Shown: positions 1 through 64,000 of the stretch, piece by piece
How positions within the stretch are numbered: position 1 is the first letter of the stretch
How the letters are laid out: each line of letters begins with the position of its first letter
Source of the DNA: Minisyncoccia bacterium
Lineage (GTDB): Bacteria; Patescibacteriota; Minisyncoccia; Phycocordibacterales; Phycocordibacteraceae
Reading direction: 5' to 3'
Assembly (NCBI GenBank): GCA_038212075.1
Contig: JBBQUV010000001.1
Location: forward strand, 35,200 to 99,199
DNA length: 64,000 nt
Program-made: the position numbers and the translations under genes
Notes under the pieces: model-generated
What the model saw: the letters and a program-made list of their open reading frames with translations, nothing else
Database searches by the model: none
What the model was told of the DNA's origin: nothing

Positions 1-430
1 CGCCTCCGCGGCAGTGGGTGACGAAGGGAAGGTATACGCAATAGATGTACAGGAAGATGTGCTCATACACCTAAAAGACGCGGCACAGCGCGCGGGACGA
101 AAAAATATTGAAACCATTTGGGGAAATTTTGAAAAACTAGGCGGTACCAAGCTTAAGGACGGTGTACTTGACGCAGTCATTCTCTCCAATGTGCTCTTTC
201 AAATTGAACACCACCAAGGCGCGCTCGCCGAAGTTTCGCGTGTCTTGAAACCAGATGGCAAAATACTGGTGATTGATTGGGCGGGTTCCTATAATGGGCT
301 TGGTCCTGCAACTCACCATGTCGTGAGCGAGCACCAAGCCGAAGAGTTATTTATTACCGCAGGGTTCCATAAGGCAAAAAGCTTCCGCGCGGGTCCCCAT
401 CACTACGGTATACTTTTCACAAAGCCATGA
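1..430 (+). CDS. SAM-dependent methyltransferase, C-terminal part (5' end lies outside window)
   Basis: The open frame runs to the window edge; class I methyltransferase-like C-terminal segments (DAVILSNVL, DGKILVIDW). Confidence 0.5.
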   Translation, partial: ASAAVGDEGKVYAIDVQEDVLIHLKDAAQRAGRKNIETIWGNFEKLGGTKLKDGVLDAVILSNVLFQIEHHQGALAEVSRVLKPDGKILVIDWAGSYNGLGPATHHVVSEHQAEELFITAGFHKAKSFRAGPHHYGILFTKP

Positions 431-1728
431 TGCACATGCGCCCATTCCAAATAATCCTTCTTGCCGTGTTTGCGGTGTCGGCGCTTGTTGGTCTGTACGT
501 GTTTTCCACCTTTAATGGGTTTGGCACCAGTGCCGCGCAGGTGGGAACGGTGGTTATCTGGGGCCCCCTTCCGCAGTCTGCGGTAGACAGTACGCTTAAC
601 ATATTGAAACAAGGGCACAAAGAGTATGCAAATGTTACGTACATAGAAAAACGAGCAGATACCTTTGATACCGAACTCGCAAATGCACTTGCTTCCGGCG
701 TCGGCCCCGACCTCATCATCATCAACCAAGAACAACTACTGACTGAAATTCCAAAAATCCAAACCATTCCGTACGCATCAATTCCACAGCGTACCTTTCT
801 TGATACCTTTCTTTCCCTTGATCAAATCTACTTAAACGCAACAGGTACTTACGGTATCCCTATTACCGTTGACCCTTTGGTGCTCTATTACAATCGCGCT
901 CTGCTCGCGTCTGCGGGAGTTCCAACACCGCCTGCCACATGGGAAGCGGTGGGGGGGCTTGTACCGCTTATTACTAAACAAAACGGAAGCCAAGTTATTT
1001 CCCGTAGTACGATTGCGCTTGGTAGCTACGGCAACATAACAAACGCACGAGCGATTCTTTCGCTTCTATTTCTTCAAGCGGGTTCAGTGGTAACTAAATC
1101 TACGCCACAAGGTATGCGATCTACCCTTGGCGAAACGGCAACGAGTGGCGGTGTCGCAACGCCGGCACAAGCGGCGGTAAATTTCTACACGCAGTTTGCA
1201 AACCCGGGGAAGACGGTCTATTCGTGGAATCCGTCGCTTTCGCCGTCGCGACAAGCGTTTACCACGGGCGACCTCGCACTCTATATTGGCTATGCATCGG
1301 AACTGTCGTCGCTGAAAGCGGCAAACCCAAACCTTTCGTTTGATATGGCGCCCATTCCAGAACCCGGCACAAGTGGCACGCGTAAAAACTATGGTCTTGG
1401 GTACGCATTCGCTATTCCAAAAGTTTCGAAAAACACGAGCGGAGCGTACCTTCTTGCAACGGCATTTGTTGACGATATTGCGCTAAAGTCACTTTCCGCT
1501 TCGCTTGGTATGGCGCCGGCAAAGCGAGCGCTCCTTACATTGGATCCCTCAAACCCCTACACCGCGGTGTACTACCCAGAGGCGCTGAATACCGCAGGCT
1601 GGCTTTCCCCAGCGCCATCTGCGGTAGACACCATCTTCTCTGCTATGATTAACAATATAACTTCTGGCCGCTATGATGCTTCACAAGCGCTCACTGCCGC
1701 GGATCAATCCCTCAATGCCGCATTTTAA
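427..1728 (+). CDS. extracellular solute-binding protein (ABC-transporter substrate-binding family 1-like), N-terminal TM anchor
   Basis: 433 aa with a signal/anchor helix; periplasmic binding-protein-like segments (VVIWGPLP, DLIIINQEQL, YYNRALL). ATGA overlap with the upstream gene. Confidence 0.45.
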   Translation: MMHMRPFQIILLAVFAVSALVGLYVFSTFNGFGTSAAQVGTVVIWGPLPQSAVDSTLNILKQGHKEYANVTYIEKRADTFDTELANALASGVGPDLIIINQEQLLTEIPKIQTIPYASIPQRTFLDTFLSLDQIYLNATGTYGIPITVDPLVLYYNRALLASAGVPTPPATWEAVGGLVPLITKQNGSQVISRSTIALGSYGNITNARAILSLLFLQAGSVVTKSTPQGMRSTLGETATSGGVATPAQAAVNFYTQFANPGKTVYSWNPSLSPSRQAFTTGDLALYIGYASELSSLKAANPNLSFDMAPIPEPGTSGTRKNYGLGYAFAIPKVSKNTSGAYLLATAFVDDIALKSLSASLGMAPAKRALLTLDPSNPYTAVYYPEALNTAGWLSPAPSAVDTIFSAMINNITSGRYDASQALTAADQSLNAAF

Positions 1729-1732
1729 TACC

Positions 1733-2125
1733 ATGCTGAAGCGAGCACGTCCCTATATATTTGTGGTACTGTTTTTCGCGTTTTTCGCACTCCCTGCAAT
1801 CAGTGTTTTTGCAGCTGATGGTAACGCGCTTCCCACAAGTCCGGATGGAACGAGCTGTGCAAATGGCACACTTTGTAATCCGCTCCAAAGTGCCACCATT
1901 CAAGATTTACTTGGAAAAGTGCTTGATGCAGTTATCGCTATTGGTACCGTGGTCGTTACTATCATGCTTGTTTACTGTGGGTTCCTCTTTGTTGTTGCGC
2001 AAGGTAATGAAGAAAAAGTGCGTGATGCTCGTTCCGCGCTTGTGTGGACGGTCATCGGCGCGCTCATACTTCTTGGCGCAAAGGTAATTTCAACCATCAT
2101 TAGCGCTACGGTGGCGACCCTATGA
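1733..2125 (+). CDS. TrbC/VirB2-like (T4SS pilin-like) small membrane protein, paralog 1
   Basis: Signal peptide MLKRARPYIFVVLFFAFFALPAISVFA, then two TM helices joined by a charged loop (AQGNEEKVRDARS). The internal ATG at 1733 is preferred over the ORF-track start at 1673, which overlaps the upstream gene. Confidence 0.6.
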   Translation: MLKRARPYIFVVLFFAFFALPAISVFAADGNALPTSPDGTSCANGTLCNPLQSATIQDLLGKVLDAVIAIGTVVVTIMLVYCGFLFVVAQGNEEKVRDARSALVWTVIGALILLGAKVISTIISATVATL

Positions 2126-2376
2126 TTCAAACCAGCGGACAGACCTTTTTGGGGCTTACCAACAACCTCGTTGCATTTGTAGACGGTTCGGTTATTCCGC
2201 TTCTCGGCGCGCTAGCGTTCGTGTTTTTTCTTATTGGTATGGTGCGCTTCTTTTTCTCACAGAGCGACGAAAATCGCGAGAAGGGAAGGCAGTTTGCACT
2301 TTGGGGCATGGTCGGACTTGTCGTTATTTTTACGGTATGGGGCGTCGTTACTCTATTTGTAGGTGCCCTTCAATAG
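2122..2376 (+). CDS. TrbC/VirB2-like small membrane protein, paralog 2 (no signal peptide)
   Basis: 84 aa, two TM helices with loop SQSDENREKGRQ; ATGA start/stop overlap with paralog 1. Confidence 0.55.
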   Translation: MIQTSGQTFLGLTNNLVAFVDGSVIPLLGALAFVFFLIGMVRFFFSQSDENREKGRQFALWGMVGLVVIFTVWGVVTLFVGALQ

Positions 2377-2427
2377 AACGGGGATAATGAATTGCGCTTT
2401 CACCGCTCCCTGCTACCCTTTGACTAT

Positions 2428-2844
2428 ATGAAAAAAATCGCACTAAAAAGTTCGCTCGCACTTGCGCTCGTCGCAGTGCCGTTTCTAGCGTTTGCTGATA
2501 CTACAAGTGGCACCGTGGGCGGGAAAATCACCACGTTCATAAACTTTTTGAATGCATCCCTTGTTCCTCTTATTTTTGCGGTAGCGTTTATTGTCTTTCT
2601 GTACTTTATATTTCAGTATTTTATTCTCGGTTCAGGCAACGAGGAAAAACTGAAAGAAGGGCGTATGTTTTTGCTCTACAGCATCATTGGTTTTGTCGTG
2701 ATGCTTTCGATATGGGGAATCGTGAATTTGTTTTACTACTCCCTTGATTTTGGTTCACAAAATCATCCAAATTTACCGACGTTTGGAACGGGAAGTGGCA
2801 ATTCCAGTAGTAGTTCAAATAGTCCCGTCAATAACAGCATCTAA
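2428..2844 (+). CDS. TrbC/VirB2-like small membrane protein, paralog 3
   Basis: Signal peptide MKKIALKSSLALALVAVPFLAFA, two TM helices and loop GSGNEEKLKEGR; Ser/Asn-rich C-terminal tail. Confidence 0.6.
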   Translation: MKKIALKSSLALALVAVPFLAFADTTSGTVGGKITTFINFLNASLVPLIFAVAFIVFLYFIFQYFILGSGNEEKLKEGRMFLLYSIIGFVVMLSIWGIVNLFYYSLDFGSQNHPNLPTFGTGSGNSSSSSNSPVNNSI

Positions 2845-2933
2845 TATAATCATCTTGTCCACAGAACCGTAATACCTGCATTGACTTCGTACCAAAGCCG
2901 ATTACCCTTATACCTATAGCCCTAAATACCATT

Positions 2934-3296
2934 ATGAAGAAACTTGCTTATCTCGGTGCTTCCTTTGCGCTTCCAATGCTCGCCTTTGCGCAGGCACAGA
3001 ACGTACAACAACTTGGTGATACTGTTATCCGAATTATCAACACGACGCTCGTACCGCTCGTGTTTGCTCTCGCCTTCATTGTTTTCCTTTGGGGCGTATT
3101 CCAGTTCTTCATCGCGGGTGCAAGCGACGAAGAGAAGCGCGAAGGCGGAAAGTCGTTGATGATCTACGGCTTCATCGGCTTTTTCGTGATGGTGTCCGTT
3201 TGGGGTATTGTGAACCTCCTTGTTGGAACCTTCAACCTTAACTCAAACGCTCCAGTGCAGTATCCGGGTGCTCCGTACACTCAGTCAGGGAATTAA
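2934..3296 (+). CDS. TrbC/VirB2-like small membrane protein, paralog 4
   Basis: Signal peptide MKKLAYLGASFALPMLAFAQA, two TM helices with loop AGASDEEKREGGKS. Confidence 0.65.
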   Translation: MKKLAYLGASFALPMLAFAQAQNVQQLGDTVIRIINTTLVPLVFALAFIVFLWGVFQFFIAGASDEEKREGGKSLMIYGFIGFFVMVSVWGIVNLLVGTFNLNSNAPVQYPGAPYTQSGN

Positions 3297-3313
3297 CGTT
3301 TTTTGAAAAGAAA

Positions 3314-3341
3314 ACCCCCGCCTTAGCGGGGATTTTCTTTT
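3314..3341 (+). terminator. rho-independent terminator
   Basis: ccccgc-ctta-gcgggg hairpin followed by attttctttt. Confidence 0.7.
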
Positions 3342-3389
3342 ACCCACGCACCTCTTTTATCCTGCGGGCTAGCGCCGTATACTAAGGAC

Positions 3390-3701
3390 ATGAAGAAACT
3401 TGCTTATCTCGGTGCGTCCTTTGCTCTTCCAATGCTCGCCTTTGCGCAGGCTAGTGGAGAAAACGCTTCGCAATTTTTTGACAACATAAAAACAAATATT
3501 GTTAACCCTATTATCACGCTTATCGCACTTGCCGCATTCGTAGTGTTTATATGGGGCGTTGTGGAATTTATTCGCAGTGCTGACGACGCGGAGAAGCGAG
3601 GAACCGGCCAACAGCATATGATATGGGGTATTGCCGGTCTCGTTATTATCTTTGGGGCAAACGCTATCATCGCTATTTTAAAAAATACATTTGGGTTGTA
3701 G
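3390..3701 (+). CDS. TrbC/VirB2-like small membrane protein, paralog 5
   Basis: The first 21 codons are nearly identical in nucleotide sequence to paralog 4; two TM helices, loop SADDAEKRGTGQQ. Confidence 0.65.
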   Translation: MKKLAYLGASFALPMLAFAQASGENASQFFDNIKTNIVNPIITLIALAAFVVFIWGVVEFIRSADDAEKRGTGQQHMIWGIAGLVIIFGANAIIAILKNTFGL

Positions 3702-3765
3702 AAAAAAAGAAGACCCGACGCTGTTGCGTAAGGTCTTCAAGGTGTTGACCCACTTGGGTCAAAGA

Positions 3766-4290
3766 TCAGTTGGGCGACGAGGTTTCATCCTCGCAGCTGA
3801 GCGTCTGCACTTGATTGGATGTGTTTTCGACAAATCCGACCAACCACAGCTGGATATTTTTGCCGCGTTCATTGACGCAGGTTCCACCCACCCTGTCGCA
3901 GATACGAAAGGTGTTGGGTGAAGGCGGCGGGGTGAAATTGAATGCACCCACCGGTCTGAACTTTGCAAAATGACCCGGCTGCAAGTACCGCATGACTTTG
4001 TCGGGGCCTTGGCATTTGCACGCCTTCTCCCCGTTTATGCCGCATACATGTGTCTGCCTATCGGCTTCCACAATCGCATTCACGGCGTCCTGCTGTGCCT
4101 GCTGTTGAGCCGCAACAATTGCTTGCCGCGACTCTTCCTGCAAGCCGAACCATTTGCTCCCAGCCGACACAATGACAACGAAGGCCACGAGGCCGATGAT
4201 TCCCCATTTGATGATCATATCGATGAATTGTTTTTGGGAAATTGCTGGTGTTGGTGGCGGTGTTGGCGCCGCCGGTGTGCTTGTTGACAT
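3766..4290 (-). CDS. hypothetical membrane-anchored protein with Cys-rich C-terminal domain
   Basis: 174 aa; Pro/Thr-rich N-terminus, one TM helix, six Cys in the C-terminal half. Its start overlaps the stop of the upstream SPFH gene, so they form an operon. Confidence 0.5.
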   Translation of the reverse strand: MSTSTPAAPTPPPTPAISQKQFIDMIIKWGIIGLVAFVVIVSAGSKWFGLQEESRQAIVAAQQQAQQDAVNAIVEADRQTHVCGINGEKACKCQGPDKVMRYLQPGHFAKFRPVGAFNFTPPPSPNTFRICDRVGGTCVNERGKNIQLWLVGFVENTSNQVQTLSCEDETSSPN

Positions 4291-4292
4291 GA

Positions 4293-5525
4293 CTATCTCC
4301 TCACGGGACGATTGTTGTTGACTGTTGGTTTTCTCGCTTCAAATGTTGGCTTGGGTGCCGGTGGCGGTTCGCCACCGATTTTCCGTGCCAAAGCATCTGC
4401 AACGGGCTTGAGTACTCCGTTAATGGCGGCGTTCGCGTCGAGGTCTTTGATACCGAAAACGGTTTCGTCGACTTTTCGAGTAGTTGCCAAGCCCATTTGC
4501 ATCTCGACGCTGGTAAGTGCGTCTTTGATGTTTATGCCGCTTGCAACCTGATCATCGACCATTTTTTTGATGGCCAGATTCTGCTCTATCTTCGCCGCCA
4601 TTTCGTCGGCTTGGTTTGCCTTAGCGAGAGCAGCCTCACGACGAGACTTCGGAATGTCAAAATATTCGACATCCGCGCCAGTGATTTGTACGCCTCTTGC
4701 GAGTGCGTACGAAAGAAACTGGCCGGCACGGTCGGCGATGATCTGAACACTGTGTTCTCCATCGACGAACTTGTCTTTGTCATCGTATAGACTGTTGTAG
4801 AGCTGGGCGTGCCTCTCAGCACTTTCCAGTGTTCCGTCATCAATTGGAAGATTAACCCAGTCTTTGACGTCGTCCTTGAGGTCGACAGAATCCTCCGCTC
4901 TTTTGAGTTGGTTCACAAAAAAGCGAATAACTGATTTGAACTCAAGGTCCAGAAGTGTGTCGATGGCCTTGACTTCTGTAAGCGACAGAACGGGATTTAC
5001 CGTCCTGCGGGTGAAGAACGCATTGGTCTCCACCTTCAAGTTATCGCCACCGGCGAGGTCGAAGAACGGTTCCGGATTGACCGGGTATTCCCGCATTTCA
5101 ACCGGAACACTTCCTTCAATTCCCGGTATACGCGGATGAATACCTGCGGTAAGCAGGGCGCCATCCGGTTTACCGAAGCGCGTTGAGACGCCTTCGCTAC
5201 CAAGCGGTACCTCGTTTGCCGCATTTGACGACTCACGCATGATCACGCGTATGACGTTGCCGCCCACGACGATCAAAACGATAAGTGCAATCGTGGCTGA
5301 GAAGTAGAAGGCAATCACGGCCGCAAAGGGAATCGCAACTGCGAACCCAGTAATGGCCGAGATGATACCGACACGCTTGAGACTTTCCCAAGGTGTAATG
5401 AGTGTGCCAGGCGCTGGTGCCGCCGCCCCTGGGGCGATACGGACAAACGCAAGCACCTCCGTGCGATATCGAAGTGCCAGAACTGCCATAAGCAGAACTG
5501 CCACGATGATTGCGATCGTTGCCAT
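4293..5525 (-). CDS. SPFH/band-7 (stomatin/flotillin-like) membrane protein
   Basis: 410 aa; N-terminal TM helices followed by an SPFH-like core and an Ala/Glu-rich coiled segment (REAALAKANQADEMAAKIEQ). Confidence 0.55.
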   Translation of the reverse strand: MATIAIIVAVLLMAVLALRYRTEVLAFVRIAPGAAAPAPGTLITPWESLKRVGIISAITGFAVAIPFAAVIAFYFSATIALIVLIVVGGNVIRVIMRESSNAANEVPLGSEGVSTRFGKPDGALLTAGIHPRIPGIEGSVPVEMREYPVNPEPFFDLAGGDNLKVETNAFFTRRTVNPVLSLTEVKAIDTLLDLEFKSVIRFFVNQLKRAEDSVDLKDDVKDWVNLPIDDGTLESAERHAQLYNSLYDDKDKFVDGEHSVQIIADRAGQFLSYALARGVQITGADVEYFDIPKSRREAALAKANQADEMAAKIEQNLAIKKMVDDQVASGINIKDALTSVEMQMGLATTRKVDETVFGIKDLDANAAINGVLKPVADALARKIGGEPPPAPKPTFEARKPTVNNNRPVRR

Positions 5526-5588
5526 GATTTTGCCCCTCCTTAGGGCGGTGCTATGAGATTTTCAAGGGCACAACGCCCACCATGGACT

Positions 5589-5617
5589 ATTATACTACTA
5601 CACAGTATATATGTCAA
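5589..5617 (-). promoter_or_regulatory. consensus sigma70-type promoter driving the SPFH operon
   Basis: On the minus strand: TTGACA, a 17-nt spacer, then TATAAT, about 60 nt upstream of the 5525 start codon. Confidence 0.6.
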
Positions 5618-5667
5618 GTGCTCACATAGCCCGTAGCTACAGGGTTTTTAGCCTGTTCTAAACAAAG

Positions 5668-5749
5668 TGCTGGGGAGAGGACTTGAACCTCCATCCCTTG
5701 CGGGGCCAGCTCCTAAGGCTGGTGCGTCTACCAATTTCGCCACCCCAGC
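5668..5749 (-). tRNA. tRNA-Leu (anticodon TAG)
   Basis: Cloverleaf read by eye: acceptor GCTGGGG/CCCCAGC, anticodon loop CTTAGGA, long variable arm, T-loop TTCAAGT. No encoded CCA. Confidence 0.8.
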
Positions 5750-5837
5750 ACTTTGGTCGGAACAGATCTTCCCATTGACGATACCATTCCTTAGATGTAA
5801 TTGAAAAAGCTCAGTTGTTTGCTACGATGCATGGTAC

Positions 5838-5910
5838 GCGCCTATAGCTCAGTTGGTAGAGCAGATCCCTCTTAAGGATAAGGTCCCTGGTTCGAGCCCA
5901 GGTAGGCGCA
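5838..5910 (+). tRNA. tRNA-Lys (anticodon CTT)
   Basis: Acceptor GCGCCTA/TAGGCGC, anticodon loop CTCTTAA, T-arm CCTGG-TTCGAGC-CCAGG. Confidence 0.75.
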
Positions 5911-5936
5911 CAAAGTATTTCTAGCCACCAAAACAA

Positions 5937-5963
5937 AAACAGCACGTACGTGCTGTTTTTGTT
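5937..5963 (+). terminator. rho-independent terminator after tRNA-Lys
   Basis: cagcacg/cgtgctg palindrome followed by tttttgttt. Confidence 0.6.
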
Positions 5964-6039
5964 TACTATGTGACGAGGTGGCTCGGTCACGAGTTGCGGA
6001 CGGATTGCTCCAAGTATTCGCAATCCGTCTCGCACTCTC

Positions 6040-6124
6040 GACCCGGGCTCGCCGTTGCTTCGCAACAAGGCTGTGCCTTTCGAGTCTCACACGCACGACG
6101 CGCAGGCGTCGTGCTCCTCGGCAC
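6040..6124 (+). repeat. structured element with an inverted copy of the tRNA-Leu(TAA) T-arm and acceptor 3' end, plus a hairpin insertion
   Basis: CTCGCCGT, a hairpin, GCTGTGCC, TTCGAGTCTCAC (matches the T-loop/stem of the adjacent minus-strand tRNA), hairpin gcacgacgcgcaggcgtcgtgc, then TCCTCGGCA (acceptor 3' side). Same layout as the elements at 13427-13505 and 29165-29277. Confidence 0.5.
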
Positions 6125-6147
6125 ATAACTGCGCTTCGCTTGCTCTG

Positions 6148-6236
6148 TGCCGAGGGTGAGACTCGAACTCACATGAGGTGTTTAAAGACCTCTAGGGATT
6201 TTAAGTCCCCTACGTCTACCATTCCGTCACCTCGGC
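6148..6236 (-). tRNA. tRNA-Leu (anticodon TAA)
   Basis: Acceptor GCCGAGG/CCTCGGC, anticodon stem GGGGA/TCCCT with loop CTTAAAA, long variable arm, T-loop TTCGAGT. Confidence 0.8.
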
Positions 6237-6248
6237 AAAACGCACAGG

Positions 6249-6320
6249 AGGCCTGGGGGGGAATCGAACCCCCGCATGTAGGATTTGCAGTCCCAAGTGT
6301 TACCACTTCACCACCAGGCC
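6249..6320 (-). tRNA. tRNA-Cys (anticodon GCA)
   Basis: Acceptor GGCCTGG/CCAGGCC, discriminator U, anticodon loop CTGCAAA, T-arm GGGGG-TTCGATT-CCCCC. Confidence 0.8.
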
Positions 6321-6330
6321 TTGGGTTTGA

Positions 6331-6690
6331 TTATAACTGTTTGCCTAATTCATCCAAGTGCTGGCGATTGCGCTCGCCAGCATCAAGAACAAACTGCACG
6401 CGAGGAAGTTCACGCGTGCGGGCGTGCTCACGCATATATTCACGAAATGCATCAGCGTTGCGATTCAAAAATTCAAGTGCGGTGGTGATTGCTTCATCGG
6501 GGAAAACGGTAACAAACACCGTCGCCCGTTCACCCTTGGAACCAAGTTCTGCGCGCGTGGCAGTGATAAGTGACGTGCCGTTTGATTCGCGCACAATAAA
6601 GTCTGCCGCAAGGTGCGTAAGCAGTTCTTCTACGCGGTCGTGGTGGCGTTTACTGCGTGAATCGGGTCGTGGTGGCGGGGTGAAGTCCAT
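6331..6690 (-). CDS. rbfA: ribosome-binding factor A
   Basis: 119 aa lying immediately downstream of infB, the classic infB-rbfA order; RbfA-like length and charge pattern. Confidence 0.7.
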   Translation of the reverse strand: MDFTPPPRPDSRSKRHHDRVEELLTHLAADFIVRESNGTSLITATRAELGSKGERATVFVTVFPDEAITTALEFLNRNADAFREYMREHARTRELPRVQFVLDAGERNRQHLDELGKQL

Positions 6691-6691
6691 A

Positions 6692-8173
6692 TTACGATTT
6701 TACGACATGGAAGGCGATCACTACGTCACCACCGGCGAGTTCAGCTTTGGTTTCTATTTGCATACCAAAGTCGCCCTCTACGCGGATTTCTTGCACATCA
6801 ACACGTGCCTGCTGAAGATTCACTATTTTTCCGCGACCAATCTCTTCTTCGCGACGGGTCATTTTTACCAGTGCACCAACAGCAAGAGTACCGCTTATCA
6901 GTTTTGCACCAAGCACACGCTTGGTTGATGTTTCGCTAAACACTTTTAGGATTTTGGCTTCGCCAAGCATCACCTCCTTTGCAACCTGCGGTGCGCGTTC
7001 GGCAAGAAGCTCTGCAACGCGTTTGCCGAGGTCGTAAATAATGCTAAACGATTCAATGGAGACGCCAGAACGGTCGGCAAGCTCGCGTGCGGCACTGTCA
7101 GTGGCAACAGAGAAGGCGATAACAACACCGTTTGCGGCTTGTGCATTTTTTACGTCACCTTCGCCGACTGCACCAATACCTGCGGACATGATGCGAATAA
7201 CGGCGTTTTCATGAGTAATTTTTGCAATCTCGTGCTTAATAGCTTCAAGACTTCCCGTCACGTCTGTTTTTAGGATAAGCGGAAGCACGGTCTTTCCGTC
7301 TTCAATCACCTCAGCAGTCACTCCGCGCGATGAATCTTTTTTATTTTTTGCAACAAATGCTTCGGCCTCTTTTCTATTTTTTACCGTTACAAACGGCGTA
7401 CCAGCTGGGGGAAGGGCACTGAATCCAGAAACGCGTGCGGGGGAAGACGCTCCTGCTTCTTTCACGCGGTTGCCTGCGAAGTTTTCAATAAAACGTACGG
7501 GAGCATAGGCATCTTCTGCAACAACGTAGTCTCCAGTATTGAGCGTGCCGTTTTTAACAATGAGTGTTGCGGCAAGCCCTTGGCGTGCGTCTTGTGTTGA
7601 TTCAAGAATAAAGCCAGACGCAGGAAGTTCCGGGTCGGCGGTAAATTCTGCAAGATCGGCAGTGAGAAGTACAAGGTCAAGAAGTTCGGGTACGCCAGCA
7701 CCTGATTTTGAGGAAACTGCCGCGAAGGGAATAGCGCCACCAAGACCTTCTAGATACACGCCGTTTTCAAGGAGTGAATGTTTTGCGCGTTCCGCGTCGG
7801 CACCGTTTTTGTCTATTTTAGTGAACGCGACAACGAAAGGGATATTTGCTTCGGTGATTGCAGAAAGTGCTTCGAGCGTTTGCGGCTTCACCCCTTCATC
7901 TGCGGCAACCACAAGGATGGCGACATCCGCCGCTTGTGCGCCGCGCGCGCGAAGCGCGCGAAAAGCTTCGTGTCCCGGTGTATCAAGAAAAGTGATGTTG
8001 CGAAGTTTGCCCTCGTGTTCGTGCTGAGCTTCGTATGCAGAAACGTGTTGAGTGATGCCACCCGCTTCGCCTGCAGTTACGTTTGCTTTACGGATGTAGT
8101 CCAGCAAGGAAGACTTGCCGTGGTCGATGTGACCCATTACCGCCACTATGGGCGGGCGAGGTGTAGACGCCAT
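6692..8173 (-). CDS. infB: translation initiation factor IF-2 (short form without the N-terminal extension)
   Basis: GTP-binding motifs AVMGHIDHGKSS and DTPGH; the C-terminal IF-2 domains are present. Confidence 0.9.
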   Translation of the reverse strand: MASTPRPPIVAVMGHIDHGKSSLLDYIRKANVTAGEAGGITQHVSAYEAQHEHEGKLRNITFLDTPGHEAFRALRARGAQAADVAILVVAADEGVKPQTLEALSAITEANIPFVVAFTKIDKNGADAERAKHSLLENGVYLEGLGGAIPFAAVSSKSGAGVPELLDLVLLTADLAEFTADPELPASGFILESTQDARQGLAATLIVKNGTLNTGDYVVAEDAYAPVRFIENFAGNRVKEAGASSPARVSGFSALPPAGTPFVTVKNRKEAEAFVAKNKKDSSRGVTAEVIEDGKTVLPLILKTDVTGSLEAIKHEIAKITHENAVIRIMSAGIGAVGEGDVKNAQAANGVVIAFSVATDSAARELADRSGVSIESFSIIYDLGKRVAELLAERAPQVAKEVMLGEAKILKVFSETSTKRVLGAKLISGTLAVGALVKMTRREEEIGRGKIVNLQQARVDVQEIRVEGDFGMQIETKAELAGGDVVIAFHVVKS

Positions 8174-8245
8174 AATATGCTGATTTCAGCACGAAAAATG
8201 GTTGTTTGCAATCGCATCTCTATAATTATTTGGTAGTCTATTGAG

Positions 8246-9403
8246 ATGGAATGGTTTTCAAAAAAACGCATCTATCTTGATTGGGCGGCAAGTGCGCCTG
8301 TCCGACCGCAGGTAGCGCGTGCGTACTCGCGCGCGCTAGTGTCAGGGAACCCATCGTCTGCACACACGGAAGGCCGTATCGCAAAAGATCTGCTTGAAAC
8401 GGCGCGTACCAGCATTGCTCGCGAACTACAGGTAAAACCGGATGACGTTATTTTCACGAGCGGCGCCACCGAAGCAAATAACCTCGCCATTCAAGGGGTT
8501 ATAAAAAAATGGAAAGTGAGTAACCCGAACACGCAACCGCATGTGCTGTACCTCGGAAGCGCGCACGCCTCCACCGTAAAAACGATTCAAGGACTTACTG
8601 CGTTTGGCGTAGTTGCAGAGGAAATGCCAATAAAGGATGGAGAAATTGATATCAAAAAACTATCTACGATGATTCGTCCGGAAACCGCACTGGTTTCTAT
8701 GGATTTTGTTTGTAGCGAAACCGGAACGATTTGGAATACTCGCGAAGTGCGGCAGGCGCTTCCTAAGCAGGTACTTCTTCATGTGGATGCAAGCCAGGCG
8801 CCACTAGAGGAGTCGGTGGAGCGATCACGGCTTGGCGGCGACCTTATCACGCTTGATTCGGGAAAAATTGGCGCCGTACGCGGTACGGGTGTGCTTGTTG
8901 CTCCGCGCACGCTTTCAGTCGCGCCACTCTTTTTTGGTGGTGGACAGGAACGCGCAATGCGCGCCGGTACTGAATCGGTGGCTGGTGTCGTCGCGTTCGC
9001 TGTGGCGCTCACGGCGTGTGTCAAAGAACGCGATGCGTTTAGTGCGCGCGCCCTTGTGGCGCGTGCCAACCTTATTTCCCGTGTTCAGCACCTGTCTGCT
9101 ATTTCCATACATCAGGGCAAAAAAGGTATCGCTCACATTTTGAATATTTCACTTGTTGATCGAGACACCGACTACCTTGCCGCACTTCTCGATGAAGCTG
9201 GCTTCGCTGTTTCAACAAAAAGCGCGTGTGAAAGTGATTCCACGCAAGGTTCGCGCGCCGTGTTCGCGCTTACGGGTGAAAAAAGTCATGCACTTTCCAC
9301 GCTTCGCATTTCGTGGGGGTACGATACGACCGAACGTGATTTGATACGCTTCAGTAAAGCGCTCGGTAAAGCCGTTGCATTCATTGACGCACACCACGTG
9401 TAG
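8246..9403 (+). CDS. cysteine desulfurase (class V aminotransferase, NifS/IscS-like)
   Basis: N-terminal YLDWAASAPV, TSGATEANN, and a PLP-lysine region DSGKIGAVRGTGVLV. Confidence 0.8.
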   Translation: MEWFSKKRIYLDWAASAPVRPQVARAYSRALVSGNPSSAHTEGRIAKDLLETARTSIARELQVKPDDVIFTSGATEANNLAIQGVIKKWKVSNPNTQPHVLYLGSAHASTVKTIQGLTAFGVVAEEMPIKDGEIDIKKLSTMIRPETALVSMDFVCSETGTIWNTREVRQALPKQVLLHVDASQAPLEESVERSRLGGDLITLDSGKIGAVRGTGVLVAPRTLSVAPLFFGGGQERAMRAGTESVAGVVAFAVALTACVKERDAFSARALVARANLISRVQHLSAISIHQGKKGIAHILNISLVDRDTDYLAALLDEAGFAVSTKSACESDSTQGSRAVFALTGEKSHALSTLRISWGYDTTERDLIRFSKALGKAVAFIDAHHV

Positions 9404-9428
9404 TGCTTTGTGTGCTTGAAACTTCCTG

Positions 9429-10181
9429 TTGTATACTCTTTCTATGAATATTGACGATCTCACAAAATCACAACTCCTTCTTCTCACCCTTCTGGTGAAC
9501 TTTGTGATGTCTATTGCGACCGGCATCGTAACCGTTTCTTTGCTCGACCAAGCGCCGGCAACCGTGACGCAAACGGTAAACCGTATTGTGGAGCATACGG
9601 TAGAAACAGTAACGCCAGATACAACAGGAAGCACGGCGACACAGCCATCCGAAGAAGATTTGCTTGTCTCTGCCATTTCCGGCGATAAGGCAAGAACAGT
9701 GTATGTATATGCAGAGGCGACTACGTCCCCTGCGCTCGCGCAAGGAATTTATCTTCCAAAGTCACGTGCGGTTATTGTGCTTGCTGATACCGTGCTTCCT
9801 AAAAATGCCATTGTGAGCTTTCCGAATGGTGCTATCGCACAAGTATCTATTTCGCGCGGTGACGATCAAATCATGATCTACGGGTTCAGCGACTCGGCGG
9901 CACTGCCGGCGGCGCCCGCTACAGTACTCCTTACGCCGCACGATTTGAAGCAGGGGCAAGCAACTATCGCCGTTATTCAAACTGGCGCCGCCGTTACTGG
10001 CATTGTTTCGCAAATCGATGGTAACAAAATAACGACGACACTTCCGCAAACACCACGCGGTGCGTCCGCAGTTTCACTTTCCGGTGGACTCGTTGGTATT
10101 AGTACCGGAGAGGCAAGTGTATACATTAGTGCACAACATATTAACGACCTGCTTTCGGGTCCTGCAACTTCCGGACTCTAA
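9429..10181 (+). CDS. hypothetical membrane-anchored protein (possible degenerate trypsin-like fold)
   Basis: N-terminal TM helix; C-terminal SLSGGLVGI resembles the GDSGG serine-protease motif, but no clear catalytic His/Asp were seen. Confidence 0.35.
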   Translation: MYTLSMNIDDLTKSQLLLLTLLVNFVMSIATGIVTVSLLDQAPATVTQTVNRIVEHTVETVTPDTTGSTATQPSEEDLLVSAISGDKARTVYVYAEATTSPALAQGIYLPKSRAVIVLADTVLPKNAIVSFPNGAIAQVSISRGDDQIMIYGFSDSAALPAAPATVLLTPHDLKQGQATIAVIQTGAAVTGIVSQIDGNKITTTLPQTPRGASAVSLSGGLVGISTGEASVYISAQHINDLLSGPATSGL

Positions 10182-10241
10182 AACACGTAAATGATATACT
10201 AGGGGCACGTGCGGGCAGGAGAGTAATCATTTCATTTTCAT

Positions 10242-12926
10242 ATGCCGCCATTTAAGAATTTCACCACTAAAGCAAAAGAAGCCATTCGTAAGGCACACGA
10301 GCTCGCCATTGAGCGTGGGCAAAACCATGTGTCGCCGCTTCATCTTTTGACGGCGCTTATTCACCAAGAAGAAAGCTTGGTATTTTCCGTGCTCGACCAT
10401 ATGGAGATAGACACCATTCTTCTTGCGGACACTCTGCTTGAAACGCTTGAAGCTCCAGAAACATCCTCGGTTCTTTCACCGTCGTATCAGCTCTACCTCA
10501 CCCCAGACTTGGCGCAAGCACTTGAAGCTTCAGGAAAAGTGGCCGCAAGAATGAACGATCCTTTTGTAGGAACGGAACATTTGTTTGTCGCTATTCTTGA
10601 ACACCCGGGTCCTGCCGCAGATGTTCTTGGGCGTTTTCGTATTGACGAAGATACGGTACAGGCGGTGCTTAAAGAAATTAAATCAATGAAAGAAGGGCAG
10701 ACCGCTGAGCCGAAGCGTTTCCGTGCGCTTGCGAAATACACGCGCAATCTAACCAAGCTCGCAAGTGAAAATGCTCTTGACCCCGTTATTGGTCGTGATC
10801 AGGAAATCAACCGTGTGATTCAAATTCTTTCACGTCGCACGAAAAATAATCCGGTGCTTATTGGTGAAGCGGGCGTGGGCAAAACAGCCATCGCTGAAGG
10901 ACTTGCGGCACGTATTGTAGCGAACGACGTACCAGAATCACTGAAGTCAAAAGAATTGCTTTCGCTCGACATCGGTCTTCTTATTGCCGGTACCAAATAC
11001 CGCGGCGAGTTTGAAGAGCGAATGAAAAATGTAATGAAAGAAGTAGAGAAATCAGATGGGAAAGTTATTTTGTTTGTAGACGAGCTTCACACGCTTGTGG
11101 GTGCTGGCGCCGCAGAAGGCGCAATGGATGCTTCCAACATGCTTAAGCCCGCACTCGCGCGTGGTGAAATTCGTGTTATTGGTGCCACAACATTGAAGGA
11201 GTACCAAAAATATATTGAAAAAGACACCGCACTCACGCGCCGTTTTCAGTCGGTGTTTGTGCAGGAGCCAACGGTAGAGGATGCTGTTGCGATTTTGCGC
11301 GGTTTGCGCGACAAGTATGAACTTTTCCACGGCGTACGTATCACTGATGGCGCCATTGTTTCTGCCGTAGAGCTTTCAAGTCGTTACATTAGCGACCGCT
11401 TCCTCCCAGACAAAGCAATCGACCTTATTGATGAAGCCGCTTCAGGACTCCGTATCGCGCTTGAAAACAAACCGCCACTTCTTGAAGAAACCGATCGTAA
11501 AATCCGCCGTCTTGAAATTGAACGTCAGGCGCTTAAAAAAGATGAAAGCAGTTCTTCAGCAACGGTTGAAACAAAAGAAATAAAAGAACGGCTCAAAACC
11601 ATTAATACTGAAATCGCCGACTTGCGCGAAAAGACTTCAGAGCTAGAGCTTAAATGGAAGAATGAAAAGGAGGTACTGGATGGTATCCGGAAAGCAAAAA
11701 CCGAACTTGAAAAGCTGAAGAATCAGGCCGATGCCGCCGAATCATCGGCAGACCTTGGTACGGTCGCGGAAATTCGTTACGGCAAAATTCCTACGCTCCG
11801 CAAAGATTTGGAAACCAAAATGAAGCGGTTGAAAACACTACAGAAATCACGCCGCATTTTGCATGAAGAAGTAACCGAGCATGAAATTGCCGGCGTAGTG
11901 TCGCGCTGGACGGGTGTACCAGTTTCAAAAATGCTTGAAGAAGAAGCGTCGAAGCTTGCACGTATGGACGAAGAACTGCGCAAGGCGGTTATTGGTCAGG
12001 ACAAGGCACTTGAGATTGTTAGTAATGCAGTGAAGCGATCACGTGTTGGTATTGCCGATCCGAATCGCCCTATTGGCTCATTCCTCTTTATGGGGCCAAC
12101 GGGCGTGGGTAAAACCGAGCTTTCGCGTAAACTCGCGGAGTTTATGTTCAACGATATCGATGCACTGGTACGTGTGGACATGTCCGAGTTTATGGAAAAA
12201 CATTCGGTAGCCAAACTTATTGGTGCACCACCCGGATATGTAGGCTACGAAGAATCGGGCTCACTCACCGAGCGCATTCGTCACCGCCCGTATGCCGTTA
12301 TTCTTTTCGATGAAATTGAAAAGGCGCATCCCGAAGTCTTTAATATCTTGCTTCAAGTGCTTGATTCGGGACACCTCACTGATGGCAAGGGACGAAAGGT
12401 GAACTTCAAGAACACTATCATTGTGCTTACGAGCAACATTGGCGCAGAGTTTATTGACCGTATGGCGTCCATTGGGTTTGGTCACGGTGCTGCCGACGAA
12501 GCGGTGCAGTATGAACAGGTGAAAGAAAAAGTAATGCGCGCCTTGAAAGACCACTTCCGTCCGGAGTTTTTGAATCGCCTCGACGACATTGTTATTTTTG
12601 ACGTGCTTGCAAAAGAAGCGCTCGCAAAAATTGTGGAGGCACAGGTTGGGGAAGTTATTACCCGTCTTGAAACCAAACGTATTACGCTCGCTATTAGTCC
12701 CGAAGCTCGCGCATGGCTGGCTGAAAAGGGTTATAACCCGCAGTATGGCGCTCGCCCCTTGAAGCGACTCATCCAAGACAAAATCCTTACCCCTATTGCC
12801 ACGCTTATGGTGGGGCAGGGGATTATGGAGGGTGGTTCAGTGAGCGTGACGCTGAAGAATGGCGAGCTTCATTTTGACGTAAAGAAGAAGATGGCTACTC
12901 GCAGTCGTGTACTACAGACCGCGTAA
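10242..12926 (+). CDS. clpB: ATP-dependent chaperone ClpB
   Basis: 894 aa; Clp N-domain repeats, two AAA+ modules ([18 protein letters not shown]), and a long middle coiled coil. Confidence 0.9.
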
Positions 12927-12943
12927 AGCTCCACTCACGCTAC

Positions 12944-13072
12944 CGATTTTGGAGCACGCGTCGTCCGGCCCAGCCGCCGGACGCGCTCGCTCTCGGCTTC
13001 GCAAATTCCGGCGCAGCCTCCCTCCGGCGCCGGAATTACCACGCTGCTTGCCTCCGAGAGTCTCCAAAATCG
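12944..13072 (+). repeat. nested imperfect palindrome / long hairpin between clpB and rpmG
   Basis: Outer inverted repeat cgattttggag...ctccaaaatcg; inner perfect 11-bp inverted repeat aattccggcgc / gcgccggaatt; ctctcgg / ccgagag pairs in between. Confidence 0.5.
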
Positions 13073-13122
13073 CCATCATTCCCTCCGTTGCGCAAATACC
13101 CGTTGTTTGTTAAAGTCCACGT

Positions 13123-13278
13123 ATGTCTCAGGATCAACTCATAAAACTCAAGTCCACGAAATCGGACTACATCTACTTTAGCCGTAAGAATCGCAAGAAA
13201 GTAGAGCGCAAGATTGAAGTCAAAAAGTATGACCCAACGCTCCGCAAACGAGTCACCTTTAAGGAAGTGAAGAAGTAG
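13123..13278 (+). CDS. rpmG: 50S ribosomal protein L33 (Cys-less form)
   Basis: A 51-aa ORF absent from the ORF track: MSQDQLIKLKSTKSDYIYFSRKNRKKVERKIEVKKYDPTLRKRVTFKEVKK, which matches the L33 pattern. It is followed by a terminator and tRNA-Trp, a conserved neighbourhood. Confidence 0.7.
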   Translation: MSQDQLIKLKSTKSDYIYFSRKNRKKVERKIEVKKYDPTLRKRVTFKEVKK

Positions 13279-13284
13279 CAAAAT

Positions 13285-13306
13285 CCGCCCGAAAGGGCGG
13301 TTTTGT
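13285..13306 (+). terminator. rho-independent terminator after rpmG
   Basis: ccgccc-gaaa-gggcgg followed by ttttgtg. Confidence 0.7.
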
Positions 13307-13322
13307 GTTAAAATCCCCGCAC

Positions 13323-13396
13323 GGGTCCATCGTATAATGGTAGTACAGCGGCCTCCAAATCCGCTAGCGTAGGTTCGATTCCTACTGGGCCCGCCA
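13323..13396 (+). tRNA. tRNA-Trp (anticodon CCA), with encoded 3' CCA
   Basis: Acceptor GGGTCCA/TGGGCCC, anticodon loop CTCCAAA, T-arm GTAGG-TTCGATT-CCTAC. The anticodon stem has a C-T mismatch at its base. Confidence 0.7.
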
Positions 13397-13402
13397 ATGA
13401 GA

Positions 13403-13427
13403 AACGCCGGAAGGCGTTTTCTCTTTT
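13403..13427 (+). terminator. rho-independent terminator after tRNA-Trp
   Basis: aacgcc-ggaa-ggcgtt followed by ttctctttt. Confidence 0.6.
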
Positions 13428-13505
13428 GGTGGGCCCAAGCAGGCGTGGGGCGCCTGCGTGTAGGAATCGAATGCCGGAGCGCGACGGCGCGAGGCGGGGT
13501 CGCGG
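13427..13505 (+). repeat. structured element with an inverted copy of the tRNA-Trp acceptor 3' end and T-arm, plus a hairpin
   Basis: TGGTGGGCCCA (reverse complement of the tRNA 3' end), hairpin caggcg-tgggg-cgcctg, GTAGGAATCGAA (reverse complement of the T-loop/stem), then GCCGGAGC and ACGGCGAGGCGGGG, motifs shared with the elements at 6040 and 29165. Confidence 0.5.
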
Positions 13506-13647
13506 AATTTTCTAGCAAGAAAATATCCGTGACCGCAAAGCGGAACCGTAGAATCTACAGGATTTGATAAGCGTACTCGCGGTCCTGCTGGGCTCGCCCT
13601 TGTGGGCAACCTACATCTCTTCAGATTTTGTGAGCTACAATATACAT

Positions 13648-14784
13648 ATGCGTGACTACAGGGCTCATATTTTCACACTCGCGTTTGCTGTCGTGCTCAT
13701 TATTCCATTCTTCGCCTTTGGCGCAGTGACCGATCCCGGTAGCTCCGGCTGGTCTATTGTCCCCAAGGAATGTAATTGCCCTCCGGCAAGTGATTCTGCG
13801 CAAGCGGCTGGATGGGGTTGTGTGCTCAAGGTTGTGGCAAATCTGATTCAGTTCGCAATCTATCTTAGTATTACTATTTCTGTACTAATGTTCGCCTATG
13901 CCGGCTTCCTTTGGGTGTTGAATCCCATAAATCCGGAAAATCGCGCGGCGGGAAGGAAGATATTAATGAATGCCGCCATCGGACTTCTCATTACACTTTC
14001 TGCGTGGCTTATCGTGAACACCCTTCTTATTGCACTTGGCGCTAATATTGACGGACAGGGCGGTATTGCTGGCACAACAAAACTACTTAGCGGCGGCTCT
14101 GACTGCACAAAGGGTGATCCGCTTGTAAATAATGGTGGAACGCTTGGAGGCGGTGGTGGAGACACAACAACGCCACCTGGCGGATGTCCATCTGGTCAAC
14201 AGTGTTCTGCAACCACCAAGACTTGTGAATACAAGACAACGACCACCATAACGTGTGGTGATAAAACGTGTGGAAAAAATGAAACCTGTGACGCAACAGC
14301 GAAAACGTGTACGCCTCCACAAGCCTGCACGCCACCCGCGGAAACTGGTAGTGGTGCCAATTGTCCTGCGGCGGCTCCTTCAGCAATGGTCGCGCTCCCA
14401 TCAGGAGATGTCGTTGGAGGAACTGGACTTGCTACGCCGGCAACTGTTCAAAACTACATTGCTATGCGCGCAGCAGCGCTACAAGCAGGATTTGACTTGA
14501 AAGTTTCTAGCGCTTATCGCTCAGATGCAACACAGGTTCAATTATGGAATCAATACTGTTCGTCTGGTACCTGCGGTGCCACAAAAGTGGCGAAGCCCTG
14601 CTCGCTCGGAGGAAATGGATCAAACCATAATTCTGGAGAAGCTCTTGATTTGACTGACGGATGTCATAATGGACAGAGCTGCAGTAGTCCAGCCTATAAC
14701 TGGTTGAAGACAAATGGAGGACGATGGAATTTTAGAAACGCTGTGCCCACTGACCCTGTGCACTGGTCACCGGACGGCCACTAG
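13648..14784 (+). CDS. fusion protein: TrbC/VirB2-like pilin domain, Cys/Thr/Gly-rich linker, and a peptidase M15 (VanY/D-Ala-D-Ala carboxypeptidase-like) domain
   Basis: Signal peptide; a two-TM pilin-like core with loop NPINPENRAAGRK; C-terminal M15 motifs SAYRSDATQVQLW, SNHNSGEALDL and DPVHWSPDG. The start was chosen at the signal-peptide Met (13648) rather than the ORF-track 13564. Confidence 0.65.
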   Translation: MRDYRAHIFTLAFAVVLIIPFFAFGAVTDPGSSGWSIVPKECNCPPASDSAQAAGWGCVLKVVANLIQFAIYLSITISVLMFAYAGFLWVLNPINPENRAAGRKILMNAAIGLLITLSAWLIVNTLLIALGANIDGQGGIAGTTKLLSGGSDCTKGDPLVNNGGTLGGGGGDTTTPPGGCPSGQQCSATTKTCEYKTTTTITCGDKTCGKNETCDATAKTCTPPQACTPPAETGSGANCPAAAPSAMVALPSGDVVGGTGLATPATVQNYIAMRAAALQAGFDLKVSSAYRSDATQVQLWNQYCSSGTCGATKVAKPCSLGGNGSNHNSGEALDLTDGCHNGQSCSSPAYNWLKTNGGRWNFRNAVPTDPVHWSPDGH

Positions 14785-15644
14785 CGCGCCGAATGAAGTT
14801 TGCGTACCCATGCTTTTTGGCGCCGAGCGTAGTGCCACAAGCGTGAAGACAGTGTAGGAAGAAGGGAGGCTTCCATACGTTCACCTCGCAGGTATTCACC
14901 AATTACTTTGTACTCAAGTCCCAGCTCGTTCAGGCGTGTGTCGCCCACGTATTCGCGAACTCGCCGCACTTCGTCAACAAGGCCTTGTGACAGTGCCTTT
15001 TCAAGACGTATCCCAATGCGCTTACGCAATTCTTCTGACGGTGGATTTATTACTATCCATTCAATTGCGTAATCTTCGCGCGCCTTTGGCGCGCGTTCCG
15101 GTACCACCCCGTGCACTGCCGCTATTTCAAGCGCGCGAATAAGTCGCCGCCGATTCCTGGGGTCAAGAACCTTTGCACGGTTAGGATCAACAGCAGAAAG
15201 TCGCGCAAAGAGATCCGCACCAGACACCTGTTCAAGCTCCGCGCGAAGTGCATCATTTTTGTCGGTGCCTTCAGGTAGTCCGTAGAGAAGTGCGTCAAAG
15301 TAAAAATGGCTTCCACCGACAAGAATGGGAAGGTTGCCACGTGCGGTGATTTCCGTAATTAATCGTTCTGCATCTTTCACAAAATCACCTGCACTGTATG
15401 GATTTTTTGGGTCACGAATATCAATAAGGTGGTGGGGCACACCTTGCATTTCATTTGGGGTGATTTTTTCAGTGCCAATATCAAGGGTTGTATAGATTTG
15501 CCGACTATCAACAGAAATAATCTCACCATTGCGGGCGAGTGCTTCAGAGACTGCTCGTGATGACTTTCCTGAGGCGGTTGGCCCCGCGATGCAGAGAATC
15601 TTCAATTGGTCGGCCACTGGCCAGAATGGTATCATAGGCACCAC
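14781..15644 (-). CDS. miaA: tRNA dimethylallyltransferase
   Basis: P-loop GPTASGKS, and DSRQIY..IGT, typical of MiaA. Confidence 0.85.
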   Translation of the reverse strand: MVPMIPFWPVADQLKILCIAGPTASGKSSRAVSEALARNGEIISVDSRQIYTTLDIGTEKITPNEMQGVPHHLIDIRDPKNPYSAGDFVKDAERLITEITARGNLPILVGGSHFYFDALLYGLPEGTDKNDALRAELEQVSGADLFARLSAVDPNRAKVLDPRNRRRLIRALEIAAVHGVVPERAPKAREDYAIEWIVINPPSEELRKRIGIRLEKALSQGLVDEVRRVREYVGDTRLNELGLEYKVIGEYLRGERMEASLLPTLSSRLWHYARRQKAWVRKLHSAR

Positions 15645-15658
15645 TAACCGACATTCCT

Positions 15659-16324
15659 ATGAATAAAGAAACGAAAAGCAACTATTGTGAGCATTGCGGT
15701 GATTTTCACGACGAAATGCCGAGCGAGCACCACTGTTTTGTCCGCATTGGCGGTACGGTGCCTGACTACGAATTTGAAGCATTTGTGGGTGGGGAAGCAA
15801 AGCGAATGAAGTTTTCGGACTTTCGTGGCAAGTGGCTTGCGGTAGTGTTTTATCCCGCCGACTTCACCTTTGTGTGTCCCACAGAGCTTGAAGACCTTGC
15901 AAAACTCTATCCTGAATTTAAAAAGATAAACGCAGAAATTCTTTCATTTTCAACGGACACGGTGTTCACCCACAAGGCATGGCACGATACCTCGCCAGCT
16001 ATTAAGCAAATTGAATATCCGATGGGTTCTGACCCAGCAGGAAAAATTTCCTACGCTTTTGGCACCTTGGTTGAAGGCGGTGACATGGCACTCACGGTAG
16101 ACGAAGGGTTGTCACTGCGTGGTTCGTTCATCGTTGATCCAACAGGTGTGCTTCGTACGATTGAAATTCATGATAATTCCATTGGACGTTCCGCAAAAGA
16201 AACACTGCGCAAACTGCACGCGGCGCAATTTGTAGATGCGCATCCGGGCAATGTATGTCCAGCATCATGGGAACCGGGTGGTGACACTCTTGAACCCGGC
16301 ATGGATTTGGTTGGGAAAATCTAA
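15659..16324 (+). CDS. 2-Cys peroxiredoxin (AhpC/TSA family) with an N-terminal Cys/His-rich extension
   Basis: Peroxidatic motif FTFVCPTE, resolving VCPASW; the N-terminal 30 aa carry C-x2-C, H, HHC. Confidence 0.8.
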   Translation: MNKETKSNYCEHCGDFHDEMPSEHHCFVRIGGTVPDYEFEAFVGGEAKRMKFSDFRGKWLAVVFYPADFTFVCPTELEDLAKLYPEFKKINAEILSFSTDTVFTHKAWHDTSPAIKQIEYPMGSDPAGKISYAFGTLVEGGDMALTVDEGLSLRGSFIVDPTGVLRTIEIHDNSIGRSAKETLRKLHAAQFVDAHPGNVCPASWEPGGDTLEPGMDLVGKI

Positions 16325-16395
16325 ACATATCGCGGCGGCCACTGGCCGCCGCGACTGTTTAAAAAAACACATAAATAGAGTACGATGCCAAATAC

Positions 16396-16476
16396 GCCGG
16401 GGTGGCGAAATGGTATACGCAAGGGATTCAAAACCCCTCGCCGCAAGGCATGAGAGTTCAAGTCTCTCCCCCGGCA
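16396..16476 (+). tRNA. tRNA-Leu (anticodon CAA)
   Basis: Acceptor GCCGGGG/CCCCGGC, anticodon loop TTCAAAA, long variable arm, T-arm GAGAG-TTCAAGT-CTCTC. Confidence 0.75.
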
Positions 16477-16519
16477 CTAGAAAACTTTGCATGTAGTGCG
16501 TGATACAATCTCTGTAATT

Positions 16520-17503
16520 ATGGATGCGGTGAAATATCAGGAACCAACGCGCTACGACTCTGTCTACTGGGTAGACACCGAGCGTATTAAGCCAAACCCG
16601 TACCAGCCGCGTAAAGAATTTGATGAAGAGCATTTGAAGTCGCTCGCTGAATCTATTCGTCAGTACGGGATTCTTCAGCCACTTACGGTCACGCGAATGG
16701 AAGTGTCTAAAGAAGATGGAGGCCTGCAAAGCGAATACGAACTTATTGCCGGTGAGCGTCGTCTTCGCGCGGCAAAATTGATTGGACTACGCCAAGTGCC
16801 CGTGGTTATTCGCCAAGGCGAACAGTCAAGCAAAATGAAGCTAGAGCTTGCGATTATTGAGAACCTTCAGCGCGAAGATTTAAATGCGATTGATCGCTCC
16901 AAAGCGCTTGCTCAGCTCGCAACTGAATTTGGACTTACGCACGCAGAAATCGGCGCAAAAGTAGGGAAGAGCCGTGAATTTGTGAGTAACTCTATTCGTC
17001 TTCTTGGGCTTCCCGAAGAAATTCAGCAAGCGGTGGTTGGAAAAGAAATTTCAGAAGGGCACGCCCGTGCACTCCTGATGTTGAACAATCGACCGGAAGA
17101 AATGAAGACACTTTTCCGCGATATGGTGCTCAGAAAAACCTCGGTTCGTATGGCAGAACAGCTTGCACGTCGTATCGCACAGGACAAAATTAGGAAGCAC
17201 AACAAAACACCGGAAATGATGGAGATTGAAAAATCTCTTACGGAAACACTTGGTACGCGTGTGGTTATTGAAAACCGCCCACAAGGCGGCCGTCTCCTTA
17301 TTGAATTTTTCTCTCCCGAAGACCTTTCCAATATCATTGCCGCGTTTGCCGCAAAAGAAGAAGAAGCCGTTGCGCAGATTGTGGGCCCGGAAGCACAAGC
17401 CGCAAGCGACGCTGAAACAAGTGCGCAAGAAACAGCAACTGCACCAGTGGTTTCAGACAAACCAGAAGAAGATTTGTATTCGGTGAGTAATTTTAGCGTC
17501 TAG
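16520..17503 (+). CDS. parB: chromosome partitioning protein ParB/Spo0J
   Basis: ParB box IAGERRLRAAK, HTH region, acidic C-terminal tail; an internal Met was chosen as the start. Confidence 0.8.
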   Translation: MDAVKYQEPTRYDSVYWVDTERIKPNPYQPRKEFDEEHLKSLAESIRQYGILQPLTVTRMEVSKEDGGLQSEYELIAGERRLRAAKLIGLRQVPVVIRQGEQSSKMKLELAIIENLQREDLNAIDRSKALAQLATEFGLTHAEIGAKVGKSREFVSNSIRLLGLPEEIQQAVVGKEISEGHARALLMLNNRPEEMKTLFRDMVLRKTSVRMAEQLARRIAQDKIRKHNKTPEMMEIEKSLTETLGTRVVIENRPQGGRLLIEFFSPEDLSNIIAAFAAKEEEAVAQIVGPEAQAASDAETSAQETATAPVVSDKPEEDLYSVSNFSV

Positions 17504-19122
17504 CCTTTTGATTCCTTTTGTTTTCTTGGTGCACGTTTCTTTTCTTTCGGACTTTTAACGATAGCGTTTCCGGTAATGACGCCAATGTCTGCAGGATCAA
17601 GACGCATGCGTATATGCCGTCGCGCGAGCGATGTTTTTGCGTAATCAAGCCATTTTTTTGTTGGGTGTGCAGAATCGCGCGTCATAATATCTACCTGGTC
17701 ACCATTCCTAAGTTTGGTATCAAGCGAAACCAATTTCCCATTCACTTTTGCACCGTTCATGTGGTCGCCAAGATCGCTGTGAATGGCATAGGCAAAATCT
17801 ACGGGTGTGGATTCATAAGGAAGGTCAATGGCGTCTCCTCGGGGAGTAAATACAAACACGCGATGGGAAAAGAAATCTTCTTTGAGTCCATCCACAAATT
17901 CTTTTGAACCTGCCTGTTGGGCGTGTGCGTCGGCAAGCTCCGTAATCCACTGGGGAATGTCGTGCGCTTCTTTTGGTACCGGCGCGGCAGTAGCTACTGC
18001 CGGTTTTTTGGAAAAGTTAAGCAGTGACGGAACAAGGTCGCGCATCCATGAAAGTGACAAGCGTCCATAGGCGCTTTTTGGCGCTTCCTTTCCAAGGGTT
18101 TTGTATGACATGTGGGAGGCAATACCAAATTGCGCCCGGCGATGCATTTCTTCAGTGCGCACCTGCATTTCTACAATACCCGCTTCTGGTGTAAGCAGGG
18201 TGGTGTGGAGTGAGCGATACCCGTTTGGTTTAGGAAACGCAACGTAGTCTTTAAATTCACCCGGCATTGGCTTCCAGAGTGAATGAATGACGCCAAGAGT
18301 GCTGTAGCAGTCTTCTATTGTTGGAACAATAACGCGCAGTGCCGCAATGTCGTGGATTTTCGTAATGTCATCGTGTTTGCGTTTCAGTTTTTGGTGCAAA
18401 CTCCAAAGACCTTTTGTGCGAATCTCGGTACGAAATGCGGTAATGCCACGCTTTGCGAGTTCTTTTTGGAGTGTCTTCTGAATTTTAACAAGGCCTTCTT
18501 CCGTTTCTTTCTTTGCAAGTTTTTGCACTTCAATGGTGTGCGCATAGGCATCAGGGTCAACATGGGGGAAGGCGAGGTCTTCAAGGGTTTTCTTAATGCG
18601 CCCCATACCTAAACGATCGGCAATGGGTGCGTAAATTTCCAAGGTTTCAATAGCAATACGTTTTCGTTTTAGTTCTGGAACGTGCTCAAGCGTTTCCATA
18701 TTATGAAAGCGGTCAATGAGTTTAATGATGAGCACACGGATGTCGGCAGACGTAGCAACGAGTAGTCGGCGGAGTGATTCTGCGTGGCGCTCCGCGCCAC
18801 GATATTTGTGTTTACCAAGCTTAGTAACACCCTCAACGAGAAACAGTACGTCCTTACCAAAATCTTTTTCTACCTGTTCAGGTGTTGCCATACCGTCTTC
18901 AATGGCGTCGTGGAGAAGCCCTGCCGCAACGGTATGTGAATCCATGCCAAGAATTGCAAGGTGTTTTGCAACGGCGGATGGATGAATAAAATACGGTTCG
19001 CCGGAAAATCGTTTGTGGTCTTTGTGCGCCGTTTCAGCAAAGATATATGCCTTTTCTACGAGCGCAATATCTTCAGGAGTTGCGCCGTGCAGTTCCGTCA
19101 CGATTTCCTTGACGGTGGTCAT
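17500..19122 (-). CDS. bifunctional (p)ppGpp synthetase/hydrolase RelA/SpoT family
   Basis: HD hydrolase region (HDAIEDG), synthetase region, TGS/ACT-like C-terminus. The ORF-track N-terminal 61 aa looks like a spurious extension; the start is taken at MTTVKEIV. Confidence 0.8.
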   Translation of the reverse strand: MTTVKEIVTELHGATPEDIALVEKAYIFAETAHKDHKRFSGEPYFIHPSAVAKHLAILGMDSHTVAAGLLHDAIEDGMATPEQVEKDFGKDVLFLVEGVTKLGKHKYRGAERHAESLRRLLVATSADIRVLIIKLIDRFHNMETLEHVPELKRKRIAIETLEIYAPIADRLGMGRIKKTLEDLAFPHVDPDAYAHTIEVQKLAKKETEEGLVKIQKTLQKELAKRGITAFRTEIRTKGLWSLHQKLKRKHDDITKIHDIAALRVIVPTIEDCYSTLGVIHSLWKPMPGEFKDYVAFPKPNGYRSLHTTLLTPEAGIVEMQVRTEEMHRRAQFGIASHMSYKTLGKEAPKSAYGRLSLSWMRDLVPSLLNFSKKPAVATAAPVPKEAHDIPQWITELADAHAQQAGSKEFVDGLKEDFFSHRVFVFTPRGDAIDLPYESTPVDFAYAIHSDLGDHMNGAKVNGKLVSLDTKLRNGDQVDIMTRDSAHPTKKWLDYAKTSLARRHIRMRLDPADIGVITGNAIVKSPKEKKRAPRKQKESKG

Positions 19123-19355
19123 GGTATATAGGATACTCGTATTCCGTAGGAGCTGCAAACAAAGAGGACACAATGCGCGTATGCACGTACTGCGGGTACA
19201 CGGTGGACAGACCTTGTTCCGCCGCGGAAGACCCGCAAACTGCCAAAGAAAGCTGTGTCGAAAGACGCAGAGTGAAAAAAGTTCCCGAACCTGAAAGGGT
19301 TCCAAAAAAACGCCGCAAAGCGGCGAGAGCGACGACCCGAAAACGGCGTCGCTTT

Positions 19356-21737
19356 TTATTTTAGATATTCACTTGCTTCATCCGGCGTCAGCGTATCTGG
19401 CTTTACTGACTCAGGAAGATAGATACGGCGAAGGCCTTTTTTCAAAAAGTACCCTTGTTTGGACTTAAGAAGCACGAGCGATTTGCCAGTCTTTGGGTGT
19501 TTACCGATTTCGCGAACGATTTCCACACCACGGGGTGGTTTCTTCGGTTCTTTAAAAATCGCGATGGCGCGTTCAAGCGTAACGGTGTACGGATCGTCAG
19601 GAACTTTAAGTGAACGAAATTCACCATCATGCACGACAAACGGACCAAAACGTCCGATGCCTGCTGAAATTGGCTTCTCCGTTTCTGGATGGGTTCCAAG
19701 CACGCGGGGAAGGGAAAGATATTTAACCGCGTCAGCAAGGGTGACCGACCCCAAGTCTGTTTTTGGAGGAATACCAGCACGTTTCGCCGCAATTTTTACT
19801 TTTTTCTTTCGTCCCTTACTTTTTTTCTTCGGTACTTCTTCAGCTACCTCTTCTTTTTTCGGAAGTTCAAGGGGCATTTCAACGTACGGACCAAATCGTC
19901 CGGTACGAATGTAAATGGGCATATGTGTTTCTGGATGGATACCAATTGGCTCGTCTGGCTTTAGTTCCTCACCTTTTTCCGTACGTGCACCCATACAGTC
20001 TGGGTATCGCTTACAGCTCATAAATACGCCACCACGGCCGAGCTTCATCTCCATTGGGCTGGTGCATAGCGGACAGTCAAATTCTTTCGGCGCATCGCCC
20101 AGTGAGGTTGCTTTCGGTAGTTTTTCTTTTGACGCCACTACCTTTGCGAATGGTGTATAAAAATCCGCGAGTGTTTTTTCATATTCACGTTCTCCACGCG
20201 CAATTTCGTCGAGTTCATCCTCCATTTCTGCCGTGAACGTGTCGCTGATGTAATCGGCAAAATGCTCTTCAAGCCAGCCAGACACGACCATGCCCGTTGC
20301 TGTCGGCATAAGTGTGCGGCCTTCTTTAATCGCGTACTCGCGATCCTGAATGGTTTTCATAATGCTTGCATAGGTAGACGGGCGACCGATACCTCGCTTT
20401 TCTAGTTCCTTCACCAGTCCTGCTTCTGTGTAGCGATTTGGCGGCTCGGTTTGTTTTTCCGTACCTTCCAAAGATATAAGAGAAAGAGATTCATCTTTAG
20501 TGAGTTTGGGTAGCTCGGTGTCTTCGCCGCGCGCGCGGGTATCACAGGCAAGCCAGCCGGGAAAAGTGATACGAGAACCAGATGCGGTGAAAAGGGGAAT
20601 CGTGTCGCCACCGGTTACCTTTACGCTCGTGCGCAGTGCTTGGGCACTTTTCATTTGTGAAGCGAGTGCACGTACACGAATAAGTTCATACAGATTTTGT
20701 TCGTCCACCGTTGCGCCCGCACGTTGCTTCCCTGGGTTTGTGGGACGCACTGCCTCGTGCGCTTCCTGTGCATTTTTGCTTTTTGTTTTGTATTCGCGTG
20801 TTTCCAAATAGTCTTTTCCAAACTCTGTTTCAACCACTCCTGCAATAACCGCAATCGCTTCTTTGGCGAGGTTCACGGAGTCGGTGCGCATGTAGGTAAT
20901 GTGCCCAGCTTCATAGAGTTTTTGTGCGGCACGCATAGTGCGGCTTGGAGAAAAGGCTAGACGGGTTGACGCAACTTGTTGCAGAGTAGACGTAGTGAAC
21001 GGTGGACGCGGAGCACGTGCTTCGTCGCGTTCTGTCACGTCGGCAACTTTCCACGTTGCTTTTTTCCCGGCTTCGACAATGCGTTCAGCCTCTTCTTTTG
21101 TTTTTGGTTCTTCCACGCACGTGGTGGCGAATTCGCCGCCCTTTGCTTTAAATAGCGCACCAATGACAAAAAAGGTTTCCGGAATGAATGCTTTAATTTC
21201 GCGTTCGCGTTCGGCAAGAATACGAAGTGCTGGTGACTGCACTCGGCCAGCAGAAAGGCCGTAGCGCACTTTTTTCCAAATAAGTCCCGATAGGTCATAG
21301 CCCACAATGCGGTCAAGTACGCGCCGCGCTTCTTGCGCGCGGCGCAAATGCTCGTCAATCGTGCGTGGGTGAGCAAGCGCCTCTTCAATCGCCGTCTTGG
21401 TGATTTCATGGAAAACCACACGGTGGGGCTTCTTCAAACCGACCGCCTCCTTTATATGCCACGCAATAGCTTCACCTTCGCGGTCGGGGTCAGTGGCAAG
21501 GAAGACTTCTTTTGCTTTGTCGGCCGCTTTCTTGATACGTTCAATAACCTCACGTTTTTCCGCGGGTACGATGTATTTCGGCTTAAAACCGTTTTCAATA
21601 TCAATAGCGTTTTTGTCGCTTTTTGGTAGGTCGCGTACGTGCCCCACAGAAGCAAGAACCTCGTATTCTTTTCCGAGATATCCACCGATGGTGCGCGCCT
21701 TTGCGGGCGACTCCACTATTAATAGTTTGTTGGCCAC
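19356..21737 (-). CDS. topA: DNA topoisomerase I
   Basis: Toprim domain start MANKLLIVESPAKA, a catalytic Tyr region, C-terminal zinc ribbons and a Lys-rich tail. Confidence 0.9.
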   Translation of the reverse strand: MANKLLIVESPAKARTIGGYLGKEYEVLASVGHVRDLPKSDKNAIDIENGFKPKYIVPAEKREVIERIKKAADKAKEVFLATDPDREGEAIAWHIKEAVGLKKPHRVVFHEITKTAIEEALAHPRTIDEHLRRAQEARRVLDRIVGYDLSGLIWKKVRYGLSAGRVQSPALRILAEREREIKAFIPETFFVIGALFKAKGGEFATTCVEEPKTKEEAERIVEAGKKATWKVADVTERDEARAPRPPFTTSTLQQVASTRLAFSPSRTMRAAQKLYEAGHITYMRTDSVNLAKEAIAVIAGVVETEFGKDYLETREYKTKSKNAQEAHEAVRPTNPGKQRAGATVDEQNLYELIRVRALASQMKSAQALRTSVKVTGGDTIPLFTASGSRITFPGWLACDTRARGEDTELPKLTKDESLSLISLEGTEKQTEPPNRYTEAGLVKELEKRGIGRPSTYASIMKTIQDREYAIKEGRTLMPTATGMVVSGWLEEHFADYISDTFTAEMEDELDEIARGEREYEKTLADFYTPFAKVVASKEKLPKATSLGDAPKEFDCPLCTSPMEMKLGRGGVFMSCKRYPDCMGARTEKGEELKPDEPIGIHPETHMPIYIRTGRFGPYVEMPLELPKKEEVAEEVPKKKSKGRKKKVKIAAKRAGIPPKTDLGSVTLADAVKYLSLPRVLGTHPETEKPISAGIGRFGPFVVHDGEFRSLKVPDDPYTVTLERAIAIFKEPKKPPRGVEIVREIGKHPKTGKSLVLLKSKQGYFLKKGLRRIYLPESVKPDTLTPDEASEYLK

Positions 21738-21827
21738 AGACTATGCATACCGCGCGACACTATATATCGTCAAGCGATTCGCTCTGTATGAAATAAGAAA
21801 CGAGCGCCGGAATATTCTTCCAAGCGC

Positions 21828-22169
21828 TCAGTTTTGATGCGATTTTTGCATCTTTTTGTTTACGATTTCAATAACGGCAATCCGTGAATCTATTTTGGCA
21901 ACTTCCGCTTTAGAAAACCGTTTTTCGAGTTGCGTTCGAAACAGTTTTTCTACGGCTTCTGTTGCCTCCACAAATTGCGCGTTTGAAAGCTTTGGTGCGG
22001 TGAGTCGTTGCGCTCGAAAATCAAGCCACCTACGTACCCACCAAGAAAGTCGTGGCCGCAAGACCTCCTTGTAGTGCTCCGTCTTCGTTTTCGCTTGGAT
22101 GAACTTTTCTGCACCCTCAACCCCGAAAAAACCTTCGAGGCGGGTGCGTGCCGGATGCTTATCCTGCAT
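21828..22169 (-). CDS. hypothetical protein
   Basis: 113-aa ORF with good coding potential between topA and the EEP gene; no motif recognised. Confidence 0.4.
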   Translation of the reverse strand: MQDKHPARTRLEGFFGVEGAEKFIQAKTKTEHYKEVLRPRLSWWVRRWLDFRAQRLTAPKLSNAQFVEATEAVEKLFRTQLEKRFSKAEVAKIDSRIAVIEIVNKKMQKSHQN

Positions 22170-22240
22170 ACACTTCTCCTCTCGTCGGTTCGGGGTTTCG
22201 TAGAGTTAACGCGAATGAGAGCGTTTCGTCAAACGCGCTA

Positions 22241-23032
22241 TTACTGTACTTCAACAAAAATGGGGCGGTGATCGGATCCTACAGGATCTGAAAGCACTTC
22301 AGCGCGCACTGTTTTTAAATGTTTTGAAACAAGAATGTGGTCAAGCTGAGAACGCGATATGCGATGGGTGATACGTCCACGATGGGCATTGGTAAGTTCT
22401 CTGTTTGCAAAATGTTTTTCAATATTTTTACGCTCACGCTTCACCATAAACATATCGCTTATCCGCCCACCAAGGATCCAGTTGGTCATGCTGGTAACCA
22501 TAGATTCAATAATATTAAAGTCCCCGCACACAATAGTAGGAAGTGTTGGATCAAGGTGTTCCATTGCCATAACAAATTCTTGTTCACGCTGTTTTGGCGA
22601 CATAAGTACTAAGTGCAAATTGAACACACGGGTAATTCCGGACGGTGTTTCAACGTCTGCATAAATGCCGTGCCGGTTGCCTTTCCCCCACGACCAGAAC
22701 GCAAGCGCAACCAGTATGCTCACGGTCATCCTCGTTCTAAGGGGAACGTTTGGTTCCCAGTAGGGAAGCGGAATCATTCCTGTGTGGCGAATAGGAAATT
22801 TTGAAATGATAACCACGTAGTGGCTCACGCGTTTACCTTTTACGATACGATCTACTTCCGGCATATAAAAAAGCTGATAGGGAAGTGTTTTAAGTCGAGC
22901 AAGAAACACCTCAGGTACTTCTTGCAGACACCACACATCAAAATCGCTTTCTGAAATAAAATCAAAGGCACGGTCAAGGTGCTGGCTTCTATACCAGATA
23001 TTCCACGAATAAATTTTCATACTCTTCGCCAC
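22241..23032 (-). CDS. endonuclease/exonuclease/phosphatase (EEP) family protein
   Basis: YSWNIW..CLQEV N-terminal motif, GDFN and SDHRP near the C-terminus. Confidence 0.75.
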   Translation of the reverse strand: MAKSMKIYSWNIWYRSQHLDRAFDFISESDFDVWCLQEVPEVFLARLKTLPYQLFYMPEVDRIVKGKRVSHYVVIISKFPIRHTGMIPLPYWEPNVPLRTRMTVSILVALAFWSWGKGNRHGIYADVETPSGITRVFNLHLVLMSPKQREQEFVMAMEHLDPTLPTIVCGDFNIIESMVTSMTNWILGGRISDMFMVKRERKNIEKHFANRELTNAHRGRITHRISRSQLDHILVSKHLKTVRAEVLSDPVGSDHRPIFVEVQ

Positions 23033-23877
23033 GCGCTAAATTCTTCCTTGGCGAGTCCTTTTAGTTCAAGCGCAACAAGTGCCGTGAGCGCATCGCCGGC
23101 AGAAAGCTTGGATGCGCGTATAAGTTCATCTTTTGGCATAGGTTCCGTGAGTAGATCATAGAGTGTTTTCTCTGCGCCGTCCAAATGTATGGAAACTTCT
23201 TTCGCGTCTTTCTGTCTTGGCTCAAGGTGAAGGGCTTCCAAAATATGTTCAGATTCTGTTACGAGCGCCCCACCAAGACGAATGAACAAATGTGGACCAA
23301 ACCCGTGAGCGTCGCTAATACGGTGGGGAATACAAAGCAAATCGCGATTATATTCCGATGCTAGGCGAGCGGTGATAAGGGTGCCAGAGCGGTCGCTCGC
23401 TTCAATAATAAGCACGGCATCTGACATACCAACCATGATCCTATTACGAGAGGGGAAGTCATACGGGTGCGCCAGATAGTCTTCTGGATGTTCCGAAAGA
23501 AGCATTCCGCCAGCGGAAAGAATGTCGTGGGCGAGCCCAAGGTTCGTGCGCGGTGCAATCACCCCATCACTAAGCCCTGAACCCGGAACGGCGATGGTGT
23601 GGAGTCCTGCGGAAAGTGCCGCGCGGTGCGCACACGCGTCTGCACCAAGCGCGAGCCCTGACACAATAGAAACGGGATATCCAGCAAGTCCGGCAATAAG
23701 TTTTTCGCATGCTTCCTTCCCATAACGAGAAAGCGCGCGCGAACCAACCACGACAAGGTGTTTTGTACCATCTGGTGCGGGTGTTCCGCGTGCCCACAAG
23801 TGTGGCGGCGGCTCCGGAATTTCAGACAATCCCCTCGGATGTTCCTTCCTCGCAAGTTGTCGTGTCGCGTTTTCCAT
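23017..23877 (-). CDS. dprA: DNA processing protein DprA (SMF family)
   Basis: Rossmann-like DprA core (VVVGSRALSRYG, GLALGADA, SGTLITA) and a C-terminal winged-helix-like region. Confidence 0.8.
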   Translation of the reverse strand: MENATRQLARKEHPRGLSEIPEPPPHLWARGTPAPDGTKHLVVVGSRALSRYGKEACEKLIAGLAGYPVSIVSGLALGADACAHRAALSAGLHTIAVPGSGLSDGVIAPRTNLGLAHDILSAGGMLLSEHPEDYLAHPYDFPSRNRIMVGMSDAVLIIEASDRSGTLITARLASEYNRDLLCIPHRISDAHGFGPHLFIRLGGALVTESEHILEALHLEPRQKDAKEVSIHLDGAEKTLYDLLTEPMPKDELIRASKLSAGDALTALVALELKGLAKEEFSAWRRV

Positions 23878-23896
23878 ACTATCCTGTCAATTATAT

Positions 23897-25165
23897 ATGT
23901 TAGATATCCATTTCATTCGCGAAAACACCGATTTGGTGAAAGCGGGGGCGGCAAAGAAGCGCATCACCGTAGACATTGACCGCCTTATCGCGGTAGACGA
24001 CGAACGCAAAACACTGCGCCAAGAGCTTGATGAAAAGCGCGCGGAACAAAACCGTGCCTCAGGTGCCATCTCGCTCGCAAAAGACGACGAGCGCGCCAAG
24101 CTTATTGAATCAATGCAACACCTAAAGGCTGGGATGGGAGAAATTGAAGAAAAGTATAAAAAGGTGATGGAAGAATGGCAGAAGCTGATGCTTGAAGTGC
24201 CGAATCTTCCTGACATTTCTGTTCCGGATGGTGAAAGTGATAAAAACAATGTGGAAGTAAAAAAATGGGGGGAGCTTCCCGTGTTTGATTTTGAACCGAA
24301 AGATCACGTGACGCTTATGGAGAAGGCAGGCATGGCCGACTTTGAACGTGGCGCAAAGGTTGCGGGCTTTCGCGGTTATTTCTTGCGCGGTGACGGAGTG
24401 CTTCTTGCAAACGCTGTATGGCAGTTGGCACTGAAACATTTTTCTGCAAAAGGATTGGAACCGCTTATGGTGCCGTCTCTGGTGCGTCGCGAAACTTTTA
24501 TGGGCACCGGCTATTTGCCGCAGGGTGAAGAAGATTTGTACAAAACCCAAGACGGAGAATATCTTGCTGGCACCGCTGAGGTGGCGACTATGGGCTACCA
24601 CATGGACGAAGTGTTGGATATTGAAAAACTGCCAGTACAATTTCTCTCCTTCTCGCCCTGTTTTCGTCGGGAGGCGGGTGCGCACGGCAAAGACGTGCGC
24701 GGACTCATCCGCGTACACGAATTTTTCAAATGGGAGCAGGTGGTTTTGTGTAAAGCCGAGCACGGTGAGTCAGTGAAAATGCACGAATGGCTAAACCGTA
24801 ATACGGAAGAACTTATTGAAATGCTCAACATCCCGTATCACACTGTTGCAAATTGTGGTGGCGATCTTGGACTTGGACAAGTGAAAAAGTATGACATTGA
24901 ACTGTGGGTGCCGATGGAACATACCTATCGCGAAATCAGTTCCGCATCCTATTTCCACGATTTTCAAACCCGTCGTTTGAATATTCGTTATCGCGACACG
25001 GAAGGGAAAATGCAATTTGCGCACTCCCTAAATTCAACCGCAATTCCAACCCCGCGCATTCTGGTGTCTATCGTAGAAAACTATCAACAAAAAGACGGAA
25101 CGATAAAAGTGCCCGAAGCACTCATCCCCTATGTCGGCAAAGAAGTCTTGGGACATTCGTCGTAA
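23897..25165 (+). CDS. serS: seryl-tRNA synthetase
   Basis: N-terminal coiled-coil arm and class II aaRS motifs (FRRE, GxGxGxxR-like). Confidence 0.9.
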   Translation: MLDIHFIRENTDLVKAGAAKKRITVDIDRLIAVDDERKTLRQELDEKRAEQNRASGAISLAKDDERAKLIESMQHLKAGMGEIEEKYKKVMEEWQKLMLEVPNLPDISVPDGESDKNNVEVKKWGELPVFDFEPKDHVTLMEKAGMADFERGAKVAGFRGYFLRGDGVLLANAVWQLALKHFSAKGLEPLMVPSLVRRETFMGTGYLPQGEEDLYKTQDGEYLAGTAEVATMGYHMDEVLDIEKLPVQFLSFSPCFRREAGAHGKDVRGLIRVHEFFKWEQVVLCKAEHGESVKMHEWLNRNTEELIEMLNIPYHTVANCGGDLGLGQVKKYDIELWVPMEHTYREISSASYFHDFQTRRLNIRYRDTEGKMQFAHSLNSTAIPTPRILVSIVENYQQKDGTIKVPEALIPYVGKEVLGHSS

Positions 25166-26054
25166 CCCGGGGCGGGTAGTGCGACTTAACCCCGGTCCTA
25201 TCATTGCGGAACGCGCGCGCGTTGCCGACCGTGGTCCGGGGCTTAAGGTTCGTCGTAAAAAAGCGAAGCGTCGCCTCCTTATATTGTTTTCAGTGCTCTT
25301 GGTTGTGTTGCTTGGTGTAAGTGTGTACGTGCTGTGGCGTCCCGCACTGCGGGTACAGAATATTTCTATTGCAGGGTTTGATGCCTCAACACTTGAACCC
25401 ATTGTGAAGGATACGTTGTCTGGTACCTACGCGTGGATACTCCCGCACGACTCCATTTTCTTTTTCTCCGCTCTTCGTATTCGTGGCGCTGTTATGAATG
25501 CCTACCCTGACATCGCCACGGTCTCCGTGTCGCGCACAGGCTTTGATTCCATAAAAATAGAAACCACCGAACGGGTGAGTGCATTTGATTGGTGTGGGTC
25601 TTCCGCAGATACAGCCATTACCACGTGCTATTCGACCGACGAAGAAGGATTTATTTTTGCGCAATCGCTCGCGGGTATTCCTGACGATGGCGCAAGCACT
25701 ACACCGCACACGCTTCGTGTATATGCGCCGCTCGACTCCGCCGCCGTACTTGATTCTTCCGGCACACCAATTCATTCCTTTGTGCAAAATCCGTCGGTCA
25801 TTCCTGCCGCGCTACGCCTTGAGCGCGCCATAGTGTCGCTTGGCGCGAATGTTTCTTCGCTCCAAATACGAAACGACGAAGCAGATTTCTTTTTGGTAAG
25901 CGGAACACGCATTACCTACGTGCTCGGGCACGAAGAACAGGCGGCACAACTCGCGGCTACGGCATTTCCCCAGATTAATTTGAATGATGGTTCGGTTAAC
26001 TACGTGGATTTACGTTTCGATGGAAAGGTTTATTTTAAGAAAAAAGGAGGGTAA
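25131..26054 (+). CDS. cell division protein FtsQ/DivIB-like (POTRA domain)
   Basis: Basic N-terminus, a single TM helix, and a POTRA-like segment LRVQNISIAG. The 5' end overlaps the serS 3' end, so the true start may be internal. Confidence 0.5.
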   Translation: MSAKKSWDIRRNPGRVVRLNPGPIIAERARVADRGPGLKVRRKKAKRRLLILFSVLLVVLLGVSVYVLWRPALRVQNISIAGFDASTLEPIVKDTLSGTYAWILPHDSIFFFSALRIRGAVMNAYPDIATVSVSRTGFDSIKIETTERVSAFDWCGSSADTAITTCYSTDEEGFIFAQSLAGIPDDGASTTPHTLRVYAPLDSAAVLDSSGTPIHSFVQNPSVIPAALRLERAIVSLGANVSSLQIRNDEADFFLVSGTRITYVLGHEEQAAQLAATAFPQINLNDGSVNYVDLRFDGKVYFKKKGG

Positions 26055-26063
26055 TGTGAATAT

Positions 26064-27053
26064 ATGACCTCGTTTTGGAGCGGCCTCAAGCGGCCATTTT
26101 TTGTCCTCGCGCCTATGGCGGACGTCACCGACCCTGCGTATCGTCGGATTATTGCGCGTATCGCTCCGCCGGACGTCATGTGGACGGAGTTTGTCTCTGC
26201 TGACGGGCTCTACCATACCCGCGAGATGAAAAAGATGAAGGATGAAGAAAATCCACTTGTGCGCGATTTTCAATTTTCAGAAAACGAGCATCCGATTGTG
26301 GCGCAGATTTTTGGTAGCACGCCCGAAACCATTGCGTATGCTTCTGAACTTGCCGCGAAGCTTGGCTTTGATGGTGTAGACATTAATATGGGTTGTCCTG
26401 ATCGTTCTATTGAAAAACAAGGCGCGGGTGCAGGAATGATAAAGACGCCCGCAAAAGCAAAAGAAATAATCCGCGCCGCCCGTGACGGCGCGGCGCGCGG
26501 CAAAGAGGGAGGATTGCCCATTTCTGTAAAAACGCGTATCGGGTACAACACCAACATAATGGAAGAGTGGTTGCCCGCGCTTCTTGAAGAAGAGCTTGCC
26601 GCGCTCACGGTGCACTTGCGCACTCGAAAAGAAATGTCACTGGTGCCTGCGCATTGGGAGCTTATGCCACGCATAGTAGAAATTCGTAACGCCGTTGCGC
26701 CCGATACATTGATTATTGGAAACGGCGATGTGAAAGATTTAGACGAAGCAAAAATAAAAATAGAAGAATCTGGTGCCGATGGCGTGATGCTTGGTCGTGC
26801 AATTTTTGGCAACCCATGGCTTTTCACAGGAAAGAAGCCAGAAGACACGCCGGTGGCAGAACGTCTTACTGCGCTTGTTTCACTTGCAGAAGCATTTGAA
26901 AAACTGCGCCCGCAGAAGTCATTTCATATCTTGAAAAAGCACATAAAGGCATTTGTTACGGGTTTTGACGGTGCCGCAGAATTGCGTGCCAAGCTTATGG
27001 AAACAGAATCGGCTGAAGCCCTTGCGCGCGTGATTGAGGACCATCGGCTATAA
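26064..27053 (+). CDS. tRNA-dihydrouridine synthase
   Basis: FVLAPMADVTD and DINMGCP motifs of the Dus family. Confidence 0.85.
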   Translation: MTSFWSGLKRPFFVLAPMADVTDPAYRRIIARIAPPDVMWTEFVSADGLYHTREMKKMKDEENPLVRDFQFSENEHPIVAQIFGSTPETIAYASELAAKLGFDGVDINMGCPDRSIEKQGAGAGMIKTPAKAKEIIRAARDGAARGKEGGLPISVKTRIGYNTNIMEEWLPALLEEELAALTVHLRTRKEMSLVPAHWELMPRIVEIRNAVAPDTLIIGNGDVKDLDEAKIKIEESGADGVMLGRAIFGNPWLFTGKKPEDTPVAERLTALVSLAEAFEKLRPQKSFHILKKHIKAFVTGFDGAAELRAKLMETESAEALARVIEDHRL

Positions 27054-27060
27054 TCTCTCT

Positions 27061-28095
27061 ATGGCACATCAGTCTCTCTACCGCACGCATCGCCCGCATA
27101 CCTTTAAAGATGTGGCGGGGCAGGAGCACATCACGTCAGCGCTTGCGGAGCAGATTAAGTCCGAAAAGGTGGGGCATGCCTATTTGTTTGCTGGTTCGCG
27201 TGGACTGGGGAAGACCTCGGTGGCGCGTATTTTTGCGAACGAGCTTGGATGCAAAAATAACGATTTATATGAAATAGACGCGGCAAGCAACAACAGCGTA
27301 GATGACATTCGCGCACTCACGGAAAACGTATATACACTCCCGTTTGAGTCGCCATATAAGGTATACATTTTGGACGAAGCACACATGCTTTCAAAGGGCG
27401 CATGGAATGCTTTTTTGAAAACCCTTGAAGAACCGCCAGCGCATGCCATTTTCATTCTTGCCACCACCGAGCTTTCTCGTGTGCCGGAAACTGTGCAGTC
27501 GCGGTGCCAAGTGTTCACTTTTAAAAAACCAACACGCAGTGAACTGGCGAAGGTTGTTTCAAGTGTCGCGAAAAAAGAAGGATATGTGATTGAACCATCT
27601 GCCGCAGACCTTATCGCGCTTCTTGCGGAAGGTTCGTATCGCGATGCGCTTTCGGTTTTGGAGCGGGCGCTTTCTGCTGGAAGCGATAAAAAACTCACAC
27701 GAGCAGAGGCAGAGAAGGCAACAGGAGCGCCAAAGCACGAGCTGGTGCACTCACTCGTGTCCGCGCTCGCCAAAGGCGAGCGCGCCACAGCACTCACTTC
27801 CATCCGCAAGGCCGCAGATGGAAGTGTTGATATGCAACTCTATTTGTCACTGGTGCTCGACAGTATTCGCGCGGTGCTTTTGGTGCGTTACGCGCCAGAG
27901 CTTCGTAAAGAGTTTCAGGAAGAACTTGGAGCAGATGAGTATGGGGAAATAGAAAAGCTCGCAAGCGACAAGGAGTCAAAACTCACCCACGAAACACTCA
28001 AGGCATTTTTGGATGCGGCGACCCGTATCCGCTATGCACCTGTTGCGTCTCTTCCGCTTGAGCTTGCGGTGTTTGAGCTTTTTAAGACTGAATAA
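27061..28095 (+). CDS. dnaX: DNA polymerase III subunit gamma/tau (short form)
   Basis: HRPxxFxDVxGQ, Walker A GSRGLGKTS, and a sensor region; start chosen at MAHQSLYR. Confidence 0.85.
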   Translation: MAHQSLYRTHRPHTFKDVAGQEHITSALAEQIKSEKVGHAYLFAGSRGLGKTSVARIFANELGCKNNDLYEIDAASNNSVDDIRALTENVYTLPFESPYKVYILDEAHMLSKGAWNAFLKTLEEPPAHAIFILATTELSRVPETVQSRCQVFTFKKPTRSELAKVVSSVAKKEGYVIEPSAADLIALLAEGSYRDALSVLERALSAGSDKKLTRAEAEKATGAPKHELVHSLVSALAKGERATALTSIRKAADGSVDMQLYLSLVLDSIRAVLLVRYAPELRKEFQEELGADEYGEIEKLASDKESKLTHETLKAFLDAATRIRYAPVASLPLELAVFELFKTE

Positions 28096-28898
28096 TGAAA
28101 GATTTTTTCTACTGGATTATTCTTGTAGTTATTGGCGTCAGTGCCGGCGGATTTTTGTACTATAAGCATCTTGATACTCTTCCGTGTACGCACCCAGTTG
28201 AATACTCCATTGGTGCTGTTGATCCGCGGTTTGGAACAAATGCTAGTGAACTCACGAGCGACCTTGCTTTTGGTGCGGCTATTTGGAATAAAGCGGCAGG
28301 GAAGACTCTTTTCACGCTTGTGCCCTCGGGTGGTGTAAAAGTAAATCTTATTTACGACGAACGTGAAGAATCGGCAAAGCTGGGACTTGAAATTGCGAAA
28401 GAGCAAGTGACGACAGATGCTATGCGCGCCACCGTAGATGCAGAGCACGCACAGGTGAAATCGGAACAAGATGCACTGAATGCGGAAATTTCTGCGATAA
28501 ACGCGCGCGGCGGCGCAACCCCTGCCGACCGCACGCGCATTACTGCAGAACAGCAATCACTAGAGCTTCGTATTGAAACATTAAATAATGATGTTGCTTC
28601 CTTTAACGCCCGCATTCGCGCGCTGAATGCACAAGTTGCAGAATTTAATAAAACCGCGGGACATTTGTTTAAAGAAGGTGAGTATGTTCAAGATGCAAGC
28701 GGAAAACGCATAAATATTTTTGAATTTGTCGGAAAAAATCAGCTGGAGCGCGTACTCGCGCACGAGCTTGGGCACGCGGTGGGGCTCGATCACAACGACG
28801 ACCCCGACTCCATAATGTACGCCAACAACGAAAGCGGAAACTTAATCCCCACAGCCACCGACGTTTCTGCCCTTAAGTCCCTCTGCGGGATTTCGTAG
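28095..28898 (+). CDS. membrane-anchored matrixin-like zinc metalloprotease (metzincin) with a coiled-coil insert
   Basis: N-terminal TM helix; HELGHAVGLDHNDDPDSIMY, which is HExxHxxGxxH plus a Met-turn; a central Ala/Gln-rich heptad-like region. Confidence 0.7.
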   Translation: MKDFFYWIILVVIGVSAGGFLYYKHLDTLPCTHPVEYSIGAVDPRFGTNASELTSDLAFGAAIWNKAAGKTLFTLVPSGGVKVNLIYDEREESAKLGLEIAKEQVTTDAMRATVDAEHAQVKSEQDALNAEISAINARGGATPADRTRITAEQQSLELRIETLNNDVASFNARIRALNAQVAEFNKTAGHLFKEGEYVQDASGKRINIFEFVGKNQLERVLAHELGHAVGLDHNDDPDSIMYANNESGNLIPTATDVSALKSLCGIS

Positions 28899-28949
28899 AC
28901 CCTCACGGTCACCGCATTTTTTTGGTATGGTAGTGGAAGTGCGCTATTT

Positions 28950-29090
28950 GGGGGATCGTCTAACGGTAAGCAGAGCTTTCTGCCTGCGCTCGCTCGGAAC
29001 GGATAAGCAAAGCCTCATCCTTTCCTCGCTCGCTTGGCGGTAGGACAGCGGCCTTTGAAGCCAGTGATACGATAGAAATGTTCGATAATT
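28950..29090 (+). pseudogene. pseudo-tRNA: partial duplicate of tRNA-Gln (5' half and anticodon arm) split by a ~64-nt insertion, lacking T-arm and acceptor 3' strand
   Basis: GGGGGATCGTCTAACGGTA and GGACAGCGGCCTTTGAAGCC are identical to the downstream tRNA-Gln but are separated by an insert. The 3' portion diverges (AGTGATACGATAGAAATGTTCGATAATTT). Confidence 0.6.
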
Positions 29091-29092
29091 TT

Positions 29093-29161
29093 GGGGGATC
29101 GTCTAACGGTAGGACAGCGGCCTTTGAAGCCGTTAATTTTGGTTCGATTCCAAGTCCCCCA
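29093..29161 (+). tRNA. tRNA-Gln (anticodon TTG)
   Basis: Acceptor GGGGGAT/GTCCCCC, anticodon stem GCGGC/GCCGT with loop CTTTGAA, T-arm TTGG-TTCGATT-CCAA, discriminator A. Confidence 0.75.
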
Positions 29162-29164
29162 GCA

Positions 29165-29277
29165 AAAATGTGCGGAGCAGATTTTAGTGCGGGGAAGCGA
29201 GACGTCTGCACGTCTCGTGTCTTGGAATCGAACGCCGGAGCATGTTCCATTCAGCAGAATGGAACGGCGAGGCGGTG
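29165..29277 (+). repeat. structured element with an inverted copy of the tRNA-Gln T-arm, plus hairpins
   Basis: Hairpin cgagacgtctgcacgtctcg, CTTGGAATCGAA (reverse complement of the tRNA-Gln T-loop/stem), CGCCGGAGC, hairpin ttccattcagcagaatggaa, and ACGGCGAGGCGGTG. Shares motifs with the elements at 6040 and 13427. Confidence 0.5.
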
Positions 29278-29391
29278 CTCGACCAAAGTTTCTTATGAGC
29301 GAAGCGAATTAGAAACTTGAAGTGCTCTTGTGGTATAGACCATTACCGAGCGACGGCGAGGTAGTGAGTTGAAGGAGATAAGTGTAATCAC

Positions 29392-29409
29392 GGTCCAAGT
29401 TCCCCAGCA
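29392..29409 (+). repeat. direct repeat of the tRNA-Gln 3' terminus (att-like)
   Basis: GGTCCAAGTTCCCCAGCA compared with the tRNA 3' end ATTCCAAGTCCCCCAGCA (16/18 identical), about 230 bp downstream of the tRNA. Confidence 0.5.
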
Positions 29410-29508
29410 AATTAGGACTAAGCACGTATGAGGGTTCCATTTGCGTTGCAGCGAAGTCCTTTTTGTTCAGGTCGTTGTAATTAACGCTTTGTCAAGTTAT
29501 AGTAAGTC

Positions 29509-29691
29509 ATGTATATGGAGGAAAATCCGGACATTCTGACACTAGAGCAAGCCAGTAAGCTCCTGAATTGCCACCCAAACACGTTGAGGAATTGGGACAA
29601 TAAAGGAATCCTGAAGGCCATTCGCTTTGGTACGCGGAAGGATCGTCGGTACAGAAAAAGCGACATACTTAAGCTGCTAAAACAAAAATAA
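29509..29691 (+). CDS. excisionase/MerR-family helix-turn-helix DNA-binding protein (Xis-like)
   Basis: 60 aa; LTLEQASKLLNCHPNTLRNWDNKGILKAIRFGTRKDRRY matches the HTH_17/excisionase pattern. Confidence 0.6.
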   Translation: MYMEENPDILTLEQASKLLNCHPNTLRNWDNKGILKAIRFGTRKDRRYRKSDILKLLKQK

Positions 29692-29693
29692 TT

Positions 29694-30620
29694 ATGAAAA
29701 ACTACTATCGCATAATGCTTGGACGAAAAAGTAGCCACGCTGATGAGGCACATAAGGGCAATTTCGTTGCGGCGGGCTTCATTAAAGACAAGGACCTCAC
29801 GCGTCACCTACCTGACAATTGGCGTGATTTTAATAAAGAATTCATCCCATTATTTCTTGATCAGAATCCTGAAAAGACAAAGATATCAGCGGGTCTCGCG
29901 TGCGGAATGCTCTGGACTGTCGCTAAGGGGGTTTTGGTGGGAGACATAGTGCTCTGCCCGGATGGTAAGGGTAGTTACTACGCAGGCGAGGTTACTGGCG
30001 AGTATGAATATCATAAGGGCGAAACGTTGCCGCATCGTCGGTCGGTTCGTTGGTTCACTCGTGCCATCTCACGTGACGAAATGAGCGAACCACTCAAGAA
30101 TTCAGCAGGTTCGATTGGTACGGTCAGCAATATAACGAAATATGCGGAGGAAATTGAGGCGCTAATTTCCGGCAGTCTTCCTGCCTCAATCATTTCGACT
30201 GATGCGACCATTGAAGACCCAAGCGAATTCGCGCTTGAAAAACATTTGGAGGACTTTCTTGTTCAAAACTGGCATGGCACAGAGTTAGGTAAGCGATTCG
30301 ATATTTATGAAGAGGATGGTGAAAAGGTTGGGCAACAATACCCAAGCGATACCGGTCCCATTGATATTCTCGCTATCAGTAAAGACAAAAAAGAGATAGC
30401 TGTCATCGAGCTCAAAAAAGGTCGTGCAAGTGATGTGGTCGTGGGACAAGTTCAACGATACATGGGGTATGTGAAAGAAGAATTAGCTGAAGACAATCAG
30501 TCCGTGCGAGGCATCATCATTGCGTTCGAGAATGATGTCAAAATAAATCGTGCCCTCTCTGTTGCTCCGAACATTGAGTTCTACACCTACAAAATCCACT
30601 TTAAGCTAGAGAAAAAATAA
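29694..30620 (+). CDS. two-domain protein: N-terminal unknown domain plus a C-terminal PD-(D/E)xK nuclease-fold domain (restriction-endonuclease-like)
   Basis: C-terminal GPIDILAISKDKKEIAVIELKKG.....GQVQRYMGYV, a D...E-L-K nuclease signature with a downstream Q..Y segment. It starts 2 nt after the xis-like gene. Confidence 0.55.
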   Translation: MKNYYRIMLGRKSSHADEAHKGNFVAAGFIKDKDLTRHLPDNWRDFNKEFIPLFLDQNPEKTKISAGLACGMLWTVAKGVLVGDIVLCPDGKGSYYAGEVTGEYEYHKGETLPHRRSVRWFTRAISRDEMSEPLKNSAGSIGTVSNITKYAEEIEALISGSLPASIISTDATIEDPSEFALEKHLEDFLVQNWHGTELGKRFDIYEEDGEKVGQQYPSDTGPIDILAISKDKKEIAVIELKKGRASDVVVGQVQRYMGYVKEELAEDNQSVRGIIIAFENDVKINRALSVAPNIEFYTYKIHFKLEKK

Positions 30621-30758
30621 TTTCATGAGCAAAAGAGAAACAAATTCAAGTATGTCCAAAGAGCAGGAGCGAGCAGAGGATTGATGTGGTTGAATTAAAC
30701 AAGTTTGCAAAGCTATATAAAAAAGAATTAAAACATTTTATAAATTAACTTTAATATT

Positions 30759-31376
30759 ATGGATTCAAAAGAAACAAAAAATATATGGATAGTGGTCGTT
30801 GTTATTGCATTGATAGCGGGTGCATATTATTTTGGCACAGCATCAAAAAATCAAACTGGAGTTACAGATAATACACAAGATACTAATACGCTTACACCCA
30901 CCCAAGAAACTGCCACGCAACAAAATCAGGTTGCTCCAGTTGTTACCATTAAACCAAAAGTTACTGTCCCACAGAATACATACACTAACTTCGAGTTGTC
31001 AGAAAATCCAAAATATTTATTTAGCAAAGATTTTAACCCAAATAAAGCAAAGGTCTTTGGAGTTGGTATAGGTGACTTAAGAAGTAATATTACTTCTATA
31101 GTACCTCAACAAGAATACGGAAGCTGGGTAAGAACAACAAATTCAACTGCATATCGTATAGTAAATGGCATAGTGGTGGAAATAGCGCTTAATAATGATG
31201 GCATAGCTAATCTTTTTAGGACAGATGAAATTATTATAAAATTCGGTCAATCAGACCAAACTAAAACAACCGGTAACCCTCCATACACTACGACCACCTA
31301 TTACTACGTAAACAGAGGCTTGGTTGTTTATGATTATGGATCATCGGGTATAAAAGTAAATATTATTGGCAACTAA
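30759..31376 (+). CDS. hypothetical membrane-anchored/secreted protein (AT-rich gene)
   Basis: 205 aa, N-terminal TM helix, Thr/Gln-rich linker. Noticeably lower GC than the flanking DNA. Confidence 0.45.
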   Translation: MDSKETKNIWIVVVVIALIAGAYYFGTASKNQTGVTDNTQDTNTLTPTQETATQQNQVAPVVTIKPKVTVPQNTYTNFELSENPKYLFSKDFNPNKAKVFGVGIGDLRSNITSIVPQQEYGSWVRTTNSTAYRIVNGIVVEIALNNDGIANLFRTDEIIIKFGQSDQTKTTGNPPYTTTTYYYVNRGLVVYDYGSSGIKVNIIGN

Positions 31377-31381
31377 AATGT

Positions 31382-32287
31382 TTGAACAGAGCTGAGTTTT
31401 TTATGTCTATACCAGAAAACTTTTTTAAAGATTCGAACGGAATAATCAAGTGGCACCAAGAACACCACCCGAAATCTTACGAAAGCTATTTTCTGATAAA
31501 AGAGAAAGTTAAAAATTCCAAATTTTCTGGCTCGGCTGGACTTCTGCGAAATTTAGAAGGAAATAAAACTGTCACAGGATTTCTGTCTTTTTTGACTGAA
31601 ATAAATCTTGCCAATTTGTTTTTGGATAAGAAGGTTAAAGATTTGTCTTATGAACCGAAACATATGTCTGGTGTTGATTTCTCTTTTAATGACATCGCGA
31701 TATCTGTTAAGAATCTCCACCCAAAAAATTACGAAAAGAGCGAACAACAAGTAATAGATGCATTTCGTACGGCAGGAGGCGGTAAAACGAGTTTGACTCA
31801 TAAAAACTTCTCCAGTATTGCTATTGAAGTTAAAAAAACTGAAATGGGTACTTATGGCTGGGAGAGGTTAGAAACTGGACACAGCGGATTTCTCGATAGT
31901 GATTTATACGAAATGTCTGCTCCATTAAATTACATTGGAAAATTTGAACAGTCAGATATAAAAAATAACAAAAGGGTCTTATTTTTCTTTATTCAATCAA
32001 GTGATTTTGCACAGTATTATATTCAAGATATCGTAATTTGGTATTTTGGATATCCTGTTGAAAAGTATCAACCAATTTTTCAGAACGATATGAATTGGTA
32101 TAACAAGCTTCTAAAAACACCTCCTAAGAAAAATAATATTGATGCAATCGTATTTATGTATGCACCCAATACCTTATTGAGCTGGCCACTTGGCTGTTTG
32201 GGTGATGTATCAGATAAGGCGGCACGATTACAGATTTATGCGAAGGAAAAATCTTTTTCCGAACAGATAAAATTAATTTTATCTTAA
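31382..32287 (+). CDS. hypothetical protein (AT-rich gene)
   Basis: 301 aa, Lys/Asn-rich, no recognised motif; lies 6 nt after the previous gene, so likely an operon. Confidence 0.45.
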   Translation: MNRAEFFMSIPENFFKDSNGIIKWHQEHHPKSYESYFLIKEKVKNSKFSGSAGLLRNLEGNKTVTGFLSFLTEINLANLFLDKKVKDLSYEPKHMSGVDFSFNDIAISVKNLHPKNYEKSEQQVIDAFRTAGGGKTSLTHKNFSSIAIEVKKTEMGTYGWERLETGHSGFLDSDLYEMSAPLNYIGKFEQSDIKNNKRVLFFFIQSSDFAQYYIQDIVIWYFGYPVEKYQPIFQNDMNWYNKLLKTPPKKNNIDAIVFMYAPNTLLSWPLGCLGDVSDKAARLQIYAKEKSFSEQIKLILS

Positions 32288-32483
32288 GGGAGCAATCCTC
32301 GCTGTTTTATAATATTTCCTAAAAACGGCGGGGATTTGTGCGCGAACGGGAGGGTGGCTCAAGCGCATTTGCATTTGAGCCTCGGACATTTTCGCTAGGG
32401 CGTCCTGACTCACGGATGAGCGCCGCCGTTATCTTGCAATACAGAAATTCGAAGCGGAAGCGACACCACATACAGTCGATATG

Positions 32484-32915
32484 AAAACGAGAAAGGGGGT
32501 TGGCTGAGCCGGTTGGTCGAGCCCTGCCGAGACGAGGCGAAGCTGGGGGAAGGATTCCTTCCCCCAAACAGTCTCCTGCCCTCGCACCGCTCCGCAGAGC
32601 GATAATACGCTGGGGTATGCGAAACGTCTTTTCAAAGAGGGGCGCCTGTCGGAGCAAGGCATTCACTTTTATAAGTTAGGCAGTGCAAAACCCACTCACG
32701 ATTACGGCATCCCTAAGAATCCTTCGATGCCAGTTGAGCTGAGTGAAATGCTCAAAAAGGACTCGAAGGCGAAAAAATTCTTTGAAGCATTTTCGCCCTC
32801 AAACAAAAAATCTATCTATCGCTGGATACTCAAAGGGAAACTTGAAGCAACAAGACAAAAGCGTGTTATGCACGTAGTTACTAAGGCGCGAGAAGGCAGT
32901 CGGGACGTAATTTAA
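32484..32915 (+). pseudogene. YdeI/OmpD-associated (DUF1801-like) family fragment; N-terminally truncated, with only the last 62 codons ATG-initiated (32727..32915)
   Basis: The C-terminal segment KAKKFFEAFSPSNKKSIYRWILKGKLEATRQKRV matches the YdeI C-terminal pattern. The frame stays open upstream to 32484 without a start codon. Confidence 0.4.
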
Positions 32916-32964
32916 AACTCCTAGCCTCATACCAGATGGTCAGGTCTAAGTTATACTTAAAAAT

Positions 32965-33321
32965 ATGCGAAACATTGCGCCAGAAATAGTTCGCAAAAGA
33001 TTGTTGGTTGAGGCGAAGTTTTCAATTGCTGTTGATGCCGAAGTGGTGAAGAATTTTCTGCTTTCACTTGCCGCTCACCTAGAACTGCGAACATATGGTG
33101 ACCCTATTATTCACTCTCCAGGCGGGGAAGGGAAAGAGGAGAATCAAGGCTTTGACGCTTTCATTCCGCTCATTGATTCCGGTATTTCTTTGTACGTATG
33201 GACAAATGTGCAATTTCTTTCTTGCGTTCTTTATACTTGCAAGGACTTCTCTACGGAGAACGCTGTTACATTCACAACCGATTTCTACAAAACAACCGAT
33301 TTGGTATTTCAGGAATTCTAG
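32965..33321 (+). CDS. S-adenosylmethionine decarboxylase-like protein (SpeH/AdoMet_dc family)
   Basis: 118 aa; the pattern RLLVEA......LAAHLELRTYGDPIIHSPG....DSGISLYVWTNVQFLSCVLYTCKDF resembles small pyruvoyl-dependent AdoMetDC. Confidence 0.45.
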   Translation: MRNIAPEIVRKRLLVEAKFSIAVDAEVVKNFLLSLAAHLELRTYGDPIIHSPGGEGKEENQGFDAFIPLIDSGISLYVWTNVQFLSCVLYTCKDFSTENAVTFTTDFYKTTDLVFQEF

Positions 33322-33380
33322 TTCAAAGAAATAACGGTGACGCCCAATGTGGAATCGAGAATCCGTACTATACTCAACAC

Positions 33381-34211
33381 ATGTCTAATAAAACAGCTCG
33401 CAACATTGGGCAGGGAATTCTTGCAATCGTTGTGCTCGCCGCTATTGGTGCCGGACTTTACTACGCAACCATGCATCGAAGTGTTTCTTCCTGTACTAAT
33501 CTCGTACTCACTCATTCACTGACCATTGGTAGCACTGATACTGCCAATGATGAAGAAGTGTCGAAACTGCAAACATATCTGCGTGCTTGGGGTGAAAAGA
33601 TTATGGAACCAAAAGTAAAAGATCTCCCCGTTACCGGTTACTTTGGTTCGCAGACACGCACTGCCGTCGCCTTGTATCAGAAAATTCATAACATACCGAC
33701 CGATCCAGAGAGCGATGTCGCTACCACTACTGAGTGGGATAACCCAAATTACGGCATCGTTGGTCCACGTACTCGGAACTTGCTTAACAAAAGTTGTCTT
33801 GAAGGGGGATTCAGTGCTGGTATTGCATCACCTGCAACTGACCCCCTCATCACGAGTGTTGTGCTCGGTGCCTATCAGCAGTCGCTCTCTCAACCACTTA
33901 CGGTGGCTGTGACGGTACTGCCCATCACCTTCAAAGGATTCATAGAACTATATATTGTTCCTGCAAATCATAGTGGGCAGTGGCAGACGCTTGGGAGAGA
34001 GGTCGCCCAGACGGGTGACATTAGAGATGGATTCTCGGGCACACTAAAATTTAACATCACTGATTTTTCAGGTGGTGGTCTCCCTCAGCATGCTGGGGTA
34101 GTGGATGTTACTCCTGGTACGTACACTATCGTCGCACATGCCTATGACGGCACTTCAAATGGCACTCGTGTCATGGACACGATGAGTCTACCCGTTACCT
34201 TCACGCGGTAG
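33381..34211 (+). CDS. membrane-anchored protein with a peptidoglycan-binding-like domain and a C-terminal beta-rich domain
   Basis: TM helix, then LQTYLRAWG...LPVTGYFGSQTRTAVALYQ, which has PG_binding_1-like spacing. The internal Met after the upstream overlap was chosen as the start. Confidence 0.5.
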   Translation: MSNKTARNIGQGILAIVVLAAIGAGLYYATMHRSVSSCTNLVLTHSLTIGSTDTANDEEVSKLQTYLRAWGEKIMEPKVKDLPVTGYFGSQTRTAVALYQKIHNIPTDPESDVATTTEWDNPNYGIVGPRTRNLLNKSCLEGGFSAGIASPATDPLITSVVLGAYQQSLSQPLTVAVTVLPITFKGFIELYIVPANHSGQWQTLGREVAQTGDIRDGFSGTLKFNITDFSGGGLPQHAGVVDVTPGTYTIVAHAYDGTSNGTRVMDTMSLPVTFTR

Positions 34212-34257
34212 TACGAAGACTTGCGGTTTCAGTAGGGTGTGATATAATGAGTTTACT

Positions 34258-34584
34258 GTGACTTACACCAAGAAACCAAGCGGTTATGCTCGCAAGAGCT
34301 TCGGCACTCGCCCAAGCTCAGGGTTTAAACAAGACTCTCGTGGTGAATCGGCAGAGCGCTTCCAAGCGACCTGTAACGAATGCCATGCGAAGTGTGAAGT
34401 ACCGTTTCGCCCTAATGGCAAGAAGCCGGTTTATTGCCGCAATTGTTTTAAGGGCAAGGAAGAGACTCCGTCATATGGTGCTCGTGGATCCTTTAAGGAC
34501 CACAGCCGCCAAGATCCGGATTTCGCTCAGCGTCTCGACGCTATCGAAGCGAAACTAGACCGCATTCTCAAGTCACTCAGTTAA
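34258..34584 (+). CDS. zinc-ribbon domain protein (CxxC...CxxC), basic N-terminus
   Basis: CNECHAKCEVPFRPNGKKPVYCRNCF; followed by a strong terminator. Confidence 0.5.
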   Translation: MTYTKKPSGYARKSFGTRPSSGFKQDSRGESAERFQATCNECHAKCEVPFRPNGKKPVYCRNCFKGKEETPSYGARGSFKDHSRQDPDFAQRLDAIEAKLDRILKSLS

Positions 34585-34600
34585 TTGAATTAAGCGAGAA

Positions 34601-34631
34601 AAACCCGAAACCTTTGGTTTCGGGTTTTTCT
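34601..34631 (+). terminator. rho-independent terminator
   Basis: cccgaaacc-tttg-gtttcggg followed by tttttc. Confidence 0.75.
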
Positions 34632-34707
34632 ATACTCTTCGTTACTAAACGTACTGTTAGACTTTCTGATTAAATCGCTATAGTATCACCCGACTGGGCA
34701 TTAAGGA

Positions 34708-35031
34708 GTGGTTGAAATGAGTGAACTTTGGGAAATCTTGGTTCCTCGCGCGTTGAATGGCGGGGAAGAAATACCCGTTTCGTACCATCAAGCGTGGGAC
34801 AAGCGGGTGCGTGAAATTGCAGGTGGCCTCACGATTTTGAAGTCAGCCCGAGGCATCTGGGAAAGTCCGACAGGAGAGATCTTTCAAGAAGCGATGATCC
34901 CCGTTCGGATAGCCTGTTCCGAAGTGCAGATACGTCAGATCGCCAATTTGACCATGGATTACTATGACCAAGAAGCGGTCATGGCGTATCGGGTAAGCGA
35001 TCTTGTCATTATCCAGCACAAGGGATCATGA
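34708..35031 (+). CDS. hypothetical protein
   Basis: 107-aa ORF with an upstream RBS-like GGAG; no motif recognised. Confidence 0.4.
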   Translation: MVEMSELWEILVPRALNGGEEIPVSYHQAWDKRVREIAGGLTILKSARGIWESPTGEIFQEAMIPVRIACSEVQIRQIANLTMDYYDQEAVMAYRVSDLVIIQHKGS

Positions 35032-35129
35032 ATACGATTACGAAAACCGTGGCGGCCATTATTCTTTGGCCGCCACGCCCCTTTATATAAGCGTCCGCTC
35101 ATTGTTCCAGATTGAGGTAGAATAAAAAT

Positions 35130-35630
35130 ATGCAGAATATAGACTGGAACACTAAAGTTAAGGAAGCATTGGATCGTACTGAATTCATGGCAATCTCCAC
35201 TCTTGGAAGCGATGGAAGTTGGATATGTCCAGTGCAATTTGGGCACAACGAAAATTTTGAGCTCTATTTTAAATCAATGCCGCACTCAAAGCATATGCAG
35301 AATTTAAAAAATGACGAACGTGTCTCAGTTGCCATTTTCAAGACGGAACGTTTTCCAGGCACCCGAGAAGTGATGGGTTTACAGTTACGTGGAAAGGCTA
35401 CCGTTTTAACCGAAAGGAGCGATATTGAAGAAGCCGCCCGCCACATGTATGGCCGTGACCCAAGAAAGATAGATTATCGGACAAAGGTGGACGAACATCT
35501 TGGTCCTGACGCAGTTTGGAATTTCGTGAAAATAACACCGGAAGAAGCGTGGTGCTTCGACTCACGAGTTTTTGAAGAAGAGAGGGTGCAGATTGATTTG
35601 GCAACGTTAAAGCTTAAGCTCAACTACTAG
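35130..35630 (+). CDS. pyridoxamine 5'-phosphate oxidase-like FMN-binding family protein (general stress protein 26-like)
   Basis: 166 aa; matches the PNPOx-like split-barrel pattern (FMAISTLGSDGSWICPVQF...ELYFKS). Confidence 0.55.
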   Translation: MQNIDWNTKVKEALDRTEFMAISTLGSDGSWICPVQFGHNENFELYFKSMPHSKHMQNLKNDERVSVAIFKTERFPGTREVMGLQLRGKATVLTERSDIEEAARHMYGRDPRKIDYRTKVDEHLGPDAVWNFVKITPEEAWCFDSRVFEEERVQIDLATLKLKLNY

Positions 35631-35701
35631 GAGGGTTCCACTATCGTTCCAAACAGTAAAAGTATCACCATCGTTCCAAATAATTTTAAAAACTTCTTAC
35701 G

Positions 35702-36178
35702 CTAGGGTTTTAAAATTAGAGGAAGTTCTAGTTCTTTTTCCATTAAAATTAATTGCTTGAGTTGTTCGTCCATTCCTTCAATTATTTCTAACTGTTTAGG
35801 AACGAGACTGTCGTTCCTCGTATCATTTGTTGTCTCACCGCTTTTCCCTGGCACGACATATACGTTACCTGTTTCAGGGGTAGCTCCGGGAACAATTTTA
35901 ATTCCTTCCGTTCTAAATCTTTCTAGTACCGTATCTATGGGGGTTACGTACCCGATAAGGTCTTCTTCGTCGGCTTTCATTTTTGCATACGCTGTCGCAT
36001 CTATTCCTGGAAAAGGAAAAACCTTTCCGCCCTCGGCAAGTTCAATTGCCAAGGTCGCCATCTCTCTTTTCTGCCGGATGCGTTTTCCTTCAGGGCTTTC
36101 AAATATTTTGGCAGGTCCTTCTTCTCGCATATGCGCAAGCGTACCACGTGGCCTATGTAGCACATCACTAACGTTCAA
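35702..36178 (-). CDS. hypothetical protein
   Basis: 158-aa ORF; a bidirectional hairpin lies between it and the upstream gene. Confidence 0.4.
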   Translation of the reverse strand: MNVSDVLHRPRGTLAHMREEGPAKIFESPEGKRIRQKREMATLAIELAEGGKVFPFPGIDATAYAKMKADEEDLIGYVTPIDTVLERFRTEGIKIVPGATPETGNVYVVPGKSGETTNDTRNDSLVPKQLEIIEGMDEQLKQLILMEKELELPLILKP

Positions 36179-36247
36179 TTTTATAAAAGAAAACCGCCCC
36201 TTCGTCGAAACGAAGGTTTGGTTTTCGTTTCGCCGAGGGGCGGTTGG

Positions 36248-36526
36248 TCAGCACATCAGCATGGTCAGGCCATAGACCGAGCCCGACAGGATACTGCAGC
36301 GATCCTTGTCGATGGTCACTGTCGGCATTTCATCGCTGTGGCAGATATGACCGTTGGTGAAGGTCAGCTTTCCGTGATCCACAGTGATGTCCATTATCGC
36401 TCCCTCCGTTTGGCAGAGATGGACGATGCTGGTGTTTGCGTGGTGGCGCGGCTTCGGCGTTTTTGCCTCAGCACCGGCAGTAGTTGCCATACAAATGGCC
36501 GTTGCGATAAGAAGAGCTTTCTTCAT
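36248..36526 (-). CDS. small secreted Cys/His-rich protein
   Basis: Signal peptide MKKALLIATAICMATTAGAEA; 92 aa with 5 Cys and 6 His. Confidence 0.5.
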   Translation of the reverse strand: MKKALLIATAICMATTAGAEAKTPKPRHHANTSIVHLCQTEGAIMDITVDHGKLTFTNGHICHSDEMPTVTIDKDRCSILSGSVYGLTMLMC

Positions 36527-36663
36527 GGATGCCTCCCTGTGCATCAAAAGGTTACATGTTTATTATAATATACTATATATGTAAAGTCAATATTTCAGTA
36601 AAAAAGTCTATGGCGGCTCGGTGCTATACTTTTTACATCACTCTTATTCACTAGCGCACCACT

Positions 36664-37086
36664 ATGCCGGACTTCATTAATCTTTGGGTAATAGGGATTT
36701 CAATGATTCTTTCCGTAGTCCTTGGTTTTATTTGGTACGGTCCATTGTTTGGAAAGAAATGGATGGAACTGTCCGGCATTCCTATGCCGAGCGAAAAACC
36801 ATCTATGAAAATGATGGCAAAACCTATTCTCTTGTCCTTGATTGGTGCCCTCTTTATGAGCTTCGCACTTGTGTCGGTAACCGCGTTTCATAACGCGTAC
36901 TGGGACGTGACCGGCTACGCCGCAGGCCTTTCGTTCGCATTCTTTCTTTGGCTTGGATTTATTGTGCCTCCGTACTTGAATTTTTCTGGATGGGAACAGA
37001 AATCGTGGACGCTCTTCTGCATTAATACCGGCTATTGGCTTGTTCTGCTTTTTGTTATTGCTTCGCTCGCTGTTGTCCTTGGATAG
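36664..37086 (+). CDS. DUF1761-like integral membrane protein
   Basis: 140 aa with four predicted TM helices. Confidence 0.45.
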   Translation: MPDFINLWVIGISMILSVVLGFIWYGPLFGKKWMELSGIPMPSEKPSMKMMAKPILLSLIGALFMSFALVSVTAFHNAYWDVTGYAAGLSFAFFLWLGFIVPPYLNFSGWEQKSWTLFCINTGYWLVLLFVIASLAVVLG

Positions 37087-37101
37087 GGTAGAATTTTAAG
37101 A

Positions 37102-37572
37102 ATGGAGCGGAATAAGGCGATACCTGCGGCGTATCTTTTGCTTGAAAAAGAAGGCAAGTTTCTTATCGCACGACGTTGTAATACTGGATATTCGGACGGG
37201 CAGTATCAGGTGCCTGCAGGGCATGTAGACGCGGGAGAGCTTCCAAGCGAAGCGCTTATTCGTGAAGCAAAAGAGGAGATTGGCATTGCTATAGCTCCTG
37301 AGGACGTGAAGCTGGTGCATGTTTCGTATCGCCCAAAGCACGACAATACGGATAATCGTGTGGATTTTTTCTTTACGGTGCAAAAGTGGGGTGGTGAAGT
37401 GGAAAATAAAGAACCACATAAGTGTGATGATTTGCAGTGGGTGTTGCCTACGGAACTTCCGGAGAACATGACCGCGCATGTGCGTGATGCCTTCGAGTGT
37501 ATTCAAAAAGGAATTATGTATAAAGAGCTGGATCTAGAATTTTTAAAACTGCACGGGCTGTATCGCCCATAA
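37102..37572 (+). CDS. NUDIX hydrolase
   Basis: Nudix box GHVDAGELPSEALIREAKEEIGI. Confidence 0.8.
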   Translation: MERNKAIPAAYLLLEKEGKFLIARRCNTGYSDGQYQVPAGHVDAGELPSEALIREAKEEIGIAIAPEDVKLVHVSYRPKHDNTDNRVDFFFTVQKWGGEVENKEPHKCDDLQWVLPTELPENMTAHVRDAFECIQKGIMYKELDLEFLKLHGLYRP

Positions 37573-37721
37573 CCTGCCTATGCAACAAAAGTACTGGATG
37601 ATTGCGACAATCGTGGGTGCGGTCATTATCGTTGTTGGCGTTATCGCACTTGTCGCTATTCCCGTGTAAGGGTTTGCAACTTTGTACGTCTATAGAGCGT
37701 AATAAGAGTATCGCCAAGGCC

Positions 37722-38195
37722 ATGAAAAAATTCTTCCTCTCATTCGTATTCCTGTTTGCCTTCGGTGCCTATGCGCTTTGGGCATCACAAAACCCTACGA
37801 GCGCTGATACTGTTACAGCGCAAACGACTCCAGTAACTGACCCGGTCACCATACCTATCAATACTCCAGCCACGCCAGTTATAACTCCCATCACTCCGGT
37901 GGCAACAGGAAAATATAAGGATGGTGCCTACACGGGAAGCGTCGCGGATGCGTATTACGGATATATTCAAGTGGAAGCAACGGTGAAAAACGGTGCACTT
38001 GCGGACGTTACTTTTCTTCAATATCCAAACGACCAACGCCAATCGCAATTTATAAACGAGCAAGCGATGCCCTTCTTAAAGAAAGAAGCACTTCAAGCAC
38101 AAAGTGCAAACGTGAGTGGTGTATCGGGCGCAAGCGATACCAGCATAGCGTTTCGCGAGTCGCTTGCCTCAGCACTCGCAAAAGCACACGTATAA
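37722..38195 (+). CDS. FMN-binding domain lipoprotein/secreted protein (ApbE flavinylation substrate)
   Basis: Signal peptide MKKFFLSFVFLFAFGAYA; Thr/Pro linker; FMN_bind-like YKDGAYTGS and flavinylation motif VSGVSGASDTS. Confidence 0.75.
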   Translation: MKKFFLSFVFLFAFGAYALWASQNPTSADTVTAQTTPVTDPVTIPINTPATPVITPITPVATGKYKDGAYTGSVADAYYGYIQVEATVKNGALADVTFLQYPNDQRQSQFINEQAMPFLKKEALQAQSANVSGVSGASDTSIAFRESLASALAKAHV

Positions 38196-38198
38196 GGT

Positions 38199-38945
38199 AT
38201 GCGAGAAATACGCGACATCATGGGAACGCCTGTGTCGGTTGAAATTGTTGACGTGCGCGCAACAAAGGAGCACTACGAACGGGTGTTTGCATATTTTCGT
38301 TCCATCGATGAACAGTTCAGTACCTATAAACAGGGAAGCGAAATTTCTAAAATCAATCGCGGAGACATTCAGTCGGCTGAGTACAGCCGACTGATGAAAG
38401 AAGTGTTTGAAAAAGCAGAAAACACCAAACAAGAAACAGCTGGTTATTTTGATATCGCCACGCCATCGGGCGCTATTGACCCTTCTGGGCTCGTGAAGGG
38501 TTGGGCGGTACAGAATGCGGCAGAACTCATTCGCGCCATGGGCTTTGATAATTTTTACGTAGAAGCGGGTGGTGATATTCAAACATCGGGTGTTTCGCAA
38601 GACGGTACACCGTGGTCACTTGGTATTAGAAACCCATTTACTCAAACCGAAATTGTAAAGGTGGTGTATCCAAAGGGGCGTGGTGTTGCAACGTCTGGCA
38701 CCTATATTCGCGGCGAACATATGTATGATCCTCATACTGGTATAGAACCCATGCACGACATAGTGAGCTTTACGGTGATTGGTCCAAACGTGTACGAAGC
38801 TGATCGGTTTGCAACCGCCGCGTTTGTAATGGGTACACGTGGCATTGAATTTGTTGAAAATCGCATCGGTTTTGAAGGGTATGCTATTCATCTTGATAAA
38901 ACAGCAACCGTAACCAGTGGATTTGAGACGTATACAACGCCATGA
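38199..38945 (+). CDS. apbE: FAD:protein FMN transferase (ApbE family)
   Basis: 248 aa with ApbE family patterns (MGTPVSVEI, GAIDPSGLVKGWAV, YVEAGGDI, VATSGTY). Confidence 0.8.
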   Translation: MREIRDIMGTPVSVEIVDVRATKEHYERVFAYFRSIDEQFSTYKQGSEISKINRGDIQSAEYSRLMKEVFEKAENTKQETAGYFDIATPSGAIDPSGLVKGWAVQNAAELIRAMGFDNFYVEAGGDIQTSGVSQDGTPWSLGIRNPFTQTEIVKVVYPKGRGVATSGTYIRGEHMYDPHTGIEPMHDIVSFTVIGPNVYEADRFATAAFVMGTRGIEFVENRIGFEGYAIHLDKTATVTSGFETYTTP

Positions 38946-39928
38946 TTACGGTTATTGATTCCATTCTAAATCGCATAACGATGTATCGGCTCGTGCTGTA
39001 CGAACTTTTATTTCTCGTTGCGAGCGCATGCGCGCTTGGTTTCTTTGGGGTTATAGCGTATAGCCCAGCGGCACTTCTATATTCGGGCGGTGTTATTTTC
39101 TTTACGGCATGGATAGCAAATGAAATCTTTGCGTATTTTTTTGACGCGCCAAGTAATCCTGAATCAACGTATCTGACCGCGCTGATTTTAGTGCTTATTA
39201 TTACGCCTCCACACACGCTGTATGACATAGCGTTCCTGAGTATCGCAATTCCTGCCGCGCTACTTGCTGTTGCCTCAAAGTACGTAGTTGCTATTCACAA
39301 AAAACATATTTTCAACCCAGCGGCATTCGGCGTTGCAGGAACAGCACTTCTGCTTGGCAGTGCGGCAAGTTGGTGGATTGGAACACCATGGATGATTCCT
39401 TCCGTGCTTGTTGGTGGGCTTCTTGTTGTGCGTAAATTGCGCCGCTTTGATTTATTTTTTGCATACCTCGCCGCATTTCTCGTGGGACTTTTTGCGTTCA
39501 ACTATCAGAAAAGTCTTTATCTTATTGCCACCATCACCATTCCGCACGCGCTCTTCTATGCTCCAGTGTTCTTCTTTGCAACCGTAATGCTCACCGAACC
39601 ACTTACGATGCCGCATACGAAGTGGTTGCGTGTTGCGTATGGGGCACTTATTGGACTTCTGTTTGTGCCACAAGTACATATTGGCTCGTGGTACTTAACG
39701 CCGGAACTAGCACTTCTCTTTGGAAACGTCTTTGCCTACATAGTAAGTCCGAAGGAAAAACTGATATTGACGCTTTTAAAGAAAATTCGTATTTCGCATT
39801 CGGTATATGAGTTTGTGTTTGCAAACCCGTACCCACTTCTTTTTTCAGCAGGGCAATATTTAGAGTGGACACTGCCGCACACAAGCCCCGATGCTCAAGG
39901 ACATCCGGCTTGGCGTGAAATTTTATGA
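38942..39928 (+). CDS. RnfD/NqrB-like polytopic membrane protein (putative flavinylated subunit) with the start of an FAD-binding segment at its C-terminus
   Basis: Motifs KKHIFNPAAFG (compare RnfD GQNPFNPAM) and FFFATVMLTEPLT (compare the RnfD SGAT...LTDPVT flavinylation region); C-terminal GQYLEWTLPHTSPDAQGHP resembles an FAD_binding_8 start. Confidence 0.6.
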   Translation: MITVIDSILNRITMYRLVLYELLFLVASACALGFFGVIAYSPAALLYSGGVIFFTAWIANEIFAYFFDAPSNPESTYLTALILVLIITPPHTLYDIAFLSIAIPAALLAVASKYVVAIHKKHIFNPAAFGVAGTALLLGSAASWWIGTPWMIPSVLVGGLLVVRKLRRFDLFFAYLAAFLVGLFAFNYQKSLYLIATITIPHALFYAPVFFFATVMLTEPLTMPHTKWLRVAYGALIGLLFVPQVHIGSWYLTPELALLFGNVFAYIVSPKEKLILTLLKKIRISHSVYEFVFANPYPLLFSAGQYLEWTLPHTSPDAQGHPAWREIL

Positions 39929-40406
39929 ACCATCGAGCACGTTTAAAAAACAACTGTTTGGAATGAAAACAGGAGCCCGCGTGGTGGCCTCACAGCTTTC
40001 CGGCGATTTTACTTTACCTAAAGACACAAACGAAAAACTGGTATTCATCGCAGGCGGTATTGGCGTAACACCGTTTAGAAGTATGGTGCGGCATTTGCTC
40101 GATACTGGTGAAAAGCGAGACATTGTTATGCTGTATGCCAATAGAATCAGTAGCGATGTTGCGTATCGGGAAGTGTTTCAAGAAGCGGAGCGCGTTTTTG
40201 GAACAAAAACAGTGTATGTTTCGGGCGATGGTAACCCATCACGCATTGACGCGGCACTCATTATGCATGAAGTCCCAGATTTTAGTGAACGTATGTTCTA
40301 TATTTCAGGCCCTCAAGCAATGGTAACCAGCATGGCACACACGCTGATCGATATGGGTATCCATCGTTCTCGTATCAAAAAAGATTACTTCCCTGGATTT
40401 GCGTAA
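39891..40406 (+). CDS. ferredoxin-reductase-like NAD(P)-binding domain protein (possibly the C-terminal part of the preceding gene via a frameshift)
   Basis: LVFIAGGIGVTPFRSM NAD-binding Rossmann motif; overlaps the preceding ORF by 38 nt in a different frame. Confidence 0.6.
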   Translation: MLKDIRLGVKFYEPSSTFKKQLFGMKTGARVVASQLSGDFTLPKDTNEKLVFIAGGIGVTPFRSMVRHLLDTGEKRDIVMLYANRISSDVAYREVFQEAERVFGTKTVYVSGDGNPSRIDAALIMHEVPDFSERMFYISGPQAMVTSMAHTLIDMGIHRSRIKKDYFPGFA

Positions 40407-40418
40407 AAGACGGAGATA

Positions 40419-40718
40419 GTGCATCCGCCCACGCCAAGTTATACTCCGCGTATGGACGACTTCTTGAAGATGGATATTTTCTTTTTTGTGGCGACCGTTG
40501 CTGTCGTTGTGGTAAGCGCCTGTGCCGCTCTTGTGCTTTGGCGGCTTCAAAGAATTCTCAGACACATTGAGCATATTTCAGGACAAATTTCTGCGGAGAG
40601 TGAAGCTATTCGACTTGATATTGCCGATATGCGTACTGACGTGCGTTCCAAGGGATTGATACGCTCTCTTTCTCATTTTTTGATAAAAGCAAAAAAGCGA
40701 TCAGATGAAGCATCTTAA
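40419..40718 (+). CDS. small membrane protein, hypothetical
   Basis: 99 aa, one TM helix; the start is uncertain (possible internal Met). Confidence 0.35.
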   Translation: MHPPTPSYTPRMDDFLKMDIFFFVATVAVVVVSACAALVLWRLQRILRHIEHISGQISAESEAIRLDIADMRTDVRSKGLIRSLSHFLIKAKKRSDEAS

Positions 40719-40754
40719 TGTAATGTTCATGATGGGGCGTGTAGGATAGAGCAT

Positions 40755-41141
40755 ATGACAAAAAATAAAAAGAATCAGGATGTCGTTAGGGCGGCGGAAA
40801 TAGGGGCTGGTATTGTTGCTATTGGGGCGGCCGCGGCGGCGGGATACTATTTTTATGCAACTAAGGATGCAAAAACGCATAGAAAAGAGCTATCGTCATG
40901 GGCGTCGGGTTTAAAGAAAGAAGTTATACGAGAAGTAAAAAAACTTAAAACAATGGATGCAGAATCTGTTGCGCACGCCATTGATTCCGCTGTTGCAACT
41001 TATGAAGGTGTGCGTTCTATTAAGCGAGCAGATGTGAACCGTGCCGCCCGTGAACTTAAAACAAACTGGCAGAAAGTTAAACAGGAAGCGGTGAAGGACG
41101 CGCCAAAACGTCGAACACCCGCAAAAGCAAAAAAGAAGTAA
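40755..41141 (+). CDS. hypothetical membrane-anchored protein with a Lys-rich tail
   Basis: 128 aa with an Ala/Gly-rich TM helix. Confidence 0.4.
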   Translation: MTKNKKNQDVVRAAEIGAGIVAIGAAAAAGYYFYATKDAKTHRKELSSWASGLKKEVIREVKKLKTMDAESVAHAIDSAVATYEGVRSIKRADVNRAARELKTNWQKVKQEAVKDAPKRRTPAKAKKK

Positions 41142-41188
41142 TACACGGACCTTTTCGAGTTCTGCGACGCTTTGGTATACTAAAAGAC

Positions 41189-42241
41189 GTGAATCGCATT
41201 TTTGCCGTACTCCTCCTCCTTACGCCCCTTGCGGTTGTTGCTGAATACCTGGGGTGGTCGCCTCTTGCTATCTTCCTTATATCTGCCGTGGCAATTATTC
41301 CGATTGCCAAATATATTGGGGACGCGACCGAAGAGCTTGCCGCCCGCGCAGGACCCGCAGTGGGAGGACTTCTGAATGCAACCTTTGGAAACGCCACCGA
41401 GCTCATCATTGGCTTGTTCGCCCTTCAAGCAGGACTTGTGGAAGTGGTGAAGGCGTCTATTACCGGTTCCATCATTGGCAACTTGTTGTTTGTGCTTGGA
41501 ACAGCAATGCTCGTGGGTGGGTGGGGAAGAGAACGTCAGCACTTTAATGCAACCGGCGCAAAGGCGCAGGGCTCAATGCTTCTTCTGGCGACAACGGCGC
41601 TGGTTATTCCGGCAATTTTTGTGTTTACTGCCGACGGTGGAAGCGACGTTACGGTTGAATACCTTTCTATCTTTGTTGCCGCGCTGATGATCTTGGGATA
41701 TTTCGCCAGCTTGTTGTTTACGCTCCACACCCACAAGCATTTGTTTTTGTATCAAGAAGAAGAACGCGTGACCGCTCCACACTGGAGTCTAACTAAAAGT
41801 CTTGTGGTGCTTTTTTTCGCCACTATTGGTGCCGCTGTGGTGAGCGAAATACTGGTCGGTGCCATTCGCCCCTTGATTGAGATTTTTGGGTGGACGGAGT
41901 TGTTCATCGGTGTAATCGTCGTTGCTATTGTTGGCAATGCCGCCGAGCACCTTTCTGCGATTACTGCGGCGAAAAAAGGACGCATGGACCTTGCACTTCA
42001 AATTTCTATTGGTTCGGCGTCGCAAATCGTGATGTTTGTCGCGCCGGTATTGGTACTGGTAAGCCTCTTTTTCGTACAGCCGATGAATCTTATTTTCAAT
42101 CTGTTTGAAATCATTGCTATTATTTTTGCGGTGTTTGTTACCAACTCCGTTATTGAAGACGGTGAGAGTACGTGGTTTGAAGGTTCGCAACTTTTAATCG
42201 CCTACGTGATTATGGCTGTAGCATTCTTTTTCCACCCATAA
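41189..42241 (+). CDS. Ca2+/H+ antiporter (CaCA family)
   Basis: Two alpha repeats, GNATELIIG and GNAAEHLSAI. Confidence 0.8.
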   Translation: MNRIFAVLLLLTPLAVVAEYLGWSPLAIFLISAVAIIPIAKYIGDATEELAARAGPAVGGLLNATFGNATELIIGLFALQAGLVEVVKASITGSIIGNLLFVLGTAMLVGGWGRERQHFNATGAKAQGSMLLLATTALVIPAIFVFTADGGSDVTVEYLSIFVAALMILGYFASLLFTLHTHKHLFLYQEEERVTAPHWSLTKSLVVLFFATIGAAVVSEILVGAIRPLIEIFGWTELFIGVIVVAIVGNAAEHLSAITAAKKGRMDLALQISIGSASQIVMFVAPVLVLVSLFFVQPMNLIFNLFEIIAIIFAVFVTNSVIEDGESTWFEGSQLLIAYVIMAVAFFFHP

Positions 42242-42244
42242 CCT

Positions 42245-44164
42245 ATGAGGGCTCTTGTTCACCATTCAAGTAAAAGTGTCCGACGCATACACGCGTTGAA
42301 AATGGTTGAATCATTTTTTGATGACTCGCTCGGTTCCGAATCGCGCCGTGCATGGGTTGTTCTCATTGCTATCGCGATTACGCTTATCGCGTATCTTTTT
42401 GTACCGACACTAAAACCCCTTTTGTATGTGGTCGCGATTATTGGCGTCCTTCCAACCGCAATTGAGGCGGTGCGCTCTACTGGTGAGGCGCGTATTTCCA
42501 TAGATACATTTAATGCGTTTGCGGTGGCGGCGTCACTGCTTGCTGGCCAACCTTCTTCTGCGGCGTTTATTGACTTGATGCTCTTATCGGCGTCACTTCT
42601 TGATATTTTCACCACTCAGCGTTCAAATCGCGCAACAGAAAAACTGCTTCGTATGAAGCCAACGCGCGCCACGCGAGAAACGTCTGCGGGTGCACTTGAA
42701 GACGTTCGTGTCGCTGAGCTTCGTACTGGTGACGTCGTAGTAGTGAAGGGTGGCGATCAAGTTCCTGTAGACGGTGTCATTACGTTTGGGGAAGGTTCAT
42801 TTAACGAAGCTTCACTCACGGGAGAATCTGCGCTTGTACACAAGCGCATTGGCGATCATGTGGTGAGCGGTACGTTAAATGAATCAGGAACCGTAAAAGT
42901 TCGCGCAACCGCCGTGGGCAAAGACTCCACGATTGAACGAATGGCAGAACTTATTCATTCCGCCGGTACGAATAAATCAAGCCCGGAACGTCTTGCCGAC
43001 AAATTCGCTGGTATCTTTTTGCCCGCAGTAGGTCTTGGTGGACTTATTGCATATCTGGTGACCGGAAATTTGACGATGACCATCGCTCTCTTTTTGGTGG
43101 CGTGCGCCGACGACATTGCGGTAGCGATTCCGCTTGCGATTACGGCGGCAATTGGGCAGTCGTCTCGTATGGGTGTGCTTGCAAAGGGCGGGGAACGATT
43201 GGACGAAATGGGGAGTATCACCACGCTCGTGCTTGATAAAACAGGAACGCTTACCTACGGTTCACGAAAAGTGAGTGCGGTAGAAATTGCTGATGGTATT
43301 GAAGAAAAAGAATTTTGGGCAACCGTTGGTGTCGCTGAAAAGTTTTCAGAACAACCAATAGGGCGTGCTCTTTTTGCTGAAGCGTGTGCTCGCGCGGGCG
43401 GCACGTGTCCTGATCCCGATTCATTTGATGCGGTTACCGGAAGCGGCATAAAGGCAAGGGCACATGGTCATGCTGTTATCATTGGCTCTCGAGTATTTCT
43501 CACTAGTTTGAAAATAAAACTTCCTGCTGAAACAGAAGACGCTGGTGGCAGTGCGATTTTCGTTGCGTTTGATAAAAAATACGCCGGCACCATTACGCTT
43601 GCTGATGTTCCGCGCACAGAAGCAAAAGAAGCACTCGCGCGTCTTCGCGCGCTCGGAGTGAAAACAGTAATGTTCACTGGAGATTCAGAACCGGTTGCGC
43701 GCGCAATTGGCGCGGCTCTTGGTATTGATGAAGTGCGTGCGCATATGGCACCTGAAGACAAATTGAAGGGTATTGAAGAACTTATGGCGAAAGGAGAAAA
43801 AGTGGGTGTTGTGGGTGATGGGGTGAATGATGCTCCCGCGCTTGCGCGTGCAGACGTTGGCATCGCTATGGGCGGCACCGGTATGGCGGTAACGGTAGAA
43901 GCGGCAGATATCGTTATTCTTACGGATAATTTGGATCGCATTGCAGACGTGATCACGCTTGCGCGCCGCACTCGCTCCGTGGTGTACGGCGACATGGTTA
44001 TTTGGGTCATTACGAACCTTGTTGGCTTCGCCTTGGTGTTTGCCGGAATTCTTGGACCCGTGCTTGCGGCGGTGTACAACTTCGCCACGGACTTTTTACC
44101 GCTTATGAATTCCGCCCGACTGTTCTCTCGCGGAAGGGTTCCGCACAATACGCGTAAAGCGTAA
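42245..44164 (+). CDS. cation-transporting P-type ATPase (P1B-like, no N-terminal metal-binding domain)
   Basis: DKTGTLT phosphorylation site, GDGVNDAPAL hinge, TGES-like actuator (LTGES). No CPC motif was seen (ACADD in the TM). Confidence 0.8.
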   Translation: MRALVHHSSKSVRRIHALKMVESFFDDSLGSESRRAWVVLIAIAITLIAYLFVPTLKPLLYVVAIIGVLPTAIEAVRSTGEARISIDTFNAFAVAASLLAGQPSSAAFIDLMLLSASLLDIFTTQRSNRATEKLLRMKPTRATRETSAGALEDVRVAELRTGDVVVVKGGDQVPVDGVITFGEGSFNEASLTGESALVHKRIGDHVVSGTLNESGTVKVRATAVGKDSTIERMAELIHSAGTNKSSPERLADKFAGIFLPAVGLGGLIAYLVTGNLTMTIALFLVACADDIAVAIPLAITAAIGQSSRMGVLAKGGERLDEMGSITTLVLDKTGTLTYGSRKVSAVEIADGIEEKEFWATVGVAEKFSEQPIGRALFAEACARAGGTCPDPDSFDAVTGSGIKARAHGHAVIIGSRVFLTSLKIKLPAETEDAGGSAIFVAFDKKYAGTITLADVPRTEAKEALARLRALGVKTVMFTGDSEPVARAIGAALGIDEVRAHMAPEDKLKGIEELMAKGEKVGVVGDGVNDAPALARADVGIAMGGTGMAVTVEAADIVILTDNLDRIADVITLARRTRSVVYGDMVIWVITNLVGFALVFAGILGPVLAAVYNFATDFLPLMNSARLFSRGRVPHNTRKA

Positions 44165-44206
44165 CCGCTGGTCTGCGGGGTTGGTTTATGTTACATTGCG
44201 CCCGCA

Positions 44207-45202
44207 ATGGCTGATTCATACGAATCCCAGCTTATCGACCTGCGTGCGGGCAGGGACGTCTCCTTTTTCGACCTTTTGTCTATAGATCAGCTCACCAAGG
44301 CCGATATACGGCTTATTTTTGAACTTGCCCATGGCTTTAAGGAAGCGGGCACTGCAAAAATGACTCTCTGCAAAGGCCGTTCCCAAGTGAACGCCTTTTT
44401 TGAATCCTCAACACGTACGATGGCAAGTTTTGACCTCGCGGCGAAGAATTTGGGTATGGATACCACCAGCATTTCTTCCACCGGTTCCTCTACAAAAAAA
44501 GGCGAAAGCTTTATTGATACGGTTGAAACGGTTTCGGCATATGGACTTGCAACACTCGTGGTGCGCACCGCGCAGTCAGGCGCACCAGAATTTGCGGCGC
44601 GTCATATTGCCGCGGCGGTGATAAATGCTGGAGACGGATGGCACGAACACCCCACTCAAGGACTTTTGGATGCGATGACGATGCTTGAAGCATTCGGCAC
44701 TAAAGATTTGTCCGGAAAAATTATTACGATAGTAGGTGACATCACGCATTCGCGCGTGTTTGGTTCTCTGGTGCGTATTGTGAAAAAACTCGACGGGAAA
44801 GTGCGTATTGCCGCACCGGAAACATTTCTTCCAGATTTTGTAGAAAAGTTTGGTGTCGCGGTATACACCAACGTTGAAGACGCGCTGAAAGATGCCGATG
44901 TCGTATACGCGCTTCGTGTACAGGAAGAGCGAGGTGCAAAAGGGTACATTCCTACCATGCGTGAGTATTCAAAAACATTTGGTATTTCTGCCGCCCGCCT
45001 TGCACTTGCAAAGCCTACGGCAATTTTGATGCATCCTGGGCCCGTGATGCGCGACATTGATGTGCACTCCGCACTTGTGGCACGGCACCCCCAATCGCGT
45101 ATTTTGGAGCAAGTAAAAAATGGCTTTGCGGTGCGCAAAGCGATTTTGTGGTTGCTTGCTGAACGCTACGACCAAAAAAAGAAAACTTACACCACGATAT
45201 GA
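44207..45202 (+). CDS. pyrB: aspartate carbamoyltransferase catalytic subunit
   Basis: STRT, HPTQGLLD and HPGP motifs; adjacent to pyrC. Confidence 0.8.
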   Translation: MADSYESQLIDLRAGRDVSFFDLLSIDQLTKADIRLIFELAHGFKEAGTAKMTLCKGRSQVNAFFESSTRTMASFDLAAKNLGMDTTSISSTGSSTKKGESFIDTVETVSAYGLATLVVRTAQSGAPEFAARHIAAAVINAGDGWHEHPTQGLLDAMTMLEAFGTKDLSGKIITIVGDITHSRVFGSLVRIVKKLDGKVRIAAPETFLPDFVEKFGVAVYTNVEDALKDADVVYALRVQEERGAKGYIPTMREYSKTFGISAARLALAKPTAILMHPGPVMRDIDVHSALVARHPQSRILEQVKNGFAVRKAILWLLAERYDQKKKTYTTI

Positions 45203-46491
45203 GCTCACTACTTATTAAAGGAGGGCGCATTGTAGATCCGGCTTCACGCAAGGATACTATTGGTGACATCTTTGTGGTTGACGGTGTTATTCGCAAAATC
45301 GGAAAACTAAAAGAAAAAGCCGACGAAGTAATTAATGCGAAGGGGCTTATTGTTACACCCGGGCTTGTTGATATGCACGTGCATTTTCGTGAACCGGGGC
45401 GTGAAGACCAAGAAACCATTTTAACTGGCTCGCGTGCGGCACTTGCTGGTGGAGTGACTTCGGTTGCTACTATGCCGAACACAAATCCTATTGCTGACAA
45501 CCAAGCGGTCATTGAATTTATGGTGAATCGCGCCAAAGAGCTTCGACTCGTGAATGTGTTTCCGGTTGGTGCGACCACGAAAAAAACAGAAGGTGATTTA
45601 CTTTCGGAAATGTGGGAAATGAAGCGTTCGGGCGCCGTCGCCGTTACGGACGACGGTGTGGACGTGGAGAACGGAGGACTTCTTTTGAAAGCACTTGAAT
45701 ATGCAAAAACGCACGATTTGTTGGTGATGAGTCACTGCGAGACAGAAGAACTTGCTGATGGTGGAGTAATGCATGAAGGATGGGTTTCAACCGACATGGG
45801 ACTTCCTGGATTGCCCGAAGTTGCGGAAGATTTGGCGGCGCATAAAAGCATTTTGCTCGCGCGCCGAAGCGGCGCGCGCGTGCATCTTACGCACCTTTCA
45901 ACAAAAGGTGCCGTGATGGCAGTACGTGATGCAAAAAAATCAGGAATGAAAAACGTGACTGCAGATGTTTCTATACAGCACGCCGTGCTTACAGACGAGG
46001 AATGTCGCGGATACAATACGAATGCGAAGATGTATCCGCCGCTCCGCTCCGACGATCACGTGAAAGCGATTGTCGCAGGTATCAAAAATGGCACGGTAGA
46101 TGCGATTACCACTGACCACGCGCCGCACATTGAACCAGATAAAATTAAACCGTTTGTAGATGCGGCGCGTGGTACGGTGGGGCTTGAAACGAGCTTTGCG
46201 GCACTCTACACGTATTTGGTAAAACCAAAACACATTACGTTGTCCGAAGGTATTGCACTTATGACCTACAAACCTGCCCGTATTCTTGGGCAGAAAAAAG
46301 GAACACTTGCGGTGGGCGCAGACGCGGATATCGCACTATTTGATATTAAGAAAGAATGGAAGGTAGACCCCACGAAGTTTTATTCCAAAGGCAAAAACTC
46401 TGTGTTTGCAGGGAAGAAGCTTATCGGAAAAGCAGTGCACACCATCGTCGCTGGAGAAATAAAAATGAAAGACGGCAAGGTGCTATCCTAA
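45199..46491 (+). CDS. pyrC: dihydroorotase
   Basis: GLVDMHVHFREPG metal-binding motif and an amidohydrolase fold. Confidence 0.85.
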   Translation: MSSLLIKGGRIVDPASRKDTIGDIFVVDGVIRKIGKLKEKADEVINAKGLIVTPGLVDMHVHFREPGREDQETILTGSRAALAGGVTSVATMPNTNPIADNQAVIEFMVNRAKELRLVNVFPVGATTKKTEGDLLSEMWEMKRSGAVAVTDDGVDVENGGLLLKALEYAKTHDLLVMSHCETEELADGGVMHEGWVSTDMGLPGLPEVAEDLAAHKSILLARRSGARVHLTHLSTKGAVMAVRDAKKSGMKNVTADVSIQHAVLTDEECRGYNTNAKMYPPLRSDDHVKAIVAGIKNGTVDAITTDHAPHIEPDKIKPFVDAARGTVGLETSFAALYTYLVKPKHITLSEGIALMTYKPARILGQKKGTLAVGADADIALFDIKKEWKVDPTKFYSKGKNSVFAGKKLIGKAVHTIVAGEIKMKDGKVLS

Positions 46492-46495
46492 CCAT

Positions 46496-47572
46496 ATGCT
46501 TGGAGCGCCTTTCTTTGACCCGCTCAAAACCTATTACGAGAATTGGGAGAAAGGACCATTTAATGGATTTGCCGATGGCGTAGTGCTTGATGAAGGTCCT
46601 GCGCTTTTTGATTTTCTTGGTGGACGCATTTCGTATCCGCTTGGTATTCCTGCGGGACCGCTTTTGAACGGAAAGTTTGTAAAAGCGGCGATGGATAAGG
46701 GTTGGACGGTGCCGGTGCATAAAACGGTGCGTACGCGTACGCGAAAATGCAATGAATGGCCGAACGTTCTTGGGGTGAAAGATTTGCCCGGCGACCTTAC
46801 TCTTGAACGTGCGAAAGAACCTCTTGTGGTTACGAATGAATACAGCGAACCACTTTCCATAACGAATTCTTTTGGAAATCCTTCATACGAACCGGAAGTG
46901 TGGATGAAAGATTTAGAAGAGTGTATTTCGTATGCTCGCCCGGGAGAGCTCGTGATGTGCTCGCTTGAAGGAACAAAATGGGACGAAAACTGGACGACGG
47001 AAGAATATGTAAACGATTGGGCAAGTGGAATGCAGATGTTGAAGTCCGCGGGAGTGAAAGTGGTAGAAGCAAACTTGAGCTGTCCGAACGAAGGCGCGGC
47101 AAGTTTGCTTTGCTTTGACGTACCAAAGGTAAAAATGATTGCAATGGCAATCAAAGAGAAAATAGGTGATACACCACTTGTTATAAAAATCGCGTACTTC
47201 GGCGAAGACGAACTTCGAGAGCTTGTGAAAGAAGTGGGGAACATTGTGGACGGTTTTTCTGCAATCAATACCATTCCTGCTCCCGTAGTGAACCCAGATG
47301 GCACGCAAGCGCTTATTGGCGAGCACCGCGTTAAAAGTGGCATTTGTGGACACGCGGTGAAGTGGGCGGGCGTAGACATGGTTCGTCGTCTTGCAGTACT
47401 CCGCAAGGAATTTCATATGGGCTACGGCATTATCGGTTCTGGCGGCGTCACCGTGCCTGAAGATTTTCGTGAGTACCGCGATGCGGGTGCGGATGTAGTG
47501 ATGAGTGCAACGGGTGCCATGTGGAATCCGTATCTCGCTAAAGAAATTAAAGCGATGTATCCAAATGGCTAA
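46496..47572 (+). CDS. pyrD: dihydroorotate dehydrogenase
   Basis: NLSCPN and IIGSGGV motifs. Confidence 0.8.
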   Translation: MLGAPFFDPLKTYYENWEKGPFNGFADGVVLDEGPALFDFLGGRISYPLGIPAGPLLNGKFVKAAMDKGWTVPVHKTVRTRTRKCNEWPNVLGVKDLPGDLTLERAKEPLVVTNEYSEPLSITNSFGNPSYEPEVWMKDLEECISYARPGELVMCSLEGTKWDENWTTEEYVNDWASGMQMLKSAGVKVVEANLSCPNEGAASLLCFDVPKVKMIAMAIKEKIGDTPLVIKIAYFGEDELRELVKEVGNIVDGFSAINTIPAPVVNPDGTQALIGEHRVKSGICGHAVKWAGVDMVRRLAVLRKEFHMGYGIIGSGGVTVPEDFREYRDAGADVVMSATGAMWNPYLAKEIKAMYPNG

Positions 47573-48206
47573 TATGGAAACGGCACGCGAAGTCGCACGA
47601 GCACTCATTGCTATCGGCGCTATTGGATTTAGTGTTGATAAGCCAGTTACATTTGCTTCTGGCATCGTTGCTCCTGTATATGTTGATAATCGTAAATTTC
47701 CTTTTCATCCTGCAGAATGGACAAGGATAATAAATGGATTTGCGGATTTACTAAAAAAAGAAAATCTTTCTGTAGAGGTGATTGCGGGGGTAGAAGCGGC
47801 GGGTATTCCGCATAGTGCGGCGCTTGGATTCCATACCAATACGCCTTCCGTATTTATACGAAAAAAACCAAAAGGCTACGGGATGAATAAATTAGTCGAG
47901 GGTGGAAACGTTTCGGGAAAAAAAGTTGTTCTCGTTGAAGACCTTGTTACTACCGGCGGAAGTAGCTTGAATGCAGTCAGGGCACTTCAAGATGAGGGAG
48001 CAAAAGTAACGGACGTAATCGTCATCGTGACTTACGGCTTTCCTGAATCAGTAGAGGCATTCAAAAATGCAAATGTAACGCTACACTCTCTGACAAGTTT
48101 TCCTATCATTCTTGAAGAAGCACAAAAGCTTGGAAAGCTTTCTTCCGAAGACGCACAGATCATTGAAGCGTGGGCCCAGAACCCCCATCATTGGCGAGAA
48201 GCATGA
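47565..48206 (+). CDS. pyrE: orotate phosphoribosyltransferase
   Basis: PRPP-binding loop VVLVEDLVTTGGS. The start at MANMET overlaps the pyrD stop, and the ORF-track upstream extension is rejected. Confidence 0.8.
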   Translation: MANMETAREVARALIAIGAIGFSVDKPVTFASGIVAPVYVDNRKFPFHPAEWTRIINGFADLLKKENLSVEVIAGVEAAGIPHSAALGFHTNTPSVFIRKKPKGYGMNKLVEGGNVSGKKVVLVEDLVTTGGSSLNAVRALQDEGAKVTDVIVIVTYGFPESVEAFKNANVTLHSLTSFPIILEEAQKLGKLSSEDAQIIEAWAQNPHHWREA

Positions 48207-48787
48207 CCACCTATATTCTTCACGGAGGATATGTGAGGCACAGTAATGAATCTAACGATGCTTACTATCGTAGAGTAATTGAGCTTGTGCCCGAGGGAGG
48301 AACTATACTTTTTGTATACTTTGCCGCTCGTAACGACGAAGGAAATTATGAGGAACTCTATACTGCACAGAAGATGCAGATGGAGCAATTCGTAAATGGT
48401 AAACGCCTGACGTACGTATGTGCCACTCCAGAACACTTTCTTGAAGAAATTAAAAATGCAGACGCAGTACTTATGCGTGGAGGAAGTACCAATACATTAT
48501 TGGAAACGTTACGAACATATCCAGATTTAAAAAACGCGTTTGAAGATAAGGTGGTAACCGGTTCATCTGCTGGCGCATACGCTATCGCCGCATATAACTA
48601 TGACAAGTCACAGCGCACTATGCGCACTGGTCTAGGGCTACTTCAAGTTCGCGCGGTATGTCACTACCAGAGTGAAAACGAAGAAAATTGCGTGGATGAC
48701 GATGGTGTGACAATTATGAACGCTGTCCATGGGGAGCTACCGCTTATTGTTCTAAAGGATCACGAGTGGAAAGAATTCACCGTATGA
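48203..48787 (+). CDS. peptidase S51 family / class I glutamine amidotransferase-like protein
   Basis: GGSTNTLL.....GSSAGA catalytic Ser region; the ATGA junctions on both sides suggest it is co-translated with the pyr genes. Confidence 0.55.
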   Translation: MTTYILHGGYVRHSNESNDAYYRRVIELVPEGGTILFVYFAARNDEGNYEELYTAQKMQMEQFVNGKRLTYVCATPEHFLEEIKNADAVLMRGGSTNTLLETLRTYPDLKNAFEDKVVTGSSAGAYAIAAYNYDKSQRTMRTGLGLLQVRAVCHYQSENEENCVDDDGVTIMNAVHGELPLIVLKDHEWKEFTV

Positions 48788-49581
48788 ATCCAATTGAAAA
48801 ATACGATGCGCGGGTGGAGAAGGTAAATTCGCTTTTGTGCGTAGGACTGGACGCTGATTTTGAAAAAATTCCGGAACGATTCAAAACGTTATCAAACCCT
48901 CAGTTTGCTTTCAATAAATACATTATTGATGAGACGCACGAATACGCCGCGGCATATAAACCAAACGCCGCATTTTATGAAGCTCGCGGGGACAGAGGGC
49001 TTCGCGAACTTAAAATGACCATGGATTATCTTACGGAAAACCATCCAGATGTCTTCACTATATACGATGCAAAACGTGCAGACATTGGAAATACCAATAC
49101 GGGATATGTTTCTGCCATTTTTGATTGGCTTGGGTTTGATGCCATCACCCTTCATCCGTATCTTGGTGGAGAAGCACTCTCGCCGTTTCTAGAGCGAAAA
49201 GATAAGGTAAGTATTGTGCTGTGCCGCACGTCTAATCCTGATTCCAATGAATTTCAAAATCTTGTGGCGGATGGAAAACCATTGTGGCACCATGTGGCAG
49301 AACGCGTCGCAAAGCAATGGAACAAAAACGCCAACTGCATGCTTGTTGTTGGCGCTACGTATCCGGAAGAAATGAAAGCCATCCGTGCCATCGTTGGCGA
49401 CATGACGTTTCTTGTGCCTGGTATTGGTGCACAAGGTGGGGACGTGAAGGCAGTGGTTGAAGCAGGGAAAAATGCTGCGGGAAAGGGACTCATTATAAAT
49501 TCCTCTCGAGGTATTATATTTAGTGATGATCCACATGAAGAAGCAAAGAAATTGAGAGACGAAATTAATCTGTACCGCTAA
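48784..49581 (+). CDS. pyrF: orotidine 5'-phosphate decarboxylase (long type)
   Basis: LCVGLDAD and DAKRADIGNT motifs. Confidence 0.8.
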   Translation: MNPIEKYDARVEKVNSLLCVGLDADFEKIPERFKTLSNPQFAFNKYIIDETHEYAAAYKPNAAFYEARGDRGLRELKMTMDYLTENHPDVFTIYDAKRADIGNTNTGYVSAIFDWLGFDAITLHPYLGGEALSPFLERKDKVSIVLCRTSNPDSNEFQNLVADGKPLWHHVAERVAKQWNKNANCMLVVGATYPEEMKAIRAIVGDMTFLVPGIGAQGGDVKAVVEAGKNAAGKGLIINSSRGIIFSDDPHEEAKKLRDEINLYR

Positions 49582-49589
49582 TCGTTCAG

Positions 49590-49940
49590 GTGTATACTTT
49601 ATATATGAATATACTTCTTCACTGGCTTATATCCGCACTCGCTATTCTTGTGGCGGCATTTCTCATTCCGGGCGTACAGATCTCCATTATTAGTGCCTTT
49701 GTGCTTGCCGTTGTGCTTGGACTCATCAACATAACCCTCAAGCCCATTCTGTTTGTCCTTACTCTTCCGGTCACCATTCTTACGCTCGGGTTATTCTCGC
49801 TCGTACTAAACGCACTTCTTATTATGCTCGCGGCGTTTATTGTGCCGGGCTTCATTGTTGCTGGATTTTGGTCAGCGCTTTTGTTCGCACTTGTCCTCTC
49901 CCTTATTAATCTTCTCTTTGGACAAGGCTGGAAGCTCTAA
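49590..49940 (+). CDS. 4-TM membrane protein, YvlD/phage-holin-4-like family
   Basis: 116 aa, four hydrophobic helices, ends GQGWKL. Confidence 0.5.
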   Translation: MYTLYMNILLHWLISALAILVAAFLIPGVQISIISAFVLAVVLGLINITLKPILFVLTLPVTILTLGLFSLVLNALLIMLAAFIVPGFIVAGFWSALLFALVLSLINLLFGQGWKL

Positions 49941-49945
49941 CCGAT

Positions 49946-50428
49946 ATGAAAAGGCGCCAACGCTTTGGCGGCTATGTCGCGCTTATGGCGACCATTGTTA
50001 TTTCGCTCATGCTTCTTGTGATGGTTGCTGAAGAAGAATTTTCTGGATGGCACATTCGTTTCAATGTGCTTGGCACTGAACAAAAAGAAGAAGCGGACGC
50101 GCTTGCCGACGGCTGTGCGAACCAAGCACTTGCGCGTCTTATTACTGACCCACTGTTTAGTGGAGGCGCTCTAAACCAACTGCCGTCTGGGACTTGCTAC
50201 GTGTACCCTATTACGGTTTCAGACACTGGCGATGTGCTTATTCGCGTGCAGGCGCGAGTGGGTGATGCACTTCTGGAACGCGCTACTGTTTCCAATCTCG
50301 CGTTTTCCACAAACATCAGCACCATTCATATCGGCACCGCAACAGACGCGAGCTACGGTCTTGTTGGTGTCGAGCCACCGTCACTAGACATAACCCCCGG
50401 TTCTTGGCAGGAAGTTCCGACAAATTAA
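49946..50428 (+). CDS. pseudopilin/minor pilin-like protein
   Basis: N-terminal hydrophobic segment GGYVALMATIVISLMLLVMV resembling a degenerate prepilin N-terminus; lies immediately upstream of a type IV pilin gene. Confidence 0.4.
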   Translation: MKRRQRFGGYVALMATIVISLMLLVMVAEEEFSGWHIRFNVLGTEQKEEADALADGCANQALARLITDPLFSGGALNQLPSGTCYVYPITVSDTGDVLIRVQARVGDALLERATVSNLAFSTNISTIHIGTATDASYGLVGVEPPSLDITPGSWQEVPTN

Positions 50429-50481
50429 CTATCCACATCCTGCACTCTCTCCAGGTAATGGAGGGGTACAATGCTAACAAT

Positions 50482-50976
50482 ATGAAAAAACAAAACTTCG
50501 TTCGCGGTTTTACGCTTATTGAAATTCTTGTTGTTATCGGTATCATCGCGGTGCTCGCTGGCATTGTGATTGTCGCTATTAACCCCGCAAAGCAATTTGC
50601 TCAAGCGCGTAACACCGAACGTCAGTCAAATGTAACCGCAATTCTTAATGCCATCGGTCAGCGTATTGCAGACAATAAAGGAATTTTTGCGGGTAACTAT
50701 GTGGTATCGGGAACAACGTATACCTGTGACGCACTTCCACTGACTCCTTCAGATATAAAAAGCGGTGGAGTTGATCTCGGAAAATGCCTTATCCCAACGT
50801 ATATCTCTACACAAATTCCTGTTGATCCAAACGGAGGTTTTTGGACTGACGTCACCGACTACGATACGCAATACACCGCAGGCGTTGACGCCCTTGGTCG
50901 AGTAACCGTGTGTGCGCCAAAGGCAGCACTTGAAACTTCCATTCCGGACGTTAAGGAGATCTGCATAACTCGCTAG
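50482..50976 (+). CDS. type IV pilin (prepilin-type N-terminal cleavage/methylation domain)
   Basis: RGFTLIEILVVIGIIAVLAGIVI class III signal; start chosen at MKKQNF. Confidence 0.8.
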   Translation: MKKQNFVRGFTLIEILVVIGIIAVLAGIVIVAINPAKQFAQARNTERQSNVTAILNAIGQRIADNKGIFAGNYVVSGTTYTCDALPLTPSDIKSGGVDLGKCLIPTYISTQIPVDPNGGFWTDVTDYDTQYTAGVDALGRVTVCAPKAALETSIPDVKEICITR

Positions 50977-51035
50977 CTCTGAACTTCTGGGGCGTATAGC
51001 AAGGGGTTTTCATCCTGTTATACTGGTATGAAGCT

Positions 51036-52214
51036 ATGAAAATCGTTTTGACGGGCGGCGGCACGGGCGGGCATTTCTATCCGCTTATTGCGATTACTGA
51101 AGCCATACACGAAATAGTGGGGGAGCGCCGTTTGGTGCCGCCGCAAATCTATTACTTCGCACCAGCACCCTATGACGACGAAGCGTTGTTTGAAAACGGT
51201 ATTGTATTTGTCAAAATTCCTGCAGGAAAAATGCGCCGATACAAAGCGCTCTCGAATACACTGCACAATATTCTTGACCTTGGCCTTACGGCGCTTGGTT
51301 TTTTTGAAGCGCTTCTTGAACTGTTTCGCATGTATCCGGATATTATTATCTCAAAAGGTGGCTATGGCAGTGTACCGGTAGTGCTTGCCGCAAAAGTAAT
51401 CGGCATCCCTATCATCATTCATGAATCAGACAGTAAACCGGGGCGCGCAAACCTTCTTGCCTCGCGTTTTGCAACACGTATAGGAATAGCCTTTGAAGCG
51501 GCGGCGCTCGCATTTCCCCCTAAAGTACGCGGCAACATCGCTCTTGTTGGTATTCCTATTCGTCGTGAGGTGGCACGTCCGGAAGTGGAAGGAGCAAAGC
51601 AAGAGCTCGGTCTTGATCAAAACGCACCCACCGTACTTATTTTGGGCGGATCCACCGGATCTGCACGTATTAATGAAACCGTGCTTACGGCACTTCCTGA
51701 CTTGGTGGCGTTTGCAAACGTGATTCACCAAACAGGTAAAAAAGAAATTGAAAGTGTGAAAAGCACGAGCAGTGTTATCTTGGGCAAGAATCCACATGCC
51801 GAACGCTACCATCCGTTTGCGTACTTATCTGCGCAATCCATTCGCCGCGCCGCAGGCGCGGCAGACATTATCATTTCGCGCGCGGGATCAACCGCTATCG
51901 CAGAACTTTCGCTTTGGAAAAAGCCGGCAATTCTTATTCCTATTCCAGAATCGCTTAGTCACGATCAGCGCACAAACGCCTACGCCTACGCGCATACTGG
52001 CGCCGCAGAAGTCTTGGAAGAAGCAAATATGACTCCACACGTACTTGTCTCCGAAGCAAAGCGGATAACAAGCAACCACGCACTTGCGCAATCTATGGGT
52101 CAAAAAGGCGGGTCCTTTATGCCGGGAGATGCCGCACGCCTTATTGCGGAAGAAGCATTGCGTATCGCACTTACCCACGAGGAAGATCCCCTTCCTCCAC
52201 AGCAGTCGGTATGA
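51036..52214 (+). CDS. murG: undecaprenyldiphospho-muramoylpentapeptide beta-N-acetylglucosaminyltransferase
   Basis: N-terminal GGGTGGH and C-terminal GT-B motifs. Confidence 0.85.
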   Translation: MKIVLTGGGTGGHFYPLIAITEAIHEIVGERRLVPPQIYYFAPAPYDDEALFENGIVFVKIPAGKMRRYKALSNTLHNILDLGLTALGFFEALLELFRMYPDIIISKGGYGSVPVVLAAKVIGIPIIIHESDSKPGRANLLASRFATRIGIAFEAAALAFPPKVRGNIALVGIPIRREVARPEVEGAKQELGLDQNAPTVLILGGSTGSARINETVLTALPDLVAFANVIHQTGKKEIESVKSTSSVILGKNPHAERYHPFAYLSAQSIRRAAGAADIIISRAGSTAIAELSLWKKPAILIPIPESLSHDQRTNAYAYAHTGAAEVLEEANMTPHVLVSEAKRITSNHALAQSMGQKGGSFMPGDAARLIAEEALRIALTHEEDPLPPQQSV

Positions 52215-53641
52215 ACGTACGCACACGTTTTGCACCAAGTCCCACTGGGTTCATGCACGTCGGCGGCGTGCGCACCGCACTCTATGCGTGGCTCTATGCT
52301 CGCCAGCATAACGGGCAATTTATTTTACGTATTGAAGACACGGATAAGGGCAGGGAAGTGGAAGGATCTATTGGGCACATTATTGAATCTTTGAAATGGC
52401 TTGGTATTGAATGGGATGAAGGAATAGACAAGGGTGGACCCTACGAACCGTATTTGCAGTCTGCACGGCTCGCGTCGTATAAAAAATATGCAGAGCAGTT
52501 AGTGGCAAAGGGGTTTGCCTATCCTGATCCGTATTCGAGCGTCGAATTGGAAGCGTTTCGCAAAAAAGCAGAAGATGAAAAACGTCCCTTTTTATTTCGT
52601 GACCACCGTCCGGAAACATTTGGTACATGGGACGGTGTTCAAGCGCTTCGCTTTAAGGTGCCAGAGGTAAAACGCTATACCTGGAATGACATTGTTCGTG
52701 GCGAACTTTCTGCAGGTGTAGAAGCGTTGGATGACTTCATTTTGATAAAGGCTGACGGATACCCAACCTACAACTTTGCGCACGTGATTGATGACCTTGA
52801 AATGGACATCACGCACATTATGCGTGGCGAAGAGTTTATTTCATCCACTCCAAAATTTTTGTCGCTCTATGATGCGCTTGATATTGATCGACCGGAAATT
52901 GCTACTCTGCCAGTTATTTTGGGCGAAGAAGGAACAAAGAAGCTTGGCAAGCGCGATGGCGCAAAAGATATTTTGGAATATCGCGATGAAGGCTACATGC
53001 CCGAAGCAATGATGAATTTTCTTGCGCTTCTTGGATGGCATCCGGAAGGTGACAACGAACTATTGTCGGCACAAGAAATTATGGGTGCGTTTGATATACA
53101 AAAAGTCCAAAAAGGTGGCGCACGGTTTGATGACCAAAAACTGCTTCACATTAACCAAGCGTGGATGCGAAAGCTTTCGGACGAAGAATATATTGCGCGC
53201 GGAGCATTTGAAGCAGATCCTAAATTGGCACAGATTGTGCCCATGCTGAAAGAGCGCGCCCGCACCTTTGGTGAGGCGCGTCACATGCTTACGGGAGAAC
53301 TCGCGCATCTTTTTTCCACACCATCTCTTGAGCCAGAAAAACTCGTGCATAAGGAACCGGAGGGGAGGAAAGGGCTTACACTTTCTGCGCTCAAAACCGC
53401 CGAAGAAATCATACAAACGCTTCCAGAAGGCGTATCTATCGAATCGGTAAAAGAGGCACTGATGCCACTTGCCGACGCTGAAGAAGTAAAAGGGAAGGGA
53501 GGTAGAGGGGGCGTGCTGTGGCCGCTTCGCTATGCCCTTTCTGGAGCCGACCGTTCACCTGACCCTTTTACTATTATTTCCATACTAGGACCTAAAGAAT
53601 CCTCCGAGCGTATCTTGAAAGCACTTGCTATACTGGAATAG
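52211..53641 (+). CDS. gltX: glutamyl-tRNA synthetase
   Basis: RFAPSPTGFMHVGG (HIGH region) and KLSKR-like KLGKR. Confidence 0.9.
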   Translation: MNVRTRFAPSPTGFMHVGGVRTALYAWLYARQHNGQFILRIEDTDKGREVEGSIGHIIESLKWLGIEWDEGIDKGGPYEPYLQSARLASYKKYAEQLVAKGFAYPDPYSSVELEAFRKKAEDEKRPFLFRDHRPETFGTWDGVQALRFKVPEVKRYTWNDIVRGELSAGVEALDDFILIKADGYPTYNFAHVIDDLEMDITHIMRGEEFISSTPKFLSLYDALDIDRPEIATLPVILGEEGTKKLGKRDGAKDILEYRDEGYMPEAMMNFLALLGWHPEGDNELLSAQEIMGAFDIQKVQKGGARFDDQKLLHINQAWMRKLSDEEYIARGAFEADPKLAQIVPMLKERARTFGEARHMLTGELAHLFSTPSLEPEKLVHKEPEGRKGLTLSALKTAEEIIQTLPEGVSIESVKEALMPLADAEEVKGKGGRGGVLWPLRYALSGADRSPDPFTIISILGPKESSERILKALAILE

Positions 53642-54838
53642 ATGAATTGTGCCCGTCGCTCATGTGCCATCTTTCTCATGTTGCTCATGTTTCCGCTTGC
53701 TTTGTATGCGCAGGACGCTACGGAAAGCACCGGTCAAGCATCTGCGCTTGAACAGCAAATCGCTGCGTATAAAACACAACTAAAAACGCTCGGCGCGCAA
53801 AAGCAAACACTACAGTCAACCATTCAGTCTTTGGATATTTCTCGTTCGGAAATAACGGCACAAATTAAACTCACGCAAAGTAAAATTGGGGACGCGAACG
53901 TTGCGTTGAAAGGGTTGTCATCAGATATTTTGAATAAAGAAGATGCTATCTCACTTGAAAAGGCCGGTGTATCCGGTTCGTTGCGTGACGTTGCCATTTT
54001 AGACGATCACCCACTTGCCGCCGTAGTATTTTCTTCAGATTCATTTGGGAAAGCGTGGGCGGCGATAGACGCTGATACGGTACTTGCCGCATCGCTTCAA
54101 GATCACACAAAAAACCTTGCCTCGGCAAAAACGATACTGGTGGGAAGACAAACAAAAGTGACGGCGGCAAAAAAAGACCTTTCGAATTTAAGCATTGATT
54201 TGTTAAATCAACAGCGGTCACTTGATGCAAATAAAAAACAAAAGCAGGCGCTCTTAGCTCAAACGAAAAACAGTGAAGGAAATTATCAAAAATTACTTGC
54301 TTCAGCACAAGCAGAACTCATCAGTCTTACCGCCTTTACCGCGGGTGGTAGCGCACTCGGCACACAAACCATTTGTGATGATTGGGGTTGCTACTACAAC
54401 CAACGCGACTCTGCGTGGGGAAGTATTCCACTGAACGGTACTCGCTACACACTTCTTTCTGCTGGATGCTTGGTTACGTCTATGGCGATGGTGATGACGC
54501 ATTATGGATATAAAAATGTAACACCTGTCACTATTAATTCGAATCCAGCAAACTTCACTGCATACGCGCCGCTTCTCCTTAAAACCGTGTATGCCGCAGG
54601 AGTATCCGCAACGCGTGTTGATGCCACTATGGACGCCGTGCTTGCTACGGGCAATCCAGTGGTTGTGGGGCTTCACCCGACTAAGGGCGCCACGCACTTT
54701 GTGGTAATCACGAGCGGCAGTAACGGTTCCTATCTTATGCGCGATCCGTGGATTGCTGGTGCAAAAGACGTTAGTTTTACTGCACACTACAGCTTGGCAA
54801 GCATCTACCAAGTAAGTAAGGTCGTCGTTGGTGGTTAA
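53642..54838 (+). CDS. secreted coiled-coil protein with a C-terminal papain-like (peptidase C39-like) cysteine peptidase domain
   Basis: Signal peptide; a long Gln/Leu-rich heptad region; C-terminal GCLVTSMAMVMTHYG, which resembles the catalytic Cys region of the C39-like fold. Confidence 0.55.
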   Translation: MNCARRSCAIFLMLLMFPLALYAQDATESTGQASALEQQIAAYKTQLKTLGAQKQTLQSTIQSLDISRSEITAQIKLTQSKIGDANVALKGLSSDILNKEDAISLEKAGVSGSLRDVAILDDHPLAAVVFSSDSFGKAWAAIDADTVLAASLQDHTKNLASAKTILVGRQTKVTAAKKDLSNLSIDLLNQQRSLDANKKQKQALLAQTKNSEGNYQKLLASAQAELISLTAFTAGGSALGTQTICDDWGCYYNQRDSAWGSIPLNGTRYTLLSAGCLVTSMAMVMTHYGYKNVTPVTINSNPANFTAYAPLLLKTVYAAGVSATRVDATMDAVLATGNPVVVGLHPTKGATHFVVITSGSNGSYLMRDPWIAGAKDVSFTAHYSLASIYQVSKVVVGG

Positions 54839-55446
54839 AGTCCTGCGGTCGGTATTTTGTGCCACTTATTTGAATAGAGGTGCCAGTTTGAAACGTTGGA
54901 TTTTTGTATCGCGTCCCACATGGCTTTTGCTGATTTTGTATAGAGTTTTTTATCGCGCACCAGCTTTCGATTCATTTTTAGTTTTTTCGGGAGTAGGGAA
55001 CCGCGCTCCTCGAGCTCTTTGAGTTCAATATCTATATCCAGATTATCCGCATCTTTTACAATCTTTGCTTCAATAGATGTGCGCGCCTCATATTCGTGGA
55101 GCGTTGTAGTGTGCAAGTCGCCAAGTATAGTATTCGCAAATAAATCTGTTGCCGCCTGCTCTTCATTTGCAGTCGCGTATACCTTCTGTATGTAGCCAAG
55201 GTCTCCGGTGCGAGTTTCAGCAATATCGTGTACGAGTGCCATTTTTAAAATCTTCTCCTCATCCTTCACACCTTCTTTACGCGCCAGTATAAGTGCAATA
55301 AAAGCGACACGAAAACTGTGTTCAAGATTCGTCGCACATTTCATGCCAAAGTGTTGCACCCACTGGCGATCAAAATTACGCATCGTGCCGATTTCGTAGA
55401 GAAAATCGATGTCGCGCGAAACGGCTTTGGGTTGCTTCTTTTTCAT
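54835..55446 (-). CDS. HD-domain phosphohydrolase (YfbR-like)
   Basis: H..HD motif (LVHDIAETRTGD). Confidence 0.75.
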   Translation of the reverse strand: MKKKQPKAVSRDIDFLYEIGTMRNFDRQWVQHFGMKCATNLEHSFRVAFIALILARKEGVKDEEKILKMALVHDIAETRTGDLGYIQKVYATANEEQAATDLFANTILGDLHTTTLHEYEARTSIEAKIVKDADNLDIDIELKELEERGSLLPKKLKMNRKLVRDKKLYTKSAKAMWDAIQKSNVSNWHLYSNKWHKIPTAGL

Positions 55447-55568
55447 TACGCGAAGTATAGCGCGTGAAGAAACGACTAGACAACATAATGTTTATGTGTC
55501 GCAAAATCGTTCAGCCGAGATTCTGGGGCAGGGGATAGGGGAGTGGAATACGGCTTTTCTCCTTTTCT

Positions 55569-55787
55569 TTGTCGCGTTACCATATACCTATGCTTCGTAT
55601 CATCTTCTACCTTGTCGTGGGAATACTTATTTTGTCGTTCTTCGGTATTTCTATTCAAAGCATTATTCACTCGCCCACCGGTCAAGAAAATTTTGGCTTT
55701 GTTGGAAATCTGCTCGCCGCGGGATTTAATTTCATTGTTGACTTCTTTGTAAGTATTATTAATTGGTTCCGTCATCTTATCCCGTAA
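55569..55787 (+). CDS. possible small membrane protein
   Basis: 72-aa ORF with two hydrophobic segments; no other support. Confidence 0.25.
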   Translation: MSRYHIPMLRIIFYLVVGILILSFFGISIQSIIHSPTGQENFGFVGNLLAAGFNFIVDFFVSIINWFRHLIP

Positions 55788-55797
55788 CCCCTTTACT

Positions 55798-56052
55798 ATG
55801 GATCAAGACCCAAATAAGCCTATTTCCGTAACTATTCCGCCGGATGCTACGCCTTCGTTTACGAATGCCACTCAGGTGACCGTTTCAGACGACTCTGTAG
55901 TCATTCAATTCGCGTACCTGCGCCCCAACGCCACCGCTGGTCAGCTTATTGCAGAAGTAGTACTTTCACCCAAACACGCCATCGAATTCAGTAAGTCTTT
56001 GGACAACACGCTCAAGCAACATTTTACGAGGCATTTAAACTCAGAAGTATAG
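55798..56052 (+). CDS. hypothetical small protein
   Basis: 84-aa ORF with an RBS-like sequence upstream. Confidence 0.4.
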   Translation: MDQDPNKPISVTIPPDATPSFTNATQVTVSDDSVVIQFAYLRPNATAGQLIAEVVLSPKHAIEFSKSLDNTLKQHFTRHLNSEV

Positions 56053-56520
56053 GTTTCTGTCTGCGACTATCCGCCGTTGTCTGCGCATTGAATGACATGG
56101 TGCTCAAGAAGCTCATCCAAGGGTGGTTTTGGATGAATTCTTTAGGGAAGGGTTTCTCCCTAGTATAGTGTCGCAAAAGATATATTGTGCGACACTCCTA
56201 TATTAAACTCCCCCACGTACAGAGCTATAAAAATGGCTGGGATTTGAATCGCACGAATTATGTTCTTCCCCACTCTTTTGTTCGCCGCTGAATTATTTTT
56301 GTGGCATGGGTTCTATACGTCCCTTTTCAGTATGTTCTGTATCAAACGTTGAACCACTTCCCCGAACAAAATTTCCTAAAACCGGGGAAGTGATCGGTCA
56401 AAAATACCGACCGTATCAGGGAAGTGACTTCCCTGTTGATAAAAGAGAAAACCGCATCGTCAGGGTGAGTTTGCGGTCCTCTCTCCTTTCGATACGGTTC
56501 GTTGTTGATGATTGTTGTGG

Positions 56521-56991
56521 TCAGCTGGCATTCCAGAGCGTCAGCGCGATGCTCTGAAGGCCGTATTGTCCGGGTCCTGCGATGACGACGACTGCCAGCA
56601 TCACCGCGTAGATCGTTTCCGGCAGGTACAACACGTCGCACACATAGTCGGCTCTGTTGATGGGTGTGTACGAGTTCACCCGCTTCATGCCGTCGGTGAG
56701 AATGGCAATACCAAGGATGCAGAGCATCCCAAGTGCCGCGAGCGGTGCAAGAACACCGCTTACCACACCGAGGCCGCCGAAGAATTCAACGCTGGGCACA
56801 AACCACTGGTTGAATCCAAGAAACGGAACGCCGCATGCCTTGAGTGTTGCCACCAGCGTCGCGTGCCGTTCCTTGTTGAACAGCTTGTGGTAGCCGGAGA
56901 TAGCAAAGAATGCTCCAACAGCCAAGCGGTTCAACAGCAGTGCAGTATCGGGCTGGCCTAACCCGTTAAGCAGAAAATCCTGAATGTTCAT
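56521..56991 (-). CDS. DoxX family membrane protein
   Basis: 156 aa, four TM helices, DoxX-like N-terminal pattern. Confidence 0.6.
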   Translation of the reverse strand: MNIQDFLLNGLGQPDTALLLNRLAVGAFFAISGYHKLFNKERHATLVATLKACGVPFLGFNQWFVPSVEFFGGLGVVSGVLAPLAALGMLCILGIAILTDGMKRVNSYTPINRADYVCDVLYLPETIYAVMLAVVVIAGPGQYGLQSIALTLWNAS

Positions 56992-57151
56992 ATGCGTGCC
57001 CCTTTCTAAGAGCTAAGAGTTCCTAAGCATTAAAACATATATAAAATAAAAAGCAATTATACGGGCGCAAACGTAAACTTGTGTATGTTGTGTATATAGT
57101 TGTGGATAAGTGCATAGCGTAAAGAAACGAGTCGGTGGTATTGTTTGTGTA

Positions 57152-57835
57152 ATGGCTTATCGCGTTATTCTCACTCCCGCACAAGAAGAAACGCTTTCTT
57201 TTTTGAAGCGCTATATCAAAAAGCACAAACAAGGACCAACGATTCTTGAAATTCAAAGTGAATTCAAACTGAAATCTCTTCGCAGTGTTACGCAACGCAT
57301 TGAGGGACTGGAACGCAAGGGTTTTATTTCACGAGATAAATTCCAGCACCGAAGCATTCAGATACTAGAAACAGCAAACGCCGTGCCGCTTGGGATGATT
57401 CAGGTGCCCGTCATTGCCTCTGCCGGTTGTGACGCAGTAGATGTGTACGCGCAGGATGAATTTGGTGAATACATTCTTATAAATAAGAATTTGGTGCCAC
57501 TGCATACCAACATTGCCGCTATTCGCGCCGTTGGCGACAGTATGCAAGACGCTGGCATTCGAAATGGCGACTACGTGATTGTGGAAGTAACCGATGCTGT
57601 ACAAAACGGCGACAGAGTCGTGGCAGTACTCGGAAATATGGCAGTCATTAAGCAATACTGCAAAACCGATGGGATAGTTGTATTGAATCCGGAAAACGCG
57701 AACGGTGGATACTACCCTATCGTGGTTGCTCAGGAAGACTCAAAGATTTTTGGGAAAGTGCTCAGTATTATTCCCGGAACTGAGTGGGTGGAAGATGTAA
57801 AGATTGAATATTACCCTGAGTATTCAATGACCTAA
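57152..57835 (+). CDS. lexA: LexA repressor
   Basis: N-terminal winged HTH; autocleavage site region VIASAGCD (Ala-Gly); S24 peptidase Ser (GDSM) and Lys (AVIKQY). Confidence 0.8.
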   Translation: MAYRVILTPAQEETLSFLKRYIKKHKQGPTILEIQSEFKLKSLRSVTQRIEGLERKGFISRDKFQHRSIQILETANAVPLGMIQVPVIASAGCDAVDVYAQDEFGEYILINKNLVPLHTNIAAIRAVGDSMQDAGIRNGDYVIVEVTDAVQNGDRVVAVLGNMAVIKQYCKTDGIVVLNPENANGGYYPIVVAQEDSKIFGKVLSIIPGTEWVEDVKIEYYPEYSMT

Positions 57836-58587
57836 CACTTCACGTTTGCGGTGATATAGGTGAAGGCTTCGTCGACGCTATCTACGAGTACAAACAAATC
57901 CATATCTTCAGGGCTTATTGCGCTGTGTTCACCAAGAAGTTTATTCTTAAAAAACTCAAGAAGTGGAGTCCAGTACTCCTTTCCATAGAGAACGATAGGC
58001 ACGCGTTTAATCTTTTTGGTTTGAATAAGGGTGAGAATTTCAAAAAATTCATCGAGTGTGCCAAAACCGCCGGGGAAATAAATGTACACTTCGGAAGCAA
58101 ATGTGAGCATTACTTTGCGCACAAAGAAGTGATCAAAAGTAATAAATTCGGTCAAAAACTTGTTTTCAAACTGTTCCGAAGGAAGGCGAATGTTCAGACC
58201 AACTGACGTGCCACCGGCTTCATAGGCACCCTTGTTTGCTGACTGCATGATGCCGGCGGCGCCACCGGTAATGATGGCAAACCCTGCCTTTGCGAGTTTG
58301 CCCGCAAGCTCTTCTGCTTCTTGATAAAAATGACTTTCAAAGGTTCCGCGGGCAGTACCAAAAATGGAAGCCGCAAGACCATATTTACCCAGAAGATCAA
58401 AACCTTCTGTAAATTCCGACATTATTTTAAACAGACGCCACGACTCAAGCACTTTTGGCTTACACACAAGTGGTGTATGGGTAGTAGGAACTTCATCCTT
58501 CCCTTTTTCAATAGCACGAGTCAAAGCAAGCGCCGTTTCGTGCGTAGTAGGTTGCGTGATGGTTTGTGGTTTTATGTCGTCAGCCAT
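57832..58587 (-). CDS. LOG family protein (cytokinin riboside 5'-monophosphate phosphoribohydrolase-like)
   Basis: TGGAAGIMQSAN and PGGFGTLDEF motifs. Confidence 0.8.
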   Translation of the reverse strand: MADDIKPQTITQPTTHETALALTRAIEKGKDEVPTTHTPLVCKPKVLESWRLFKIMSEFTEGFDLLGKYGLAASIFGTARGTFESHFYQEAEELAGKLAKAGFAIITGGAAGIMQSANKGAYEAGGTSVGLNIRLPSEQFENKFLTEFITFDHFFVRKVMLTFASEVYIYFPGGFGTLDEFFEILTLIQTKKIKRVPIVLYGKEYWTPLLEFFKNKLLGEHSAISPEDMDLFVLVDSVDEAFTYITANVKC

Positions 58588-59168
58588 GGAATAGGAAAAG
58601 AACTAAATTCAGGAAGTAGTTTTTTATTATACGCGATGCGTGAAATAACTTTAGCATGGGATAGCGCTCCCGTGAGCGCGTTGTGGGGTTTTGGTTCTTC
58701 TTCTAGTCCGCAATACTTGAGCGCAAAATCTAAATTAATCGCCGAGTGGTGATGCAGAAGCGGCGGCTCCTTCCCTTTCTCAGTCATATGAAGCCAGCAG
58801 AGTGTATGGGTGTCGATGGTGCGATGGGCAAAAGGAAACTCTATGCCGGCACGTCCGCAGGCTGCCTGCACAAAGTCCCTATCATACGAAGGATTTTGCC
58901 CGGCAAATGTTTGATTTTTCGCTCTATCTGTTGCCCACGCTACAAACGCCTTTACGAGCTCCGCCTCTGATTTTTTTGAGGTATCCAGACATTCTTCGCG
59001 AGTAAAACCGTTTACGGCAAGCGCGTCATCAGCAATATGTGCACCATCCCACACGCGACACTCGTCGTAGAACTGATTTGTGGGCTCGTCTAAATCTAGT
59101 GCACCTATAGAAAGTATGGAATTTTTTTCAGCGCTTACTCCACTGCCTTCAACATCAAGAACAATCAT
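58572..59168 (-). CDS. 3'-5' exonuclease, DEDD (DnaQ-like) family
   Basis: Exo I LDVEGSG, and later a HNAL..A Exo III-like motif. Confidence 0.65.
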   Translation of the reverse strand: MIVLDVEGSGVSAEKNSILSIGALDLDEPTNQFYDECRVWDGAHIADDALAVNGFTREECLDTSKKSEAELVKAFVAWATDRAKNQTFAGQNPSYDRDFVQAACGRAGIEFPFAHRTIDTHTLCWLHMTEKGKEPPLLHHHSAINLDFALKYCGLEEEPKPHNALTGALSHAKVISRIAYNKKLLPEFSSFPIPWLTT

Positions 59169-59189
59169 TAGTCCCAGTGTAGCAGACGG

Positions 59190-59636
59190 CTACATTCCCT
59201 TGCAGTTTGTTGCCGCAGTGTAGCCTGCGGCTTCTGCCGCCGCGCGGGTCGGGAACCACACTTTGTTTTCCTCTTTAATCAGCTTCACTGTCCCGCACCA
59301 CGGAAAGTAGTACTTACTGCCTGTTTTAGCCGCTACCACCTGCCCGTCAGTGGCCACGGGCGCGGTGACCGGAATAGGAGTGATAACGGCAGCCGCGGCG
59401 GCCGCAGGCTGGGTGTAAGCACTTGTAGTGCCCCCAAGCGGGGTTGTAGTGGGTGTTTCGCCTATAGTGAGGTTGCTCCCCGCCTGTCCTTTCCCTTCAA
59501 GAATGCCAAGGCCAAAGCTGGCTGTAGAGCTCAAAATAACGATGCCGGCGATAAGCCAAGCCCCAGGAATACGGCCTAGGTGCGCCTTGCCCGCATCTGT
59601 TAGGTCTGCTATAGTCATGCAGTAAAAGCATACCAC
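59190..59636 (-). CDS. hypothetical membrane-anchored protein with a C-terminal Cys-containing motif
   Basis: TM helix, Thr/Ala linker, C-terminal YYFPWCGTV...[18 protein letters not shown], reminiscent of Ada-type metal-binding spacing. Confidence 0.4.
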
Positions 59637-59637
59637 T

Positions 59638-59910
59638 ATGGCATCAACAAAAGCTGGAGGATCCGCAAAGAACCTGAATGACTCAAACCCGAAATACCTC
59701 GGGGTTAAGCTTGGTGACGGTCAGACCGTAAAGTCCGGTCAGATTATTGTGCGCCAGCGCGGTACCAAAATTGAGGCGGGAAAGAATGTTCGTGTTGGCC
59801 GCGACCACACGCTCTACGCTTCATCTGCTGGCGTTGTCTCCTTTCGTGATCGTCGCAAGACGGGTTTTGATGGACGAGTTATGCGTAAGAAAGTTGTTGA
59901 TGTAGCGTAA
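59638..59910 (+). CDS. rpmA: 50S ribosomal protein L27
   Basis: GGS..N..DSN.K.LGVK...[10 protein letters not shown], and GRDHTLYA conserved L27 blocks. Confidence 0.9.
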
Positions 59911-59932
59911 GCACATCTTTCAGGACAAAAGG

Positions 59933-59962
59933 AAAACCCCGCTCGCGCGGGGTTTTCCTTTT
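59933..59962. terminator. bidirectional rho-independent terminator between rpmA and rplI
   Basis: aaaaccccgc-tcgc-gcggggtttt. Confidence 0.75.
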
Positions 59963-59976
59963 GTTGAACCGAGGAT

Positions 59977-60402
59977 TTATTCAGCCTCAATAGTGATGGA
60001 AAACGTTCCGAACTGGTCCCCGTTTGAAACAGGAATCTCAAAAGTACCAGCTTCTTTTATTGGCTTTTCAAGCGCTATCACTTCCACGGGAAGCTGTGCG
60101 GCGGTAGCAATTTCTGTTGCGTCTACTGCGTCGTACAAGTGCCCTTTTTCGTTTACTTTCTTGCGAATAACCACTGAACCTTCTGCAAGTGCCACAATGC
60201 GTTCTGCCACCAATGCCTTGCTTACATCACGCTTCGCATCTACCTGCTTTTTGCGCATTTCAGCGTCCTTTTTTGCTTGGGGAGTTGCAAGAACCGCCAT
60301 GCGCTTTGGAATAAGAAAATTAAGGGCGTGACCGTCCTTAACTTCAATCATTTCGTGGGCTCGTCCCGTGTCCTTTACGTCTCGCGTCAATATAACTTTC
60401 AT
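59977..60402 (-). CDS. rplI: 50S ribosomal protein L9
   Basis: MKVILTRDVKDTG...FLIPK N-domain, with a linker helix and C-domain. Confidence 0.85.
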   Translation of the reverse strand: MKVILTRDVKDTGRAHEMIEVKDGHALNFLIPKRMAVLATPQAKKDAEMRKKQVDAKRDVSKALVAERIVALAEGSVVIRKKVNEKGHLYDAVDATEIATAAQLPVEVIALEKPIKEAGTFEIPVSNGDQFGTFSITIEAE

Positions 60403-60441
60403 AGTTGTGCCATCCTATCCTGTTTAGTCCCCCTCTGCAAC

Positions 60442-61374
60442 TTATAAAGATGTCGCCGATGCTGTGTCTTGGGGCACTTCAACTACCGTGCTTTGTGTGG
60501 CGTCAAAGATAAGGAATCCTACAATAAGGAGTAACAGACAGAAGGCGCCACCAAATATCTCTACTAAGCCAGTACGCAAGTGGACCACAATGGCGATAGA
60601 CAAGAGAATGAGCACACAGCCAGCAAGCGCCGAAAGAATATAAATAATAGTGTGGGTTGGTGAAGTCATTACTTGGTCTATAAAACCAAGAACGGTTTGT
60701 GTTTCTGCCCCCAACACTTTTTTGGTGCCAGTGTTCGCGTTTACGCTATCAGCACTAGTCGGTATCTTGCCTGTTACCACTGGCGCAGGTTTTGCAAATA
60801 GTTGTACCACAAAGGTTACTTGCTCCCCCTTGTACATACCGTCTGCGGTCGCAATACCGATGCGTGTGTATTGGGGTTTTACGATGTTTGCTCGATGCGT
60901 TGGCGAGTTCATCCACGCTGACTCAACGTCCTTTGAGTCAGAAAAGTTTACCGCAAGATTTTCACCCGCATATTCATATGTATAACCAAGCACATCAAAC
61001 CAGTGCCATGGTTGGTACCCTTCTGGCGTCACGTGGGCAAAATATCCCTTTGCTGCCATGTCGTTTGCTTTCAGCTGTGCCGCTTGGTCGAGTAGTGGGT
61101 CTTCGATAAGTGCGTCAAGTTTTTGTGTTTGTCGGTCGGCGTTGGTAAGTGAAATGAGTGCGCCCGGAAGCACCGATGCAAGAAAATTTCCTTTCCCAAA
61201 TCCACTACTTGAAGTAAGAAAGTATGCGCCTTGAAGCACACCCACCATCACTACGACGGCAATAACTGAAGAGTAAGCAAAAATTTGCGGGCTGTATTGA
61301 TTTTCTTTATGCGGTACAAGAAAATTGTGAACGCGATGATGGAGCGCTTTGTGGTTTTTTTTCATACTAGCCAC
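60442..61374 (-). CDS. CAP/SCP (YkwD-like) domain protein with N- and C-terminal TM helices
   Basis: GENLAVNF....AWMNSPTHRANIV...YTRIGIA CAP-domain signature. Confidence 0.6.
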   Translation of the reverse strand: MASMKKNHKALHHRVHNFLVPHKENQYSPQIFAYSSVIAVVVMVGVLQGAYFLTSSSGFGKGNFLASVLPGALISLTNADRQTQKLDALIEDPLLDQAAQLKANDMAAKGYFAHVTPEGYQPWHWFDVLGYTYEYAGENLAVNFSDSKDVESAWMNSPTHRANIVKPQYTRIGIATADGMYKGEQVTFVVQLFAKPAPVVTGKIPTSADSVNANTGTKKVLGAETQTVLGFIDQVMTSPTHTIIYILSALAGCVLILLSIAIVVHLRTGLVEIFGGAFCLLLLIVGFLIFDATQSTVVEVPQDTASATSL

Positions 61375-61523
61375 CGCGACTTATTGTTTCTTGCCGCACG
61401 AGTGATACTTGCGTGGCGTGCCGTACCCATGTGTTCCTCAAGTATAGCAAGTCAGAACAAAGGAATACGACTATACACATCTACAGGGCGCGATTATGAT
61501 CGATGCAAGCTACGCTATAAGGG

Positions 61524-62297
61524 ATGCGATATTTTGCGGTTACCCTGCTTGCGCTTCTTATTTCGCTACCTGCCTATGCCGCAGATACATCGGTGGCGGC
61601 AGGGTTTCCGCCCGGATCACTCTGGCTTTCTAAAACAGCACTGAAGGATGGTGATACCACCACAGTGTTTACCGTGCTCTATAACAGTAGCGATGCATCG
61701 CTTACTGGTGATGCGATATTTTTGGTTGATACTACCGAACTTGCGCGTAAACACTTCGTGCTTGATGTCGGCACCACAGAAGTTGAATCGGTCTCTTGGA
61801 CTGCGGTTACGGGAATGCACACGCTTTCTGCTCGCATAGAAAACGTAACCAATAGCAGTACAAAAGCAAAGACAACCATACAAAGCACCGCGGCTGGAAC
61901 AGTTTCGGTAACGGTGTTGGCTCCTCCACCTCCACCCCCGCCAGTGGTGATTGCGAGCTCTACTCCTGTGGGCGGTGTAGTGCCAATTATTGAAAATGCA
62001 GGAAAAACAATCTATGCGGCCGCTGAGGATGCACGCAAAAGCGGCGCCGCGGCGCTCGCGATCGCGCTTGCTCCGGTGAAAGAAACAACACACGGTTCGG
62101 TGCTTAGTGCAGAAACAGAAAACAGAGTACCGTCTGCGCAAAACGAATCATTTTTTCAAAAATTTTGGAAAGGATTTCTTTCACTTCTCTTATTTATTTT
62201 TCAAACACAGACACTCTTTTACCTTGTTCTTGCTGTTGTTCTGTATTTGCTGTACAAGCTTGCGCGGGTCTTTTTTGCCGAGCGCAGGCGAGCGTAA
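61524..62297 (+). CDS. hypothetical secreted/membrane protein with a poly-Pro linker
   Basis: Signal peptide MRYFAVTLLALLISLPAYA, a PPPPPPP stretch, and a C-terminal TM helix. Confidence 0.45.
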   Translation: MRYFAVTLLALLISLPAYAADTSVAAGFPPGSLWLSKTALKDGDTTTVFTVLYNSSDASLTGDAIFLVDTTELARKHFVLDVGTTEVESVSWTAVTGMHTLSARIENVTNSSTKAKTTIQSTAAGTVSVTVLAPPPPPPPVVIASSTPVGGVVPIIENAGKTIYAAAEDARKSGAAALAIALAPVKETTHGSVLSAETENRVPSAQNESFFQKFWKGFLSLLLFIFQTQTLFYLVLAVVLYLLYKLARVFFAERRRA

Positions 62298-62344
62298 TCC
62301 ACAATTCGACAAAAGTGCCTGTTTGATTTATAATAAGAGTATCT

Positions 62345-63865
62345 ATGGAGCGCATTCGGGGTTTTTTCCACTACGTTTCTACTACAGCTCAGTCACTCTG
62401 GGTGAAGTTTCGCGCACTCAAACTCTGGCAACAGGGAGTGTCTGCCGCTGTGCTTCTGGTGGTGGTTGTCTATATGGTTTTGCATATTGGTTCCAGTTCC
62501 GCCGCAATCACCCAAGACACACTCCCAACCGTCCGTCTTGCTTCCCTCTCTTCGCTCACGGCGACTGGTGGTTTGGTAGACGTGGTGGGTACCGTTCGTT
62601 CTGAAAGCGAAGCAAACATACTCGCAAAAACAGGCGGCGTGGTGCAAGTGCTTCACACGAGCCTTGGCTCAGCCGTACCTGCGGGTTTTGTGATTGCTGA
62701 AGTTGAAAACGCGAGTGAGCGTGCGACGGTACTCCAAGCAGAAGGCGCCTATGATGCGGTAATAGCGGCCCGTTCCGCCACTTCTCTTCCAGAAACAGAA
62801 ACACTTGCACGCAGTAGATATCAAGAAGCATATACCACCGTGGACACAGTGCTTCGCGCTGATATTGATACTTTTTTTGGTAATCCAACATCATACGGTC
62901 CTGCACTCCTTATCAGTGCTGGCGGCATTGGTGACCCTACCGCTATTTCTCGACGTCGCGCTGATTTAGATACGCTTATGACCACGTGGCGCAGTCATGT
63001 TGCCACTGCAGATGCAACAAACCCAGCAACCCTTTTGGATGAGGCATACACCAATACACAAACAATCTCTCTCTTCCTTAGCGACTTAGCGGTGATTGCA
63101 AACGAGCGAGATTCTGGAGCAACTGCGACCCAGCTCACGGCGCTTGCTACAGCACGTGCAAGCATTGACGGGCTTCTTTCCACCATTTCCACTGCCCGTA
63201 CTACGTATCGCACGACAAGTACGGGAGCAACGGCGAGCGCAGATGCAAGCGTGAAGCAAGCGCTTGGCGCCTTGAACGGAGCGCAAGCAAATCTTGAAAA
63301 AACACTCGTACGCGCTCCCATTGCCGGCACGGTAAACTTTCTTTCGCTTCATGTTGGGGACTACGTCACATCGCTTTCACACGTAGCAACTGTTGCACAA
63401 AACGGTGCGCTTGAAATTGTCGCTTACGTTTCTATCGATGACCGTGGCGCGCTCACTATTGGCCAACACGTTGCGGTTGCTGGCGGCGGCACAGGCATCA
63501 TTACCTCTGTTTCTCCGGCACTGAACCCAGTGACCAAACAAATTGAAGTGCATATTGCCGTCGAAGGAAAAAGCACGCTTGAAAACGGGCAGGCAGTGCA
63601 CGTGCAACTTGCAAGTACGCCAACCGTACCTGTGACCGCTTCTGGTCCTTTGATGCTTCCCCTTACCACACTCAAACTTACTCCCGCCGCTCGCGTTGTC
63701 TTTTCTGTTGGCGAGGATGGTCGTCTTGTCGCACACCCAGTAGACATTGGTGAAGTGCGTGGTGACCGTATTGAAATTCGTACATCACTTCCGTCAGACT
63801 TGCGCATTGTCGTTGACGCACGCGGGCTTTCTGAAGGTCAAAAGGTAAACGTAGGTGTTGAGTAG
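62345..63865 (+). CDS. efflux transporter periplasmic adaptor (HlyD/membrane fusion protein family)
   Basis: N-terminal TM helix, an alpha-hairpin region, and a beta-barrel/lipoyl-like region VRAPIAGTV. Confidence 0.7.
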   Translation: MERIRGFFHYVSTTAQSLWVKFRALKLWQQGVSAAVLLVVVVYMVLHIGSSSAAITQDTLPTVRLASLSSLTATGGLVDVVGTVRSESEANILAKTGGVVQVLHTSLGSAVPAGFVIAEVENASERATVLQAEGAYDAVIAARSATSLPETETLARSRYQEAYTTVDTVLRADIDTFFGNPTSYGPALLISAGGIGDPTAISRRRADLDTLMTTWRSHVATADATNPATLLDEAYTNTQTISLFLSDLAVIANERDSGATATQLTALATARASIDGLLSTISTARTTYRTTSTGATASADASVKQALGALNGAQANLEKTLVRAPIAGTVNFLSLHVGDYVTSLSHVATVAQNGALEIVAYVSIDDRGALTIGQHVAVAGGGTGIITSVSPALNPVTKQIEVHIAVEGKSTLENGQAVHVQLASTPTVPVTASGPLMLPLTTLKLTPAARVVFSVGEDGRLVAHPVDIGEVRGDRIEIRTSLPSDLRIVVDARGLSEGQKVNVGVE

Positions 63866-63866
63866 T

Positions 63867-64000
63867 ATGCCTACGCCTCCCTCTTTTATGACGAGGCTTT
63901 GGAGTTTTTTCATCCACAAGCAAAATTTTACGGTTTTTTTGATGGCCGTGCTTCTTATTGGCGGTTTCTATGCCGTTCTCGCCATTCCAAAAGAAGCCAC
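63867..64000 (+). CDS. RND-type efflux pump inner-membrane subunit, N-terminal fragment (continues beyond window)
   Basis: It starts 2 nt after the adaptor gene; MPTPPSFMTRLWSFFIHKQNFTVFLMAVLLIGGFYAVLAIPKE is typical of the AcrB-family N-terminal TM1. Confidence 0.5.
   Translation, partial: MPTPPSFMTRLWSFFIHKQNFTVFLMAVLLIGGFYAVLAIPKEA

Follow-up and report, generated by a model that had tools for sequence, protein, structure and literature searches.

The five small tandem genes near the start of the window (the whole 64-kb stretch of DNA that was analyzed) evidently specify VirB2/TrbC-superfamily pilin-like proteins, Pfam family T4SS_pilin (PF18895), of a Patescibacterium, and together they evidently constitute an ancient and strongly conserved cassette; a fast-diversifying expansion is unsupported. 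Tandem VirB2-like arrays in Patescibacteria have already been published (Wang 2023; Quinonero-Coronel 2025); what is new here is that the pilin array belongs to one syntenic cassette that also includes a methyltransferase and an SBP-like gene.

The five pilin-like genes and their products

An initial annotation had described five co-directional + strand ORFs at 1733-3701 and had quoted a loop motif from each; the ORFs are present as described, and all five motifs were found. The genes are as follows:

1733-2125, + strand: pil1, 130 aa (150 aa from the alternative start at 1673); signal peptide, variable Cys-containing exposed N-terminal segment, and VirB2-like helical hairpin with loop GNEEK
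2122-2376, + strand: pil2, 84 aa; leaderless hairpin with loop SDENREK
2428-2844, + strand: pil3, 138 aa (150 aa from a TTG start at 2392); signal peptide, hairpin with loop GNEEKLKEGR, and C-terminal tail rich in Ser/Asn
2934-3296, + strand: pil4, 120 aa; signal peptide and hairpin with loop SDEEKREGGK
3390-3701, + strand: pil5, 103 aa; hairpin with loop DDAEKRGTGQ, the last pilin of the array in every case

The pil2 start and the pil1 stop share 4 nt (ATGA), and the identical overlap is found in four related loci (L002, L004, L087, and L088). Pairwise identity among the five pilins averages 32%, with a maximum of 48%. A promoter scan returned eight sites, no excess over the 5.0 +/- 2.4 found in shuffled sequence.

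Each ORF exceeds the whole-protein gathering score of PF18895 (26.6 bits), pil1 scoring 42.0, pil2 39.8, pil3 40.2, pil4 46.3, and pil5 35.4 bits. PF04956 (TrbC/VirB2) is matched by pil5 at 31.4 bits, over the gathering score of 27.9; pil1 (22.8 bits, E=1e-4) and both pil3 and pil4 (12-13 bits) lie below the cut-off, and pil2 gave no match. The TrbC/VirB2-like identity proposed initially thus stands, with profile similarity found for all five proteins in PF18895 and for pil5 in TrbC as well. It extends to the orthologues: PF18895 is matched by 69/69 for pil1 and 69/69 for pil5, and TrbC, at E<=0.01, by 65/69 and 47/69, respectively. The model NF045849 (Mbov_0395 pilin-like conjugal transfer protein) is covered over nearly its full length by all five ORFs; pil4 reaches its cut-off of 40 with 40.6 bits, and pil5 (33.4), pil2 (27.5), pil3 (26.5), and pil1 (25.6 bits) fall below it. 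Searching with pil4 returned 570 related proteins at E<=0.001, with 58-82% identity among the 120 matches listed, and the pil4 profile matched 9180 cluster representatives at E<=0.001. Polypeptides with two to three fused hairpins also occur in the pilin family.

Structure and plasmid searches gave nothing significant. The AF2 model of pil4 retrieved only generic helical hairpins from the PDB with Foldseek (best E=0.5), a two-helix hairpin being too simple for a fold search, and searching all PDB sequences by hmmsearch with a profile of pil4 orthologues gave no pilin, the top match being a de novo designed channel (E=0.4); neither search yielded a significant match to VirB2/TraA solved structures or sequences. 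With tblastn against 72,556 plasmids, pil4 had no match and pil5 one insignificant one, so that no sequence-level link to conjugative plasmids emerged. A possible equivalence of PF18895 with PrgF of pCF10, an idea that came from PrgF matches adjoining VirB2 matches in Table S3, was rejected: PrgF (L089, 19545-19772) has no PF18895 match, and its hhalign probability is 0.2% against the pil4 profile and 2% against that of pil5. As is common with short hydrophobic proteins, there were many weak Pfam matches to unrelated TM families. DctQ (TRAP small subunit) was matched weakly, at E 5e-4 or weaker, by 5-6 of 69 orthologue sequences.

Topology and leaders were predicted heuristically, using Kyte-Doolittle windows and AxA-type cleavage sites. 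Two strong hydrophobic segments flank a short charged loop in each mature protein, and the common architecture of two TM helices and a charged loop that had been suggested is thereby borne out by hydropathy for all five. The count of signal peptides holds too, four of the five ORFs having a predicted one and pil2 lacking a leader. The N-terminal leaders of pil1 and pil3 are also strongly hydrophobic; the leader common to pil4 and pil5 is under the Kyte-Doolittle cut-off, yet it contains the n-region MKK together with a cleavage-type site, AFAQA. Pil4 is modeled by AF2 as a helical hairpin (pLDDT 79.7) with helices at residues 24-61 and 66-99. The loop consensus is a conserved acidic-basic D/N-E-E-K...R/K, and conservation is higher in the hairpin core than in the exposed tails: it peaks in the TM helices, with pil4 TM2 nearly invariant, and is lowest in the N- and C-terminal tails.

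The first 62 nt of pil5 (3390-3451) repeat the 5' end of pil4 (2934-2995) at 97% identity, and pil5 therefore carries the signal peptide of pil4. In all 68 of the 68 relatives compared, including the 79%-identical L087 and L088, pil5 is leaderless, and where the gene has been called, it is 77-87 aa long. The pil5 signal peptide is thus evidently peculiar to the present genome and acquired from pil4, and this 62-nt copy is the sole recent exchange seen among the pilin copies. One further feature lies 5' of pil5:

3306-3341, + strand: intrinsic-terminator-like hairpin between pil4 and pil5, AAAAGAAAACCCCCGC cttA GCGGGGATTTTCTTTT

Its 16-nt arms are 94% complementary, and it is also listed by the terminator scan. 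Comparable hairpins lie 3' of pil4 in 15/69 arrays, of pil1 in 0/69, and of middle-position genes in 6/163.

The cassette and its surroundings

Four genes flank the array:

14-430, + strand: class I SAM methyltransferase, 3' part, truncated by the window start; first gene of the cassette
427-1728, + strand: membrane-anchored SBP_bac_1-like gene, 433 aa (PF01547, E=2.9e-22; PF13416, E=6e-17)
3766-4290, - strand: bitopic Cys-containing protein, 174 aa; convergent, conserved in position, fast-evolving, and outside the pilin operon
4293-5525, - strand: Band_7/SPFH membrane protein, 410 aa (PF01145, 24.3 bits vs a cut-off of 23.6)

Both neighbors named in the initial annotation, a solute-binding protein gene and a convergent SPFH/band-7 operon, were recovered, as the upstream SBP_bac_1 gene (427-1728) and the Band_7 gene (4293-5525). 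The order methyltransferase, SBP-like gene, pil1-pil5 is syntenic across related species. The methyltransferase gene shares 4 nt with the start of the SBP-like gene; its orthologues have Methyltransf_11/25/31 Pfam matches and an equivalent position in L002, L004, L006, L087, and L088, and a methyltransferase-like ORF is found in 69/80 genome loci, with a mean identity to the window of 64%. Among the 71 species-level Paceibacteria loci that extend far enough upstream, 69 have an SBP-like ORF adjoining the first pilin. In the called genes of the same five relatives, the stop of the SBP-like gene and the start of pil1 either overlap or are separated by 4 nt; the SBP-like gene is apparently co-operonic with pil1. 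We know of no precedent in T4SS loci for so tight a coupling of an SBP-like gene to pilins. Adjacent to the SBP-like gene there is neither an ABC permease nor an ATPase gene, and none turned up among the window ORFs scanned. Downstream of the cassette is the IF-2 gene in 40/44 loci. The Band_7 gene keeps its position, in convergent context, in L002, L004, L006, and L088, and counterparts by position of the 174-aa protein are just 17-27% identical to it, a homology search with this protein having returned no homologue but itself. The 174-aa protein was considered as a possible VirB8-like T4SS component. Cassette matches number at least 538, and the cassette appears to be one vertically inherited operon-like unit common to hundreds of species of Paceibacteria (Patescibacteria/CPR).

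An HMM built from the five pilins found only one further ORF in the window:

13645-14784, + strand: sixth VirB2-like hairpin with a C-terminal VanY D-Ala-D-Ala carboxypeptidase domain (PF18895, 28.6 bits; PF02557, 44.1 bits)

The hairpin is joined to the VanY domain by a Gly/Thr/Cys-rich linker. About 100 proteins are related to this ORF, most of them sharing the two-domain architecture and some being encoded on cassette-bearing contigs; in L087, a pilin-domain gene occupies the equivalent place 3' of clpB. The fusion is predicted to be a pilin-anchored cell-wall enzyme, and it would put a wall-remodeling activity on the same membrane module.

A search for the T4SS machine itself found no VirB4, VirB6, or VirD4 in the 64-kb window of the 171-kb contig. 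All window ORFs of at least 390 aa have housekeeping or unrelated Pfam assignments (ClpB, RelA/SpoT, TopA, P-type ATPase, and others), and the further window ORFs scanned were likewise unrelated to T4SS. The array lies at the 5' end of the window, and upstream of it in relatives are gyrA and housekeeping genes; no T4SS genes were found in the 6-10 kb cassette flanks of L002, L004, L006, L087, and L088. Because neither the window nor these flanks contain a T4SS ATPase, the link to a T4SS comes just from family membership and the literature. Parcubacteria bacterium C7867-001, -004, -007, and -008 are VirB4-positive in the published Table S1 (PMC12102498), and all four of these genomes bear the cassette (loci L015, L038, L050, and L078). 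In Southlakia epibionticum, PF18895 arrays (SEML1_0006-0019; Wang et al. 2023 Cell) lie within the essential T4SS cluster, and in cultured Paceibacteria, T4SS pilins rank among the most highly expressed secreted proteins. The wording used in the literature for Patescibacteria is a 'potential to elaborate conjugative pili', and no PF18895-family pilus has yet been demonstrated there.

Relation to known systems and possible assembly

The present proteins resemble VirB2 of Agrobacterium, TrbC of RP4, and TraA of F in their signal peptide, in their pair of hydrophobic helices, and in the short charged loop between these. Canonical conjugative pilins are, however, usually encoded by one gene per system, in a virB/trb/tra operon beside virB3/virB4, in diderm hosts, whereas here five paralogues, two of them leaderless as a rule, lie apart from virB4 in an organism of monoderm type. 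There is also the profile likeness to Mbov_0395/MMCAP2_0565 of mycoplasma ICEs (NF045849), for which pil4 reaches the cut-off. The hosts of these elements are wall-less monoderms with MPF-FATA type systems; the pilin-like genes are single and on mobile elements, whereas the present cassette is chromosomal, multi-copy, and evidently vertically inherited. A functional analogy, and no more, is offered by the major and minor (pseudo)pilins of type II secretion and type IV pili (for example, GspG + GspH-K): there, too, about five distinct, non-interchangeable small subunits are encoded together as a conserved set, and one of them is far better conserved than the rest and presumably the more abundant. 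A type IV pilin consists of a single N-terminal helix and a globular head and is processed by prepilin peptidase; such pilins are unrelated to the present ones in fold and family, and no sequence relationship was found.

The closest comparison is with the published patescibacterial arrays, which number 441, with 2-11 genes, in 383 assemblies (Quinonero-Coronel et al. 2025 Microb Genom). The initial suggestion that five paralogs in tandem are unusual is therefore not upheld, and five to seven genes are the rule in this lineage (68 loci). Those arrays were defined as at least two PF18895/PF04956 genes, in tandem or with a single gene between them, at low identity (mean ~25% within an array, maximum 54%; Quinonero-Coronel 2025), a description that the present array fits; it shares with them the families, the tandem and co-directional arrangement, the divergence of the paralogues (32% vs ~25%), and a monoderm CPR host. 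Published arrays were, however, scored near virB4 (within 20 CDS) and are most abundant in Microgenomatia and Saccharimonadia (Quinonero-Coronel 2025), whereas the present one is in a Paceibacteria-type genome and has no virB4 in the window, which places it outside those scored by proximity to virB4. It further differs in being joined to methyltransferase and SBP-like genes, in its fixed orthologous five-part make-up, and in its purifying selection.

On balance, we think it probable, from sequence and by analogy, that the five proteins form a T4SS-dependent heteromeric surface filament or conduit, driven by VirB4, with pil4 as the major subunit and the others accessory. The proteins would adopt an N-out/C-out orientation in the cytoplasmic membrane, with pil1, pil3, pil4, and here also pil5 entering it by way of Sec and signal peptidase and the leaderless pil2, together with pil5 in its usual form, inserting directly. 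Once inserted, they would assemble into the filament or conduit at the cell surface. Pil4 would be the bulk subunit, as suggested by its being the most conserved member and by the terminator hairpin 3' of it; this major/minor split is drawn by analogy, and a terminator follows pil4 in just 15/69 relatives. Pil1, pil2, pil3, and pil5 would then be fixed accessory subunits acting in priming or at the tip or base. Assembly would be powered by a VirB4-type T4SS ATPase encoded elsewhere in such genomes, and the filament may serve host contact or exchange in an epibiotic lifestyle. A multi-pilin appendage, as also raised in the initial annotation, is plausible.

It is also possible, if rather doubtful, that the five hairpins (ten TM helices) are a membrane-embedded platform, a fixed hetero-oligomer that works with the co-transcribed SBP-like protein, is independent of VirB4, and serves, for example, in solute capture or uptake, in signaling, or in docking of surface enzymes. 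The SBP-like gene in the operon at 69/71 loci, with its stop and the pilin start overlapping or 4 nt apart, would be explained, as would the conservation of the TM helices above all else and a cassette that is never beside T4SS ATPase genes in the loci seen. Anchoring of a VanY peptidase by the same hairpin in ~100 proteins fits a platform as well as a pilus, and so do single polypeptides with two to three hairpins. The weak DctQ matches point the same way, but they are confined to 5-6/69 sequences, and no transporter family scores above threshold; nor was there a permease or ATPase gene among the scanned window ORFs. Type IV secretion system pilins are, moreover, the sole significant family matches, and in Saccharibacteria, homologous pilin arrays are found inside the T4SS cluster, both of which speak against the platform.

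Positional orthology and selection

Among 68 complete loci, 45 arrays have five genes, 21 have six, and two have seven. The middle positions (the pil3 region) vary between species, with one to four copies, and pil1 and pil5 are strictly positional, the pil1 cluster occurring at the first position(s) only; pil1, pil4, and pil5 each form an orthologue group of their own, tied to position, across species. The pilins share 49-59% identity with the window, against 62% for IF-2 and 44% for RbfA; pilin conservation is thus comparable to that of IF-2 and above that of RbfA. Median gene-wide dN/dS is 0.10-0.17 at every position, with 0.58 in the highest pair and dS mostly saturated; purifying selection acts, gene-wide, on each of the five positions. 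Gene order and sequence are kept in at least 68 species. Positional orthology, conservation, and low dN/dS together indicate that the divergence of the paralogues is ancient and maintained and no longer ongoing.

These data bear on a third reading, in which the array consists of interchangeable pilins diversifying against recognition or for different hosts. Antigenic or host-range variation through diversifying paralogs had been raised in the initial annotation, which proposed a check for diversifying selection, and the same reading of arrays was speculated on by Quinonero-Coronel et al. (2025). It would account for the low within-array identity (mean 32%, maximum 48%, like the published 25% average), for a middle-position copy number that differs between species, and for the exposed N- and C-terminal tails being the most variable segments. 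Tandem virB2 paralogues in the T4SS of Bartonella and Anaplasma, for which diversification for immune evasion has been proposed (Quinonero-Coronel 2025), are similar in that several virB2-family genes occur in a row, but here orthology holds position by position between species, and dN/dS is 0.10-0.17. Orthology by position, IF-2-like conservation, and the dN/dS values argue for subunits that each have a fixed role of their own, and against variation of an antigenic or diversifying kind; the idea is largely refuted at the gene level, and we regard it as very improbable. That the ORFs are spurious, or generic small hydrophobic peptides resembling pilins by chance, can be dismissed: weak Pfam matches to unrelated TM families are common and Foldseek found generic hairpins only, but the curated PF18895 gathering score is exceeded by all five, the pil4 profile matches 9180 cluster representatives, and order and sequence, kept in dozens of genomes, combine with a dN/dS far under 1 to make these evidently genuine genes and no chance ORFs.

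The annotation value of these findings is ordinary, as NCBI already calls such proteins 'pilin'. Few features specific to Patescibacteria are tied to the epibiotic lifestyle; VirB2-like arrays are among them, and they are essential in the sole genetically tractable species. In Paceibacteria, the array appears as a fixed five-part cassette, inherited with an SBP-like gene and conserved to a degree comparable to translation factor IF-2, so that immune or host evasion gives way, as the working hypothesis, to a heteromeric structure whose subunits differ in role. Testable predictions follow: that pil4 is the major subunit, that the structure depends on VirB4, and that it interacts with the SBP-like protein. 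A bolder proposal, which we consider unlikely as a whole, is a distinct, VirB4-distal Paceibacteria module in which five non-interchangeable pilins, one major and four accessory, would make a heteromeric filament or conduit, with a co-translated, membrane-anchored SBP-like partner capturing or channeling host-derived solutes and the pilin-anchored VanY peptidase opening the wall. If true, this module would be the first structure based on T4SS pilins to combine a defined set of several subunits with a substrate-binding partner, and the published view of such arrays as serving antigenic variation would be overturned.

Pilin genes of the cassette and their family

Pfam places the array between a solute-binding protein gene and a convergent Band_7 gene, in agreement with the initial annotation.

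Features of the cassette and related genes (window coordinates, strand)
14-430, +, truncated SAM-methyltransferase gene, upstream of the SBP-like gene
427-1728, +, SBP-like gene (membrane-anchored SBP_bac_1 protein), upstream of pil1
1733-2125, +, pil1, 130 aa; alternative ATG at 1673
2122-2376, +, pil2, 84 aa; 4-nt overlap of its start with the pil1 stop
2428-2844, +, pil3, 138 aa; alternative TTG at 2392
2934-3296, +, pil4, 120 aa
3390-3701, +, pil5, 103 aa
3766-4290, -, 174-aa bitopic Cys-containing protein; convergent, position-conserved
4293-5525, -, Band_7/SPFH protein (Pfam); convergent, position-conserved
13645-14784, +, pilin-VanY fusion (PF18895 and PF02557), found with an HMM built from pil1-pil5 as ORF 13552-14781

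ORF calls and hydropathy windows confirmed five tandem, co-directional ORFs with two helices and a charged loop: in each mature protein, two strongly hydrophobic 19-residue windows flank a short loop that reads, from pil1 to pil5, GNEEK, SDENREK, GNEEKLKEGR, SDEEKREGGK, and DDAEKRGTGQ. The predicted architecture is thus a hairpin, and the AlphaFold2 model of pil4 (input alignment, 54 orthologs) consists of a leader helix and a helical hairpin (helices 24-61 and 66-99) at a mean pLDDT of 79.7. Leaders are strongly hydrophobic in pil1 and pil3; that common to pil4 and pil5 has weaker hydropathy, with an MKK n-region and an AFAQA cleavage-type site, and pil2 has none.

The suggested VirB2/TrbC-type affiliation stands at the level of sequence profiles: all five ORFs (35-46 bits) exceed the gathering score of the T4SS_pilin family PF18895 (26.6 bits), and pil5, at 31.4 bits, exceeds the 27.9-bit cut-off of TrbC/VirB2 (PF04956), to which pil1 scores a sub-threshold 22.8 bits. 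All five also match the NCBIfam model of mycoplasma-ICE "pilin-like conjugal transfer proteins", pil4 at the cut-off. Every one of 69 pil1 and 69 pil5 orthologs matches PF18895, and TrbC is matched at E<=0.01 by 65/69 and 47/69 of them, respectively; resemblance to TrbC is thus a trait of the ortholog groups rather than of a single sequence. A pil4-ortholog profile drew 9,180 cluster representatives at E<=0.001. Comparison of pil4 with solved pilins, by structure search and by profile search of PDB sequences, was uninformative.

A homology search with pil4 returned 570 related proteins (58-82% identity among the 120 listed, several named "pilin" by NCBI), and scanning a single genome for each GTDB species gave at least 538 matches, from which 80 loci were fetched for comparison. 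Record titles of the matching genomes include Paceibacterota, Parcubacteria, Kaiserbacteria, and Nomurabacteria, plus many MAGs auto-labelled Saccharibacteria. The cassette is conserved, with a near-constant gene order of methyltransferase, SBP-like, pil1-pil5, convergent genes, RbfA, and IF-2: the first pilin is immediately preceded by the SBP-like ORF in 69/71 loci with sufficient upstream sequence, and IF-2 lies downstream of the array in 40/44. The two exceptions, L068 and L084, carry only a pil4-pil5 pair in a different context, without the SBP-like gene, pil1, pil2, and pil3, which suggests that pil4 and pil5 can exist as a minimal unit. Five genes make up 45 of the 68 complete arrays, six make up 21, and seven make up 2. 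On sequence clustering, the array invariably opens with pil1 and closes with pil5, pil4 stands before pil5 and is separated from it by no more than one additional divergent copy, and copy number varies at middle positions only, so pil1, pil4, and pil5 are, by sequence, positional orthologs. Between the SBP stop and the pil1 start there is either an overlap or a spacing of 4 nt, and the 4-nt pil1/pil2 overlap of the window recurs in 4/5 loci with called genes; these junctions suggest translational coupling. A canonical terminator-like hairpin (3306-3341) lies just after pil4; comparable hairpins follow pil4 in 15/69 arrays and pil1 in 0/69, faintly suggesting that pil4 ends a main transcript.

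The pil5 leader and neighboring genes

Four of the five proteins had been credited with a signal peptide, and leaders are indeed found on pil1, pil3, pil4, and pil5, but that of pil5 is peculiar to this genome. The first 62 nt of pil5 (3390-3451), counted from the ATG itself, repeat the opening 62 nt of pil4 (2934-2995) at 97% identity, and this repeat encodes the signal peptide. As pil5 is leaderless in 68/68 compared relatives, among them two with 79% identity in pil4, the pil4 signal peptide was placed on pil5 very recently, by a graft or gene conversion that is confined to this genome.

A homology search detected no homologs of the convergent 174-aa protein, which can hardly be aligned with the proteins at the same position in relatives (17-27% identity) and evolves much faster than the pilins. 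At E<=1e-4, BLAST matched the Band_7 protein in just one fetched locus (L048, 28% identity), and Pfam marks a Band_7 gene at the matching position in several relatives. The two constitute a fast-evolving surface pair beside slow-evolving pilins. Four tRNA genes (Leu, Lys, Leu, Cys; both strands, 5667-6320) lie between the Band_7 gene and rbfA, and a long ORF that overlaps tRNAs and rbfA (5978-6928) is probably spurious. Farther along, just after tRNA-Gln (29092-29163), a stretch at about 29000-32300 has a GC content of 0.37 vs. about 0.48-0.50 elsewhere; it contains an ORF for a NucS/PDDEXK-like nuclease (29694-30620) and two that lack a Pfam match (30759-31376 and 31382-32287), and may be an integrated foreign island. 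Other envelope- or secretion-related genes, located toward the window's far end, encode a Peptidase_C39-like protein (53642-54838, +), a CAP/SCP-domain secreted protein with hydrophobic segments (60442-61374, -), and an HlyD-family protein (62345-63865, +).

Relation to a T4SS machine

T4SS ATPases are absent beside the cassette. Neither VirB4 nor VirD4 is encoded in the 64-kb window, where every ORF of >=390 aa is otherwise assigned and further ORFs are also unrelated, and the 6-10 kb flanks of five relatives (L002, L004, L006, L087, and L088) hold gyrA, IF-2, ClpB, and similar genes without T4SS genes. Table S1 of Quinonero-Coronel et al. 2025 (PMC12102498) gives Parcubacteria bacterium C7867-001, -004, -007, and -008 as VirB4-positive Paceibacteria, and these genomes carry the cassette (loci L015, L038, L050, and L078); a T4SS ATPase is thus encoded in such genomes, but away from the cassette. 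The same study locates Paceibacteria virB4 near dnaA/dnaN. As worded in its Fig. S9 legend, arrays were scored "near virB4", and among the rows of its Table S3 covered here, PF18895 matches occur only alongside VirB4 proximity = Yes; VirB4-distal cassettes such as this one were probably left uncounted there.

We lean, with modest confidence, toward the cassette specifying a T4SS filament. The pil proteins would take an N-out/C-out orientation in the membrane, their conserved D/N-E-E-K...R/K loop facing the cytoplasm, and would build a single heteromeric structure in which subunit roles are fixed. Its bulk subunit is likely to be pil4, and pil1, which has an additional exposed segment at the N terminus, is a candidate for a distal or adhesive role; a VirB4 machine encoded elsewhere would drive assembly. 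The one major and several minor (pseudo)pilins of T2SS/T4P provide a functional analogy, not a homology.

The main rival, a purely membrane-embedded complex acting with the SBP-like protein, we consider possible but rather doubtful; operon coupling to the SBP-like gene fits it equally well, as do two further sets of proteins. Many top pil4-profile matches (P0122-P0133) carry two or three pilin hairpins in one polypeptide chain of 230-370 aa, with hydrophilic linkers of 30-40 aa between the hairpins and no more than one leader at the N terminus. These have the look of genuine fusions, not read-through, and their Rosetta-stone signal hints that hairpins may pack side by side. The second is the pilin-VanY ORF, in which the hairpin serves as an enzyme anchor and which is the only further pilin-family member among all window ORFs: it comprises a signal peptide, two TM helices with the loop NPINPENRAAGRK, a Gly/Thr/Cys-rich linker, and a VanY D-Ala-D-Ala carboxypeptidase domain. 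Its family is conserved (about 100 clusters, most with both PF18895 and PF02557), with members on contigs bearing the cassette, and L087 has a pilin-domain gene at the matching site after clpB. The fusion may be a pilin-anchored wall-remodelling enzyme with a VirB1-like role.

Conservation and selection in the array

Mean ortholog identity to the window protein, and median dN/dS (Nei-Gojobori, 80 closely related locus pairs; dS is largely saturated and ratios are rough)
Methyltransferase, 64%
SBP-like, 51%, 0.13
pil1, 51%, 0.17
pil2, 53%, 0.10
pil3, 49%, 0.16
pil4, 59%, 0.12
pil5, 57%, 0.11
RbfA, 44%, 0.07
IF-2, 62%, 0.08

Tandem, divergent VirB2-like pilin arrays are an already known kind of feature in CPR genomes. 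Quinonero-Coronel et al. 2025 screened 3,035 genomes of Patescibacteria for PF18895 and PF04956 and counted 441 arrays, each of 2-11 pilin genes, across 383 assemblies; Wang et al. 2023 showed a comparable pilin series within the Southlakia epibionticum T4SS cluster to be essential, and in Kuroda et al. 2024 T4SS pilins were some of the most strongly expressed secreted proteins in cultured Paceibacteria. The window array resembles the published ones in being tandem and divergent (pairwise identity, mean 32% and maximum 48%, vs. a published within-array mean of 25%), and with five to seven genes in the complete arrays compared here, the initial view that five in tandem is unusual is not supported.

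The pilins are under purifying selection: despite largely saturated dS, the direction of dN/dS is unambiguous, with no pilin pair above 0.58. In pil4, the commonest residue accounts for a fraction of 0.83 in TM1, 0.80 in the loop, and 0.88 in TM2 of the hairpin core, far above the exposed tails (N-tail 0.55, C-tail 0.53). From identity, dN/dS, and core conservation, the paralogs are old, distinct, and each individually maintained, which argues, at the gene level, against the antigenic or host-range variation that Quinonero-Coronel et al. suggest by analogy with Bartonella and Anaplasma; with medians of 0.10-0.17 and positional orthology of pil1, pil4, and pil5, the diversifying array also envisaged in the initial annotation is very improbable. 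What is new is the conserved five-part organization, SBP-coupled, VirB4-distal, and under purifying selection, which contradicts the published speculation on variation and gives testable predictions.

Follow-up and report, generated by a model that had tools for sequence, protein, structure and literature searches.

What kind of sequence fills the 178 bp after the tRNA-Leu(UAA) gene's 3' end in the 64-kb stretch of DNA analysed here (the window; 64,000 nucleotides)? The gene (6147-6236, minus strand; ARAGORN; Rfam tRNA model, 58.3 bits) is one of seven tRNA genes in the window (ARAGORN, Rfam), has tRNA-Cys directly upstream on the same strand (6247-6320), and is converged upon by tRNA-Lys (5838-5911, plus strand), with the unit in question (5969-6146, hereafter the Leu unit) lying between tRNA-Leu(UAA) and tRNA-Lys. 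This unit has no ORF of its own; the 316-aa ORF called across it (5978-6928), dismissed as spurious by the initial annotation, is rightly so described, since it runs antisense over two tRNAs and rbfA and has no Pfam match.

Read on the tRNA-sense strand (here the minus strand), the Leu unit opens with a 21-nt spacer, AGAGCAAGCGAAGCGCAGTTA (6126-6146), that separates the tRNA end from an inverted copy (IR) of the 3' part of the gene; the spacer contains no terminator, and a similar ..AGCGCA.. spacer is present 3' of tRNA-Leu(UAA) in element-bearing relatives. The IR itself is in two parts. The first (6116-6125, minus strand; CCTCGGCACA as read on the plus strand) is the reverse complement of the acceptor 3' strand plus ACA (positions 66-76; 10/10) and appears in the inverted-repeat listing as the exact reverse complement of 6146-6155; the second (6079-6090, minus strand; TTCGAGTCTCAC as read on the plus strand) is the reverse complement of the T-loop and the 3' strand of the T-stem (positions 54-65; 12/12), matching 6156-6167, within tRNA-Leu(UAA), exactly. 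The inverted copy of T-loop, T-stem 3' strand and acceptor 3' strand that had been proposed is thus exact in both parts. Between tRNA positions 65 and 66 the IR is interrupted by a GC hairpin of 9 bp (6093-6114, i.e. 6093-6101/6106-6114, with the loop GCAG on the plus strand; inverted-repeat listing), flanked by AC and T.

The IR is followed by a type-A core (6042-6078, minus strand), recognised from a regular-expression match, the covariance model alignment and family covariation, which on the plus strand reads CCCGGGCTCGCC-GTTGC TTC GCAAC-AAGGCTGTGCC, i.e. CTCGCC, then a short hairpin, then GGCTGTGCC, and which has diverged from the family's consensus, CACCGCCTCGCC-hairpin-ATGCTCCGGCG. Beyond it lies a long variable hairpin (5985-6043; inverted-repeat listing, folding and relatives) with a perfect 10-bp stem, GACGGATTGC/GCAATCCGTC (5999-6008/6020-6029), and a loop of 11 nt; paired substitutions alter this stem in the orthologues at two related loci, L010 and L021 (GGATTGC/GCAATCC, ATATTGC/GCAATCT, ATAATCC/GGATTCT). 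A small hairpin, CTCG-GTCA-CGAG (5982-5993; sequence and relatives), found in relatives as CGGTCACGA, GCGATTACGC or GTGATTACAC, adjoins the far arm. The latter (5969-5985, minus strand; inverted-repeat listing, folding and the behaviour of this part across the family) is a direct repeat (DR), CGAGCCACCTCGTCACA on the tRNA-sense strand, which is a decayed direct copy of tRNA positions ~56-76 (CGAGTCTCACCCTCGGCACA; a match of ~14/20 with gaps, as read by eye) and pairs with both parts of the IR. Within it, GACGAGGTG (5971-5980) is complementary to the 5' end of tRNA-Leu. Outside the unit, a bidirectional terminator (5931-5964), a perfect 17+17 palindrome with an A-run and a T-run, is common to tRNA-Lys on one side and to tRNA-Cys, tRNA-Leu and the element on the other. 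Every motif named in the initial annotation is present where it had been placed, as is its structured 5' region, but its outer limits needed adjustment, the unit running to 6146 (the 21-nt spacer included) and the far arm starting at ~5969.

Chance does not explain the IR arms. None of 20,000 shuffles of the 300 nt downstream of tRNA-Leu contained both arms in perfect form, the best shuffle having two mismatches in total, and the joint expectation for the two arms from base composition is ~9e-9. The plus strand of the unit folds with z = -6.45.

The unit had been taken for a tRNA-shaped mimic, and here the initial annotation does not hold. Neither ARAGORN nor Rfam detects a tRNA on either strand at 5968-6146, and at E <= 10 the Rfam tRNA model (RF00005) finds only the real tRNA-Leu in 5900-6250. 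The IR contains no T-arm: the 5' strand of the T-stem is not beside the T-loop copy, and the far arm pairs instead with the copies of the T-stem and acceptor 3' strands. The far GACGAGGTGGC segment, previously likened to the 5' acceptor and D region, corresponds in the family to the complement of the direct repeat of the tRNA 3' end (~56-76). Like the tRNA-like domain of tmRNA, YrlA, plant mitochondrial t-elements and viral tRNA-like structures, the units have acceptor-like and T-stem-like helices; unlike these modules they have neither a closed T-arm nor a free NCCA end, copy the adjacent gene, and have no Rfam match.

What does hold is the claim of a recurring, tRNA-associated, structured non-coding element, which is borne out by a family of related units, by covariation and by position at tRNA ends. 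Two further members lie in the window. The Trp unit (13397-13598, plus strand; covariance model E = 2.4e-6), downstream of tRNA-Trp (13323-13396), comprises a terminator (13401-13420), an IR (13427-13439 and 13460-13471) split by a hairpin (13439-13457), a core from 13472 and a DR (13582-13597). The Gln unit (29164-29411, plus strand; E = 4.5e-15), downstream of tRNA-Gln (29092-29163), comprises an IR (29188-29197 and 29221-29232) split by a hairpin (29198-29217), a core from 29233 and a DR with one mismatch (29395-29407).

The covariance model used here (R1, for the type A core) was built only from 45 metagenome copies (alignment A2), and describes a variable hairpin enclosed by CGCC..GGCG and GC..GC helices, after which comes a hairpin-bearing helix of the form CCC-A-GnC...GnC-CGn-GGG. 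It aligns to the Leu unit over its full length (5960-6087, minus strand; 17.3 bits, with a rough E of 0.0019), and below E = 1 has no other full-length match in the window besides the Leu, Trp and Gln units, in agreement with the three instances originally counted. Of the helix cells in A2, 93% form pairs; the figure for shuffles is 73.5%, and not one of 500 attains 93%. Double-change cells number 195 against 57 in shuffles; slid controls are 35-49% paired. Compensatory double changes occur in 16 of the 22 core pairs, e.g. CCC/GGG, GCU/AGC, GUU/AAC and CCU/AGG. Given its fixed site and orientation, and its inverted and direct copies of the tRNA, the Leu unit is a divergent member of this family.

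The window belongs to a bacterium of the Patescibacteria (Parcubacteria/Paceibacteria-type). Comparison extended to 39 related genome loci, reached via relatives of IF-2 (63-78% identity), all of them from metagenome-assembled genomes of that group, with an infB-rbfA-tRNA cluster that is syntenic between these and the window; no protein identical to the window's IF-2, its RbfA or the 51-aa product of 13123-13278 was on record, and closer relatives (e.g. L169) were reached through RbfA homologues. A metagenome scan with the type A core identified at least 120 contigs, with 123 cores among the matches listed. R1 has 20 matches in the relatives' loci, 19 of them adjoining tRNA ends and the other at the edge of a locus (coordinates compared by hand), and two core types, A and B, can be distinguished.

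Across the family the order of parts on the tRNA-sense strand is tRNA, spacer (0-35 nt), IR, core, small hairpin and DR, with a total size of ~120-250 bp, and about a third of copies have a terminator between tRNA and unit, bidirectional in 28 of 32. The IR is the reverse complement of positions 54-76, and in most members is split at 65|66 by a hairpin framed as AC-GCA...TGC-T, as in the Leu unit; the DR repeats positions ~56-76 in direct orientation. IR and DR differ in fidelity. Over the 13 nt that span the 3' strands of T-stem and acceptor and the discriminator, the DR is perfect in 58 of 90 metagenome units and the IR in 3 of 90, although 69 of 90 have the T-loop part of the IR without a mismatch; the acceptor part has on average 2.0 mismatches in 8, against 3.15 for a chance best-of-window match, and is absent from some copies (L066, L075). 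The DR is therefore the most faithful tRNA-derived part of the units. The Leu unit, with a perfect IR and a decayed DR, reverses this trend, and we infer that its match between IR and tRNA has been kept by some process, whether conversion or selection.

Folding predicts that IR and DR pair with each other, and 77% of these pairs are Watson-Crick across the family. The helix between the arms extends beyond the discriminator into the flank, as a plain repeat of gene sequence would, and the copies read GCA, not GCCA, where the gene encodes GCA, which indicates that they were taken from DNA rather than from mature tRNA. Mismatches in the DR show no correlation with mismatches in the hairpins, a result that does not support a simple clock in which units insert and then rot.

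The units are all but confined to tRNA ends. Of the 20 matches to the core pattern in the window and the 39 related loci, each is either at most 80 nt from a tRNA end or part of an array at one. In the related loci, inverted copies of a tRNA's own T-loop region follow Cys, Lys, Leu, Trp or Tyr genes at 20-70 nt downstream, the set of unit-bearing tRNAs differing from genome to genome. Among the metagenome matches listed, a tRNA in the fixed orientation is no more than 120 nt away from 89 of the 123 cores, these tRNAs representing at least 37 anticodons, and the remainder are accounted for by contig edges, arrays, one tmRNA-like 3' end and true orphans. The family is widespread in Patescibacteria contigs.

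Presence at any given tRNA is variable between relatives. In L013 no unit is found between tRNA-Leu(UAA) and tRNA-Lys, the spacer of 45 nt consisting of a terminator with short flanks, the same terminator as in the window, 8 nt after tRNA-Leu; in L174 the corresponding spacer is 25 nt, again with no unit. L169, with an RbfA of 85% identity, has a flipped unit that belongs to the same subtype (GGCACAG..GCGAGCCGGGGTCGAGAG..CTCGTGACC) and lies, with degenerate arms, beside tRNA-Lys, and in L171 the Leu unit is cut inside the GC hairpin and is followed by two Lys units. Tandem arrays occur both as identical units (three in L047) and as diverged ones (two in L012, against one in L011), and perfect DRs of 13-20 nt are found 120-230 nt downstream. 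At one further site a serine recombinase island has displaced an 11-nt tRNA-Glu end and an old unit by 3.3 kb.

Interiors and arms have separate affinities. For 60 of 85 units the nearest relative by interior sequence, at up to ~92% identity, is located at a tRNA for another amino acid; a Lys unit in L027, for example, shares 77% identity over 198 nt with the Gln unit of the window, and the Leu and Tyr units of L047 share a core hairpin that is variable among other members whilst each has arms that match its own tRNA. Taken together, empty sites, copies that are flipped or truncated, arrays, orphans and mismatches of random appearance favour turnover and insertion over a stable RNA gene.

On balance, we consider that the Leu unit is probably one copy of a family of non-autonomous, non-coding insertion elements specific for the 3' ends of tRNA genes. 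An island that integrates at a tRNA gene restores that gene and leaves behind a displaced fragment, and an intact gene with a displaced direct copy of its 3' part is a recognised mark of such integration (PMC4383910). Class II integrases use the T-loop, and can be retargeted when the attP core is matched to other tRNAs (PMC1762012); the left edge of DR identity, which falls in the T-loop, matches this class II sublocation (PMC1762012). By this reasoning site-specific recombination would bring a unit into the 3' end of a tRNA gene, the crossover falling at or close to the T-loop as it does for class II integrases that target tRNAs, such that the element supplies the new tail of the tRNA and the displaced or duplicated tail becomes the DR. 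The purpose of the IR in a single-stranded element would then be to pair with the DR, giving a branched duplex copy of the target site, upon which an enzyme acting in trans would do the chemistry, perhaps reading the universal T-loop box and the folded scaffold. Homology in the variable part may set which tRNA is used, consistent with the retargeting of Ms6 by editing of its attP core (PMC1762012). The proximal terminator and IR:DR pairing would prevent base pairing between the inverted copy and transcripts of the tRNA. In the orthologous copies of the window, L010 and L021 the IR tracks the tRNA, which could result from quasi-palindrome correction or from selection. Two observations sit less easily with an insertion element: contigs that are very divergent share a strictly conserved core, as might also be expected of a host function, and folding of the tRNA-sense strand with G.A-rich motifs fits RNA as well as it does single-stranded DNA.

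The last point bears on the foremost alternative, that the unit is a functional structured RNA tied to its tRNA, either co-transcribed on the tRNA-sense strand or convergent from its own promoter, which would affect that tRNA by being complementary to, or the same as, its 3' half, with possible roles in control of tRNA 3' maturation or stability, as a decoy for an enzyme or toxin that reads acceptor and T-arm, or as a sponge. Besides the strong covariation, the invariant core and the tracking of the tRNA by the arms in the three orthologues just mentioned, this is favoured by the strand that folds. The tRNA-sense strand is the more stable in 11 of 12 copies and in 80 of 105 copies, and carries an internal loop rich in purines (GGA/GAG) as well as the hairpin GAGC-GACG-GCGAG. 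Where this hairpin has tandem G.A pairs, other members have Watson-Crick pairs instead, and on the opposite strand the G.A pairs would be C.T mismatches. The fold is thus most likely used on the tRNA-sense strand, and the strand originally read as tRNA-like gives way to it. For the Leu unit a Cys-Leu-element transcript is plausible, since tRNA-Leu and the unit are not separated by a terminator and there is a strong one beyond the DR.

Wobble pairs, however, do not show the preference expected of RNA. G.U and A.C make up 2.3% and 2.1% of pairs, respectively, in element helices, against 3.9% and 0.26% in the tRNA stems of the same loci, and the mismatch classes in element helices follow the random 1:1:4 ratio, a pattern that single-stranded DNA fits at least as well as RNA. 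As an indicator of strand, wobble pairs were accordingly set aside, G.U equalling A.C on both strands and only fold energy and the G.A motifs leaning towards the tRNA-sense strand. A sigma-70 scan found no promoter for any of the three window units, and the terminators that in about a third of copies separate the tRNA from the unit leave no room for a promoter, which disfavours an obligatory transcript. The T-stem is unformed and the discriminator/CCA region buried in the arm helix, making the unit a poor tRNA-like substrate, and a dedicated RNA would not readily account for the erratic presence of units between close relatives and tRNAs or for how commonly copies are truncated, flipped or orphaned. 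We therefore regard the RNA explanation as unlikely.

Two further proposals place the base pairing of the arms at the centre. In the first, which we offer as a speculation of small probability, the units would form a programmable, nucleic-acid-guided insertion system with no protein gene of its own, in which a scaffold of ~100 nt carries exchangeable arms that base-pair with the 20-nt tRNA tail, the arms would be rewritten from the new target after retargeting, and an enzyme encoded by Patescibacteria would recognise the folded scaffold and not the target sequence. In the second, which likewise appears improbable, the unit would be a mobile element encoding a guide, its RNA or its own single strand leading a trans-acting recombinase or nuclease to the tRNA gene by means of two tRNA-complementary segments that flank a hairpin, much as IS110 bridge RNAs do, or the guides that base-pair at IS200/IS605 ends. 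The guide-hairpin-guide layout, with its complementary target 10-35 nt upstream, agrees with this proposal, and we take it to resemble the left end of IS608; the arms swap freely on a conserved scaffold across at least 37 anticodons, and the T-loop portion of the IR is so often perfect. The acceptor portion, by contrast, matches poorly and is missing altogether from some copies (figures above), no associated protein gene was found, and nothing indicates by what route a guide would be rewritten upon a change of target. A passive relic, i.e. a tRNA duplicate or pseudogene in decay, or else an att scar left over from a larger island, in which hairpins of terminator type would be lodged and which local template switching would keep palindromic, is highly improbable. 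In its favour, larger islands have left displaced tRNA 3' fragments in L142, L021 has a direct T-arm copy, the mismatches look random and quasi-palindrome correction could explain how the IR tracks the tRNA. Family-wide covariation nevertheless largely refutes this idea: more than 120 unrelated contigs and at least 37 tRNA species share a 100-nt core that shows compensatory changes, and a covariance model from other environments still finds the window units.

No recombinase or transposase is present in or adjoining the units, none was found among the 18 window ORFs screened with Pfam, and no Y1 (HUH-type) transposase was found with units. When all ORFs of at least 100 aa from 120 metagenome loci were clustered, no protein family recurred near the copies other than housekeeping genes; five large serine recombinase genes were rejected as partners, having the appearance of separate islands at the same or nearby tRNAs. 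Longer, autonomous versions were likewise rejected, direct copies of the tRNA end within 12 kb being only 120-430 nt away. Neither an excised form nor an exact pair of empty and filled sites in near-identical genomes was seen.

Neither Rfam nor the collections of phages and plasmids nor the literature searched gave a match for the family. None of the 4227 models of Rfam 15 matches the units at gathering score; the Leu unit has only weak, chance-level matches, on its terminator, and the Gln unit none at E <= 10. BLAST of the Gln unit against phage and plasmid collections gave no match. A degenerate core pattern matched viral contigs nine times, in every case in GC-rich coding DNA without the layout of the element, and these matches were attributed to chance. 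The literature search found no description of such elements.

Amongst known systems, tRNA genes are classic landing sites for mobile DNA, and their known occupants are kilobase-sized islands with their own integrases; in contrast, the unit described here is a gene-less 0.1-0.25 kb, with one covarying scaffold whose 20-nt arms have been swapped to at least 37 anticodon types and a tmRNA-like end. The nearest likeness is to class II islands and prophages of tRNA and tmRNA genes (e.g. mycobacteriophage Ms6; PMC1762012, PMC4383910), which also target the tRNA 3' part or the tmRNA-like 3' end. In both cases the block of identity runs from the T-loop to the gene end, the gene is intact with a displaced direct copy at the far end (decayed in the Leu unit), arrays form at one tRNA, and specificity follows the identity between core and tRNA. 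Unlike these islands, units of 120-250 bp contain no integrase or other gene, as seen in the 178-bp Leu unit and in the 120 loci without a recurrent neighbour, and they add an inverted copy of the target split by a hairpin, together with a conserved structured core, one scaffold serving dozens of different tRNAs.

A second likeness is to folded attachment sites. In phage CTX and other elements that exploit Xer, the attP is folded from single-stranded DNA (a forked hairpin in CTX), an inverted target-like copy near one junction pairing with the other to give a branched duplex; integron attC sites are better conserved in structure than in sequence and accumulate as arrays at a single primary site. 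The units, too, are better conserved in structure, form arrays and have a second, inverted target-like copy, and their two arms are predicted to form an imperfect, branched duplex of this kind. They differ in that the target is a tRNA gene rather than dif or attI and that the interior is conserved in sequence, and the single-stranded intermediate is here an inference. REPINs with their RAYT transposases and the small, non-autonomous derivatives of IS200/IS605 are similarly short, non-coding, hairpin-dominated and multi-copy, moved by an enzyme encoded elsewhere, as the units would be, and with a segment at the hairpin foot complementary to the flanking target, but they neither copy 20 nt of a neighbouring gene nor are tRNA-specific.

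Three more specific assignments were rejected. The units are not MITEs, given that their arms copy the adjacent tRNA rather than forming a family-wide terminal repeat and that their sites are tRNA ends rather than dispersed; by eye, no short target duplication was seen outside the arms. A bridge RNA or seekRNA of the IS110 type was discounted, there being no ORF in or adjacent to the units and hence no gene for a DEDD recombinase. A loop-loop kissing interaction (CUGC:GCAG) between the IR hairpin and the core hairpin was discarded because the loops, compared by eye, do not co-vary.

If mobile, the family would represent a compact, site-specific insertion module, pointing to an enzyme in the least-studied bacterial radiation; if RNA, it would be a companion RNA for individual tRNAs with no counterpart in the libraries and literature searched. 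In either case the units affect annotation, as they yield spurious ORF calls such as that of 316 aa here. A separate observation, made in close relatives, is that the tRNA genes around units are inverted or rearranged.

Alongside type A, one core type of this family of small non-coding units, a second and more compact core (type B) was identified, in which the inverted copy of tRNA positions 54-76 (IR) and the direct copy of approximately positions 56-76 (DR) follow the same logic as in type A. The type B core motif, TACACCTTGCGG-hairpin-CTCGCAAGGT, adjoins the T-loop copy, and units of this type were found at tRNA-Leu(UAA) and tRNA-Trp of other genomes (L023, 12727-12860; L027, 12674-12870; L030, 12083-12200; L036, 9190-9311; L045, 4168-4345; L-numbers denote the loci or contigs of patescibacterial relatives or metagenomes compared with the window). 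A Leu-specific spacer is common to both core types.

Units were also encountered away from tRNA genes. In the metagenome contig L064 a type A unit (core at 1078-1124) adjoins not a tRNA but the 3' end of a putative tmRNA gene, which was recognised by eye and reads ...GGGGGTTCAATCTCCCCGCCTCCA. The metagenome contigs L149, L152 and L164 contain orphan units, i.e. IR, core and terminator are present with no adjacent tRNA, and those in L152 and L164 have in common a conserved tail, CGCTCACTTTGTTCGCTGCGG, at the place expected for the tRNA.

Two arrangements at tRNA-Leu(UAG) are distinct from the element family. In the window, the leader and trailer of this tRNA (5653-5675 and 5743-5765) are complementary over 23 nt (87%), so that the acceptor stem continues as a long helix in the precursor, and this is another kind of tRNA flank pairing than that of the element. 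In L021, a direct copy of the entire T-arm and acceptor 3' end lies approximately 70 nt downstream of the gene (9622-9740), and is a conventional displaced-fragment scar.

Both sides of tRNA-Gln in the window show further features. Immediately upstream, and on the same strand, lies a partial copy of the tRNA-Gln 5' half (28949-29070), comprising positions 1-19, an insert of approximately 70 nt that has no other match among the loci compared, and positions ~16-41 with the anticodon. On the downstream side of the tRNA-Gln unit lies a block (29694-32300) in which GC content falls to 0.37 (30-32 kb); it codes for a NucS/PDDEXK-like nuclease and two ORFs without a Pfam match, and may be an island at tRNA-Gln.

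Among close relatives, the tRNA genes for Cys, Leu(UAA), Lys and Leu(UAG) vary in order and orientation, the rearrangements being inversions of single genes or blocks (L012, L036, L045, L169 and L174, compared with window 5667-6320). It might be speculated that these inversions arose by recombination between the tRNA-like inverted repeats. Several Patescibacteria contigs carry large serine recombinase genes adjoining tRNA-Glu or tRNA-Gly (L142, 67-3636; L127, 11361-12973; L085, 268-1868); in L142, the island has displaced a small older unit, together with an 11-nt tRNA-Glu end, to a distance of 3.3 kb from the tRNA.

Follow-up and report, generated by a model that had tools for sequence, protein, structure and literature searches.

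The segment that follows tRNA-Trp in the window (the whole 64-kb stretch of DNA analyzed here) is one member of a family of structured, non-coding cassettes of about 110-250 bp, carried by many ultra-small CPR/Patescibacteria, that are strictly specific for the 3' ends of tRNA and tmRNA genes and polymorphic among related genomes. We favor, with somewhat better than even confidence, the interpretation that the cassette is a non-autonomous mobile element, which would enter tRNA genes at the T-loop/3' end without disrupting the tRNA and depend for its movement on an activity acting in trans. A preliminary description of this DNA had held that its repeats point to a functional family or a tRNA-targeting mobile repeat rather than to chance, and this is borne out by at least 120 further loci, by compensatory change, and by presence/absence polymorphism.

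Copies of the Element in the Window

Seven tRNA genes were identified in the window by ARAGORN and Rfam, three of which have a copy of the element downstream. Each copy lies directly 3' of its own tRNA, on the same strand as that tRNA, and read in the tRNA direction the order is always the same: the tRNA, a short trailer, a segment B, a core K, an extra module in the Trp and Gln copies, and a segment U'. B is an inverted copy of the tRNA T-loop, T-stem 3' strand and acceptor 3' strand, and is split by a hairpin (P2). K consists of the block GCCGGAGC, the P1 hairpin, the block GCGAGGCGG, and then a helix enclosing a hairpin (Pc/P0). U' closes each window copy and directly repeats the tRNA 3' end in degenerate form. 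The 3' part of the tRNA itself, from T-loop to CCA, is the source of both B and U' and is labeled A. The antisense T-arm/acceptor copies first reported behind tRNA-Trp, tRNA-Gln and tRNA-Leu(TAA) are all present in the sequence, as are the shared blocks and the GC hairpins particular to each of the three loci, and a covariance model of the element finds exactly these sites. The span originally given for the first instance, 13427-13505, takes in B and two thirds of K but falls short of the whole Trp element, which extends over 13397-13598. The parts are located as follows.

13323-13396, plus strand: tRNA-Trp(cca), from ARAGORN and Rfam
13374-13380, plus strand: tRNA-Trp T-loop, from the sequence
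13381-13385, plus strand: tRNA-Trp T-stem 3' strand, from the sequence
13386-13392, plus strand: tRNA-Trp acceptor 3' strand, from the sequence
13393, plus strand: tRNA-Trp discriminator, from the sequence
13394-13396, plus strand: tRNA-Trp encoded CCA, from the sequence
13397-13598, plus strand: Trp copy, whole element
13401-13427, plus strand: intrinsic terminator-like hairpin and T-run, between tRNA-Trp and the element core
13427-13438, plus strand: Trp B acceptor arm, TGG-T-GGGCCCA-A, complement of CCA, discriminator and acceptor 3' strand
13439-13457, plus strand: Trp P2 hairpin, GCAGGCG / tgggg / CGCCTGC, at the T-stem/acceptor junction of the inverted copy
13460-13471, plus strand: Trp B T arm, GTAGGAATCGAA, exact complement of the T-loop and T-stem 3' strand
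13472-13534, plus strand: Trp core K, within the covariance model match 13425-13547 and supported by covariation
13473-13480, plus strand: Trp block GCCGGAGC
13481-13490, plus strand: Trp short P1 hairpin
13489-13497, plus strand: Trp block GCGAGGCGG
13498-13505 and 13526-13534, plus strand: Trp closing helix of K, GGTCGCGG/TCCGTGACC
13506-13525, plus strand: Trp P0 hairpin
13535-13582, plus strand: Trp optional extra module, ending in GCG-TACT-CGC and GG at 13572-13582
13583-13598, plus strand: Trp U', TCCTgCTGGGCtCGCC, 14/16 identical to the tRNA-Trp 3' end
29092-29163, plus strand: tRNA-Gln(ttg), from ARAGORN and Rfam
29164-29411, plus strand: Gln copy, whole element, with covariance model match 29183-29306
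29164-29187, plus strand: Gln trailer
about 29188-29196, plus strand: Gln B acceptor arm
29198-29217, plus strand: Gln P2
29221-29232, plus strand: Gln B T arm
29234-29241, plus strand: Gln block GCCGGAGC
29242-29265, plus strand: Gln P1
29267-29275, plus strand: Gln block GCGAGGCGG
about 29286-29318, plus strand: Gln P0
29321-29393, plus strand: Gln extra module, ending in GTG-TAAT-CAC and GG
29394-29411, plus strand: Gln U', 17/18
6147-6236, minus strand: tRNA-Leu(taa), from ARAGORN and Rfam
5970-6146, minus strand: Leu(taa) copy, whole element, with covariance model match 5969-6128
6126-6146, minus strand: Leu trailer
6116-6125, minus strand: Leu B acceptor arm
6094-6113, minus strand: Leu P2
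6079-6090, minus strand: Leu B T arm
6066-6077 and 6045-6055, minus strand: Leu diverged core motifs
6056-6065, minus strand: Leu P1
5986-6044, minus strand: Leu closing helix and P0
5970-5985, minus strand: Leu U', degenerate, with small deletions

The covariance model, trained solely on other genomes, has only three matches in the window (13425-13547 and 29183-29306 on the plus strand, 5969-6128 on the minus strand), scoring 58.4 bits (Gln), 56.9 bits (Leu) and 43 bits (Trp), with E-values of 2e-14, 5e-14 and 2.6e-10. The Leu(taa) copy has the compact canonical form, with a B that matches its tRNA perfectly over 12 + 10 nt and with diverged core motifs (GCTGTGCC and GGGCTCGCC). The Trp copy, in turn, belongs to the short-P1 core subtype, with P2 present and a near-perfect B whose arm matches tRNA-Trp at 14/15 positions. 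Only the Trp and Gln copies carry the extra module of 48-73 nt before U', which ends in a small hairpin and GG, and a module of the Trp type also precedes the repeat at L022 (Ala), L111 (Ser), L006 (Gln), L079 (Arg) and L257 (Trp). U' has decayed in both the Trp and the Gln copies, and the closing helix is degenerate in the latter. The cores of the three copies are dissimilar, so no recent burst is evident in this genome, which counts against the mobile reading. We note that a low-GC, defense-like island lies directly downstream of the Gln copy.

Distribution across Genomes and tRNAs

A 22-base two-block motif, CCGCCTCGC-N5-35-GCTCCGGCNTTCGA, was scanned against one genome per bacterial or archaeal species, and occurs at at least 120 loci in these species-representative genomes. 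About seven of the motif loci listed are chance occurrences in GC-rich coding DNA, and nearly all of those listed come from metagenome-assembled genomes (MAGs) of Patescibacteria, among them Saccharibacteria, Paceibacterota/Parcubacteria, Uhrbacteria and Magasanikbacteria; five real matches among them are labeled Elusimicrobiota or Gammaproteobacteria, labels that may be binning errors. Of the 126 motif matches listed, 91 lie within 260 nt of a tRNA 3' end (mostly at 25-100 nt), and in those 91 the orientation relative to the tRNA is invariable. Further matches adjoin the 3' ends of tmRNA genes (L082, L090, L095 and L118).

The covariance model, seeded with 11 length-matched copies from other genomes, finds 125 copies in 100 sources (the window and 99 fetched loci), with E-values down to 1e-40. 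Across these sources, 100 of the 188 tRNA genes, representing 19 amino-acid identities, have a copy downstream on the same strand, a fraction that comes from a biased sample because the loci had been retrieved by way of their copies; roughly one fifth of the bystander tRNAs carry one. At the gathering threshold, Rfam 15 recognizes only the seven tRNAs in the window and leaves the element unmatched, and at E ≤ 1 no match overlaps the element at the three canonical loci, while ten orphan loci return tRNAs only. We likewise found no description of the element in the literature searched or in Rfam, and a survey of introns in Patescibacteria tRNA genes (PMC13011429) does not mention it.

B and U' as Copies of the tRNA Gene

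The arms of B have a mean identity of 80% to their own tRNA, compared with 62% to other tRNAs, and in at least nine loci B is perfect at 16/16 positions through the T-loop, T-stem 3' strand, acceptor 3' strand and discriminator. The insert that interrupts B is 22-26 nt long (ACGC...GCT) and is placed between tRNA positions 64/65 or 65/66. In the Trp copy, B has C rather than T opposite G69, making it the complement of the 3' strand and not the tRNA 5' strand, and at L025 and L054 B runs on into trailer bases. Taken together, its agreement with the complement of the 3' strand and its extension into the trailer indicate that B is an inverted copy of the gene made at the DNA level.

The relationship between the three segments was examined by a three-way comparison of A, B and U' over 698 positions. 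A and U' agree and B differs at 106 positions, A and B agree and U' differs at 45, and B and U' agree against A at 0, such that co-change of B and U' away from the tRNA is seen at 0 of the 153 variable positions. This pattern identifies B and U' as independent, decaying copies of A, with the apparent covariation of the B-U' helix stemming from copying from different tRNAs, not from selection for pairing. The idea of a maintained B-U' RNA helix as a selected feature was rejected on the basis of the comparison. Copying from different tRNAs cannot explain the covariation of P0, P1 and P2.

Insertion, Displacement, and Probable Movement

U' starts at T-loop position 56/57 (59/60 in the extra-module variant), which places its start 19-21 nt from the tRNA end for the common form and 16-17 nt for the extra-module form. 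It usually stops at the tRNA end, is often perfect, and has a length of 15-22 bp, with a few loci showing long near-perfect repeats of 57, 63 and 81 bp. All tRNAs adjoining an element are intact according to ARAGORN. No other features of the element are as informative as this flanking direct repeat and the logic of insertion, both of which are absent from the preliminary description.

The tRNA-Trp 3' end of the window was also scanned against metagenomes, where 26 loci have an identical one. Five of them are filled (L248, L250, L255, L257 and L259), 17 are empty, with the tRNA followed by a terminator and the next gene, and the remaining four are too short to be judged. Tandem pairs of units occupy two filled loci, L250 and L259. 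L250 begins with the tRNA and a new trailer, followed by B1, K1, the displaced 3' end, a terminator and an older decayed unit, and this terminator is near-identical to the one following the window tRNA-Trp; from this order, the newer unit has joined on the tRNA side of a window-like arrangement. In the window itself, the Trp U' is followed by bases (CTTGTGGG) that match the trailer at the empty locus L241, where the downstream gene is homologous, and this U' is on that basis the original 3' end, now displaced. After insertion, a complete tRNA stands beside the cassette, and the former 3' end and trailer have been pushed downstream; new units join on the tRNA side, and older distal units decay, the tRNA-proximal unit outscoring the distal one in 7 of 9 tandem arrays.

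Closely related units also stand behind different tRNAs in different genomes, with B+K identities of at least 80% for Leu/Trp, Gly/Phe, Tyr/Val, Gly/Arg and Arg/Pro. The Tyr and Val units share a B acceptor arm that fits neither tRNA, whereas each flanking repeat fits its own tRNA. One MAG holds an identical trailer-B-K block at L007 and L041 between different flanks, and L094 holds two copies that are nearly identical in the Pc/P0 branch and different in P1 and P2. Finally, L036 and L065, from two species, are 94-96% identical over B-K-U' and 94% over B+K, compared with about 50-55% in the trailer and 100-nt flanks, which are essentially unalignable. We note that this contrast between B-K-U' and its diverged flanks is as compatible with selection for a host function as with recent transfer.

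Predicted Fold, Covariation, and Folding Strand

Alignment of all copies with MAFFT/RNAalifold gave a poor structure, the hairpin sequences being different, and a length-matched seed alignment was used instead. Single-sequence folds and the alignment fold agree on the predicted structure, in which the acceptor-strand complement in B pairs with the acceptor strand of U', with P2 branching off, and the complement of T-stem and T-loop in B pairs with the start of U', enclosing two branches. The first branch comprises CGCC/GGCG, an internal loop with GGA opposite GA, and then P1, while the second is Pc/P0. In this model, the GGA/GA loop can plausibly form tandem G.A pairs. Furthermore, the tRNA end, the trailer and B are predicted to fold together into a single long, imperfect hairpin from which P2 branches off.

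In the 125-sequence alignment, standard pairs fill 89.7% of cells (62.7% in shuffles), and 39 of the 40 modeled base pairs show changes on both sides. The covariation score of 0.50 compares with 0.135 in shuffles and lies above all 500 of them, and falls to 0.095 or less after sliding the partners by one to three columns. P2, which is helix 1 in the model, has 95.6% of its cells paired and 9/9 pairs changed on both sides. The search for further instances and for compensatory substitutions that had been suggested as a check on the family has thus yielded both, in the form of the 125 copies found with the covariance model and the 39/40 pairs.

These data dispose of the idea that the copies reflect chance similarity, or that tRNA 3' ends were simply duplicated in inverted orientation and are decaying, without any element in common. 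The T-loop sequence common to all tRNAs does inflate similarity, as seen in the non-cognate baseline of 62%. However, this reading is refuted by E-values that lie between 1e-10 and 1e-14 for the window copies and reach 1e-40 at other loci, by the at least 120 loci with the 22-base two-block motif, and by covariation above all 500 shuffles, and its probability is negligible.

The minimum free energy is lower for the tRNA-sense strand in 119 of the 125 copies, by a mean of 8.65 kcal/mol. The mismatches in P0-P2, as counted from an orientation-neutral hairpin search and read on the sense strand, comprise 15 G.U against 4 A.C and 29 G.A against 1 C.U, and at one model pair, 29 sequences have G.U where the rest have G-C or A-U. 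Because the sense orientation was used to fit the covariance model, the G.U counts in its own alignment (146 vs 97) are biased, and the orientation-neutral mismatches and the energy comparison are therefore the better evidence on the strand. One observation points the other way, in that L036 and L065 differ by two recent substitutions in stems that allow wobble pairing on the antisense strand only. Overall, the tRNA-sense strand appears to be the one that folds, whether the folded molecule is RNA or single-stranded DNA.

Two possible products had been proposed at the outset. An antisense RNA resembling the tRNA 3' half is disfavored in so far as the sense strand is the one predicted to fold, from 119/125 energies and from the G.U and G.A mismatches. 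Pairing of the element with the 3' half of the tRNA in a precursor is possible, although there are two points against it: in the Trp copy, a terminator lies between the tRNA and the complement, and B never co-varies with U' away from the tRNA (0/153).

Searches for Proteins, Autonomous Forms, and Other Origins

The units measure 108-330 bp and contain no ORF. A protein-coding gene overlapping the motifs was looked for as initially suggested, and only spurious ORFs were found; the overlapping ORFs in the window are judged not to be genes because the same ORFs run antisense across the tRNA genes. When 791 neighboring ORFs were clustered in search of a protein family recurring within 3 kb, the largest cluster was present at 8 of about 113 loci, and no integrase or recombinase gene was found among the ORFs neighboring any copy. 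Among these neighbors, a family of HTH-containing ORFs lies near tRNAs at five loci and is absent from the window; its assignment as a LAGLIDADG-type endonuclease was unsupported by Pfam and a PDB profile search. The L33 protein encoded in the window, used as a lead to sister contigs, had no exact match.

The strict motif has no match in 2.9 million viral contigs. A looser motif returned 120 viral loci, and the covariance model finds no copy in the 100 searched; these looser matches are put down to chance, and a phage origin was rejected. No autonomous relative with a transposase was found in 120 genome loci or in the viral contigs, and apparent larger autonomous versions (L061 and L077, with "repeats" of 2.2-2.4 kb) proved to be second tRNA genes or chance matches. 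The possibility of a T-loop intron was also discarded: joining the upstream T-loop sites of orphan loci to downstream U' positions in every combination gave no ARAGORN tRNA in 850 constructs, and Intron_gpI of Rfam has no match in the window, the three canonical loci or the ten orphan loci.

These searches bear directly on whether the copies are scars of integrase elements or prophages, with attL and attR brought side by side by loss of the interior and with the shared motifs as integrase arm sites. Integrases that target tRNA and tmRNA genes classically leave a direct repeat extending from the T-loop to the end of the tRNA, and the low-GC, defense-like island just downstream of the Gln copy would suit such an origin. 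However, the uniform compact size, the three-branch fold and the 39/40 covarying pairs are not expected from random deletions, no integrase lies near any copy, the strict motif is absent from viral contigs, and the inverted target copy with its hairpin is not known as a feature of att sites, making this origin very improbable.

Mechanism and Alternative Interpretations

For a non-autonomous mobile cassette, the candidate trans-acting activity would be encoded elsewhere, as a recombinase, a casposase-like integrase or another enzyme, and the conserved fold would be the feature that this activity recognizes. The fold would form on the tRNA-sense strand, as single-stranded DNA or RNA, with B beside the tRNA end building a duplex that would imitate the acceptor/T-arm helix of the target. 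The flanking repeat could then originate in two ways. In the first, crossover would take place in a short identity block, as for tRNA-gene integrases, and the element would bring a new 3' end; in the second, staggered cuts would be made at the T-loop and the tRNA end, as in casposon/CRISPR integration, and the repeat would come from the target. A target-derived repeat is favored by the Tyr/Val pair and by the target switching, while the different trailers abutting the discriminator fit either model. The perfect B on both sides of P2 in many copies is not expected from plain cut-and-paste, such that a templating or conversion step must be assumed, and it is in this copying or conversion of B from the target that the model is weakest. 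The orphan copies that have a degenerate tRNA-like end upstream (L029, L041 and L046) also fall outside its explanation. The com DNA-uptake system is conserved in CPR bacteria, and Saccharibacteria, Southlakia epibionticum ML1 and Nanosynbacter lyticus among them, are naturally transformable (PMC10633639), such that entry of single-stranded DNA is a conceivable, if speculative, route.

A broader formulation, which we regard as possible but hold only tentatively, is that the cassette is mobile and targets through nucleic-acid structure or pairing, or else that the B-K-U' units are abundant, undescribed tRNA-like small RNAs. In the former case, the split arms (guide, hairpin, guide) would read the last ~20 nt of the tRNA gene, polar insertion would duplicate that segment, and the arms would be rewritten on moving to a new tRNA; in the latter, B-K-U' would borrow the acceptor and T stems of the neighboring tRNA.

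The main rival to the mobile reading is a host-beneficial RNA. Here, B-K-U' would be a tRNA-like RNA transcribed with or just after the tRNA, in which B and U' provide acceptor-like and T-stem-like helices, P2 takes the place of the D/anticodon body, and K that of the T-loop. Such an RNA could act in tRNA 3'-end processing (for instance at an RNase P site), as a toggle between tRNA and U' pairing, or as a stable small RNA. It is the sense strand that is predicted to fold, from the energies, the mismatches and the pair that is G.U in 29 sequences, and P2 sits exactly where a tRNA body leaves the acceptor/T helix. Moreover, a terminator-like site stands between the tRNA and the core in only 17 of 91 units, which makes co-transcription with the tRNA plausible; B+K is kept at 92-94% against diverged flanks; and roughly half of the tRNAs (100/188, from the biased sample) have a copy. 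Against this, compensatory change between B and U' is seen at 0 of 153 variable positions even though their helix would be essential for the fold, both segments are visibly decaying (the window copies included), and the two stem substitutions between L036 and L065 are wobble-compatible on the antisense strand only. In addition, B of the Trp copy is preceded by a terminator, with no promoter-like site found when one was looked for, and most loci with the identical tRNA-Trp 3' end are without the element. On this evidence, we consider a host-beneficial RNA unlikely, while noting that it can coexist with a mobile origin.

Comparison with Known Systems

Islands and prophages with tyrosine integrases use the 3' ends of tRNA and tmRNA genes as attachment sites, and K. 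Williams reportedly distinguished sublocation classes of these integration sites in 2002. Like such elements, the cassette has a target that runs from the T-loop to the 3' end, leaves the tRNA intact, retains the displaced end as a direct repeat, and accretes in tandem. Unlike them, it measures about 110-250 bp and has no gene, as compared with kilobases and an integrase, and it combines an inverted target copy split by a hairpin with a folded core, one core lineage being found at many tRNAs. Some casposons insert at tRNA gene 3' ends with duplications of 14-15 bp, and CRISPR arrays gain units at the leader-proximal end with duplication of the repeat. The long duplication of a defined target and the polar growth of arrays are shared with the cassette; however, no Cas1/casposase, polymerase or terminal inverted repeats were seen at its loci, the same structured unit is always present, and its duplication of 15-22 bp is set by tRNA landmarks.

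Structural parallels exist with integron attC sites and the attP(+) of CTX phage, which are also imperfect palindromes with structure conserved over sequence and one active strand, and in which a hairpin with branches or bulges recreates a double-stranded copy of the target. The cassette differs from attC in lacking an IntI/attI context and R/L boxes, with GCCGGAGC and GCGAGGCGG as its blocks rather than GTTRRRY, in having the tRNA T-loop rather than attI or dif as its target, and in its extra conserved core domain. With MITEs, REP/REPIN sequences and Rickettsia palindromic elements it has in common that it is short, non-coding, structured, multi-copy and non-autonomous. Its target, in contrast to that of MITEs, is strictly the tRNA/tmRNA 3' end, and its inverted repeats (B and U') are copies of the target and not the ends of the element. 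We know of no transposase-bearing relative of the cassette.

Among RNAs, B resembles a retroviral primer-binding site in being complementary to the last ~20 nt of a specific tRNA, and B with U' would resemble an external-guide complex, with a predicted acceptor/T-stem minihelix and a side arm where the tRNA body would be. Unlike tmRNA or viral TLS mimics, however, the cassette has K in place of the T-loop; in contrast to tRNA mimics and 3'-end binders such as T-box leaders, it has no anticodon or specifier element, and B copies the gene including trailer bases (L025 and L054) and not the mature, CCA-ended tRNA. Group I introns are common in Patescibacteria tRNA genes (PMC13011429), from which the cassette is set apart by the absence of an Intron_gpI match and by the fact that joining the upstream part to U' never yields a tRNA.

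Implications

The cassette accounts for the pseudo-tRNA fragments and the odd duplicates of tRNA 3' ends seen in CPR assemblies, and the covariance model and the motif make it easy to annotate. CPR/Patescibacteria genomes are very small, yet roughly a fifth to a half of the sampled tRNA genes carry it, making it either an unusually successful selfish element or something useful to the host. If it is an RNA, a widespread class of tRNA-like RNAs would be added to a phylum with unusual RNA biology, as illustrated by its introns (PMC13011429). If it is mobile, then it targets the T-loop, which is among the most conserved sequences in biology, without damage to the gene and without a gene of its own; this would imply an uncharacterized integration activity, of possible interest for tools for site-specific insertion.

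Irregular and Orphan Copies of the Element

The rule that, in arrays, the unit nearest the tRNA is the better preserved has two exceptions among the loci fetched from other genomes and metagenomes, L055 and L259. The clearer of these is L055, where a second, degenerate unit (3553-3720), the arms of which match none of the neighboring tRNAs, lies between tRNA-Glu and the canonical unit. At L100, a 43-nt tandem duplication is present inside one unit, between tRNA-Phe and B (the inverted copy of the tRNA T-loop, T-stem 3' strand and acceptor 3' strand), and spans the hairpin P2 that splits B, the acceptor arm and the trailer.

Orphan copies of the element are found at L029, L041, L046, L076, L084 and L085. 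In these copies, B matches U', the direct repeat of the tRNA 3' end that closes the unit, and the upstream partner is merely a degenerate tRNA-like 3' end, for which neither ARAGORN nor Rfam returned a call. A tandem GTCTCATTTGTCTCATTT repeat, common to L084 and L085, lies just upstream of the orphan copies there.

The tRNA-Gln Locus of the Window

At 29033-29066, ~50 nt upstream of the real tRNA-Gln gene, part of its D-loop/anticodon-stem region is duplicated (ggtaggacagcggcctttgaagcc), which suggests an earlier rearrangement at this locus. Directly downstream of the Gln copy of the element lies a low-GC island (29694-32287; GC 0.41-0.43 vs ~0.49), in which no integrase, and at which no additional tRNA-Gln repeat, was found. 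Its first ORF is:

29694-30620, C-terminal segment PD-(D/E)XK/NucS-type nuclease-like, judged by eye

Genes Near tRNAs

An ORF family of 120-238 aa, not present in the window, adjoins tRNA genes at five loci, in each case on the same strand as the tRNA:

L012, 5457-6149, family member, located between tRNA-Glu and B with its conserved folded core, K
L083, 5903-6619, family member
L070, 2187-2771, family member
L005, 1721-2317, family member
L038, 1870-2232, family member

The motif LYWxEGxK...N(T/S)D is conserved in every member, and most members carry an N-terminal HTH, the only match obtained in Pfam and PDB profile searches. YraN/UPF0102-family genes also recur near element-bearing tRNAs (8 of ~113 loci, including L013 and L061), which is probably plain synteny.

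Candidate Replication Origin

The cumulative GC skew reaches its minimum at ~4-8 kb of the window (about 4000-8000). The window also contains:

16487-17503, ParB-like ORF, start at 16487

The window may hold a replication origin. If so, its three element-bearing tRNAs (Trp, Gln and Leu(taa)) would be co-oriented with replication, and thus the tRNA-sense strand, on which the element folds, would be the lagging-strand template.
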